Of a DNA stretch of 32,000 nt, positions 1 through 32,000 are shown piece after piece (the first letter of the stretch is position 1; each line of letters starts with the position of its first letter). The stretch is from Desulfocapsa sulfexigens DSM 10523. GTDB taxonomy: Bacteria; Desulfobacterota; Desulfobulbia; Desulfobulbales; Desulfocapsaceae. Made by a program: the position numbers and the translations under genes. Where the stretch lies: positions 960,001 through 992,000 of the forward strand of contig NC_020304.1 of NCBI RefSeq assembly GCF_000341395.1, read 5' to 3'. The notes below the pieces were generated by a model that was not told the DNA's origin, did not search any database, and saw only the letters and a program-made list of their open reading frames with translations.

Positions 1-325
1 TCAGCACGAATCAGGAAGCTGTATCGTAATCTATTTGGTAAATGGAAGAAACGAGTGATGAAGACTGATCTTCAAGCCTCCATCTTCGATAAAATTACCA
101 TTAAAGGTGTATCCAACCCTGGCCTCTTTACCTGCATCCAAGTAGAAATCACCCATATTTTCTCAGTACCCCCCAGGTTAAAAACCCCGATTACTCTTTG
201 TAACCATACCTGGTGACAGGCTCTGAAAATACGCCAAAACACCTTCACTGTCAATAGACCATAAAAGACTGTTCTGCCCTGCAGACAAACGTAAAAGACC
301 GAACTACATATTGCTGAAAACCAAC

Positions 326-1678
326 TTATTCCAAACCTAATTTTTTAATCTTCCGCCATAAAGAAACTCGGTCAATCCCCAGAGCTTTAGCGGCTTCGGT
401 CTTGTTGAACCCTGTTTCCTTAAGTATCCATTCAATATAGGATTTTTCTACCTCTTCCATACTTGCGTACTTTCCAGCACTTTTTCTGAAGGTCTGGATA
501 TCCAAATTACGAAGGTCATCCGGTATTTGAGCAAGACCCAGAGTATTGCCAGTAGCAAGGGCAACTCCTCGTTCGACTATATTTTCAAGTTCTCGAACAT
601 TTCCTGGAAAGTCATAATGCTGTAGGGTATCAAGCACATCCTGACTTATCTCGGTGATTTGTTTTCTCATTGAAGAATTATATTTGTCGAGAAAAAATCG
701 CACAAGAAGTGGAATGTCATCTTTGCGATCAGAAAGGGGTGGGATTTTTAAAGAAACAACGTTGATCCGGTAAAAAAGATCCTGTCTGAAATGACCGGAT
801 CTTACCTCTTTTTCAAGGTCCCTGTTGGTCGCTGCAACAAAACGGACATTCACCTTCACCGGTTTCGTCCCACCAACTCGCATTACCTCCTGCTCCTGTA
901 ACACTCTCAGGAATTTAACCTGCATGGACAGCGGCATTTCTGTGATTTCATCTAAAAAAAGAGTACCGCCATCCGCCATCTCCACCAACCCCTTCTTGTC
1001 CTGATCGGCGCCAGTAAAGGCGCCCTGGCTATGTCCAAAAAGCTCATTGGTCAACAACTCCTCACTGAAGGCTCCGCAGTTTATTGACAGCATTGTCTGT
1101 TCATTTCGAGGACTGGATCTGTGAATATATTTAGCCAGGAGCTCTTTTCCGGTACCTGACTCGCCACTGATAACTATATTAGTGTCTGTACCGGCTACCT
1201 GTTTGGCTACCTCAAGAAGTCCCTTCATTAAATGGTTGTGAGTCACGATCTGCAACTGGGATTCCTGGCAAGCAGATTCCTTTCGCAACTCCTCAACCTC
1301 CTGAATAAGCTGATATTTTTGAACAGCCTCAAAAACAACCTTGCGAACCTCTTCCAGTTTAAAAGGTTTGGTGATGTAATGATATGCTCCTGCTTTTAAG
1401 GATTCCACTGCAGAGTCGACGGTGGAAAACCCGGTAATCATGATGACCTCGGTTTGCGGGTATAATGATTTAACGCGTTTTAAGACCTGCATTCCATCAA
1501 CCTGTGGCATTTTGAGATCTGTCAGGACCAGGGGAAACTCATTTTTTTCCAAATAACTCAATGCCTGTTTCCCGCTCTTGGCTGCAACCACCTGGTATCC
1601 CTCTTTCCTTAAAACATGACAGAGGTTTTTTAAGGCCACTTCCTCATCATCAACAACTAAAATATCAACTTCCGACAT
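326..1678 (-). CDS. Sigma-54-dependent two-component response regulator (NtrC/AtoC-type enhancer-binding protein)
   Basis: 450-aa ORF. N-terminal receiver domain (ILVVDDEE, LTDLKMPQVDG). AAA+ activator core with Walker A GESGTGKE and the GAFTGA sigma-54 contact loop. C-terminal Fis-type HTH (NKTEAAKALGIDRVSLWRKIKK). Its ATG shares one base with the TGA of the upstream kinase gene (TGATG on the minus strand at 1676-1680). Confidence 0.95.
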   Translation of the reverse strand: MSEVDILVVDDEEVALKNLCHVLRKEGYQVVAAKSGKQALSYLEKNEFPLVLTDLKMPQVDGMQVLKRVKSLYPQTEVIMITGFSTVDSAVESLKAGAYHYITKPFKLEEVRKVVFEAVQKYQLIQEVEELRKESACQESQLQIVTHNHLMKGLLEVAKQVAGTDTNIVISGESGTGKELLAKYIHRSSPRNEQTMLSINCGAFSEELLTNELFGHSQGAFTGADQDKKGLVEMADGGTLFLDEITEMPLSMQVKFLRVLQEQEVMRVGGTKPVKVNVRFVAATNRDLEKEVRSGHFRQDLFYRINVVSLKIPPLSDRKDDIPLLVRFFLDKYNSSMRKQITEISQDVLDTLQHYDFPGNVRELENIVERGVALATGNTLGLAQIPDDLRNLDIQTFRKSAGKYASMEEVEKSYIEWILKETGFNKTEAAKALGIDRVSLWRKIKKLGLE

Positions 1679-3075
1679 CAGGAAATCTCCCCGGCAGGAA
1701 GAATGATGGTGAACACCGCTCCCTTGCCCGCACTATCAACAGTAATTCGACCACCATGCTGAACAATAATATCGTGAACTATAAAGAGACCAAGACCGGA
1801 TCCCTGCCCTGTATCCTTAGTCGTAAAAAAAGGATCAAAAATCTTTTCCTGCATTTTTTGGGGAATGCCCGGGCCATTATCGCTGATAGCGATTTTCACA
1901 TCTCCATGATTCTTCCAGGCTCTGATTATTATCACCCCCTGACCGTCCAAGGCATCAATACCATTTCTCAAAAGATTAATGAACACCTGCTGAATTTTTT
2001 GTTTATCTGCAAAAATCTCAATCTCATCAGACACAGCCAGTTGGATTTCTATGTTTTTTAAAGATTGCCCTCGAAGCAGATCTAATATCTCCTGTAAAAG
2101 CGGCTTGAGCAGGTAATGATTCCTTTGGAATTTTTCTTCCCGGGCCAAGGACAACAAGGTATGGACAATAGCTGCGGCACGATTGGCTTCCGCACTTATC
2201 TGCGCAACTAATTCAAGGGCAAAGATATCATCTTTAGCATCAAGCTCCTCGGCAAGAATCTGTGCTGAACTGGATATGTTCGAAAGCGGATTGTTGAATT
2301 CATGGGCCACACCAGCCAGCATGGTACCCAAAGAAGCAAGTTTTTCAGATCGCACCAGCTGCTGTTGACGAATTTTAAGCTCCCGGCTCATCCGGTTAAA
2401 CGCATTGACAAGGTTATTAATTTCCTGGTCTGAACCGACGTTTGGTAATTCCACAAAATTTCCTGCGGCAATCTTTGCAGCATGTCGTTCCAGTTGCTGC
2501 AGAGACGATACAATTCCCTTCCCCAGTAAAGCAGCAACAGCGCTAAAAAACAGGACGAAAACTGGCAATCCACCTAACAGACTATTTCTGATCAAAGCCA
2601 AAAGACGATGGATGGTTCGATGTTCCCGAACTATAAGTTCTTCCGTCAGGGTAGTAAGACGACTTCCCTGCTCACGAATTTTTTCCGCTATTAAATCACC
2701 ATCGGCCCCAGGGTCTTGGAATTGCACAAAGGTCGCCTTATAAACATCAAGGGCGTGTTGAATCTCAGTAATTTCTGCAAAAGAACTGAGTCTGACAAAA
2801 AGCTCGTTGTTTGTAACCAACTGACGGCTCACTGCATCAAGATACTCCAGCCACCGCTCCATGGACTCCTTATCACGATACAATAAATAATTCTTCTCCA
2901 TCAGCCGCACTTCGAGGATATCTTCTAAAAACACATCCGCCTTTTCAATGGTAAAATGTTTCTCTTCCACCACACGAACAATCCAATAGGTAATACTCGA
3001 ACTGACGATCATAAAAGCCAGCAACAGATAAAACCAGAAAGTTATTTTACTGCGGATACCACCGGGTTGACGCAT
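1678..3075 (-). CDS. Membrane sensor histidine kinase (two TM segments, about 150-aa extracytoplasmic helical sensor, HAMP, HisKA, HATPase_c)
   Basis: 465-aa ORF. Two hydrophobic segments ([23 protein letters not shown] and [18 protein letters not shown]) bracket a helical domain. HAMP-like linker, H-box HEFNNPLS, N-box LLRNGIDA, G-boxes DNGPGI and GSGLGL. Translationally coupled to the response regulator. Confidence 0.93.
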
Positions 3076-3229
3076 ATTCTCCCTCCTAGAAGTAAACCCT
3101 CATCACCAGACTACCGTAAAAACAGTCCACCATACAACCATGCGTTTCATAATGCAACAAGACGTTCTATATTGAAACTGAAGCCATCAGCTACGTATTT
3201 AGGGGCTAAGCAACACCCAACCAGGGACA

Positions 3230-3244
3230 GTTGCAATATGCAAC
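3230..3244. promoter_or_regulatory. Perfect palindrome GTTGCA-ATA-TGCAAC, candidate enhancer (UAS) or operator site
   Basis: Read directly at 3230-3244, about 70-80 bp upstream of the -24/-12 element. An extra TGCAAC half-site lies at 3153-3158. A one-mismatch copy (GTTACA-AAT-TGCAAC) lies at 13065-13079, upstream of the beta-carbonic anhydrase gene. Confidence 0.35.
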
Positions 3245-3310
3245 GCACCATCTTTTTTCAGCACAAGAAAATACGACCTTTTTACAATAACTTAGCCTCA
3301 AGCCACTTCC

Positions 3311-3326
3311 TGGCACGGGATATGCT
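3311..3326 (+). promoter_or_regulatory. Sigma-54 (-24/-12) promoter candidate
   Basis: TGGCAC-GGGAT-ATGCTT compared with the consensus TGGCAC-N5-TTGCW. GG and GC are at the correct spacing. It lies 64-79 nt upstream of the first plus-strand gene, and a sigma-54 activator gene pair is divergently adjacent. Confidence 0.55.
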
Positions 3327-3389
3327 TAAGCACATGCTTAACAACGGGCCAATATACCTTGTAAAGAAAGCAAACTCCCGGGAAGATTA

Positions 3390-3806
3390 GTGCAGCAAAA
3401 AGCCATGAGTAACAAAAAGGTGCTTCTGGTGGTCAACTCTTCATCGCTACATGAAAAGTTGATTCTCCATGGCATAAATCTGAGCAGGAGAATGGATGCC
3501 TCTCTGGAGATTCTTCACCTGTTAGATGAAGAGTCTGGCGACAGGGCAACCCAAAGCTTCAAAAAAAGTATAAAAAAGATCCATTCTGACCAGGCAGTGG
3601 GATATATCCAACTTATAAAGCACAGAGGCCTAACCACTGAAACCGTTGAATATGCTCAAAACAGGAGGAACATCCTTTGTGTGATGCTCTGCCTGAAGGG
3701 CAAAGGACTTCCAAGTAAAAAAGGAATCCGCCAGGAAAAATTCGAGGAAATAACACAATTACTTAATTGCCCCGTGGTGCTCTATACAAAGAGTCCAATT
3801 GGCTAA
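3390..3806 (+). CDS. Universal-stress-protein-like (USP/adenine-nucleotide alpha-hydrolase fold) protein
   Basis: 138-aa ORF with a GTG start at 3390 (alternative ATG at 3405, MSNKKVLLVV). Alternating beta-alpha pattern typical of USP domains (KKVLLVVNSS ... ILCVMLCLKG ... CPVVLY). No clear G-x2-G-x9-G(S/T) ATP motif. First gene after the sigma-54 promoter. Confidence 0.55.
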   Translation: MQQKAMSNKKVLLVVNSSSLHEKLILHGINLSRRMDASLEILHLLDEESGDRATQSFKKSIKKIHSDQAVGYIQLIKHRGLTTETVEYAQNRRNILCVMLCLKGKGLPSKKGIRQEKFEEITQLLNCPVVLYTKSPIG

Positions 3807-3826
3807 CAAAATTTGGAGGATAGAAA

Positions 3827-4069
3827 ATGAAAATTCTCATTGGCATTACCCAGGATGTGGAAGCAACGAAAAACAAATTATCAACACAATATAAAGGTCT
3901 AGGTACATCCACCGAGGCCGGCCCATTTAAAACAAAAGATGAGGCCTTAAACTGGAAGAATTTCATGATAAACAGGCGGGACAACTATGTGGAAATCAAA
4001 ACATCAGCCCCCTCTGGCAGTGAAGCCTACTGGTTCGGTATCACAGTTGAAAGCCCGGAAACCCATTAA
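3827..4069 (+). CDS. Hypothetical 80-aa protein
   Basis: ORF preceded by GGAGGA 7-8 nt upstream of the ATG. Short gaps to neighbouring same-strand genes (20 and 29 nt). No family recognised. Confidence 0.55.
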   Translation: MKILIGITQDVEATKNKLSTQYKGLGTSTEAGPFKTKDEALNWKNFMINRRDNYVEIKTSAPSGSEAYWFGITVESPETH

Positions 4070-4098
4070 GCTCACCACAAACAGAGGACTTACACATC

Positions 4099-5280
4099 AT
4101 GAACACCCCCTACCTACAGGCCCATATTATCCGCAAGCTGGCCCCATTCAAGGTTGATGGCCTGGCAATCCCTTATCCGGAGTTTGTTCCCAAACTCTAT
4201 AACCTCTGCATGACCCTCGGCTTTCGTAAAGGGCTGATCATGCCATCCCGGGCGTTTTGTTCCGATGAAAACCAAGGATGGCCCATCATTCTCTTGACCA
4301 AACACTTTAACACATTCCCCTTTAATCATGGCCGAGTTGGTGGCATTGTCGCTATTGACCGTCACGGTCCCCACGCTCACCACGGAGAAGATTCGGTGAT
4401 CGTCCAGGCCAGTCATGTTGGCTACGACCCTGCAACAGGCGGTTACGGAACCTGTACCCGACCAAAGATGGAGGGAACCTGCACCTCAGTTTCCTGTGGT
4501 AAGATTACACATGTAATCACTCCCTATTTGGAACAGTATTACTTTGCCAGAGAACGTATTTTTCTCCACCGGGACGACAAAGGGAACCATTTGATCACCG
4601 TAAAGAATTCATTTATTGATTTTGATATCCATCCGGTGGCAAGCGGCTTGGTTCTCAATCTGGAAAACATCGTAAAACCAAATAGTGACGGCAAAATAGA
4701 GCCGATTGCTGCTATCAGTACCAGTCAAACCTATGAAGTGTCTGAAAAGTTTCGCAAGAAGATTGATGCCACAGGATATGTTTGGAAAGAGGGTGACGGA
4801 GAGAAGATTGGAGCTCACCTCAGTTCCGACCTTTTCTATTTTCGGGAGGATTTCCACGAACAGGATGAGTCCATCCTCCTGGAAAAAAACCTTATTGAAT
4901 TTATGCCCACCATTGTCACTTCTCCTGCGCCACCACTGCGCGCAGCCAAAGTCAACATACAGCTCGAATTTGCCAGAACCATGGAATCCATTCGCCGCGG
5001 GACTGAATATGCAGGTAAAAACCTTCTCTATATAGCCGGACTCAATATCGACATTTCAGAGCATGAGGAATACCCGGCCACCACCTATTTTGTTCCCTGG
5101 GCCGCCTATATCCAACTCAAAGATGGAACGCCCGCAGAGTATGCCCATCCTGTCGAACAGGATCGCCTCTTTGAACTCGTCATGGCTCAAGAAAGTGAGA
5201 ATCCCGAACAGGCAGACCTCAAGGAACAAATTGGAAGGATGTTGCGGACACCCCGCTTTGATATTCGCTCACCCAAATAA
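4099..5280 (+). CDS. Conserved hypothetical protein, candidate LCIB/LCIC-type beta-carbonic-anhydrase-like protein
   Basis: 393-aa ORF. Residues C54-S-D56-E-N, H106 and C128 or C133 have the spacing I recall for the Cys-His-Cys zinc site of LCIB-family beta-CAs (about 52-56 and 22-27 residues). His-rich patch DRHGPHAHHGED. The CDS call is solid. The function is a hypothesis. Confidence 0.8.
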   Translation: MNTPYLQAHIIRKLAPFKVDGLAIPYPEFVPKLYNLCMTLGFRKGLIMPSRAFCSDENQGWPIILLTKHFNTFPFNHGRVGGIVAIDRHGPHAHHGEDSVIVQASHVGYDPATGGYGTCTRPKMEGTCTSVSCGKITHVITPYLEQYYFARERIFLHRDDKGNHLITVKNSFIDFDIHPVASGLVLNLENIVKPNSDGKIEPIAAISTSQTYEVSEKFRKKIDATGYVWKEGDGEKIGAHLSSDLFYFREDFHEQDESILLEKNLIEFMPTIVTSPAPPLRAAKVNIQLEFARTMESIRRGTEYAGKNLLYIAGLNIDISEHEEYPATTYFVPWAAYIQLKDGTPAEYAHPVEQDRLFELVMAQESENPEQADLKEQIGRMLRTPRFDIRSPK

Positions 5281-5304
5281 TATTACCACATAATAGATAA
5301 AGCA

Positions 5305-5332
5305 ATTGGCCCGGACTGAACGCCGGGCCAAT
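5305..5332 (+). promoter_or_regulatory. Intercistronic GC-rich stem-loop (10-bp perfect stem, 8-nt loop)
   Basis: ATTGGCCCGG-actgaacg-CCGGGCCAAT between the 393-aa gene and the first membrane subunit gene. A short T-run (AATTTTTC) follows after 9 nt. It could be an mRNA processing or stability element or a partial terminator that sets stoichiometry. Confidence 0.4.
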
Positions 5333-5360
5333 GGATATTAATTTTTCAGGAGGGAAATGA

Positions 5361-7316
5361 ATGGACACTTTGTTTGTGTCAATAGCCGTGATTATTGCCG
5401 GAGGGGTGGCAGGACTACTCCTTTACCGGCAATTTACCCTGATGAAGCTGGTGGCAATTGCTACAACTTCAGCAGGTTGCGGAATTGGACTTTTTTTCAC
5501 ACTACCGAATTTATTTAGCAGTGCAGCGTATACTGTTTCCTACAACTGGCTGCATGTCTGCAACCTGGCCTTCAGCATTGACAGTGTATCGCTCTTCTTT
5601 TTGATACCTATTTTTGTCATTCCACCCCTGGCACTGATATACAGTTTTCATTACCTTGAAAATAGTGCCAAGAAGTTCCGGGCAGGAGTCAACTATTTCT
5701 TCTTCAGTGTCCTGGTCGCCTCCATGGCCCTGGTGGTTATGTCCGCCAACATGATTACCTTCCTTCTGGCCTGGGAATTGATGAGTCTCTCTTCCTTCTT
5801 TCTGGTCATGTACGACTACGAGGTTGAAAGTAATCGCAAGGCAGGTTATCTCTATTTTATTTTTGCCCAGGGCGGTGCCATGCTTCTCTTTGCCGCATTT
5901 GCCCTCATTTACAGCCATACAGCAAGCTTTGATTTCACCAGTTTTGCCACCATCCCGGATCAGGTCAAGCTCTATGTTTTCATTATTGCCTTCCTGGGTT
6001 TTGGATCTAAAGCTGGTATATTCCCCCTCCATATCTGGCTACCTAAGGCCCATCCCGCAGCCCCCAGTCATATCTCGGCCATTATGTCCGGGGTAATGAT
6101 CAAGATGGGAATCTACGGCATCTTCCGGATTTACCTCCTCCTTGACACACCGACGCCCCTCATCGGCCAGATCGTACTGGTTACCGGGATGGTCACCGGA
6201 ATCCTTGGCGTAGTCTATGCTCTCGCTAAGCAGGACATCAAATCAATGCTTGCCTATAGCTCGGTGGAAAATATTGGTATCATCCTTATTGGACTCGGTA
6301 TTGGAATGGTGGGTGTCTCGGAACAGAATCAGGCCATGGCCTTTTTCGGTTTTGCCGGGGCCATGATGCATGTCTTCAATCATTCAATCTTCAAATCATT
6401 ACTCTTTATGGGGGCAGGAGCAGTACTCCATAAAACGAAAACCAAGAACATCGAGGAACTTGGAGGCCTGATGAAACGAATGCCCTTCACCGGGCGAACC
6501 TTTCTGGTCGGCTCTGTCGCCATCTCCGGCCTGCCGCCCTTCAGTGGATTCATCGGTGAATTTCTTATCTATTACGGTGCATTTCAAGGACTCTCAAGTC
6601 AAAAACTGCCTTTCATATTGATCGTTTTGTCCATTGTTTCTCTTGCTGTTATCGGTGGATTAGCTGCTGCCTGTTTTACCAAGGTAGTGGGCCTGGCATT
6701 CCTTGGAGAACCCAGAACCGAAAATGCGGCAAACGCCAAAGAGTGTGGAATGTCCATGCGATTAGTCATGGGTGTCATGGCCCTTGCCTGTCTGGCTGTT
6801 GGTGTCCTGCCGGAACCATTCGTCAACCTGGCATTTCTGGGGATAGCAAATATTCAGACGGCAGCAGGATTCAGCACTGCCTCTTTTATCGTTATTATCC
6901 GCAACATTTCACAAACTGCAGCCCTTTTTATTGGTATTTTCATTCTGGTCAGCATCCTGCGTAAGGTGCTGTATGCCCGAAAAGAAATCGGCAGCGGTGG
7001 CACCTGGGGCTGCGGATTCACCCAGCCCACCGTCCGCATGCAGTATACAGGAGCGTCCTATGCAGATGAAATGGTAAGTTTCTTCAAACCCTTTGTGCCC
7101 ATTACAACTCTGTACAGTGGCATCAGAGAAATCTTCCCCGGCCAGACCACCTGGAGCATCAGGGTGGCAGATATTGCCGAAAGCAATTACCAGCGCTTCC
7201 TCACCACGCCCCTGTTGAATTTTGTGACCAGGATGAAATGGATTCAGCATGGCAACATCCAGCTGTATATCGGCTACATTATTGTGGCCATTGTGGTCCT
7301 GCTTCTCTTTTTATAA
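5361..7316 (+). CDS. ehrA: NuoL/HyfB/MrpA-like proton-conducting antiporter subunit (EhrA-like)
   Basis: 651-aa polytopic membrane ORF with the NuoL/M/N family motif WLPKAHPAAPSHISAIMSGVMIKMG. First gene of a block with the ehrABCDLS order described for Geobacter. The symbol is given by analogy only. Confidence 0.92.
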   Translation: MDTLFVSIAVIIAGGVAGLLLYRQFTLMKLVAIATTSAGCGIGLFFTLPNLFSSAAYTVSYNWLHVCNLAFSIDSVSLFFLIPIFVIPPLALIYSFHYLENSAKKFRAGVNYFFFSVLVASMALVVMSANMITFLLAWELMSLSSFFLVMYDYEVESNRKAGYLYFIFAQGGAMLLFAAFALIYSHTASFDFTSFATIPDQVKLYVFIIAFLGFGSKAGIFPLHIWLPKAHPAAPSHISAIMSGVMIKMGIYGIFRIYLLLDTPTPLIGQIVLVTGMVTGILGVVYALAKQDIKSMLAYSSVENIGIILIGLGIGMVGVSEQNQAMAFFGFAGAMMHVFNHSIFKSLLFMGAGAVLHKTKTKNIEELGGLMKRMPFTGRTFLVGSVAISGLPPFSGFIGEFLIYYGAFQGLSSQKLPFILIVLSIVSLAVIGGLAAACFTKVVGLAFLGEPRTENAANAKECGMSMRLVMGVMALACLAVGVLPEPFVNLAFLGIANIQTAAGFSTASFIVIIRNISQTAALFIGIFILVSILRKVLYARKEIGSGGTWGCGFTQPTVRMQYTGASYADEMVSFFKPFVPITTLYSGIREIFPGQTTWSIRVADIAESNYQRFLTTPLLNFVTRMKWIQHGNIQLYIGYIIVAIVVLLLFL

Positions 7317-7349
7317 TCAATTAAGAACTAACGATTAGGAATACAACCA

Positions 7350-8267
7350 ATGGAATCTATACTGTCATTTTGTTTTGCGGTTCTGATCGCACCCCTTCTG
7401 CCTGCTGTAATTCAGAAGGTCAAGGCCTATTTTGCCGGGAAGCAGGGTCCCCCCCTGCTGATCAACTACTACACCATGTTCAAGCTTTTTAAAAAGGGCT
7501 CAGTTTATTCAACAAGCACCAGCTTTGTCTTCAAACTTGGACCGGTGGTTGGCTTTTCCACCAGTCTCATGATGCTCCTCTATTTCCCCATGGCAGAGAT
7601 TGCACCAATCTTTTCCTTCCATGGTGATGTGTTGATCCTCTTCTACCTCATGGGACTTGGCCGATTTTTCACCATCCTTGCGGCCCTCGATACTGCTTCC
7701 CCTTTTGAGGGAATGGGTGCTGCCCGTGAAGCCTTTTTCTCCACCCTGGCTGAAATGACCATCTTTGGCATCCTCATCCTCTTCTACAGATTAACTGGAA
7801 GTTTGAGCTTTAATGAATTTTTTTCCGGCAATCATATGATCAGCCTGATTGGGGAATACGGCGCATTGCTTATTCTTGTTGTTGTGGGACTCTATATTGT
7901 TATGTTGACGGAAAACTCCCGGGTACCGGTGGATGATCCAGCTACCCACCTGGAATTAACCATGATTCATGAGGTCATGATCCTCGATCACAGTGGTCCG
8001 GATCTGGCGCTGATCGAACTGGGAGCCTGGTTTAAACTTCTTTTTTATGCCGGTTTCCTTGCACGAATCATCGATCCCTTCCACGCAGACAATATTATCC
8101 TTAACGGACTGATCTTTTACGGGGTGGTGACTTTTATATACATCACTATCGGTGTTGTTGAATCAATCACTGCCAGATACAAAATGCCTATGGTGCCAAA
8201 ATTCATCCTGACTCCTTTTATCCTGATCTTTTTCGTCACTATACTCACCATGGGAGTTCTCCAATGA
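7350..8267 (+). CDS. ehrB: NuoH/HycD/HyfC-like membrane subunit (EhrB-like)
   Basis: 305-aa membrane ORF with the NuoH/HycD-type loop ENSRVPVDDPATHLELTMIHEVMILDHSG (compare E-x-x-R-x-P-F-D ... E-L ... E-Y-S-G). Confidence 0.92.
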   Translation: MESILSFCFAVLIAPLLPAVIQKVKAYFAGKQGPPLLINYYTMFKLFKKGSVYSTSTSFVFKLGPVVGFSTSLMMLLYFPMAEIAPIFSFHGDVLILFYLMGLGRFFTILAALDTASPFEGMGAAREAFFSTLAEMTIFGILILFYRLTGSLSFNEFFSGNHMISLIGEYGALLILVVVGLYIVMLTENSRVPVDDPATHLELTMIHEVMILDHSGPDLALIELGAWFKLLFYAGFLARIIDPFHADNIILNGLIFYGVVTFIYITIGVVESITARYKMPMVPKFILTPFILIFFVTILTMGVLQ

Positions 8268-8920
8268 TTCAAATATCCGATGCATTACTCTCCTTAACTG
8301 TTTTATCAGTTTTATTGTCACTGGGTTCCAACAGACTCATGGCTCTAGTCAAGATCATGGCCTTTCAGGGAATTGTTGTCTCCCTCATTCCACTCTTTTT
8401 GGAACAGCACTGGCCCATGAGTACCGGCTCTGTATTTTTTCTCCAGATAATGCTTTTGATTAAGGGCTTGCTCATACCCGGATTTCTTTACGCAGCCGTC
8501 AACAAAATCAAGATCAAGCGAGAAGTTGAACCGATTATCGGCTACAACGCCTCCCTTATCTTCGGGCTGAGCTTTATTCTCATCGCAGCCTTTATCACGG
8601 ACCGCCTACAGATCTCCCTGCCGATGGAAAACAATCTGTTAATGATTACTGCCGTGACAACTCTGGCTGCCGGCCTCTTCCTCCTCATGAGCCGTAAAAA
8701 AGCAATCACCCAGGTTATCGGCTACCTGATGATGGAAAATGGTATTTATCTCATCGGCACGGCCCTGGCCAAAGAGACCCACACCATGTACGTAGTTGAG
8801 TTTGGTGTACTGCTCGACCTGCTGGTTGGCATCATGATCATGGGCATCATTCTCCATAATATCAATTCATCCTATGACGATGTGGACACAGCGCTCCTGG
8901 GTAAATTAAAAGACAATTAA
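8264..8920 (+). CDS. ehrC: HyfE-like small membrane subunit (EhrC-like)
   Basis: 218-aa hydrophobic ORF. ATGA overlap with the preceding gene. Position and size match HyfE-type subunits of group-4 hydrogenase-like complexes. Confidence 0.88.
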   Translation: MIQISDALLSLTVLSVLLSLGSNRLMALVKIMAFQGIVVSLIPLFLEQHWPMSTGSVFFLQIMLLIKGLLIPGFLYAAVNKIKIKREVEPIIGYNASLIFGLSFILIAAFITDRLQISLPMENNLLMITAVTTLAAGLFLLMSRKKAITQVIGYLMMENGIYLIGTALAKETHTMYVVEFGVLLDLLVGIMIMGIILHNINSSYDDVDTALLGKLKDN

Positions 8921-8935
8921 TAAAGGTGTTATAAA

Positions 8936-10366
8936 ATGTTAGAGCTTACAATACTCATACCGCTGCTTACCGGAGGGTTTGCAATGTTTCTGCCGGCCCG
9001 CCTGGGACGCGGCCTCCTGGTGGTGACAGCATTGCTCCATCTGCAGCTGACCGTCATGGCATGGATGGGCAAAATTGTCCCCTCCTTCCCTCAATATTTT
9101 GTAGTGACCAACGAAGGAATGCTTATCCTGCTGGTCACCTCATTTGTCTTTCTCTTTATTTCTCTCTATGCCGTTTCCTATATGAAAGAAACGGAAATCA
9201 CCAGTGAACCGATCTACCATGGCTGCACCCTGTTCTTCCTCGCCACTATGACCATGGTAACAATGGCCGATCACCTGATTGTTCTGTGGATTGCCATTGA
9301 GGCAACAACCCTGATGAGTGCGCCGCTGATCTTCCTCCACCGCTCCAAGACAGCCCTTGAGGCCACCTGGAAATATGTGATGATCTGTTCGGTTGGAATT
9401 GCTCTTGCTCTGCTTGGTTGCTTCTTTGTGGTTCTGGCCATGGATCTTGGTAATGTTCATGCTCCAATCACCTTCAGTTCCCTCAGAACAATTGCCACTG
9501 ATCTTGATCCCCTCTGGCTCAAGGCCGGGTTTATTTTCCTGGTTATCGGTTATGGCACCAAGATGGGTCTTGCCCCCATGCACACCTGGCTGCCGGATGC
9601 CCATAGTGAAGCACCAAGTCCTGCCTCAGCTCTGTTATCCGGAGCTCTTTTAAACTGTGCTTTCCTTGGCGTCTATCGTGCGCATCAACTTCTCTATCAG
9701 GCTGGCCTTGGTGATTTTTCCAGTAAAATTCTCGTTGGCTTCGGTCTCCTTTCCATGCTCATAGCTGCCATCTTCATTTTTAACCAGACCGGTTATAAAC
9801 GAATGCTGGCTTATTCCAGTATTGAGAATATGGGAATTATCGCCTTTGGTATCGGTATCGGGGGATTAGCAACCTATGGTGCAATGCTCCACCTCATCCA
9901 CCACTCACTGATCAAGTCATCACTCTTTCTCTCAGCCGGTAATGTCCTGCTGGGATACGGCAGTAAACTCGTGGATAAAACTGGAAACATGGCCAAACTC
10001 TTCCCCAAAACCTTCACCGCCTTTTTTGCCGGCTTTGCCGGGATATCGGGTTTTCCACCCTTTGGTATCTTTGTCAGTGAAGTGCTCATAATCATTGGGG
10101 CCTTTCAGCAGGGAAAAAATATCAGTGTCACTATATTTATCTTTGCTCTTATCCTTATCTTTGCCGGGGCTTCCCGCCTCGTAACCAGGATGTGTTTTTC
10201 TCCCTGCGAGAATCCAGACATTCTGGTTGAGGAAAATTGGGCCAGAACTCTGCCTTCTTTTGCCCTGCTCGCGGCATCCCTTGCTCTCTGTATCTGGCTG
10301 CCCGACAGCCTGTACCAGACAATCCTTTCGGCAATTGCCACAATCGGAGGTAGCATCAATGGCTAA
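8936..10366 (+). CDS. ehrD: NuoM/NuoN/HyfF-like antiporter subunit (EhrD-like)
   Basis: 476-aa membrane ORF with the motif WLPDAHSEAPSPASALLSGALLN and the family-typical SSIENMG segment. Confidence 0.92.
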   Translation: MLELTILIPLLTGGFAMFLPARLGRGLLVVTALLHLQLTVMAWMGKIVPSFPQYFVVTNEGMLILLVTSFVFLFISLYAVSYMKETEITSEPIYHGCTLFFLATMTMVTMADHLIVLWIAIEATTLMSAPLIFLHRSKTALEATWKYVMICSVGIALALLGCFFVVLAMDLGNVHAPITFSSLRTIATDLDPLWLKAGFIFLVIGYGTKMGLAPMHTWLPDAHSEAPSPASALLSGALLNCAFLGVYRAHQLLYQAGLGDFSSKILVGFGLLSMLIAAIFIFNQTGYKRMLAYSSIENMGIIAFGIGIGGLATYGAMLHLIHHSLIKSSLFLSAGNVLLGYGSKLVDKTGNMAKLFPKTFTAFFAGFAGISGFPPFGIFVSEVLIIIGAFQQGKNISVTIFIFALILIFAGASRLVTRMCFSPCENPDILVEENWARTLPSFALLAASLALCIWLPDSLYQTILSAIATIGGSING

Positions 10367-11870
10367 CCTACTGCATATACAGAATAATGAACGGCTCAAG
10401 CGAGCCGATATTCCGCATCTTGACTTTAACTCCTTTCGCCAGGAGCTGCTTGATCTTGCCGCCAGTGGTGGTCAAATTGTCCAATTCTTTGCCTATGAGG
10501 ATCAAGGAATCACCAAGTTGCTCGCGGTCATGCGTCACAATGACAAACTCTCTGTTGGTGGCTGTGATGCCCCCGGAGAGCAATTTGCTTCCCTTACCGC
10601 GGAATCAGAAAAATTCCACATGTTTGAACGGGAAATTGGTGAACAGTATGGGCTTAAGGCCGAGGGCCATCCCTGGCTGAAGATGGTTCGTTACCATAAA
10701 AATTACAGTGGGAGAGAGGATGTCTTCGGCAATGATTATAATCAAGATATCCCAGGTAACTATCCCTACTTCACTGTGGAAGGAGAAACCGTCCATGAAG
10801 TCGCAGTCGGGCCGGTTCACGCGGGTATCATCGAACCAGGTCATTTCCGTTTTCAGTGTCACGGCGAACGGGTCTTCCACCTGGAAATCCAGCTGGGCTA
10901 CCAGCATCGTGGTGTCGAAAAACTCCTGCAAAGCGTCCCCTTTAAACGTTTGCCCATCATTGCCGAAACCATTGCCGGTGACACCACCATTGGTCATAGT
11001 CTCTGCCAGGCCCAGGCCATAGAATCACTGGCAAATATCAGAGTGGATGCAGGAGCAAGCTTTGTCCGTGCCATCGCTCTGGAAATGGAACGCATCGCCA
11101 ACCATATCGGCGATCTCGGTGCCCTGAGTCTGGATGTGGCCTTTAATCCTCCAGCAGCTTATTTTGGCAGAATCAGGGGTGAATATCTCAACTTGAGCCA
11201 GATCATCGGCGGGAACCGTTTTGGCCGTGGCCTGATTCGGCCGGGCGGAGTCACTCATGTCCTGGGTGATGAACAGAAGCAACTCCTGAAAGATAAGCTC
11301 GCCGAGTTAACCCCGGAGGTTGAACATGTTAATGATTTGATATTCTCTGCTCCCAGCGTTCTCGGCCGTTTTGATCATACTGGGACGGTCAGTCATGAGA
11401 ACGCTCAAAAAATCGGGCTTGTAGGCTATGCCGGGAGAGCCTGTGGCCTTCCCTATGATGCCAGAGTTGCCTTTCCTACAGAGTGTTATGGTGAACTACC
11501 GGCCAACGTCAACGAAAAAACAGACGGTGACGTCTGCTCCCGGGCTACGGTCAGGCGGGAAGAAATCATACATTCCACCGCATTGATCAACACTTTGCTT
11601 GAAAGAACGCATGAGACGGCAAGCTATATTCCAGAAAGCGTTGAAATGGCGCCCGATTCCTTTGTTGTCTCTATCAATGAGGCTTGGCGTGGAGAAGTTT
11701 CTCACTGTATCCTCACGGATGGAAAGGGTGAGATATTACGCTATAAGGTAAAAGACCCTTCCTTCCACAATTGGACAGGCCTGGCCTTGTCACTCAGGGA
11801 CGAAGGGATTTCTGATTTTCCATTGTGCAATAAGAGCTTTAACCTCTCCTATTGCGGATTTGATATATAA
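10359..11870 (+). CDS. ehrL: NuoC-NuoD/HycE-like large subunit lacking [NiFe] cysteine ligands (EhrL-like)
   Basis: Start set at ATG 10359, with GGAGG at 10346-10350 and an 8-nt overlap with ehrD. NuoC-like segment FEREIGEQYGLKAEGHPWL. NuoD/HycE-like core GPVHAGIIEPGHFRF ... GYQHRGVEKL. Where hydrogenases have R-x-C-G-x-C this protein reads ETIAGDTTIGHS. The C-terminus reads FNLSYCGFDI instead of D-P-C-x-x-C. There is no CxxC anywhere in the protein. Confidence 0.9.
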   Translation: MANLLHIQNNERLKRADIPHLDFNSFRQELLDLAASGGQIVQFFAYEDQGITKLLAVMRHNDKLSVGGCDAPGEQFASLTAESEKFHMFEREIGEQYGLKAEGHPWLKMVRYHKNYSGREDVFGNDYNQDIPGNYPYFTVEGETVHEVAVGPVHAGIIEPGHFRFQCHGERVFHLEIQLGYQHRGVEKLLQSVPFKRLPIIAETIAGDTTIGHSLCQAQAIESLANIRVDAGASFVRAIALEMERIANHIGDLGALSLDVAFNPPAAYFGRIRGEYLNLSQIIGGNRFGRGLIRPGGVTHVLGDEQKQLLKDKLAELTPEVEHVNDLIFSAPSVLGRFDHTGTVSHENAQKIGLVGYAGRACGLPYDARVAFPTECYGELPANVNEKTDGDVCSRATVRREEIIHSTALINTLLERTHETASYIPESVEMAPDSFVVSINEAWRGEVSHCILTDGKGEILRYKVKDPSFHNWTGLALSLRDEGISDFPLCNKSFNLSYCGFDI

Positions 11871-11999
11871 GATGGCGTCGTAAAAACTCTCCATCTGCTT
11901 CGTTGCTGTTAAATTTATATAATTACGACGTACCCCACAGTACGCCGAAATCATATACATTCAACGCGCCTCGCATATGGAGTTTTTTTCCTAGCCATC
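11871..11999. repeat. MITE-like 129-bp element with about 24-bp imperfect terminal inverted repeats in the ehrL-ehrS spacer
   Basis: GATGGCGTCGTAAAAACTCTCCAT at the left end and ATGGAGTTTTTTTCCTAGCCATC at the right end. An inner 8-bp pair CGTCGTAA/TTACGACG. Flanked by TATAA on both sides (11866-11870 and 12000-12004). It starts immediately after the ehrL stop codon. Only one copy in this window. Confidence 0.4.
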
Positions 12000-12043
12000 T
12001 ATAATTTCAGCTTTTTACGAGCTAGACATATTAAGGTGCATTC

Positions 12044-12787
12044 ATGTTAAAAGTTATAAAAAACAGATTAGAACAGGGGCATCGGACATCCAGATACCCT
12101 AAGGAAGAAATTCAGCTGTATAAGCGCTTTCGTGGCCTGCCAAAGGTGGACAGCAAATGCGATGCCGCCCTTGTTAAGCGTTGCGCAGATGCCTGTCCTC
12201 AGGAATGTATTGACACCAATACCAGAAAGATCGATCTTGGTCGCTGTGTCTTCTGCGGACTCTGTGAAACATTATCAGAGGGACGTTTCGTACAATTCAG
12301 TCAAAACTTTGAGATGGGAACATCAAACCGGGATGACCTCTTCACCCATGGTGACTTACCAGCCCTGGCGGAGCATTCAAAGAAGCATTTCAAAAAACTT
12401 TTTGGCCGTTCATTGCAACTGCGCCAGATCTCAGCTGCGGGTTGTAACGCCTGTGAAGCAGATACCAACGTCTTGAACACCCCATTTTTTGATCTGCAAC
12501 GTTTTGGTATCCAGTTTGTCGCCTCACCCCGTCATGCAGATGGCATCCATGTAACCGGACCTATCTCTGAGAATATGCGTCAGGCCACCATTACTACCTG
12601 GGAGGCTGTACCCAGCCCTAAAGTAGTCATTGCCAGCGGTGCCTGTGCCATTTCAGGAGGGCCATTTTATGGCAGTGACGAGATTGTCGGTGACCTGAAC
12701 AAGCTGATTCCGGTGGATCTTTACATCCCTGGTTGTCCCCCTCACCCTTTAACCACACTGCACGCTCTGCTAAATTATTTCAAGTAA
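12044..12787 (+). CDS. ehrS: Fusion of a NuoI/HycF-like ferredoxin module and a NuoB/HycG-like small subunit (EhrS-like)
   Basis: 247-aa ORF. The N-terminus has C39-x7-C47-x3-C51-P plus C68-x2-C71-x2-C74 (the second CP cysteine is replaced, CETLS). The C-terminus has the NuoB-type cluster ligands C134-x2-C137 (GCNAC), C201 (GACAISGG) and C231 (GCPP). Confidence 0.9.
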   Translation: MLKVIKNRLEQGHRTSRYPKEEIQLYKRFRGLPKVDSKCDAALVKRCADACPQECIDTNTRKIDLGRCVFCGLCETLSEGRFVQFSQNFEMGTSNRDDLFTHGDLPALAEHSKKHFKKLFGRSLQLRQISAAGCNACEADTNVLNTPFFDLQRFGIQFVASPRHADGIHVTGPISENMRQATITTWEAVPSPKVVIASGACAISGGPFYGSDEIVGDLNKLIPVDLYIPGCPPHPLTTLHALLNYFK

Positions 12788-12809
12788 CAAAGAGTAGTAG
12801 TTTGTTTTA

Positions 12810-12872
12810 GAAGCCAACCGGGACTTTTCCTCGACATAGGTACCGCCTGTCCTGGCTGGCTTCTTCTTTTTA
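12810..12872 (+). terminator. Rho-independent terminator candidate ending the ehr operon
   Basis: 14-bp stem GAAGCCAACCGGGA / TCCTGGCTGGCTTC (one mismatch, one G:U) with a large loop, followed by TTCTTTTTAT. Confidence 0.5.
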
Positions 12873-13064
12873 TCTTTAGCTCCCCCCCTACTCCTGGCCT
12901 TTCCTCGTAGACACTAACATCTCAACTCATAAAAAAAGTTGAGCAAATCCCTCCACAATAGGATCACCCAATAGCATTACTCCTGAAATTCTCTAATAGC
13001 AGCATGCAGTCCCCCCTATTTAATTCTTGACTTTATTAAAAACAGCGCTAAGAATGCAAGCTTT

Positions 13065-13079
13065 GTTACAAATTGCAAC
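13065..13079. promoter_or_regulatory. Palindrome GTTACA-AAT-TGCAAC, second copy of the 3230-3244 motif
   Basis: Same 6-N3-6 architecture with one mismatch. It ends 57 nt upstream of the beta-carbonic anhydrase ATG. Confidence 0.3.
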
Positions 13080-13136
13080 AAAAGTACAATTTTTTTTACA
13101 CACCCTTTACCGCTGATATATCCTAAGGAGAAACGA

Positions 13137-13727
13137 ATGGGAAAATCAATCATGCCAAGCCCTGATCTGGCATTACAGCAGCTTCTGGATGGCAATAAAC
13201 GCTTCACCAGTGCCTCTCTTGCCCATCCCAATCAGGATGGTGAGCGACGTATTTCTCTGGGTAATGGTCAGGCTCCCTTTGCCGCTGTATTAGCCTGTGC
13301 AGATTCACGGGTTCCACCAGAGGTTCTTTTTGACCAGGGCCTTGGCGATCTTTTTGTCGTCCGAGTGGCAGGAAACATCATAAATGACCAGTTGCTGGGC
13401 AGCCTGGAATATGCTGCAGCCCACCTGAACACCCCACTCATCGTGGTTCTTGGACATACAAGCTGTGGCGCTATTGGTGCGGTAGCACAGGGGGTTGAAC
13501 TGGAAGGACATATTGCATCCCTTGCCCCTGCTATTCAACCGGCAATTGATAAAGTCAAAGACCAGGAAGGAGATCTCACTGACAATGCTGCCCGTGAAGT
13601 GGCCAGGATGACGGCCAAACAACTTCAAGAATCTCAGCCCATCATGGCTGACCTGGTCAAAGAAGGTAAATTAAAAATTGTTCCTGCCTTTTATGATTTA
13701 GAGTCAGGCGAAATAGCCCTCCTTTAG
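13137..13727 (+). CDS. Beta-class carbonic anhydrase
   Basis: 196-aa ORF with the diagnostic beta-CA motifs CADSRVPPE (C-x-D-x-R) and GHTSCGA (H-x-x-C). RBS AAGGAG 7 nt upstream. Confidence 0.95.
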   Translation: MGKSIMPSPDLALQQLLDGNKRFTSASLAHPNQDGERRISLGNGQAPFAAVLACADSRVPPEVLFDQGLGDLFVVRVAGNIINDQLLGSLEYAAAHLNTPLIVVLGHTSCGAIGAVAQGVELEGHIASLAPAIQPAIDKVKDQEGDLTDNAAREVARMTAKQLQESQPIMADLVKEGKLKIVPAFYDLESGEIALL

Positions 13728-13732
13728 ACAAA

Positions 13733-13910
13733 CCTGATTACCATTGATCCTCAGCTTACCCGCCTGAGGAGGAGTTGTTTCGTGTTGATTACATGGGCAT
13801 CTGCGGCCCGGACGGCCGCAGCAGAGCCCCCAGGGATGGGTTTAATGCGTCCCATATAATCGACACGGAACAGCTCCGGGTTGCAAAGCTGAGTTTCGAT
13901 GGTAATCAGG
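13733..13910 (+). mobile_element. 178-bp palindromic MITE, copy 1, with 8-bp target-site duplication TAGACAAA
   Basis: Terminal inverted repeats CCTGATTACCATTGA / TCGATGGTAATCAGG. The whole element folds as one long imperfect hairpin. TAGACAAA is present at 13725-13732 and 13911-13918, and the left copy contains the carbonic anhydrase TAG stop codon. Near-identical copy at 16287-16464. Confidence 0.85.
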
Positions 13911-13924
13911 TAGACAAATCATAC

Positions 13925-13969
13925 GAGTTCACCCGTTCTATATAGACACTGGTGAACTCTTTTGTTTTA
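13925..13969 (+). terminator. Rho-independent terminator candidate downstream of the carbonic anhydrase gene and MITE
   Basis: 9-bp stem GAGTTCACC / GGTGAACTC with a 17-nt loop, followed by TTTTGTTTTA. Confidence 0.55.
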
Positions 13970-14012
13970 TCCCTGTGGCAAGAAACTCCAGAGTACAGCA
14001 TTTACCATCTCT

Positions 14013-15194
14013 TCAGATAACCTGATCGATTTCGATAAATTCCTTCAAATCTGAATTCAGGATATTTTTCAGCTCGGCAAAATTTTCCTCGCGCGTCTCA
14101 GTAAAGAGAAATCCAAAAACAGGATAGCTCGTATAGTCAACTTTTCTGAGTTCCAACACCTGCTCAAAACCAGCCAGAAGCTTTTCATAATCAAAGGATT
14201 TGATAACACTTCCATCTATACCGGTTGAATTATCCAGAACGATAAGACTGAAGAGTTTTCCCTCTTTACCCTGGAGCAACTCATCCCAATCCGGTTTTTG
14301 CTGTGTGTAATAATAGAGATAGGGATTCAACCCATAGGCACTGAAGGTCATGTCAGCGGTTGTGCACCAGCCTCCAAAACGCATGGGGTTCACTTCAATG
14401 GGCAGGAGCATCCCGTTGCTCTCTCTTCTCAATTCGATATGTACAGGAAAGCTTTTCACGTCAGCCAACACACCAATTTTCCCTACAAATTCAGTGAATT
14501 CTGCGAGGTTTTCTTCCACAATTTTCTTTGATGTAGTATAGACTCTATCACTGACATCGCTGTCGGATGCAAAAGTGTGACGGAAAATACTCAGAATAAC
14601 AGGAGTACCGCTTTCGTCGTAATAAGCATCGATTGCAAATTCTTCCCCATTAATACACTGTTCAATAATAAAGGAACTGGTATCCAGTACTTCGTCAGGG
14701 TAGAGGCCCCTGATCTCCTCAATTTCCTGGTAAATTAATGCTACGGTCTTCTGCCACTCCGCACTATTTGCAACCTTATACACGCCCATACTGAAAAAGC
14801 CGACGCTTGGTTTGATAATAAAGGGCAAGGGAATATCCTCAAGTTGCAACTCGTGCAACTCCTCCACAGCAACCTCTCTGAAATAGAGGCCAGGAAAGAT
14901 GGACTGGGTCATTTTCCGAAATTTCCCCTTATCCTTAAACAACTCTATTTTTTCAGGAAGATCACTGAAGGGAAAATGCTTTGCCAACCAGCCGATTGCG
15001 TTCTCAGATGTTGTGTATACCGGAAAAATATCCTGCTCCCGAGCCATTGCAATGGCTTGTTCTTCACTGATCATTTTGGTGCCATCATACAACCCGATCT
15101 CTTTAGCTATCTTGGTTGCAACAACAGGAATTCCGTGATCCCTGACACTCTTTTTAAAAAAATCTGACACATAGGGTTTATCTATAAAAAACAT
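14013..15194 (-). CDS. ATP-grasp domain protein (carboxylate-amine or peptide ligase superfamily), substrate unknown
   Basis: 393-aa ORF with ATP-grasp hallmarks: FIIKPSVGFFSMGVYKV, IIEQCINGEEFAIDAYYD, HIELRR ... LPIEVNPMRFGG. Confidence 0.88.
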   Translation of the reverse strand: MFFIDKPYVSDFFKKSVRDHGIPVVATKIAKEIGLYDGTKMISEEQAIAMAREQDIFPVYTTSENAIGWLAKHFPFSDLPEKIELFKDKGKFRKMTQSIFPGLYFREVAVEELHELQLEDIPLPFIIKPSVGFFSMGVYKVANSAEWQKTVALIYQEIEEIRGLYPDEVLDTSSFIIEQCINGEEFAIDAYYDESGTPVILSIFRHTFASDSDVSDRVYTTSKKIVEENLAEFTEFVGKIGVLADVKSFPVHIELRRESNGMLLPIEVNPMRFGGWCTTADMTFSAYGLNPYLYYYTQQKPDWDELLQGKEGKLFSLIVLDNSTGIDGSVIKSFDYEKLLAGFEQVLELRKVDYTSYPVFGFLFTETREENFAELKNILNSDLKEFIEIDQVI

Positions 15195-15705
15195 TCTTCA
15201 TATCCATGGGGTAAGTTTTTCACGCAGTCTGCAGGCCACTCTCATTTCTCTTCCGAACGAAGATATGAAGGATCAGGAACAATGTCAAAACAGTTCTGCA
15301 AATAAAAGCATTAATGAACCCGGTACCTAAAGATGTTCATACTATTTCCCCCGGTGTCAGAAGACAACATTGGTTTCTGAACCTTACGTCCTCACTTCGA
15401 CAATCTTGTCGAGATACACATTGATTGTCGAAGCACCACCTCCCTAAAAGGCACCCACAATTGGATAACATTACGATTTATAAGGATAATAAAAAACAAG
15501 AGCTGTTTGGCACACTTGTTGTAATACCAAAGGCACGGGTCAGGGCAATGCTGTCGGGCGCAGGAAAATTTATCCTTACTCACTGCCAATACAAGAGCAG
15601 AATCATCCTGGAAAGGCCATGATCGCCATAGACGCGCACACGCATTTTATAATTAGCACTCACAACCTTCTCATAAGAGAGGGATAATTTTAAGGAGGAA
15701 TTCCA

Positions 15706-16083
15706 ATGAAATGTTCTACAAAAACTGTCAAAACACTTGTTATTACTGCAGCAATCACACTTATGGCCATCCCTGTTATGGCCGGAAATGGTCATGGCCC
15801 AGGCGACGGTAGTGGAAAATCCGGTTCTGGTCCCAGGGATGGCTCAGGCTACGGTTCGGGAAGTGGCGACTGTCTCAATGCAGCAGGTTTTTATCTGAAC
15901 AGTGATCTGCTTGTACGCGGTGGGAATGGCGGCGGCAATGGTGGTGGAGCCGGGGATGGTTCCGGAGGTGGTGCCGGTGGTAATGGTAATGGTGACGGGA
16001 CTGGCGATGCACCCGGCGATGGTACCGGTAACGGACCCGGTACTGGTTTAGGTGATGGCACCGGGGATTGTCTGGCCTCATAA
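15706..16083 (+). CDS. Secreted Gly/Asp-rich repeat protein with two G-[ST]-G-D-C-L motifs
   Basis: 125-aa ORF with a strong RBS (AAGGAGG). Sec-type signal peptide MKCSTKTVKTLVITAAITLMAIPVMA. The mature part is almost entirely G-D-G-[ST]-G / G-N-G repeats around one hydrophobic island (AAGFYLNSDLLVR). GSGDCL and GTGDCL close each half. Confidence 0.7.
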   Translation: MKCSTKTVKTLVITAAITLMAIPVMAGNGHGPGDGSGKSGSGPRDGSGYGSGSGDCLNAAGFYLNSDLLVRGGNGGGNGGGAGDGSGGGAGGNGNGDGTGDAPGDGTGNGPGTGLGDGTGDCLAS

Positions 16084-16095
16084 TAATGTTAATGG

Positions 16096-16136
16096 GAACA
16101 AAGAATAGTAATTCACTAGGATTCTATTCTTTGTTC
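16096..16136 (+). terminator. Perfect 13-bp stem-loop after the Gly-rich gene (weak T-tract)
   Basis: GAACAAAGAATAG-15 nt-CTATTCTTTGTTC, beginning 13 nt after the stop codon. The following sequence, TCTGCTCC, is not a classic U-run. Confidence 0.4.
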
Positions 16137-16286
16137 TCTGCTCCAGAAGAACAACCCGACTGTACCCGAGATATGTACCTTCACTCTCTATCCATATCCT
16201 TGCCCGGATACGATACTCTCCCGGAGGGATATTCTGGTGACTTGAGCTATGCTCTTTCTTCATAATTCGATACATGCATATAAATA

Positions 16287-16464
16287 CCTGATTACCACTG
16301 AGCCTCAGCTTACCCGCCTGAGGAGGAGTTGTTTCGTGTTGATTATATGGGCATCTGCGGCCTGGACGGCCGCAGCAGAGCCCCCAGGGATGGGTTTATG
16401 GCGTCCCATATAATCGACACGGAACAGCTCCGGGTTGCAAAGCTGAGTTTCGATAGTAATCAGG
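16287..16464 (+). mobile_element. 178-bp palindromic MITE, copy 2, with 8-bp target-site duplication TATAAATA
   Basis: Same length and orientation as copy 1, with a handful of substitutions. TATAAATA is present at 16279-16286 and 16465-16472. Confidence 0.85.
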
Positions 16465-16511
16465 TATAAATATATCGAATGGCAAATATAATTTTCAGGG
16501 AGGGCAATTAA

Positions 16512-17531
16512 TTATTCCAGCCGCCTTTTCCCATCTCTTAAAAACCAGGGTTCCAGTCCGCCGGTCAGAATTTCTACTCCACCACTGTTTACAAGGATGG
16601 TATGTTCAAACTGGGCGCTTAGAGCGAGATCCGCTGTAACCGTCGTCCAATTGTCATTCCACACCCTGGCGCCATGGCCCCCGCAATTGATCATGGGTTC
16701 AATAGTGAAGGTCATCCCCTCTTCCATAACAGCCTTATTTTCCGGGTCATAGGAGTGGGCCACAAAGGGAAACATATGGAAATGCTCACCAATACCATGA
16801 CCGCCATAGGGACGGAAAACGACATAGCCGTATTTGGCGGCGTGGGCTTCAATGACCCGCCCGATTTCGTTGAAGCGCTGCCCCGGTCTGACAACATCGA
16901 TCCCTTTCATCAGGCATTCCCAGGTACACTGAACCAGGGAAAACGCCTCCTCGGTCACGTCACCGACCAGTACTGTCTCGGAGCAGTCACCATGCATGCC
17001 ATCAATATAAACGGTCACATCACAGTTAATAATGTCACCATTTTGCAACTTTCTACTGTCAGGGATACCATGCAATATTACCTCGTTCACAGAAGTACAG
17101 ATTGACTTGGGAAATCCCATATAATTCAAAGGACTCGGATATGCTCCATGTGCTATTGCAGCCTCATGGGCAATTTCATCCAGTGCATCGGTGCTCACAC
17201 CGAGTTCAACTGCCGCAAGCACACTATCCAGTACTTTCCTTGCAACCCCACCTGCCCTGCGCATTCGACTGATTTCATCATCGGATTCTTTTTTACAGGA
17301 CTTCCCTGAATTACCGGTCTTTCCTGTTATGGCATACTCAGGGAGAAATATATGGTCAGGAACCCTTCGTGGAAGGCTTAGTGTACCTGGACCGACAGGT
17401 GCCTTTCCGGCAACCAACTCGTTAGCATCAGGCGGAACCGTTTCTCCCTTTTGGTCCGAACGCAAATGACACCTCTTATATTTTTTACCACTGCCACACC
17501 AGCAGAGTTCATTTCTTCCAGGTACAATCAT
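16512..17531 (-). CDS. map: Type I methionine aminopeptidase with N-terminal SEC-C zinc-binding motif
   Basis: MetAP metal-ligand context (NCDVTVYIDGMHGDCSET, GHGIGEHFH, FTIEPMIN, QFEHTILV). N-terminal CWCGSGKKYKRCH. The start is placed at ATG 17531 (MIVPGRNELCWCG) rather than the longest ORF start at 17600. Confidence 0.92.
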   Translation of the reverse strand: MIVPGRNELCWCGSGKKYKRCHLRSDQKGETVPPDANELVAGKAPVGPGTLSLPRRVPDHIFLPEYAITGKTGNSGKSCKKESDDEISRMRRAGGVARKVLDSVLAAVELGVSTDALDEIAHEAAIAHGAYPSPLNYMGFPKSICTSVNEVILHGIPDSRKLQNGDIINCDVTVYIDGMHGDCSETVLVGDVTEEAFSLVQCTWECLMKGIDVVRPGQRFNEIGRVIEAHAAKYGYVVFRPYGGHGIGEHFHMFPFVAHSYDPENKAVMEEGMTFTIEPMINCGGHGARVWNDNWTTVTADLALSAQFEHTILVNSGGVEILTGGLEPWFLRDGKRRLE

Positions 17532-17785
17532 TAACACCACTCTCCATATGTATTCCCTGTCGATCCACCACTCAAACAGTAAGAAGGAATGACTCAACAC
17601 TCTGAGTCACTTCTCCCCTACGGCCTACAAGATACGCTGAGCTTTGCTCAGCGCAACGGCCGGTGTCAGCTGCCCCAAGCAAATCTGTGGACCAAATTTG
17701 TGCGAAGAGAAATGATCCAAGAACGGAAAAAGTACATTCGAAGAACCGCGCTACCCAAGGTCAGCTGGATACCATTGATAACCAA

Positions 17786-18070
17786 TTATTTTCGTTTTTT
17801 CGCCTTTTTATAGACTAAATTTTTGTCTCTTTTGCCGATAGCAATTACGTAAACAAAAACTTCTTCATCAACTACTTCATAAACAAGCCGGTATCCGCTT
17901 GCTCTGAGTTTAATTTTGTAGTGGTTCTCAAATCCAGACAGGCGACTACCAGAAACATGTGGCGATTCTAGGCGTTCTTTTAATTTTTTCTTGAATTGTG
18001 ATTGTATAGTGTTGTCTAGTTTTTTCCATTCCTTAAGGGCGGTTGGGAGGAATTTTAATTTATAGCTCAT
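17786..18070 (-). CDS. RelE/StbE (ParE superfamily) toxin
   Basis: 94-aa ORF with a family-typical sequence (LKFLPTALKEWKKLDNTIQSQFKKKLKERLESP ... YRLVYEVVDEEVFVYVIAIGKRDK). Overlaps the antitoxin gene by 11 nt. Confidence 0.9.
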   Translation of the reverse strand: MSYKLKFLPTALKEWKKLDNTIQSQFKKKLKERLESPHVSGSRLSGFENHYKIKLRASGYRLVYEVVDEEVFVYVIAIGKRDKNLVYKKAKKRK

Positions 18071-18311
18071 CTAGTGTAATTTCCACAGCTGAGATTTTTT
18101 CAATTTCCCTTTCTTTTACTATAATTCCTAGTTGGTGATCCTCTAGTCTTTCCAGTAGTGCTTCATATGTTTCTGCTGGAATTAAATATGCAGTCGGCTT
18201 GTTGTGATTGAGAATAGCGATTGGTTCACCATCTGACTGATCTATCAAAGCAGAAGGGTTTTTCTTTAATTCTGATATACTTGCTGAGCGGCTTGCTAGT
18301 ACTGATTCCAT
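18060..18311 (-). CDS. Phd/YefM (StbD-like) antitoxin
   Basis: 83-aa ORF. ISELKKNPSALIDQSDGEPIAILNHNKPTAYLIPAETYEALLERLED is typical of Phd/YefM antitoxins. Lies immediately upstream of the RelE-like gene. Confidence 0.9.
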   Translation of the reverse strand: MESVLASRSASISELKKNPSALIDQSDGEPIAILNHNKPTAYLIPAETYEALLERLEDHQLGIIVKEREIEKISAVEITLDEL

Positions 18312-18416
18312 TGATTCACCTATAATATGATTTTTTATTATGGTTTAATTATAGGTCTTAATTGTGGTCTTGTCGAGTTTTATCATTTTTCTGCTTAACG
18401 GTCGCTGTTGAGCAAA

Positions 18417-18684
18417 TAAAAGGGCAAGTCTCCCTTTGACCTATAGAGCCAAGCAAAAGCCAAAAGCAGATTTTCCCCCTTTCGTTACTAAGAAAAAAAA
18501 TTATGATTATTTCGGAAATTCACCTTGTCATACCATTCTTTTGTCATTCACCAGCTTGATCCTACCCCGTTCCTAATTGGACATGATACAAAGCACCTTG
18601 ATATACCATACGTAGTAGCCTTGATATGTTTTTACTTTATCATACACTCACCACATAGGTCAAAAGGAGACTTGACCCTTTTTT
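18417..18684. repeat. About 268-bp unit bounded by 27-35-bp inverted repeats (MITE-like or ORF-less insert) in the spacer after cassette 3
   Basis: AAAAGGGCAAGTCTCCCTTTGACCTAT (18417-18444) pairs with ATAGGTCAAAAGGAGACTTGACCCTTTTTT (18655-18684), with two mismatches in the core. No convincing ORF inside. Confidence 0.4.
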
Positions 18685-18758
18685 TCTCCTTAATTTACCC
18701 GGAAAGGTGGCCTGGAAACCGAGCTGCTTGTTTTCCAGTGCATACAATTGTTATACAA

Positions 18759-18980
18759 TTATAGTTTTTTTTCAGTCTGAAAGCCAGGAGGGGAATCAGA
18801 GGCATTCTCCTCGTCGCACATTTCTGCACAGATGATGCTAACTTTTTTTGCAAAGTTTGTCGGCAGTCGATGTATATTAGGCTCCGCACTAGACATTAAA
18901 TGTGCAATTTCATTAATTGTTGTATTTTGCATGTTTAGATCTTTTGGTGTTGTGTTGAAAAATTTCTTTAGTTTATTCAT
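18759..18980 (-). CDS. Small hypothetical protein (73 aa from ATG 18980; the longest ORF starts at 19019)
   Basis: ORF directly after the 295-aa gene, on the same strand. Its stop lies 2 nt before a GTATAAC core site. Weak RBS. A possible helix-turn-helix-like stretch (TTINEIAHLMSSAEPNIHRL). Weakly supported. Confidence 0.3.
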   Translation of the reverse strand: MNKLKKFFNTTPKDLNMQNTTINEIAHLMSSAEPNIHRLPTNFAKKVSIICAEMCDEENASDSPPGFQTEKKL

Positions 18981-18994
18981 TTCCGAGGCACCAA

Positions 18995-19882
18995 TTAAAG
19001 ATTGTTGACAGCGTGACAAATTGATTTTGCAATTAAGTCAGCTGTGAATTTTAAAGAATCTACATGGGTGATATTAAAGGTATTCTTTTTTCGAGATGTA
19101 ATATGCAGCAATCCTATCATGCTGATCCCTTGGCCATCGTAGCCATTGAGGGGAGCAACCATCATTGTTTTTACTTCATCAGGGTATTGGTCATCATTTT
19201 TTGTTTTTTTATAGAATTCTTGTTTTGATGCTCTTTCTAAATCATTAAAAATGAGAATCCCTTGCTCTTTTTTCTTTAGGAAAAAACTAGGTATGCCCTC
19301 ATCAGAGCATATCGCCTCTGATGTTTTATAACGGTTTTTGTTAAAACCAGAGGATCTTGCAATAGTATAGTAGGTGATTTTATTTACACCTTCGATGTCT
19401 TTTTCTTTAGCAAGTCTTATGGCAACTTCGATAGAATCGTCCTTCAATAATCTAATGTAGTAATCTTTAAGATGGTCACATATTTTACCCGTGAATTTTC
19501 GTAAGAATTTTATCTCGTGTTTCTCATTTCTTTTTTGGTGAGAATGCCTCCTTTTACATATTTTTGTTTGATAATCTCTTAGGAAATGGGAAAGACTATG
19601 TAAGTAAAACTTAATATCTAATGATCTTATAGTTCTAAGCCTCAAATAAAAGAATGAAGCGCAGAATATTAAGGAAAAAAGAAATACCAAAACCAAAAAT
19701 ACTGATTTCATTTCTATGATTCTGGTACTTTTAAAATGTTCTGGCCACCAGAAAGGAGTCCCCATTGATATAATGGTTATTAGTACAGTTATTAAGAAGC
19801 CACGAAGCCTTGAAAAAAAGCCAAGTGCTCCTATCTGCCATGCATTCCTTCCATCTTCAAAGTGGTCTACACATTCAGACAT
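18995..19882 (-). CDS. Integron cassette protein: two-TM N-terminus plus GAF-like C-terminal domain
   Basis: 295-aa ORF. Hydrophobic segments FLITVLITIISMGTPFWW and VFLVLVFLFSLIFCASFFYL. The C-terminal pattern (AIRLA ... YYTIARS ... MMVAPLNGYDGQGISMIGLLHITS ... LKFTADLIAKSI) resembles GAF domains. Confidence 0.7.
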   Translation of the reverse strand: MSECVDHFEDGRNAWQIGALGFFSRLRGFLITVLITIISMGTPFWWPEHFKSTRIIEMKSVFLVLVFLFSLIFCASFFYLRLRTIRSLDIKFYLHSLSHFLRDYQTKICKRRHSHQKRNEKHEIKFLRKFTGKICDHLKDYYIRLLKDDSIEVAIRLAKEKDIEGVNKITYYTIARSSGFNKNRYKTSEAICSDEGIPSFFLKKKEQGILIFNDLERASKQEFYKKTKNDDQYPDEVKTMMVAPLNGYDGQGISMIGLLHITSRKKNTFNITHVDSLKFTADLIAKSICHAVNNL

Positions 19883-19925
19883 TCATTGTTCTCCTAATTG
19901 TAAAGATCGTACGTATTGGTGGATA

Positions 19926-20056
19926 GTATAAAGCCAACGCAAAGCTAAGACGCGCGCCTAGCCGGGGTTAAATTAAGTTCGAGTTGTAATGAGATGGCCG
20001 AAGCCGTTTAAGCAAAGCGCAAGTTTGCGCGTCGTGCTTGAGCGAATTGTTATAAC
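19926..20056 (-). other. attC candidate of cassette 2 (about 130 bp)
   Basis: On the minus strand it opens with G-TTATAAC (20056-20049), 2 nt after the stop codon. It contains imperfect inverted arms (core GACGCGC / GCGCGTC) and closes with T-TTATAC (19932-19926). Its length is in the usual attC range. Confidence 0.45.
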
Positions 20057-20058
20057 TT

Positions 20059-20826
20059 TTATTTTTTAATTACCCTTATTATCTCTGATAGTAAGAAGTC
20101 TAAATCATTTGAGAAATCGATCTGTGTTACGTTTGGCAGAGACTCAGAACTTCTTATTTGAGAATGCAAATAATAATCGGCTATTTTTCTTGAACTATTC
20201 TCAAGATGCTGCATTGATTCTTTAAACGATTTTGCTCCAGAGTAATTATTTGCTACTTCTGAAAACTTAGAACAGTTTAAGATAGGTGGAATATGATCAA
20301 GTATTGCTCTTGTGACCATGATTATTGAGAGATAACACTCACCAGCAAAGTTTATGTTCATTTCCTCACATAAACGAACCAATTTGCTCAAGTCATATTT
20401 TTTATTGGATAAAGCTTTCAGCTCATTAATGCGGTCAGGGTCGACATAGGCTCTTGAGACAGTTTGGATTTTAATTTCTTTTCTTCCACTTTGTTTTGCT
20501 TCGTTTTGTGCTTTTGCTGGCGCTGACAAATTTGATATTTTAATTTTTAATGGTAGGCTTCCAAGCCAGCGAAGACGACTTTGGACTCTCATCCGAAATA
20601 TTGACCAAGAAGATGGGTCATCATAATAACTACCACCAACTACTAAATTTGAATCTCCTTGAGCAGCCCATTCTGCCGAAAGACCACTGTCGGGGAATTT
20701 GGTTGTCAGCCAATCTGTAACTTCATTTACCCAATAGTTAAACTCGCTATGGGTTTCGACAGGCTCATGCTCATCGAGCAGAATTTGCCCCTTTGCAACA
20801 ATTTTATCTAGTCCTTCAAGTGGCAT
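20059..20826 (-). CDS. Integron cassette protein, hypothetical (two helical domains joined by a Lys/Ala/Gln-rich linker)
   Basis: 255-aa ORF bounded on both sides by GTTATAAC core sites. No family recognised. Confidence 0.75.
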   Translation of the reverse strand: MPLEGLDKIVAKGQILLDEHEPVETHSEFNYWVNEVTDWLTTKFPDSGLSAEWAAQGDSNLVVGGSYYDDPSSWSIFRMRVQSRLRWLGSLPLKIKISNLSAPAKAQNEAKQSGRKEIKIQTVSRAYVDPDRINELKALSNKKYDLSKLVRLCEEMNINFAGECYLSIIMVTRAILDHIPPILNCSKFSEVANNYSGAKSFKESMQHLENSSRKIADYYLHSQIRSSESLPNVTQIDFSNDLDFLLSEIIRVIKK

Positions 20827-20845
20827 ATTTCTCTTTATTTACAAG

Positions 20846-20976
20846 TTATAACGTTTGAACTCAGCGGAAAAATAAAATACGTGGCCAGGAGCTTTTCATT
20901 AGCAAGTGCCATTTTACGTGACGGAAACTACACAAACCCCGGACCTCATTTTTTCCGCTGAAGTGACTTGTTAGTG
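20846..20976 (-). other. attC candidate of cassette 1 (131 bp)
   Basis: On the minus strand: R''-like CACTAAC (20976-20970), 4 nt after the stop codon. A perfect 12-bp inverted repeat TCAGCGGAAAAA / TTTTTCCGCTGA (20861-20872 and 20950-20961). R'-like GTTATAA (20852-20846). Confidence 0.5.
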
Positions 20977-20980
20977 TCTG

Positions 20981-22366
20981 TTATCTTGGTATTTTTGATA
21001 GTAAATTTCCAAATGTATCTGCAAATGTTTTTAGGGCATGCTCATCAATTACTTTTGGATCTGTTTCTTTATAATCATATGCTTGTCCAAATATTTTTTC
21101 ACAGAGTTGTTTCTTGAGATTTTTTTGTTCATCCTCATCTAGGGTGCTAATGAATGGATCGAAAGCCTTAATCTGCAAGGCGAACCATCTGTTTCGTTTT
21201 TCATTGTTTCTGTGAACTGTGGATTGTTGTGCAGAATAAGCACTACCCCAAAGAAGAACACCAGATATTGAAAAAGTTGAAAACAGTTTGAACCAAAGAA
21301 GAGCCCCACTTGTTTGAGCTTTCGATGAGGATATAGATTCACTCTTTTTGCTCTGGTCTGTTGTTACTATTTTAGATTTAGCTATATCTTTTGACGGAGG
21401 TCTCGTAACAGCTTCTTCAATCTTGGTGGTGAGTTTTTCCGTTATGTTTTTTTCTTTAAAATTAGTGTGGTAGGAAAATAGTAACCAAAATACAGTGAGA
21501 ATGATAAAGCCTACAGATACGAAACGCCATTTATTAGCCTCAGTTTTTTCTTGGTTTGCATTTTTTAAATAACCTGCACCAACACTGTCACGAGCAGTAA
21601 TTTCGTACAATTCAAGAATTGACTTATGTTTTTCATCACTGTCTGAGAGAATACTTGATATTTTTTGTTCAAATTCAGATTCATTTTCTGATAGCTTTTC
21701 ATTGTACTTGGAGATAACAGTGTCTATCTCAGCCAACTTCTCTTCTGAAAATTTATCGCGCCAATCCGTAAATGATTGACTACGATTTTCTTGGGCAGCT
21801 GAAAATTGCTGTTGCCATTCAGATATGTGACCGTCAATTTCTTGCTTTTTAGTATCTATTTTATCTGACAGTTGCTGCAACTGGGTCTCATTGGTTTTTG
21901 ACGAATCAGATAAATTTTCTAGTATTTTACTTAGCGCATCCTTCTTTGAAATTAACGTTGAGCTTATTGTGTCAATAAGTTGTTCAAGTTCTTTAATCGG
22001 AGGCTCAATAGAATAACTTGTTGTCATTCCCATGAGTAATGATAATTGTGTTAATTGGTTTGCTATTAGATCATTTGCACTTGTCAGATGTGCTACATTT
22101 CCATTGGATTTGTATGAAGTTAATTGTGAGGAAATGTTTTGGTGCCTTAGCTGAGTATTTAGTGAGTCTAGTTGGTTGTACGGGACAATTTCAGGGTCAA
22201 TTTTTCGCAAGGCCTCTTCGTACATAGATACTATTTTTAGTAGCCTTCTTTTTTCAATAATCTCATCTTCATCTAAGTCGTTAAAATTCTCAGAGACATT
22301 ATCTCGAACCCAATTCAATGTTTCATGGATAGGATGGTTCTCAAGTTTTTCTTGCCAACGGTTCAT
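20981..22366 (-). CDS. Integron cassette protein: long coiled-coil N-terminal domain, two TM helices, short C-terminal domain
   Basis: 461-aa ORF. Residues 1-270 are heptad-rich and acidic or Ser-rich (QLQQLSDKIDTKKQEIDGHISEWQQQFSAAQE). TM helices FVSVGFIILTVFWLLFSY and ALLWFKLFSTFSISGVLLWGSAY. First cassette next to attI. Confidence 0.8.
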   Translation of the reverse strand: MNRWQEKLENHPIHETLNWVRDNVSENFNDLDEDEIIEKRRLLKIVSMYEEALRKIDPEIVPYNQLDSLNTQLRHQNISSQLTSYKSNGNVAHLTSANDLIANQLTQLSLLMGMTTSYSIEPPIKELEQLIDTISSTLISKKDALSKILENLSDSSKTNETQLQQLSDKIDTKKQEIDGHISEWQQQFSAAQENRSQSFTDWRDKFSEEKLAEIDTVISKYNEKLSENESEFEQKISSILSDSDEKHKSILELYEITARDSVGAGYLKNANQEKTEANKWRFVSVGFIILTVFWLLFSYHTNFKEKNITEKLTTKIEEAVTRPPSKDIAKSKIVTTDQSKKSESISSSKAQTSGALLWFKLFSTFSISGVLLWGSAYSAQQSTVHRNNEKRNRWFALQIKAFDPFISTLDEDEQKNLKKQLCEKIFGQAYDYKETDPKVIDEHALKTFADTFGNLLSKIPR

Positions 22367-22559
22367 TCTATTCTCTGGGTTTAAGGTTTATGAAGATGAT
22401 AGGTTATTGGACACTAACAGTGTTAATACATGGACAATGTCCATCATAGTACCTTATATATAGCCACTTTTTCCACTTATTTTGATATTAATAGCTTTAT
22501 ATGGAAAAAAGTGTCCACTTATTACTTTTTTCTTCATTTTGTCCATGTAATGCGATATT
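22367..22559. promoter_or_regulatory. attI / divergent promoter region of the integron
   Basis: Spacer between the intI start and the first cassette start. The minus strand carries GTTAGTG at 22418-22412 (GTTRRRY-like core). Several TGGAC/GTCCA repeats, including the palindrome ATGGACAATGTCCAT (22430-22444). Confidence 0.45.
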
Positions 22560-23579
22560 ATGATGGGTATCATGGAGAATAAGACAAAATTTACCCCAAA
22601 CCCTAAGTCAAAATTAATGGATCAAGTTCGAGAGACCTTGAGATATTATCATTATGCTCATTCAACTGAAAAAACATATTGTCAGTGGATTTTGAGATAT
22701 GTCTATTTTTACGATAAAAAGCGACATCCAAAAGAAATGGGAGGCCGCGAAGTTGAGAGTTTCTTATCTCACCTGGCAACACATGGAAAAGTGGCTGCTT
22801 CAACCCAGAGACAAGCTCTCAATGCATTAGTTTTTTTATATCGCGATGTTCTTCAAATTCCTCTTGATCAATCTATCGCCCCCATTCGTTCTAAACGCAA
22901 ACCTCATCCCCCAACCGTTCTTACAGAAAACGAAGTTGAGAGGGTGTTCGCACAAATGAAGGGCACCCATCTACTAATGGCCAAATTGATTTACGGAACT
23001 GGTATACGCCTAATGGAGTGTATTCGTTTGCGTATACAGGATATTGATTTTGGCCAGAGGCAACTGTTTATCCGCTCCGCAAAAGGTGGAAAAGATAGAA
23101 CGACATTTTTGCCTCGTTTTGTTCACGACGAACTTCATGAGCATGTCGAACGTGTAAAAAAACTGCATCGCCAAGATCTTGAGCAAGGCTTTGGCGAAGT
23201 GTATCTACCAAATGCACTAGCCAGAAAATATCGAAAAGCAGCTTGGGAAACATCGTGGCAATACGTATTCCCAAGTAAATCACGATCTATAGATCCAAGG
23301 AGCAAAAAAGAACGTAGACATCACGTACTTGAGTCAGGCCTGCAAAAAGCTGTTAAATCGGCTGTGAGAAAGTCAGGGATCGACAAGCGGGCAACCGTCC
23401 ATACTCTTCGCCATTCCTTCGCTACACATATGCTTGAAAATGGAACCAATATCCGTGTGCTTCAAGATCTTCTTGGACATGCTGATGTGAAAACAACAGA
23501 AATATATACCCATGTTATGCGAAAGGATATTGATGGGTTGCAAAATCCGCTGGATCGTCTGTACAGCAAATCCAATTAG
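22560..23579 (+). CDS. intI: Integron integrase (IntI, tyrosine recombinase)
   Basis: 339-aa ORF that aligns by eye along its length with IntI1-type proteins: [88 protein letters not shown]. It has the IntI-specific insertion [24 protein letters not shown] ... [12 protein letters not shown]. The start may be ATG 22572. Confidence 0.95.
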
Positions 23580-23795
23580 AAGGAAAATCCTTCAAATAAA
23601 CTGCCGTCCATTAAAACAGAAGAGTTATATTTGTTCAATGAATAGTTGTGCTATTTCACTGATAATTCTAATACTATTTTGCAGAGACGTGCGGTAAAAA
23701 GGGTAACTATCGTGTAATATAGGCAGGTTTAGATGTTTCCTGAATATACGTAATAAAACCTAATTTTGCGAAGTGTCGACAACTACAATTAACAA

Positions 23796-23811
23796 CCTGA
23801 TTACCACTGAG
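23796..23811 (+). repeat. Solo 16-bp match to the 5' terminus of the 178-bp MITE
   Basis: CCTGATTACCACTGAG is identical to the first 16 nt of copy 2 (16287-16302). The rest of the element is absent. Confidence 0.4.
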
Positions 23812-23930
23812 TACTTTTGTAACATCCACCTATTTGGGTGATTGTGAAAGAATTGCATCAATATTTATTCGCCCAATTCTATCCTTGAGCTCTTAGCCCG
23901 GGTGAGAAATTCAGGTTAGCCGACCACAAG

Positions 23931-24581
23931 TCAGACAGTAAGGAGGAATGACTCAATACTCTCTGCAACTTCCTGCTCCCTGCCAAGAAAAAAATGGTCA
24001 CTTCCCAAGATTTCATGGATGGTAGCATGTAACGTCACATTGTTTTTTTGTTGAATTAGAAGATTATCGTTTTCAGCAAAAAGCAGCAGAGTTTTGCAGC
24101 CTACACTCCTTAATGGTTCAAAATCGTGTTCACCCAGAGGCGGGGTAATTGCACTAAAGCTGAGAGCAGTCCCGAGTGCGGAGAGCCCAATAAAACTGCC
24201 GAAGGAGTACCCGACCAGATGGAAATTTGAAAAATACCTGGAACTCCACCGTATCACCTCTTCCGTATCACAAATGATTTCAGAAAAGTCATTTTGCTTA
24301 TCCAGCCTGTCCCAGTATTCAAACAGGGGCAGATCTGGTTCTGCCTTGAAACTTTTTCCCACCCCACGATAATTAAAGGAAAGCACCGGAAAATGATATG
24401 CCAGCGTTTCAGCCAGGGCAGAGACAACATTGTTGTCCATATTTCCTGCAAGGAGTGGATGGGGAGAACAGAGAATTACCCCCGGTTGACCGCTGTTTTC
24501 TTCCCTGTAAGTGAGCCTCCCTTCCAGACTCCCGAGCATACAGGGTATGCTTACATCCTGACTGAAATGGGAGCTCATCAA
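23931..24581 (-). CDS. Alpha/beta-fold hydrolase
   Basis: 216-aa ORF with the nucleophile elbow GYSFGS and a C-terminal GSDHFF. ATGA overlap with the preceding gene. Confidence 0.85.
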   Translation of the reverse strand: MMSSHFSQDVSIPCMLGSLEGRLTYREENSGQPGVILCSPHPLLAGNMDNNVVSALAETLAYHFPVLSFNYRGVGKSFKAEPDLPLFEYWDRLDKQNDFSEIICDTEEVIRWSSRYFSNFHLVGYSFGSFIGLSALGTALSFSAITPPLGEHDFEPLRSVGCKTLLLFAENDNLLIQQKNNVTLHATIHEILGSDHFFLGREQEVAESIESFLLTV

Positions 24582-25609
24582 TACACTCCACCACTCTTCT
24601 TTTGGTGAAAACTAAGACCTTCAATATTGCTGATCCCCTGTTCACCATCCCTCATAACCCGAACAGCAGTGTCCCGTTCAAGCATATTTAGAAGCAGAAA
24701 AGATCTGTCGAAACGGTGAAACATAATCCGGCCACGTTGCCCTTCCGGGACTGTATCTGCTAAACGTGGCGGTTCATGTTTATCTTTTGGCAAAGGGAGA
24801 AGATGCAGATGAAGTGACGGATCGTGAACAAAAAAGACAGAAGGTTCTCCCATAATCTGCTCGGATTCAAAGGTTACCCCAAAGAGACTGTTACCATATC
24901 CGGGAAGAATCACTGCAGCAGGAAAGAGCCTTGCAAGCTGCTGGCTGGTCTCACTATCCTGAGCCATACCTCCTGTGTGGATACCCGTAATCTGTAGCCG
25001 TTGCTTCTCTGTCATCTGCTTAGCAAGGACGAGGAGAAGTGGCGGGGTTGTAAAGAGAACCGTAATCTCCTGCTGATTGATAATATTTAAGGCCTGAGAG
25101 CTGAGGTGATCCATATAGAGCATATGGCCCATTGAATTCGGCTGCTGCTGCTTTACCCAACGGACATCACAGTCAATGGAAAAAGGTTCAAGACTATCAG
25201 TAGCACGGGCAAAGGCTCTTGCTGCCTGTGCAATAACATGGGGCCCTGATGGCCCGACAAAGAGCCACTTTTGATGTGTTGGAAAATGAAAGCGCCTCAC
25301 TGCCTGAAGCCAGGGAGCAACAAATGCGGCATGAAATTCTTCTGGCAAATAGACCCTGCGACACGGATTGCCTGTGGTACCACCAGTTTCAGCAAGAATC
25401 ATCTCTGCCATGCAACCGTGGAGTGAACGTGGAACAAAATCAGTAATCGGTCTGCTCCGCATTGCCTCCACATCCATGGGACCAAGCAGCTGCAGATCAT
25501 TGATTTCCTGGAAATCCCGACGCTGCAGATCTTTCCTCTTAAGAGCATCCAGCCAGTATGGTGTGCCGGTATCGGAATCAAAATGAATATCAAGGATCTG
25601 CTCAAACAT
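24578..25609 (-). CDS. PaaK / coenzyme-F390-synthetase-like adenylate-forming enzyme
   Basis: Start placed at ATG 25609 (MFEQILD), with RBS GGAGAG and an 8-nt overlap with the exporter gene. AMP-binding-type P-loop variant ETGGTTGNP. Size and layout are like small ANL-superfamily ligases. Confidence 0.75.
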   Translation of the reverse strand: MFEQILDIHFDSDTGTPYWLDALKRKDLQRRDFQEINDLQLLGPMDVEAMRSRPITDFVPRSLHGCMAEMILAETGGTTGNPCRRVYLPEEFHAAFVAPWLQAVRRFHFPTHQKWLFVGPSGPHVIAQAARAFARATDSLEPFSIDCDVRWVKQQQPNSMGHMLYMDHLSSQALNIINQQEITVLFTTPPLLLVLAKQMTEKQRLQITGIHTGGMAQDSETSQQLARLFPAAVILPGYGNSLFGVTFESEQIMGEPSVFFVHDPSLHLHLLPLPKDKHEPPRLADTVPEGQRGRIMFHRFDRSFLLLNMLERDTAVRVMRDGEQGISNIEGLSFHQKKSGGVY

Positions 25610-27578
25610 TATTTTTCTCTCCTTCCATAAGCAGGACAGGCAGGATGGACAGGTCACAGATCAGTGCCATCCACAGGGACAGACTGATCAAAAGACCAAA
25701 ATAACCAAGCGGTATAAAGGGGGAGGCCAAAAAGGCAAGAAAACCGGTACCTGTCACCAGGGTAGTGGTAATTATGGGGGCTCCTACCTCCCTGAAAACC
25801 TGATCCAGTCGCTGGCGGGGCCTCAGATGTTTATCCTGATTCTGGTAACCGTAGAGAAAATGAATGGTATCATCGACAACAACACCAAAAATAATAGAGG
25901 CAACGGTAATAGTAGCCACTGACAGCGGAATGCCAAACCAGCCCATAACGGATATCACGAGAACCACGGGCAGCAGATTTGGAACCATGGCGATCAGTCC
26001 CATCTTTATCGAACGCAGTAACAATCCGATAAGGAGGGAAATGGCAACAAAGGCCACACTGAAACTTTGCAGCATTGAAGAAAAAAGCTCCTTCTGTCCT
26101 CGCGTGTAGAGGGGGACGGATCCTGTAACGTAGGGCGTGGTCGAGTGGCCAAGATTGCTCTGAAAAAACGCTTCCATCTCATCTGCAATGGCAAGTGTTG
26201 CCTCTGAAGAGATCGTCTTTATAAGAATGGTCAAACGTTCAACCTTCTGGTTGCTCGAAAAAAAATCTGGCAGCAGCATGGTGGCACCAAGACTGACAAC
26301 CTGCTCCGATTGATTTGTCATGGTATACACATAATGGGTAATTTCAGGATGTTGAATGGCAAGCTCCTTTAAATGGCCATCAAGCTCACTTCTAAACAGT
26401 GGCTGTCGGAAAAGATCTATCTCAATGGGGGTGAGACCAACTCCAGCATCTTCAATGGCCTGATAGTTGAGACGTACCACGGAGTTATCGGTGAAAAAAT
26501 CCAAGATCAGAGATCCTTTTTGCAGGCGTCCAATACCAAATCCAGCTACAAGTAGAGCCAACAGCAAGGCAAGGAGAATTTTTCTTCTCTTTCGGAAAAG
26601 GAAAAGGCTTGTACCTGCAGGCAGAACCAGCCTTTTGGAAAAGCTACCCGGCTTCAGAAAGACCGGCACAAGAATAAAAGTGACAAGCAACGATATCAAC
26701 GTTCCAACGGCCCCCCAGAGACCAAGTTCACGAACCGGCCCATAGCTTGAAAAGAGGAGTGAGCCAAAGCCCATTGCCGTCGTTACTCCAGACAATGCAC
26801 AGGGAGGTGCAACTCTACAGAACACATTTATAGGTGTATCGCCAGGATTCCACCTTTTTATGCTGAAATGAATCCCATGGGCCATGCCGAGAATAAGGGT
26901 CAGCGGAGGCAGGGCAAGAAGAACCATATTCATTTTGACCCCACACAAGCCAATAAGTCCCACCAGGAGCACAGCCGAAAGTAACCCACAACTCAAGATC
27001 AGCAGAGCCTGCGTTCTGCATAATAGTAACACAGCAATACTCACCACCAGAAGAACGACCGGAAAAAGGACAGTGGTGGCTTTAGCCGACAGGGTATCCA
27101 GCTGTTTGGTAAGGTACCAGACACCGCCCAGATGATAGGTCTCCACCTGATGCGCCTTCATAATCGGTGGTATTTGTTTGAGTATCTCAGCCAATTGTGC
27201 AGGATTGGCCGTACCTACCGGCATAAGAGTAAGAAGACTTCCCCGTGTCCCCTGGACGGTTTCAAGTCCCACACTCCTGCAGGAACTGACATCCGGAAGG
27301 GTTTTGAGTGCTTTCCTTATCTGGACAAGAGTCAGACCTTTCACTTGCCGGGGAATAAAAATAAGCAGGGGATCTGAAATATTGGTTCGTTTTAGAAATT
27401 GCTGGTAGGCCAACCAGTCTGGAGAATCTGCTGACTGCCACACCTCAAGTGAATTATCAACCTGACTTTTCGATGCGCCATAGCCCCCGACAACAGCAAG
27501 AAACACCATCAGGATCACAACCCACAGGCGATGTCGGCGCAGATTTGCAGCAAAGCGGGAAAGTGTTGTATCCAACAT
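25602..27578 (-). CDS. MMPL/RND-superfamily membrane exporter
   Basis: 658-aa ORF. It has an N-terminal TM segment, a soluble loop and a TM bundle, and this pattern occurs twice. Sequence resembles MMPL/HpnN-type lipid exporters (for example VVDDTIHFLYGY). Confidence 0.88.
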   Translation of the reverse strand: MLDTTLSRFAANLRRHRLWVVILMVFLAVVGGYGASKSQVDNSLEVWQSADSPDWLAYQQFLKRTNISDPLLIFIPRQVKGLTLVQIRKALKTLPDVSSCRSVGLETVQGTRGSLLTLMPVGTANPAQLAEILKQIPPIMKAHQVETYHLGGVWYLTKQLDTLSAKATTVLFPVVLLVVSIAVLLLCRTQALLILSCGLLSAVLLVGLIGLCGVKMNMVLLALPPLTLILGMAHGIHFSIKRWNPGDTPINVFCRVAPPCALSGVTTAMGFGSLLFSSYGPVRELGLWGAVGTLISLLVTFILVPVFLKPGSFSKRLVLPAGTSLFLFRKRRKILLALLLALLVAGFGIGRLQKGSLILDFFTDNSVVRLNYQAIEDAGVGLTPIEIDLFRQPLFRSELDGHLKELAIQHPEITHYVYTMTNQSEQVVSLGATMLLPDFFSSNQKVERLTILIKTISSEATLAIADEMEAFFQSNLGHSTTPYVTGSVPLYTRGQKELFSSMLQSFSVAFVAISLLIGLLLRSIKMGLIAMVPNLLPVVLVISVMGWFGIPLSVATITVASIIFGVVVDDTIHFLYGYQNQDKHLRPRQRLDQVFREVGAPIITTTLVTGTGFLAFLASPFIPLGYFGLLISLSLWMALICDLSILPVLLMEGEKNNV

Positions 27579-27583
27579 AGGGA

Positions 27584-29038
27584 CTACTTTTTCCGAAATG
27601 ACACAGCCCAGGAGCCTATAAACTTCATACCAGAATTCTTCACAGCATAATTCACCCGATTTTTCACCAGATCCTTTGGCCCCTGGCCCAAAATTTCAGC
27701 CAGTGATTTCAAAAAATAATCAATCTGCTCCTCGGTGATAACCAAAGGAGGATACACCCGAAGCACTGCCCGGTTATTGAGCATCAGGGTACCGAGTATA
27801 CCATGTTGCTTGAGCAGTGCCGCTGCAACCATTCCGGGAAGATGTTCACGAAGCACTGATTTTAAACCGGGTAATTTCAATGGCAGATATTTAGCCTGAT
27901 CAATCACATCAACGTCAAATTCAATGCCTGCCATCAGGCCACGCCCCCGCACATCTTTGATCCACTCCGGATACTCGCCCTGTAGACGTTTAAGGCCATC
28001 CAGCAACTGTTTTCCACGCTCCTGAGTATTGAGCAGGAGATTCTCTTCCTGTAAGACCTCAAGAGCTGCCATGGCGGCTGCACAGGATGTTGCCCGGCCC
28101 CCGAAGGTTGATGTCTGTACAAGGCAGTCATGGGGATTTTCATATGCAGTTTGAAATACCTTGGAGGTGGTAATGGTGGCCCCAATGGTGGCCACGCCAC
28201 CCCCCAGAGACTTGGCCATGGCAACAATATCAGGAACAACCCCTTCCTGCTCACAGGCAAGGAATGTCCCGGTACGTCCCATGCCGGTCTGAATTTCATC
28301 GAGTATCAGCAATACTCCGAAACGATCGCATAATTCCCGTACCTCACGCAGATACCCAACCGGCGGAATCATAATCCCGGCCTCTCCCTGGATGGGTTCC
28401 AGAATAACCGCCGCCACCTGTTGTCTACCGTCCCGCTTGTTTTGTTCCAGCAGGTGTTCCAGTTCATCGCTCTTGCCATAGGGTACATGTTGAGCTGGAA
28501 GCGTTGGAAAAAATTCACGAAGACGTTCACTGCCGGTAACCGATAATGCCCCTATTGTTTTGCCGTGAAGCGAATTGTCCGCATAGATAAACACAGGTCG
28601 TTCCCCTTTAAAACAGCGGGATGCCATCTTTAATGCAGCCTCAACGGCTTCTGTTCCCGAGTTGCAGAAGTAGACCTTGGAGAGGTCACCGGGAAGCAGC
28701 AATGACAGATTGTGGGCCAGAAAAGCGGTATAAGGGGAGAGGAGTTCCTTGGAAAGGTCGACTCGCTGCTGATTTTGAACATCCTGCACAGCACGGATAA
28801 TTTTGGGGTGATTATGGCCAAAATTCAAGGCGCCATAGGAGGAGACAAAATCAAGAATCTCTTTGCCATCGCTTGAGGTAATTACCGCTCCCCGTGCACT
28901 CTGCGGATTTATGGCCGTATATTCACCGATCTCCAGAAGCGCCACCAGCCCAGGATTAATATGTTCACGAAATTTTTCCACTGCCTCTGTATAGGGACGC
29001 TCTGTAACTTCATCTACGGGAATCCAGTCAGTATGCAT
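27584..29038 (-). CDS. Class-III PLP-dependent aminotransferase
   Basis: 484-aa ORF with LILDEIQTGMGRTGTFLACEQEGVVPDIVAMAKSLGGG (PLP lysine in AKSLGGG) and CNSGTEAVEAALK. Confidence 0.95.
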   Translation of the reverse strand: MHTDWIPVDEVTERPYTEAVEKFREHINPGLVALLEIGEYTAINPQSARGAVITSSDGKEILDFVSSYGALNFGHNHPKIIRAVQDVQNQQRVDLSKELLSPYTAFLAHNLSLLLPGDLSKVYFCNSGTEAVEAALKMASRCFKGERPVFIYADNSLHGKTIGALSVTGSERLREFFPTLPAQHVPYGKSDELEHLLEQNKRDGRQQVAAVILEPIQGEAGIMIPPVGYLREVRELCDRFGVLLILDEIQTGMGRTGTFLACEQEGVVPDIVAMAKSLGGGVATIGATITTSKVFQTAYENPHDCLVQTSTFGGRATSCAAAMAALEVLQEENLLLNTQERGKQLLDGLKRLQGEYPEWIKDVRGRGLMAGIEFDVDVIDQAKYLPLKLPGLKSVLREHLPGMVAAALLKQHGILGTLMLNNRAVLRVYPPLVITEEQIDYFLKSLAEILGQGPKDLVKNRVNYAVKNSGMKFIGSWAVSFRKK

Positions 29039-29040
29039 TT

Positions 29041-30462
29041 TTATGGGTGAGCAAGTAGAGGTTCAAAGTGATAGGGATACTCACGGAAAAATTCTTCCAG
29101 AGCCGTTGCAGTACGCAATGCCTCCCTGGGGTTGGCCACCAGCTGAATGGCCCCCTGGAAAAAACCCTGCTGAGGCGACATTTTTCCAGAGGCAACTTGC
29201 AAAAATGTGTTGCCATCGGTGGTGTATCCAAAATTTCCTGATGATCCTCTGGCAATCCTTATCAATATCCCGTTCATAATGGTAACTGTCCAGGTAGTAT
29301 AGCCCTTGATCTCAATTTGAAGACAGGCTGAAAGGGATGCCAGATTCTTGATTAACGGCTTTCCGGTATACTGTGGTAGAAAATGAGTAAAATAGCGTTC
29401 AAGGTGAAATTGCTCATCGTGGCTGACTCCTCTGTCGAGTTCCTTTTTAGTGGAAAGAAAGATGATAAACGCGGAAAGGAGATCTTCTTCTTTAATGGCA
29501 GGCAAAACCTCCTTCCCCAGAGAATCTTCCAGATTATCTCTGGCAAACGTTGTGGTCAGATTAAGGTAGGGAGCATACACCTTCGTCTTTTTCGAGAGGA
29601 TTTTTTCTGGCCTTGTTAACTCTTCTTTCTCAACGCCGGCGGCAGTAACCCATGCAACAGCCTCCCTTGCAAAAGCCTGATTAAAAACCCGTGCCAGAGT
29701 ATCATTTGGGAGGGCTACAGCTGGTGTGAGATGGTATGTTTTCCCGTGATCACCACTTTTTTCGGCAAGATCCGCAAGTGCTAAGGCCACATCATCATTA
29801 AAGACAAAGGGCAGATGAGCCCTGGGATTCCCTTCCACCCGCAAGGTCTTGAGACGGTTTTTCCGTTTGGCACCTTCAAGACAGAGGCGAAACACCCCGT
29901 CCAAAAACACAAAAGGGCCAAAGACAGAGATACTGGCCGCAGTTGGTCTTCGTTCCAGAACAATTGATGGTCTATACACCGTATACTGTGGAGATGGTTC
30001 CTCACGCAGAACACACTCCCCTCTGTATTTGGACTCTTCATAGAAGTTATGAAAACCTTGCCCTTCCTGCAGCTGATCTTCCCGAAATTCTCCTCCCCAG
30101 TCACCGCAGACAAAGGCGGTGGACACGTGATGGAGCCAGGCTCCACTGATCAGGGCCAGTTCTTTGATATGGCGCACACCTTCAATGTTTACGGCTCCAT
30201 ACTCTTCAAGAGACTTGCCCTTGAAATCCGTTCGTGCAGCGAGATGAAAAATGCTGTCAACCTCCCGGCACAGTTGTTGCCATTCTTCGTCAGGCAAACC
30301 CAGCAAGGGTTTACTTACATCCCCTGTCAGCCAGCGCAGCTGAGAGCTGTCTGGCTCTTCGGGATGACGACAAAGAGCTGTTACCCTCTGTCCCCGCGCC
30401 AGAAGAAGATCAATTAAAGGACGGCCGATGATACCACTGCCCCCTGTCACCAGAACGGTCAT
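29041..30462 (-). CDS. Thioester / acyl-CoA-reductase-like extended SDR fused to a C-terminal SCP2 lipid-binding domain
   Basis: 473-aa ORF. Rossmann motif VTGGSGIIG. Catalytic Y-x-x-x-K (YEESK) in the N-x-Y-x-x-S-K context of terminal reductase domains. C-terminal about 110 aa with an SCP2-like pattern (GKMSPQQGFFQGAIQLVANPREALRTATALEEFF). Confidence 0.88.
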   Translation of the reverse strand: MTVLVTGGSGIIGRPLIDLLLARGQRVTALCRHPEEPDSSQLRWLTGDVSKPLLGLPDEEWQQLCREVDSIFHLAARTDFKGKSLEEYGAVNIEGVRHIKELALISGAWLHHVSTAFVCGDWGGEFREDQLQEGQGFHNFYEESKYRGECVLREEPSPQYTVYRPSIVLERRPTAASISVFGPFVFLDGVFRLCLEGAKRKNRLKTLRVEGNPRAHLPFVFNDDVALALADLAEKSGDHGKTYHLTPAVALPNDTLARVFNQAFAREAVAWVTAAGVEKEELTRPEKILSKKTKVYAPYLNLTTTFARDNLEDSLGKEVLPAIKEEDLLSAFIIFLSTKKELDRGVSHDEQFHLERYFTHFLPQYTGKPLIKNLASLSACLQIEIKGYTTWTVTIMNGILIRIARGSSGNFGYTTDGNTFLQVASGKMSPQQGFFQGAIQLVANPREALRTATALEEFFREYPYHFEPLLAHP

Positions 30463-31700
30463 GACAAATGCCCCTGACTGGCAGCTGCCTCGTTCCAGCG
30501 TTTCTGCTGCTGAAGAGTCTCCTCGGCCGTGGGAATATGGTTGACCAGCCTTCGAATATTTGCCTCCATGGTGGCGATATAACCTTTCAGCAACTCCGGA
30601 CCATTGGTCTTAAGATGCTTTGCTGCCCATCTATCACAATGACCGCAGCCTTCACAGCCGAGACGGCAATCCGGTTCCGTCCTGTGAAAATAATCAAGAA
30701 AGCCAGACAGCTCATCATTTTCAAGACTAATTTCCAGAGGATCAAGCTTCGTCCCATCAGCCTGCTTTCGAAATTGCAGCCAGTGAGGCCAACCAAGCAA
30801 GGCCAGCAAATTTCCCTTAAATTCTCCCTGCAGATAAAACCTGGCCCGATCTAACAACTCGCCACTCTCAAGTCCCCGTCCGGCAATCTTAAAATGATGG
30901 AGTCCAATTTCTTCATAGAAATGCAGATCCTCAGGACGTACCCAGGGACTGCGCATAAACTCGCCGGGGTTTTTTAGTTTCTCCAGATAACACCAGTTAA
31001 GATAATACTGATTATAGGGATGACCACAACCGTCCTTGTGAATATGACCTCCAGAAGCGGCAGTGCAATAGTGATTAAATTTAAAATGACATTGATAGAG
31101 ACAGACCGGGTTCACAACAATCTCCAGATCGACCCTGCTCCCTGGCGTCACACGGCGCAAAAAACGAAAATCGCGATTCACCTCCACGTCGAGGACAATT
31201 CGACTGGCTCCAATCTCTTCAAACTGATTAATACCACGTTTGGCCCCCACATAGCCAATGGTGGAAACAACCACCTCGAGTTCCGGGAAGCTGCTCTTGA
31301 TAATATCCACAAGATATGGTGCTGTAACTGTAACGGATGCGACTCCACAATCACAAAGGAACTGCAACAGCTCCTCAAACTCCTGGCGCCCGTCATGGGT
31401 GTACTCAAAATTGGCGTAACTGGGGGAGTTAAGCAGGTAATTGAAGGCAATATCCTGATCGAGCGCCAGACGCACATGTTTTTGAAATTCTGATCTGCTG
31501 ATAAGAGGGAGATATTTAGCGGGCCGTGCAGAATGAAAAGAGCCGTGCTGAAAAGAACCGTAGAGTTCAAAGACCCTTCCGCCACTCTCGCTATAGCGGC
31601 TGTTGAGTTCAGCAAGATCAGTAATAAAACCATCGCTAAAGCTGGTGGGCAATGTTATGCGTCTCGAAGAGAGTACCTGACTGCTTTTTTTCTGTGTCAT
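30459..31700 (-). CDS. Peptidase-U32-family protein (UbiU/UbiV/RlhA-like Fe-S enzyme family)
   Basis: 413-aa ORF. Its TIM-barrel-like pattern parallels E. coli UbiU by eye (ELLQFLCDCGVASVTVTAPYLVDIIKSSFPELEVVVST ... RRVTPGSRVDLEIVVNPVCLYQCHFKFNHYC). Extra C-terminal Cys cluster CRLGCEGCGHC. ATGA overlap with the reductase gene. Confidence 0.8.
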   Translation of the reverse strand: MTQKKSSQVLSSRRITLPTSFSDGFITDLAELNSRYSESGGRVFELYGSFQHGSFHSARPAKYLPLISRSEFQKHVRLALDQDIAFNYLLNSPSYANFEYTHDGRQEFEELLQFLCDCGVASVTVTAPYLVDIIKSSFPELEVVVSTIGYVGAKRGINQFEEIGASRIVLDVEVNRDFRFLRRVTPGSRVDLEIVVNPVCLYQCHFKFNHYCTAASGGHIHKDGCGHPYNQYYLNWCYLEKLKNPGEFMRSPWVRPEDLHFYEEIGLHHFKIAGRGLESGELLDRARFYLQGEFKGNLLALLGWPHWLQFRKQADGTKLDPLEISLENDELSGFLDYFHRTEPDCRLGCEGCGHCDRWAAKHLKTNGPELLKGYIATMEANIRRLVNHIPTAEETLQQQKRWNEAAASQGHLS

Positions 31701-31715
31701 TCGATAGTAGGTCGC

Positions 31716-32000
31716 TCAAAAAGAATCCATGGCAAAAGGGTATGACCCTATCAATGTGGCCTTTTGCGTGGAGTGATGGAAACGGTACAGGTCAATGGAT
31801 AGATCGCGACTGTACTCCTTTTGAGGAAAAATCACTGCAAAGCTTTTCTCTTCTCCCGGGGCAAGTACTGAAGAAATATTAATTTTCTTCTTTTCAACCA
31901 CTGTTCCATCAGGCTGCCGCCAGCTGAGGACAACAAAAAGCTCCTTAGTACCATAGGTTCCCGTAGGTAAATCATGGGGCAGACTGTTTTTCAGCCTAAA
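31716..32000 (-). CDS. Partial CDS (C-terminal 94 codons; the gene continues beyond the window edge), beta-rich hypothetical protein
   Basis: The minus-strand frame is open from the window edge to the stop at 31716, 15 nt before the U32 gene start. The sequence is protein-like (TKELFVVLSWRQPDGTVVEKKKINISSVLAPGEEKSFAVIF). Confidence 0.5.
   Translation of the reverse strand, partial: FRLKNSLPHDLPTGTYGTKELFVVLSWRQPDGTVVEKKKINISSVLAPGEEKSFAVIFPQKEYSRDLSIDLYRFHHSTQKATLIGSYPFAMDSF

Follow-up and report, generated by a model that had tools for sequence, protein, structure and literature searches.

A small, partly decayed chromosomal integron in Desulfocapsa sulfexigens DSM 10523

The window (the whole stretch of DNA that was analysed, 32,000 nucleotides) contained a tyrosine recombinase gene, intI, and four gene cassettes upstream of it (Table 1). 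All genes upstream of intI were transcribed from the minus strand, diverging from it, and the GC content of the array was 36.3%, compared with 46-48% in both flanks; the ORF layout and the base composition thus bore out two features, opposite-strand genes and an AT-rich block, on which the original prediction of a chromosomal integron had drawn. That prediction had set the left end at 17786, but the element reached 17651, where a degenerate terminal attC site ended. It had also counted three uncharacterised cassettes plus a toxin-antitoxin (TA) pair: the total of four, TA pair included, was right, except that cassette 3 carried two genes (for proteins of 295 and 74 aa). Structured spacers of 130-170 bp had been described between the genes, which was close for the first two (154 and 176 bp, enclosing attC sites of 131 and 124 nt) but not for the third (447 bp), which followed the small extra ORF and contained a broken attC site and a 279-bp inverted-repeat element. 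An Rfam scan of 16000-25000 yielded nothing relevant (no attC, group II intron or sRNA family at E <= 5), and no paper naming both Desulfocapsa sulfexigens and integron was found in the literature.

Table 1. Features of the locus in window coordinates. R2, attC covariance model (E values roughly calibrated); R', R'', L' and L'', attC core sites and arms.
Feature	Position	Strand	Details
attC4 (terminal, degenerate; 133 nt)	17783-17651	-	R2 21.4 bits, E 0.012 (modest)
Cassette 4 (TA pair)	17657-18398	-	Promoter, Phd/YefM antitoxin, ParE/RelE toxin, attC4
ParE/RelE toxin	17786-18070	-	PF05016, 4.4e-13; TIGR02385, 1.5e-8
Phd/YefM antitoxin	18060-18311	-	PF02604, 1.1e-14
Predicted TA promoter	18376-18348	-	TCGACA-17-TATAAT; 11/12 consensus positions, best of the region
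GTTAAGC	18393-18399	-	Possible attC3 R' remnant / TA cassette start; fits GTTRRRY
Inverted-repeat element (279 bp)	18410-18688		Inside former attC3; repeats of about 31-35 nt
attC3 (5' half only)	18689-18756	-	R'' GTATAAC; L'' CACTGGAAAACAAGCAGC; L' arm missing
Cassette 3 (two-gene)	18399-19937	-	ORF 18995-19882 (295 aa, UWK_00853), ORF 18759-18983 (74 aa), disrupted attC3
attC2 (124 nt)	20055-19932	-	R2 24.9 bits, E 0.0023 (modest)
Cassette 2	19938-20851	-	ORF 20059-20826 (255 aa, UWK_00854), attC2
attC1 (131 nt)	20976-20846	-	R2 42 bits, E 5.7e-7
Cassette 1	20852-22417	-	ORF 20981-22366 (461 aa, UWK_00855), attC1
attI region and intI promoter region	22412-22559	-	11-locus alignment
intI, integron integrase (339 aa)	22560-23579	+	TIGR02249; alignment to VchIntIA

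The integrase and the attI site

The product of intI matched the "integron integrase" profile TIGR02249 with 425.5 bits (cutoff 265), and the XerC/XerD models with 134-139 bits only (cutoffs about 330). It aligned end to end with VchIntIA (PDB 2A3V; residues 5-320, E 2.7e-91), gapless through residues 200-250, the IntI-specific insertion; the presence of this insertion, which lacks a counterpart in XerC/D, had been predicted, and the profile score together with the gapless alignment placed the integrase in the IntI clade. R135, K160, H267, R270, H293 and Y302 of VchIntIA, which we take to be the catalytic R-K-H-R-H-Y residues in the numbering of 2A3V, were all identical in the Desulfocapsa IntI, and the equivalents of W219, P232 and H240/H241 were also conserved. 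W157, which in VchIntIA reportedly contacts an extrahelical base (crystallography paper), was replaced by R, a point against the assignment.

Integrases of the same IntI clade (66-92% identity) were encoded in a Desulfosudaceae MAG (locus L008) and in Desulfocapsa/Desulfobulbaceae MAGs (L001, L007, L020 and L021). Nucleotide homology with relatives began at 22406-22418, and across 11 loci the sequence ACTGTT was invariant, similarity breaking off there (crossover ACTG|TT, 22418|22417). The attI crossover core was therefore GTTAGTG at 22418-22412, the crossover falling between G22418 and T22417. Upstream of the core were three conserved motifs of the type GTGGA(C/A)A, among them the palindrome ATGGACATTGTCCAT. 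The search for a Pc promoter near attI gave 9/12 consensus matches only, no better than shuffled sequence.

None of the cassette or TA genes of the window was present in 36 related intI loci; this variability of the cassettes had been proposed as a check on the integron reading, and no relative shared a single one. In the closest relatives (84-85% nucleotide and 91-92% protein identity in intI) the first cassettes already differed. At the other end, homology to relatives stopped within about 8 nt past the intI stop codon, and no flank synteny was found, neither flank being common to any relative. Both observations would fit an intI-attI platform carried on a larger mobile element, an improbable arrangement here: the listed ORFs of 15000-26000 included no transposase or Tn402-type tni gene, and the whole window had no tRNA; the cassette proteins mapped to the 3,986,761-bp chromosome of D. 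sulfexigens DSM 10523, with housekeeping-like flanks (a methionine aminopeptidase, by sequence motif, and an MMPL-like transporter); and the integrase was below the cutoff of the class 1 equivalog NF011946 (295.8 vs. 435 bits), that is, it was not IntI1.

attC sites and the condition of the array

A plain arm-complementarity score over all AAC...GTT pairs failed to tell attC sites from background, ranking attC1 5th of 698 and leaving attC2 outside the top 15; it was replaced by home-made covariance models trained only on attC sites of relatives. The first model (R1) drew mostly on a single genome and detected attC2 at E 2.7 only; it was rebuilt as R2 (31 sites), which is clade-specific and whose E calibration is rough. 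Compensatory changes were seen in 10 of the 12 predicted pairs, and in relatives every match of the same models upstream of intI was on the cassette strand. Detection of attC by a covariance model, a check suggested with the original prediction, succeeded with R2, trained on other genomes only: three sites (attC1, attC2 and attC4) were found in the window, all on the cassette strand and at gene boundaries.

The R'' core of attC1 (CACTAAC) was the reverse complement of the attI core; its R' was GTTATAA, its stem was 12 bp long, and the site was 82% identical to an attC in L007 that follows an unrelated cassette. The R'' of attC2 (TTATAAC) was in turn the reverse complement of the attC1 R'; attC2 had R' GTTGGCT, 5-nt spacers and an L'' (GCTCAAGC) one base longer than L' (CTTAGC). 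Cassettes 1 and 2 thus followed a chain rule, each R'' being the exact 7-mer reverse complement of the preceding R', which was also kept over 13 consecutive cassettes in L008 and three in L001; in these two cassettes of the window, R'' began 3-4 nt past the stop codon. The same results bear on a reading as a defence or genomic island that works without cassettes and happens to adjoin an Xer-like or phage-type tyrosine recombinase. The low-GC block, the TA pair and the uncharacterised genes with homologues near restriction-modification or Abi genes would suit such an island, but the recombinase scored above the IntI cutoff and below those of XerC/XerD, attC sites and the core chain were present, and the homology of relatives broke exactly at the attI G|TT, which makes an island very hard to credit. 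The integron reading was upheld by the IntI profile, the break at attI and the three attC sites.

The distal half of the array was decayed. The inverse core expected for cassette 3, AGCCAAC, was absent from the array, and two sites at which the chain walk had continued (9740 and 8036) were discarded as meaningless. In the surviving part of attC3, 18716-18755 was 90% identical over 40 nt to a complete attC (L020 1760-1892); attC3 scored 6.2 bits (E 7.8) with R1 and was undetected by R2. The arms of the element inside it (18414-18444 and 18655-18685) were 87% complementary, each doubling as an outward-facing terminator-like hairpin (18658-18677 on the plus strand and 18437-18419 on the minus strand; folding z-scores -4.5 and -3.7). 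Neither the rest of the window nor 51 loci contained a further copy, so that the label MITE stays a guess. GTTAAGC may be the remnant of the attC3 R': its reverse complement, GCTTAAC, matched the terminal R'' GGTTATC at 5/7 positions, a weak, post hoc match. In attC4, which was homologous to attC sites at L021 912-1046 and L001 830-963, this R'' carried a changed core (AAC to ATC), R' was GTTGCGC, and the L'' stem had changed from CCCCAAGC to CCTTGGGT. Because attC3 is halved and the terminal core is mutated, cassettes 3 and 4 (the GAF module and Phd/ParE) are probably fixed; cassettes 1 and 2, with intact attC sites, should be mobilisable.

The broken attC3, the mutated attC4 core and the short array are also what would be expected of a fossil: a genuine platform and array in which intI has fallen silent or lost activity, the array is static and the cassettes behave as ordinary chromosomal genes. 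A metagenomic intI variant, 98% identical, was interrupted by a 217-bp insertion with a 6-bp target duplication, and therefore intI can be lost in this population. In the window, by contrast, intI was full length and kept every catalytic residue, attC1 and attC2 were intact with perfectly matching cores, and even the closest relatives had different first cassettes; we regard a fossil as unlikely, and IntI is presumably active in recombination at this locus.

Positions 17651-23579 thus very probably represent a complete chromosomal integron, an element of a known kind: small, ordinary and in part decayed. The original prediction had called it typical of sedentary chromosomal integrons. It is chromosomal, but a sedentary-type array runs to tens of cassettes whose attC sites closely resemble one another, and here four cassettes were found, with attC1, attC2 and attC3/4 of different sequence types; given so short an array, such heterogeneous attC sites and the decay of the distal half, the label "sedentary" is only partly apt.

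In such an integron, IntI, a tyrosine recombinase transcribed rightward with attI immediately upstream, would have inserted the four cassettes successively at the G|TT of attI, so that the cassettes point away from intI and are read leftward. To excise a cassette, IntI would recombine the attC hairpins on either side of it, folded from single-stranded DNA, and the excised circle would be reinserted at attI, where expression would be strongest. The self-promoted TA pair may act as an addiction module stabilising the array.

Cassette proteins and a possible role in defence

Cassette 4 encoded a type II toxin-antitoxin system (Phd/YefM-ParE/RelE), antitoxin gene first and overlapping the toxin gene by 11 nt. 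The 461-aa protein of cassette 1 had a coiled-coil N-terminal half and a hydrophobic segment (279-301), and the search for known domains in it found none. In Halomonas, homologues were flanked by attC-like sites, and the family adjoined HsdR and Abi_2; a Neptunomonas homologue was within a cassette array, among AIPR, PIN and PLD cassettes, and an Aliarcobacter homologue shared an operon with genes for an MmeI-type enzyme, a helicase and a T5orf172 protein.

The 255-aa protein of cassette 2 was all-helical, with two domains, and its R173-x4-H178 motif was invariant in 63 homologues. Comparison of its fold with the PDB gave nothing below E 1, and a profile search of the PDB sequences had no match; the nearest HEPN structures (5yep_B and 1ufb_A) were weak matches, at E 3.6-7.8 only, and some members of the family showed weak Cas13a or Csm6 matches.

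The 295-aa protein of cassette 3 had two TM helices and a GAF domain. Its AlphaFold2 model (pLDDT 84) had 45 Foldseek matches in the PDB at E <= 1e-3, nearly all GAF (top match 4mmn_A, E 4.5e-6, TM 0.75 on target), and according to this model it is a GAF-domain protein; weak profile matches to GAF_2 in 11/26 and to GAF in 3/26 members were seen in the family. The 74-aa partner was conserved beside the cassette 3 homologue at locus L047 (31% identity, E 1e-6), and a cassette 3 homologue was the gene next to a divergent SAM_4/Phage_integrase recombinase, first in order. Scanning L047 and the loci of the cassette 2 homologues with R2 gave no attC, a result that is uninformative because the model is clade-specific.

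From the neighbourhoods of the homologues, an anti-phage or stress role would be the most likely one for the cargo, and the 461-aa family would be the strongest defence candidate. The coiled-coil membrane protein of cassette 1, the Rx4H helical protein of cassette 2 and the membrane GAF protein of cassette 3 together with its small partner are plausible candidates, and we tentatively consider it possible, if doubtful, that at least one of these three modules constitutes an anti-phage or abortive-infection system not described before, moving across phyla as an integron cassette. PADLOC gave no match for cassettes 2 and 3, and low-complexity coiled-coil matches only for cassette 1. The boundaries of the three modules are exact and allow direct cloning for phage-resistance screens, which is warranted because unrelated bacteria have homologues of the modules in their own cassette arrays and defence islands.

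Comparison with known integrons

The cargo resembles the bacteriophage-resistance integron cassettes (BRiCs; Kieffer et al., doi 10.1101/2024.07.02.601719) in consisting of uncharacterised cassettes with homologues also outside integrons, in defence islands; it differs from them in that the proteins of the window are candidates only for phage resistance and gave no significant PADLOC match.

The MAG integrons (L008, L001, L007, L020 and L021) share with the window the attI core CCAyrTATTaACACT|GTT and the GTGGA(C/A)A motifs, as well as attC families (attC1 with L007, attC3 with L020, and attC4 with L021 and L001), whereas their cassette content is wholly different. L008 differs further in having at least 15 cassettes, with attC sites that hardly vary, one of them interrupted by a group II intron. 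The locus leaves the understanding of integrons in general unchanged; it presents an array caught in mid-decay, with two apparently live cassettes, one attC broken beside an inserted repeat element and one core-mutated attC behind a TA pair.

The integrase is like that of the Vibrio cholerae integron (VchIntIA / IntI4, PDB 2A3V) from end to end, the IntI-specific domain included, and the locus shares with V. cholerae and other chromosomal integrons an intI divergent from the cassettes and the G|TT crossover. As in the V. cholerae type, the attC sites form imperfect hairpins (about 120-135 nt), TA cassettes have their own promoter and the cargo is mostly uncharacterised. The V. cholerae integron has about 180 cassettes, compared with four here, which are accompanied by three unrelated attC types and decayed distal attC sites. 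The hosts differ as well: integrons have been studied experimentally in Gammaproteobacteria, and the present locus provides a cleanly delimited integron from a sulfur-disproportionating member of the Desulfobacterota, well outside that group.

Layout of the block and the integrase

All genes upstream of intI lay on the minus strand, with intI alone on the plus strand (ORF listing; see table), and exact protein matches identified the cassette genes as UWK_00855, UWK_00854 and UWK_00853 of the 3.99-Mb D. sulfexigens DSM 10523 chromosome. The GC content of 17651-22415 was 36.3% vs. 46.4% and 47.6% in the flanks, as expected from the original prediction, which had described the block as AT-richer than its surroundings. 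To the left of the integron, an ORF in a locally GC-rich patch encodes a 125-aa protein. Its N-terminus resembles a signal peptide; after it come glycine-rich GDG(S/T)G/GNGGG repeats, along with two CL motifs.

Features of the integron and its left flank (cassettes are numbered from attI leftward; R2, covariance model built from attC sites of related loci, whose E-values are rough because its calibration was shortened)
Feature	Position	Strand	Basis
intI, 339 aa	22560-23579	+	ORF listing
Conserved motif region between intI and crossover	22419-22559		11-locus alignment
attI core, GTTAGTG	22418-22412	-	
Cassette 1 ORF, 461 aa	20981-22366	-	ORF listing
attC1	20846-20976	-	R2 42.0 bits, E 5.7e-7
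Cassette 2 ORF, 255 aa	20059-20826	-	ORF listing
attC2	19932-20055	-	R2 24.9 bits, E 0.0023
Cassette 3 ORF, 295 aa	18995-19882	-	ORF listing
Cassette 3 small ORF, 74 aa counted from ATG	18759-18983	-	ORF listing
279-bp segment	18410-18688		
cgaccGTTAAGC	18399-18393		consensus GTTRRRY core
Cassette 4 ORF, 83 aa	18060-18311	-	ORF listing
Cassette 4 ORF, 94 aa	17786-18070	-	ORF listing
attC4	17651-17783	-	R2 21.4 bits, E 0.012
ORF for 125-aa protein	15706-16083	+	

IntI scored 425.5 bits on the NCBIfam model TIGR02249 “integron integrase” (cutoff 265), remained far under the cutoffs of the XerC, XerD and XerA models, and did not reach the class 1 equivalog NF011946 (295.8 vs. a cutoff of 435). 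Its best match among solved structures was VchIntIA (IntI4, 2A3V; E 2.7e-91), aligned without gaps across query residues 19-334, and the IntI-specific segment singled out by the original prediction is present within this alignment. R135, K160, H267, R270, H293 and Y302 of VchIntIA, its catalytic residues, were all identical in the window IntI, as were W219, P232 and H240/H241, reported in the crystallography paper to contact the extrahelical bases; W157 is replaced by R. Judged by its sequence, the protein is an intact IntI outside class 1, since it passed TIGR02249, failed NF011946 and kept the VchIntIA catalytic residues. A metagenomic intI 98% identical to that of the window (locus L025) carries an insertion of ~217 bp (716-932 of that locus) at the point corresponding to window 23217-23222, with a 6-bp target duplication (CTAGCC) and terminal inverted repeats (ATTTCTCATGA...TGATGAGAAAT); some members of the natural population thus have a disrupted integrase.

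The attI region and the attC sites

Scanning metagenomes together with a single genome per species gave 36 loci encoding relatives of IntI (protein identity 41-98%), most of them from Desulfocapsa, Desulfobulbaceae or other Desulfobacterota MAGs, and nucleotide similarity between these loci and the window was limited to 22406-23588. The intI-proximal intergenic region was aligned for 11 loci (the window, L001, L003, L007-L009, L014 and L018-L021). Three conserved GTGGA(C/A)A-type motifs, two of them palindromic (GTGGACAnnnnnTTCCAT and ATGGACATTGTCCAT), may serve as additional binding sites for IntI, or as an operator through which a regulator controls intI. The stretch TCCAyrTATTaACACTGTT was nearly invariant in the 11 loci and the sequences directly past GTT were unrelated; such a break in conservation, together with the core, is characteristic of attI with crossover at G|TT.

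Since a search of Rfam gave no attC-family match, a covariance model was built from the relatives. When their arrays were walked from the attI core, the 7-mer R'' (inverse core, at the 5' end of attC) of each cassette was the exact reverse complement of the preceding R' (core, at the 3' end), which is what the opening at G|TT of a cassette circle with a paired R box should produce. The rule was kept across 13 consecutive cassettes in L008, three in L001, and two each in L007 and L020. Nineteen sites obeying it, window sites left out, formed the training alignment, in which RNAalifold placed 12 pairs in the L-box stems, with compensatory changes in 10 of the 12. Model R1 was built from these 19 sites and R2 from 31, and the matches of both in the relatives were restricted to the cassette strand upstream of intI. 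One attC of the L008 array, from a Desulfosudaceae MAG, is interrupted (916-2878) by a 458-aa gene and ~590 bp of GC-rich structured sequence, an insert that looks like a group IIC-attC intron.

Covariance-model detection of attC, a check named in the original prediction, was obtained with R2: scanning the whole 32-kb window with filters off gave three full-length matches (attC1, attC2 and attC4), each at the end of a gene and on the minus strand. The other matches (E > 1) were short local-end artefacts. The R'' of attC1 (CACTAAC) starts 4 nt past the stop codon of the 461-aa gene and is the reverse complement of the attI core, and that of attC2 (TTATAAC) starts 3 nt past the stop codon of the 255-aa gene and is the reverse complement of the attC1 R' (GTTATAA). 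By rough estimate, an exact 7-mer would occur by chance in a given 150-nt spacer with a probability of ~0.01, and two in succession with ~1e-4. An attC following an unrelated 718-aa gene in L007 was 82% identical to attC1; attC2 has the textbook layout, in which 7-nt R'' and R' boxes are separated by 5 nt from L'' and L', respectively, and its L'' is one base longer than L' (GCTCAAGC vs. CTTAGC).

Decay in the distal part of the array

Cassette 3 starts with TTGGCT, so the expected inverse core is AGCCAAC, a 7-mer not found anywhere in the array. Downstream of its 74-aa ORF lies GTATAAC-AATTG-TATGCACTGGAAAACAAGCAGC, a stretch that shares 90% identity, across 40 nt, with the 5' half of a complete attC of L020 (1760-1892). 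The matching 3' arm of this attC3, which would read ...GCTTGTTTTCCAGTG, is missing and its place is occupied by the 279-bp segment. The ends of this segment are inverted repeats of 31-35 nt (87% complementary), and both arms score as terminator-like hairpins facing outward; the segment has folding z-scores of -4.5 and -3.7 vs. shuffled sequence, and holds a 16-nt direct repeat (CACCTTGnnATACCAT) with a spacing of 73 nt. It is a candidate MITE, ORF-less cassette or sRNA, and MITE is a guess, since no second copy was found in the window or the fetched loci. Just past the segment, the reverse complement of cgaccGTTAAGC agrees with the attC4 R'' at 5 of 7 positions, and cgaccGTTAAGC might, in a weak and post hoc reading, be a remnant of the attC3 R' and the start of the toxin-antitoxin cassette.

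The terminal site, attC4, is clearly homologous to attC sites of L021 (912-1046) and L001 (830-963). Its inverse core is GGTTATC (AAC changed to ATC), and within its L'' stem CCCCAAGC has become CCTTGGGT, a change that leaves nothing but G-T wobble pairs on the top strand and hence mismatches on the recombinogenic bottom strand. Cassettes 3 and 4 are probably no longer excisable singly, and perhaps not at all.

Cassette cargo and genomic context

Phage defence encoded by integron cassettes has been published (doi 10.1101/2024.07.02.601719). The cassette 1 protein had no Pfam, NCBIfam, PHROG or significant PADLOC match; its N-terminal half is long and helical, and residues 279-301 form a hydrophobic segment. 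At least 120 full-length homologues (35-53% identity) are scattered among Gamma- and Epsilonproteobacteria, Nitrospirales and others, and five of their neighbourhoods were inspected. The Halomonas homologue has R2 matches on both sides and adjoins HsdR and an Abi_2 protein, and that of Neptunomonas lies in a same-strand array with R2 matches which includes AIPR, PIN and PLD genes. In Aliarcobacter cryaerophilus (locus L039, 3365-12676) the homologue directly adjoins the end of an MmeI-type enzyme gene, and genes for a 774-aa unknown protein, a DEAD/ResIII helicase, a 92-aa protein and a T5orf172 protein come after it, all closely packed on one strand. This set may be an uncharacterised multi-gene defence system. 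The Hydrogenimonas homologue lies near a 1277-aa Eco57I/MmeI-like enzyme, and the Shewanella neighbourhood was uninformative.

The cassette 2 protein has 673 homologues, mostly on contigs of 1-2.5 kb; R173 and H178, together an Rx4H motif, are invariant in 63 homologues. Its AlphaFold model (pLDDT 86) shows two helical domains with a disordered linker between them, and no PDB fold matched it at E 1 or better. HEPN is a lead rather than a finding, because two HEPN structures matched at E 3.6-7.8 and the matches of a few family members to Cas13a or Csm6 models were weak. One homologue lies between a protein of >2100 aa (weak NACHT-type matches) and an MmeI-type enzyme; the remaining contexts inspected were unremarkable.

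The 295-aa protein of cassette 3 (model pLDDT 84) begins with two hydrophobic helices, continues with a long helix and ends in a GAF fold (Foldseek, best E 4.5e-6). Its pairing with the 74-aa protein is conserved elsewhere, and one metagenomic contig has the pair in first position next to a divergent SAM_4 + Phage_integrase recombinase. Cassette 4 encodes a Phd/YefM-ParE/RelE pair (profile matches), and the best promoter match of the region (TCGACA-17-TATAAT) lies 37 nt upstream of the antitoxin start codon.

The cassette, toxin-antitoxin and flanking proteins of the window were encoded in none of the related intI loci, and its chromosomal flanks, on either side, were shared by no relative. 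Among the relatives, intI-distal flanks were almost unshared except in near-identical assemblies, and contigs mostly ended a few hundred bases upstream of intI, which could reflect assembly breaks at variable arrays. Similarity to the window stopped no more than ~8 nt past the intI stop codon in every relative (23580-23590); this, with the unshared flanks, indicates an intI-attI module in different contexts across Desulfobulbales genomes.

The element is a canonical integron in each structural respect tested, and both the observation and the integron interpretation of the original prediction were borne out, with corrections. Standard software would find this integron, and our literature search found no paper on an integron in Desulfocapsa sulfexigens; novelty could come solely from experimental testing of the cargo. 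Compared with classical sedentary chromosomal integrons, the array is short and its attC sites are heterogeneous. From class 1 integrons the element is set apart by its integrase and by the lack of transposition genes among the ORFs listed for 15000-26000.

Follow-up and report, generated by a model that had tools for sequence, protein, structure and literature searches.

A conserved seven-gene operon in Desulfocapsa sulfexigens with a predicted role in anaerobic lipid modification and export

Seven genes of Desulfocapsa sulfexigens DSM 10523, from a cytochrome gene through to a hydrolase gene, form one operon. Conversion of an acid to an aldehyde and then to an amine on a lipid, followed by export, is its likely function. 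The best overall explanation, tentative at this stage, is synthesis of a modified lipid in the absence of oxygen and its export, with a naphthoquinone-type lipid amine as product. As the original prediction stated, this exact combination of genes does not correspond to any pathway known to have been described, and no paper found in the literature mentions the locus tags of the operon (UWK_00863 to UWK_00857, extrapolated from the single tag UWK_00858 of the ligase gene).

The window analysed here is the whole 32,000-nt stretch GCF_000341395.1 NC_020304.1:960001-992000, in which six complete, translationally coupled ORFs occupy positions 23931-31700, all on the minus strand. The first encodes a divergent U32-family Fe-S enzyme (31700..30459; 413 aa, AGF77436.1) and overlaps by 4 nt the SDR-SCP2 gene (30462..29041; 473 aa, AGF77435.1), whose product combines a thioester-reductase-type extended SDR domain (29473..30462, about aa 1-330) with a lipid-binding SCP2 domain (29071..29403, aa 354-464). 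A class-III (omega) aminotransferase gene (AT, 29038..27584; 484 aa) follows after a 2-nt gap and, after a gap of 5 nt, the gene of an RND pump of the HAE3/HpnN/MMPL type (27578..25602; 658 aa). The latter overlaps by 8 nt the ligase gene (LIG, 25609..24578; UWK_00858, AGF77432.1), coding for an EhpF-type truncated ANL enzyme of 343 aa as deposited; a GTG at 25657, upstream of the deposited start, is also open. The last gene encodes an alpha/beta-hydrolase (ABH; 24581 or 24578..23931) of 216 or 215 aa and overlaps LIG by 4 nt or 1 nt, depending on the ABH start. These six genes had been predicted to form one unit. Coupled junctions and conserved collinearity bear this out, but the real count is seven, a pentahaem lipoprotein gene coming first. 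Only the 3' end of this cytochrome gene lies within the window (31716..32000, minus strand; last 94 codons and stop, AGF77437.1), where it encodes the C-terminal non-haem domain, and its stop codon (31716-31718) precedes the start of U32 by 15 nt. The complete gene, seen in L001 (2411-3376), encodes a 321-aa pentahaem c-type lipoprotein that matched Pfam Cytochrome_C554 (4.7e-9) and whose lipobox cysteine and five CxxCH motifs were invariant among 15 orthologues.

Conservation was counted over non-redundant related loci with a U32 protein at least 53% identical and enough flanking DNA on the relevant side. All five genes downstream of U32 occurred in the same order in 22 of the 23 Desulfobulbales loci with enough downstream DNA, and the cytochrome gene was found upstream of U32 in 41/42 close loci with enough upstream DNA. 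Genes outside the seven-gene block, on the other hand, varied between families. A block that stays intact while its flanks differ argues for more than chance synteny. The core with rearranged accessories was also present in a Lentisphaerae MAG (according to its record name), a Nitrospirota genome and contigs from uncultured, untyped lineages. Judged from these sequence comparisons, U32, SDR, SCP2, LIG and ABH make up the ancient core, and AT, an exporter (RND or ABC-2) and a periplasmic partner (cytochrome c, YceI or thioredoxin-like lipoprotein) are accessories; AT and the pump had been taken for integral parts of the pathway. An exporter and a periplasmic protein were present in most variants, and those with an ABC-2 exporter, devoid of the RND pump, also encoded YceI. 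The periplasmic redox partner recurred independently as the pentahaem lipoprotein, a dihaem cytochrome c (in L129) or a thioredoxin-like lipoprotein. Four kinds of fusions were found among the components: SDR-SCP2, SDR-SCP2-AT, SDR-SCP2-RND and MqnD-SDR-SCP2.

The SDR domain matched NAD_binding_4 (1.6e-30) and TIGR01746 (thioester reductase, 1.2e-24), displayed a GxxGxxG motif together with conserved Y141-x3-K145, and had the terminal reductase domains of MxaA, AusA and CAR as best solved relatives. The SCP2 domain scored above threshold in Pfam (SCP2, 4.9e-5; 24.0 bits for a cut-off of 21.3), matched SCP2 chains in the PDB as well, and was 51% identical to the product of a free-standing SCP2 gene of Hydrosulfovibrio (125 aa; 5.2e-8 against SCP2). 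SCP2 is a gene of its own in Desulfurivibrionaceae and one Nitrospirota genome, and the SDR-SCP2 architecture was displayed by 50 of the 98 best 50%-identity representatives. The SCP2 domain is a real lipid-binding module that can stand apart, in keeping with the earlier view that it signals a hydrophobic substrate.

AT matched Aminotran_3 (9.8e-96) and contains the PLP-lysine motif AMAKSLGGG. Its best NCBIfam models were PigE and putrescine aminotransferase, but it fell under every equivalog cut-off, including that of NF008570 (1.9e-120), and its closest PDB entries were 4uox (E. coli putrescine aminotransferase, 7e-102) and PigE 4ppm (1e-82). These closest characterised relatives use aliphatic substrates, which counts against an aromatic one. 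L118 and L127 each encode one polypeptide (949 and 976 aa) that aligns to residues 3-468 of SDR-SCP2 and then to residues 5-484 of AT. Such natural fusions indicate that reductase, SCP2 and AT function together, and they back the predicted succession of adenylation, reduction and transamination. A thioester-reductase-type SDR normally requires a thioester; no carrier protein or CoA-forming domain was found in the operon. The same order of adenylation, thioester-reductase-type reduction and class-III transamination is encountered in TamA/TamH and PigE (PMC5939613, PMC9594044, PMC8341465) and, as in the operon relatives, reductase and transaminase form one polypeptide in TamH and PigE. The operon differs from these systems by the absence of an ACP or CoA thioester step and of a pyrrole pathway, by the SDR-SCP2-AT domain order of its fused relatives, by the addition of U32, SCP2, exporter and cytochrome, and by a substrate that is probably aromatic instead of a fatty acid.

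The U32 protein matched only the N-terminal half of Pfam Peptidase_U32 (1.1e-8) and no NCBIfam model, including UbiU, TrhP and RlhA. Its AF2 model (pLDDT 92.9) retrieved the U32 protein 5d88 as sole specific structural match. Residues C200, C204, H210, C237 and C345/C349/C352/C355 were invariant in 54 U32 sequences. The likeness to UbiU/UbiV plus UbiT, already put forward in the original prediction, is reasonable. Both are anaerobic settings in which a U32-family Fe-S protein is encoded beside an SCP2 module, UbiU/UbiV/UbiT serving the O2-independent hydroxylation of ubiquinone biosynthesis (Pelosi et al. 2019, PMC6747719), and a prenylated aromatic lipid is the presumed substrate here. Yet, the operon has one U32 gene, with no paralogous partner, instead of the UbiU/UbiV heterodimer pair; its product lacks the canonical CX6CX15CX3/4C motif (PMC6747719), displays a different Cys/His pattern with an extra C-terminal CX3CX2CX2C, and is recognised by neither the UbiU nor the UbiV model. 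The SCP2 module, contrary to UbiT, forms one protein with the reductase. Further differences are the host, a menaquinone-type anaerobe that does not belong to Pseudomonadota, and the coupling to acid reduction, amination and export. By analogy with UbiU/UbiV, the chances that the U32 enzyme acts as an O2-independent hydroxylase are about even.

LIG gave only a sub-threshold AMP-binding match in Pfam, with no LuxE match there and no PaaK match in Pfam or the PDB. Its family profile matched EhpF (3l2k/3hgu) over the full length (E = 3e-36), so that the enzyme, initially described as PaaK-like, is rather an EhpF-type truncated ANL ligase. The P-loop TGGTTGNP was invariant. LIG shared 27-31% identity with proteins whose annotations read 'phenazine antibiotic biosynthesis protein' and 'arylcarboxylate reductase', and its relatives with a named function were found in phenazine and aromatic polyketide clusters and annotated as aryl-carboxylate enzymes, i.e. 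activators. Together, these features point to an aryl carboxylate substrate. Bera and colleagues are said to have proposed in 2010 that EhpF adenylates an aryl carboxylate for reduction to the aldehyde. LIG is a full-length homologue of this enzyme, which is associated with EhpG and D-alanylgriseoluteic acid (a phenazine), and both lack the ANL C-terminal subdomain. Yet, identity is only about 30%, the operon context is not a phenazine cluster, and the downstream partner in an ehp-like cluster is an aldehyde-dehydrogenase-family protein whereas the operon has a thioester-reductase-type SDR.

ABH matched Abhydrolase_1 (1.1e-6) and, as a family profile, the uncharacterised hydrolases 3trd (6e-27), 2i3d and 2fuk, with a GYSFG nucleophile elbow and invariant D171/H195. 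It was found in every cluster variant, always adjoining LIG, and may serve as thioesterase, esterase or acyl carrier. Joint production of an aldehyde by hydrolase, acyl-activating enzyme and reductase is a logic shared with the LuxCDE fatty-acid reductase and carboxylic acid reductases (CAR), and CAR reductase domains are among the PDB relatives of the SDR. The operon is nevertheless devoid of a LuxC-type aldehyde dehydrogenase and a Pfam LuxE match on the one hand, and of a phosphopantetheine carrier domain and a multidomain A-PCP-R polypeptide on the other.

The RND pump matched Pfam MMPL (1.9e-5), TIGR00921 (HAE3, 2.5e-32) and HpnN (1.1e-23), the last two under their curated cut-offs. Its closest solved structures were those of the HAE3 RND hopanoid transporter HpnN (5khn, 6wu0), although the pump is shorter (658 aa compared with 877-883 aa) and remained below the cut-off of every curated model. 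The resemblance of SCP2 to UbiT (PMC6747719) and of the pump to HpnN, the polyisoprenoid-binding YceI proteins encoded with the ABC-2 exporter in RND-less variants, and a natural SDR-SCP2-RND fusion (P0367) connect the lipid-handling parts, through relatives or family names, with isoprenoid or sterol lipids. By analogy, the HpnN-like pump and the YceI variants would fit the handling of isoprenoid-type lipids out of the cytoplasmic membrane.

The link with the futalosine pathway of menaquinone synthesis comes from a single Nitrospirota lineage and a single fusion protein. In the former, contig L132 has a run of eight genes in the same orientation (U32, MqnE, MqnA, SDR, SCP2, LIG, ABH and MqnC), which overlap by 1-8 nt or lie no more than 21 nt apart; exporter and periplasmic partner are absent. 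MqnE (TIGR03700, 528 bits) and MqnC (TIGR03699, 490 bits) exceeded the curated cut-offs of 434 and 428, and the core proteins were 28-42% identical to their D. sulfexigens counterparts. The second case, P0376, is a single protein composed of an MqnD-type domain, SDR and SCP2, whose SDR-SCP2 part aligns to D. sulfexigens residues 3-464. The L132 SDR and P0376 were only 26-28% identical to the D. sulfexigens SDR. Neither the window nor the surroundings of about 50 Desulfobulbales clusters contained an mqn gene, and no cluster variant included a prenyltransferase gene. The interleaving with mqn genes and the MqnD fusion make a naphthoate likelier than a fatty acid, and the fatty acyl substrate first envisaged is probably not the right one; a naphthoate or quinone-type substrate is a serious candidate, at slightly less than even chances. 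The late futalosine steps (MqnP, MqnL, MqnM) are predicted, not demonstrated (PMC4746308), and their proposed substrate, (prenyl-)1,4-dihydroxy-6-naphthoate, would be the same. The operon would however reduce the carboxyl group, and aminate it in Desulfobulbales, instead of removing it by a UbiD/UbiX-type decarboxylase.

We infer the following pathway from these family assignments. The EhpF-type enzyme would adenylate the carboxylate of a lipid-bound aromatic molecule, most likely 1,4-dihydroxy-6-naphthoate from the futalosine route to menaquinone, probably prenylated. The SDR would reduce the activated acid to an aldehyde, the fused SCP2 holding the hydrophobic portion, and amination of this aldehyde by AT would give a primary (aminomethyl) amine. 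Oxidative tailoring without O2 would fall to the U32 enzyme, ring hydroxylation of the UbiU/UbiV kind being the likeliest reaction. The HpnN-like pump would then move the product, expected to be a naphthoquinone-type lipid amine, to the periplasmic side, with the co-encoded pentahaem lipoprotein as putative partner.

A model along the lines of the original prediction, in which a fatty acid freed by a LuxD-like hydrolase is adenylated, reduced and transaminated to a long-chain alkylamine, possibly U32-hydroxylated and RND-exported, is rather unlikely. Fatty acids are demonstrably turned into fatty amines by TamA/TamH and PigE (PMC5939613, PMC9594044, PMC8341465), a precedent for this model, which also agrees with the best models of AT, with SCP2, RND and YceI as generic lipid handlers and with the lack of nearby mqn genes in Desulfobulbales. 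Yet, the model conflicts with a specifically EhpF-like LIG, devoid of LuxE or PaaK matches and with aryl-carboxylate enzymes as named relatives, leaves the MqnD-SDR-SCP2 fusion and the mqnE/mqnA/mqnC interleaving unexplained, lacks an ACP or CoA-ligase function, and offers no rationale for the cytochrome, YceI and thioredoxin-like partners. Those mqn associations would be accommodated if the core replaced, as a housekeeping route, the predicted MqnL/MqnM (UbiD/UbiX) step in ordinary menaquinone synthesis, with AT, pump and cytochrome a later add-on in Desulfobulbales. The 6-carboxyl of 1,4-dihydroxy-6-naphthoate would then be removed or converted via the aldehyde, followed by U32- and hydrolase-dependent C1 loss. 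The exporter-free L132 core, the wide occurrence of SDR-SCP2 and the predicted status of the late steps (PMC4746308) are in its favour. This explanation is nonetheless improbable: the exporter and periplasmic protein of most variants imply an exported end product, AT-reductase fusions in some lineages imply that the aldehyde is aminated and not removed, and the U32 clade is taxonomically narrow relative to the futalosine pathway. Moreover, we know of no U32 enzyme that carries out deformylation without O2.

Soluble amine or polyamine metabolism, with a putrescine- or diamine-type AT among functionally unrelated neighbours, is suggested by the matches of AT to E. coli putrescine aminotransferase and NF008570 but is very improbable in view of its scores under all equivalog cut-offs, its fusion to SDR-SCP2 in relatives and its strict collinearity with lipid-handling genes. 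Finally, one order, Desulfobulbales, contributes the majority of examples, so that gene order might represent inherited synteny without any functional unit. This is strongly disfavoured by the intact block between differing flanks, the rearranged accessories in the Lentisphaerae MAG, Nitrospirota and uncultured lineages, the four different domain fusions and the translationally coupled start and stop codons.

If the naphthoquinone-type lipid amine pathway is true, it would represent an undescribed O2-free route by which sulfur-cycling Desulfobulbales convert a membrane-bound aromatic acid, likely a precursor of menaquinone (vitamin K2), into an exported amine.

The operon was organized on the minus strand as the original prediction had laid it out, with six ORFs filling positions 23931-31700 and the junctions it had described. 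Starting from the U32 gene (31700..30459, 413 aa; its product showed 100% identity to AGF77436.1, encoded on the 3.99-Mb chromosome of Desulfocapsa sulfexigens DSM 10523), these coded for a reductase fused to an SCP2 domain (SDR-SCP2, 30462..29041, 473 aa), a class-III aminotransferase (29038..27584, 484 aa), an RND pump (27578..25602, 658 aa), a ligase (UWK_00858, 25609..24578, 343 aa) and an alpha/beta-hydrolase (24581/24578..23931, 216 or 215 aa). In this order, the first and fourth junctions are overlaps (4 and 8 nt), the second and third are gaps (2 and 5 nt), and the last is an overlap of 4 or 1 nt. The unit had been thought to comprise six genes; these stood, but its extent did not, since a seventh gene, coding for a cytochrome, extends past the window end. 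Its 3' end (31716-32000, minus strand) lies 15 nt upstream of the U32 gene, and the public contig L001, which carries the same sequence, displayed the whole of it (321 aa, five CxxCH motifs behind a lipoprotein signal peptide), bringing the entire operon to about 8.8 kb. An upstream in-frame GTG at 25657 would lengthen the ligase ORF to 359 aa (56-nt overlap with the pump gene); its start was placed at ATG 25609 following the deposited record and the orthologues.

When the operon and the sequence upstream of the cytochrome gene were scanned for promoters and terminators, the counts were indistinguishable from those of shuffled sequence. The sigma-54 promoter pattern was not more frequent than expected by chance, and neither the window nor L001 matched any Rfam family. 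An upstream MOSC gene and a PAS-histidine-kinase gene were rejected as operon members, being either restricted to the closest relative or unconserved.

Directly downstream of the operon lies a low-GC island (18000-23600, 35-37% versus about 47%), with a tyrosine integrase gene (22560-23579, plus strand), minus-strand ORFs belonging to no Pfam family (20981-22366, 20059-20826 and 18995-19882) and no tRNA gene nearby; a mobile or defence element has probably integrated here. The remainder of the window contained a sigma-54 two-component pair (326-3075, minus strand) followed on the plus strand by a complex-I/Mrp-like cluster of group-4 [NiFe]-hydrogenase type, the whole region spanning 326-12787. 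The cluster comprised Proton_antipo_M (5361-7316 and 8936-10366), NADHdh (7350-8267), Complex1_49kDa (10227-11870) and Oxidored_q6 (12044-12787) genes. Further along were genes for a beta-carbonic anhydrase (13137-13727), an ATP-grasp protein (14013-15194) and an M24 peptidase with a SEC-C motif (16512-17600).

Related loci were collected by scanning the U32 alignment against one genome per species and then against metagenomes, which provided at least 113 loci (L002-L114), completed by targeted look-up; 107 remained after redundancy removal. The genome scan was pattern-based, and its best 80 matches were listed. Where the U32 protein was at least 53% identical to that of the window, conservation of the operon genes, a check that the original prediction had itself proposed, was nearly complete: reductase, aminotransferase, pump, ligase and hydrolase genes followed in the same order in 22 of the 23 loci with at least 7.6 kb downstream, and the cytochrome gene preceded in 41 of the 42 with at least 1.1 kb upstream. 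This group was composed of Desulfocapsaceae, Desulfobulbaceae, Desulfurivibrionaceae, Desulforhopalus, Desulfopila and Hydrosulfovibrio. Outside the cytochrome-to-hydrolase block, genes were not common to different families, so that the seven genes form a conserved module rather than background synteny. The sole exception was a Desulfocapsa-like MAG (L014, L088 and L089) that kept the cytochrome, U32 and SDR-SCP2 genes without aminotransferase, pump and ligase, and looks like a decaying or re-purposed copy; its hydrolase gene was left as a fragment only (L014, 9028-12674; also L088 and L089). Below 36% U32 identity none of 42 loci displayed the reductase partner, and tblastn and family HMMs found none of the other cluster genes beside the distant U32 relatives (29-36% identity). 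As to distribution within the order, the labels of cable bacteria (Electrothrix, Electronema) were absent from the 33 cluster-bearing Desulfobulbales genome loci (L002-L035) among the best 80 matches listed, and the cluster was present in Hydrosulfovibrio ferrireducens, as it was in Desulforhopalus singaporensis and Desulfopila aestuarii. A role as a marker of sulfur disproportionation was considered and found no support.

The Desulfobulbales arrangement (variant A) is cytochrome, U32, SDR-SCP2, aminotransferase, RND pump, ligase and hydrolase. Three other arrangements were recorded among more distant relatives, with U32 proteins 36-53% identical. Variant B, from high-GC groundwater contigs (L118, L127 and L128), displayed U32, an SDR-SCP2-aminotransferase protein of 949-976 aa, an RND pump that is not always present, ligase and hydrolase; it lacked the cytochrome, and a thioredoxin-like lipoprotein, or its N-terminal domain, was encoded nearby. 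Variant C occurred in a Lentisphaerae MAG and related untyped contigs (L084, L125 and L129), where U32, SDR-SCP2, ligase, YceI, hydrolase, ABC ATPase and ABC-2 permease genes succeeded each other without aminotransferase or RND pump; in L129 a dihaem cytochrome c was encoded 137 nt upstream of the U32 gene. Variant D, from Nitrospirota (L036/L132), was organized as U32, MqnE, MqnA, SDR, SCP2, ligase, hydrolase and MqnC. Since U32, reductase, SCP2, ligase and hydrolase were kept across variants A to D, they constitute the core. By this comparison of gene contents, the aminotransferase, the exporter (RND or ABC-2) and the periplasmic partner (pentahaem or dihaem cytochrome c, YceI or thioredoxin-like lipoprotein) appear as interchangeable additions.

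Profile and fold both place the window U32 protein as a divergent member of its family. It scored 35.1 bits against Peptidase_U32 (PF01136, cut-off 22.4), covering only model positions 3-96 of 233; its profile matched structure 5d88 at 5e-18, which was also the sole specific structural match of its AF2 model (pLDDT 92.9, TM 0.71). The candidate metal ligands invariant in 54 relatives were C200-x3-C204, H210 and C237, together with a separate C-terminal C345-x3-C349-x2-C352-x2-C355. The original prediction had likened the set to the UbiU/UbiV plus UbiT trio. The SCP2 part of this parallel stood, SCP2 being encoded alongside U32, fused to the next gene or as a separate adjacent gene, which recalls UbiT. 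The U32 part departs from the trio in several features. UbiU and UbiV are two adjacent paralogues forming a heterodimer, whereas every cluster variant displayed one U32 gene, and the window protein matched no NCBIfam family at E <= 0.01 (curated models for UbiU, UbiV, TrhP and RlhA included). Moreover, its cysteine spacing differs from the CX6CX15CX3/4C arrangement through which the four conserved cysteines of UbiU-like proteins bind a [4Fe-4S] cluster (PMC6747719); Fe-S binding is nonetheless plausible.

Distant members of the same U32 clade frequently displayed chorismate mutase, AroC and AroA genes nearby, an indirect hint at prephenate-dependent hydroxylation, and TrhP is named 'prephenate-dependent' by NCBI. 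The systems to which distant relatives belong included molybdopterin enzymes and radical SAM proteins of the B12-binding and SPASM types. Among MAGs of Syntrophia and Thermodesulfobacteriota, U32 relatives (30-34% identity) were always followed by the gene of a B12-binding radical SAM protein of about 500 aa (L039, L045, L055-L057, L061-L064, L066, L069-L076, L080 and L081; U32 at about 10001-11200 in loci with a complete flank), often near chorismate mutase, chorismate synthase, EPSP synthase, Fe/Mn superoxide dismutase and Hsp20 genes; this U32 system is a separate one and apparently undescribed. In Nanoarchaeota MAGs (L037, 8850-12000; L043, about 7900-11000), two U32 genes stood in tandem behind a SPASM radical SAM gene, an arrangement resembling the UbiU/UbiV pair. 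In L131 (10001-12553) and L130 (5456-8932), U32 genes (35-39% identity) lay beside paired SPASM radical SAM genes, followed in L131 by genes for a YggS-like PLP protein and a Polyketide_cyc/SRPBCC (Coq10-like) lipid binder. Bathyarchaeia contigs L123/L124 (9001-10203) displayed a lone U32 of the window clade, 42-44% identical to the Nitrospirota protein, surrounded by AhtL-like molybdopterin oxidoreductases, polyferredoxins and a UbiE-like methyltransferase. YceI-like ORFs adjoining distant U32 genes in one MAG each of Planctomycetota and deltaproteobacteria (L048, 5274-6068, minus strand; L075, 7850-8737, plus strand) and an RND gene directly upstream of U32 in a Pirellulaceae contig (L060, 678-2600) indicate that the association of U32 with lipid binding or export extends past the cluster studied here. 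Some 4 kb upstream of its cluster, the untyped variant C contig L084 carried another U32 gene, of the classical kind (4430-5461; UbiU 3e-28 and TrhP 1e-25, both below cut-offs), followed by a 268-aa ORF without family.

The reductase matched NAD_binding_4 (PF07993, 1.6e-30) and, below cut-off, TIGR01746 (1.2e-24). Its best solved relatives were the reductase domains of MxaA (4u7w, profile match 1e-20), AusA and CAR, and it displayed the GxxGxxG and Ser/Thr-Tyr-Lys signatures, with Y141, K145, S114 and T115 at least 90% conserved across 150 relatives. These features assign it to the predicted terminal thioester-reductase type. Such enzymes act on an acyl-thioester held by a carrier protein or CoA, from which the window cluster differs: no PP-binding, ACP or CoA-ligase C-terminal domain was found in any gene of any variant, nor in 98 scanned relatives of the reductase. 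The C-terminal 110 residues form the SCP2 domain, which in Desulfurivibrionaceae and Hydrosulfovibrio is a separate 125-aa gene, 51% identical to the window domain (SCP2 score 5.2e-8). When 1.84 billion representatives were searched exhaustively with the window protein as query, 50 of the 98 best displayed the SDR-SCP2 architecture, which is by this count widespread. Other fusions of the same reductase family joined NAD_binding_4 to LPG_synthase_C (P0456), sulfotransferase (P0461) or classical adh_short (P0419/P0450), which suggests wider lipid-tailoring roles for the clade.

The aminotransferase was closest to E. coli putrescine aminotransferase (7e-102) and then to PigE (1e-82), while staying below every equivalog cut-off; against the PigE equivalog NF053554 it reached 422.7 bits for a cut-off of 850, over the aminotransferase part only, so that an equivalog-level match to PigE is absent. 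Its characterized relatives use aliphatic substrates. Reductase and aminotransferase genes are adjacent in the window, 2 nt apart, and fused in L118, L127 and the protein representative P0327. Because of the SDR-SCP2-aminotransferase fusion, which is direct genomic evidence, the reductase would hand its aldehyde to the transaminase, and the reductase-to-aminotransferase logic of the original prediction is thus supported. The tandem, often fused, association of a TR-type reductase with a class-III aminotransferase is shared with TamH and PigE, where the aldehyde is likewise passed on (PMC9594044, PMC8341465). An apparent 1371-aa SDR-aminotransferase-thioredoxin fusion in L128 was discarded since its C-terminal part is a wrong-frame read-through, and this locus was counted as adjacency evidence only. 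Similarly, the 1134-aa SDR-SCP2-RND fusion P0367 would tie the lipid-binding reductase to the pump.

The ligase, originally described as PaaK-like, had to be reassigned. Pfam and NCBIfam gave only a sub-threshold AMP-binding match, with no further support for PaaK, LuxE or F390 synthetase, and a profile of 18 orthologues aligned positions 4-351 with residues 22-366 of the 366 of EhpF (E = 3e-36), the only solved relative and only convincing match. EhpF is a truncated ANL enzyme in phenazine tailoring; likewise, the 343-aa window protein lacks the C-terminal ANL subdomain, and is classified on these grounds as a putative EhpF-type truncated ANL adenylating enzyme. The two differ in their partner, which is of the aldehyde-dehydrogenase (EhpG/LuxC) type for EhpF and an NAD_binding_4 reductase here, and in an invariant Cys147 without counterpart in EhpF. 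Relatives found on plasmids by tblastn (27-31% identity) bore one of two annotations: 'phenazine antibiotic biosynthesis protein', where the next gene is of the aldehyde-dehydrogenase family (ehp-like cluster L121), or 'arylcarboxylate reductase', adjoining a type I PKS. The hydrolase displayed an invariant Ser-Asp-His set and resembled only uncharacterized small hydrolases. Candidates for acyl transfer from the carrier-less ligase to the thioester-type reductase would be Cys147 and the hydrolase serine.

The pump belongs to the RND superfamily. Its nearest models were HAE3 (TIGR00921, 111.8 against a cut-off of 351.9) and HpnN (TIGR03480, 83.2 against 751.85), so that the curated cut-offs of these transporters were not reached; its nearest solved structures were those of HpnN. 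The cytochrome, with Pfam matches to Cytochrome_C554 and Paired_CXXCH, displayed a signal peptide as well as a lipobox Cys16 and five CxxCH motifs invariant in 15 orthologues, the marks of a predicted multihaem c-type lipoprotein.

A relationship with the futalosine (Mqn) pathway emerged from variant D. The eight genes of L132, a 36-kb Nitrospirota contig, are co-directional, with overlaps of 1-8 nt or gaps of at most 21 nt, and the core products were 40% (U32), 28% (reductase), 37% (SCP2), 42% (ligase) and 36% (hydrolase) identical to those of the window. MqnE (TIGR03700, 528 bits, cut-off 434) and MqnC (TIGR03699, 490 bits, cut-off 428) were both above threshold, and the VitK2_biosynth protein is MqnA-type since chorismate dehydratase structures match. 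Beyond a PAS/GAF histidine-kinase gene lay those of an MTAP-like nucleoside phosphorylase and of an amidohydrolase matching the aminofutalosine-deaminase family below cut-off. Independently of this contig, the 823-aa protein P0376 combined an MqnD-type domain, whose best PDB matches were AF1704 and TTHA1568 (deposited as 'menaquinone biosynthetic enzyme'), with a reductase and SCP2 part aligning to window residues 3-464. From this fusion and the annotation of the ligase relatives, we infer an aryl-carboxylate substrate for the ligase. The MqnD product, 1,4-dihydroxy-6-naphthoate, is an aryl carboxylate. An EhpF-type activator and a reductase fused to a lipid-binding domain would fit well with this compound or its prenylated form, the latter being a predicted membrane-bound intermediate of a pathway whose late steps are unproven (PMC4746308). 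The weakness of the mqn link is its basis in a single lineage and a single fusion protein, each only 26-28% identical to the window reductase. No mqn linkage was found in the window or in Desulfobulbales loci, no prenyltransferase gene flanked any Desulfobulbales cluster, and the metagenome scan for further mqn-linked clusters gave only the same Nitrospirota contig. The close relatives P0131, P0204 and P0205 sit on contigs of at most 2.2 kb.

In the mechanism proposed here, the ligase would adenylate a carboxylate and the reductase would convert the activated acid into an aldehyde, with SCP2 holding the hydrophobic tail; in Desulfobulbales, the aminotransferase would then yield an aminomethyl compound. 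By analogy with UbiU/UbiV and TrhP, U32 would carry out an O2-independent oxidation, probably a ring hydroxylation, and the pump would export the product towards the periplasm, where the co-encoded cytochrome would be its partner. The substrate is where readings diverge. In the boldest reading, the product would be a redox lipid of a hitherto unknown class, a naphthoquinone from the futalosine route with its 6-carboxyl group reduced (and, in Desulfobulbales, aminated to aminomethyl), which a new kind of single-subunit U32 enzyme would hydroxylate without O2 before export to the periplasmic face or outer membrane. There it would be a lipid-soluble electron-transfer partner of the pentahaem lipoprotein, serving sulfur or extracellular electron metabolism as a quinone pool outside the cytoplasm, with variant forms in the Lentisphaerae MAG, the Nitrospirota genome and uncultured groundwater lineages. 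Taken as a whole, this reading is possible and still rather doubtful.

The fatty-amine model of the original prediction is kept alive by the sparseness of the mqn link, the absence of flanking mqn or prenyltransferase genes and the aliphatic substrates of the aminotransferase relatives, while the EhpF-type ligase and the MqnD fusion point to an aryl acid; we regard it as a possibility on the unlikely side. The sparse and distant mqn link and the lack of mqn or prenyltransferase genes beside Desulfobulbales clusters likewise leave some room for a housekeeping role in which the core removes the carboxyl group of naphthoate, a quite improbable reading of a core that in Desulfobulbales is encoded with an aminotransferase, an exporter and a cytochrome.

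The component enzyme families are all known; the novelty lies in their combination, which joins a single-subunit U32 to a thioester reductase fused with SCP2 and a carrier-free ligase of EhpF type, along with an exporter, a periplasmic redox partner and, optionally, a transaminase. The known kinds it resembles are O2-independent quinone tailoring and acid-to-amine cascades. Full-text literature, queried by locus tags, component-name combinations and futalosine with Desulfobulbales genera, gave no description of the cluster, in line with the original prediction, whose author knew of no described pathway combining exactly these parts, and the D. sulfexigens genome paper does not discuss it. The branch off the futalosine pathway that is indicated here is new as well, and there is a substantial chance that the product is a new class of redox lipid. 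Were the substrate a fatty acid after all, the product, a hydroxy-alkylamine lipid that is conserved, exported and provided with its own cytochrome, would still be new. The system is tractable, since DSM 10523 is in culture, the operon is short and the predicted product would have a distinctive nitrogen-containing mass. Should the naphthoquinone reading be true, it would provide a new fate for 1,4-dihydroxy-6-naphthoate, a futalosine intermediate whose late pathway steps are still only predicted, and would extend O2-independent tailoring by the poorly understood U32 family beyond ubiquinone and RNA modification. It would also describe a carrier-free acid-to-aldehyde-to-amine cascade of interest for biocatalysis, and would provide a candidate redox lipid, exported and linked with periplasmic cytochromes, in Desulfobulbales, an order that includes sulfur disproportionators and relatives of cable bacteria.
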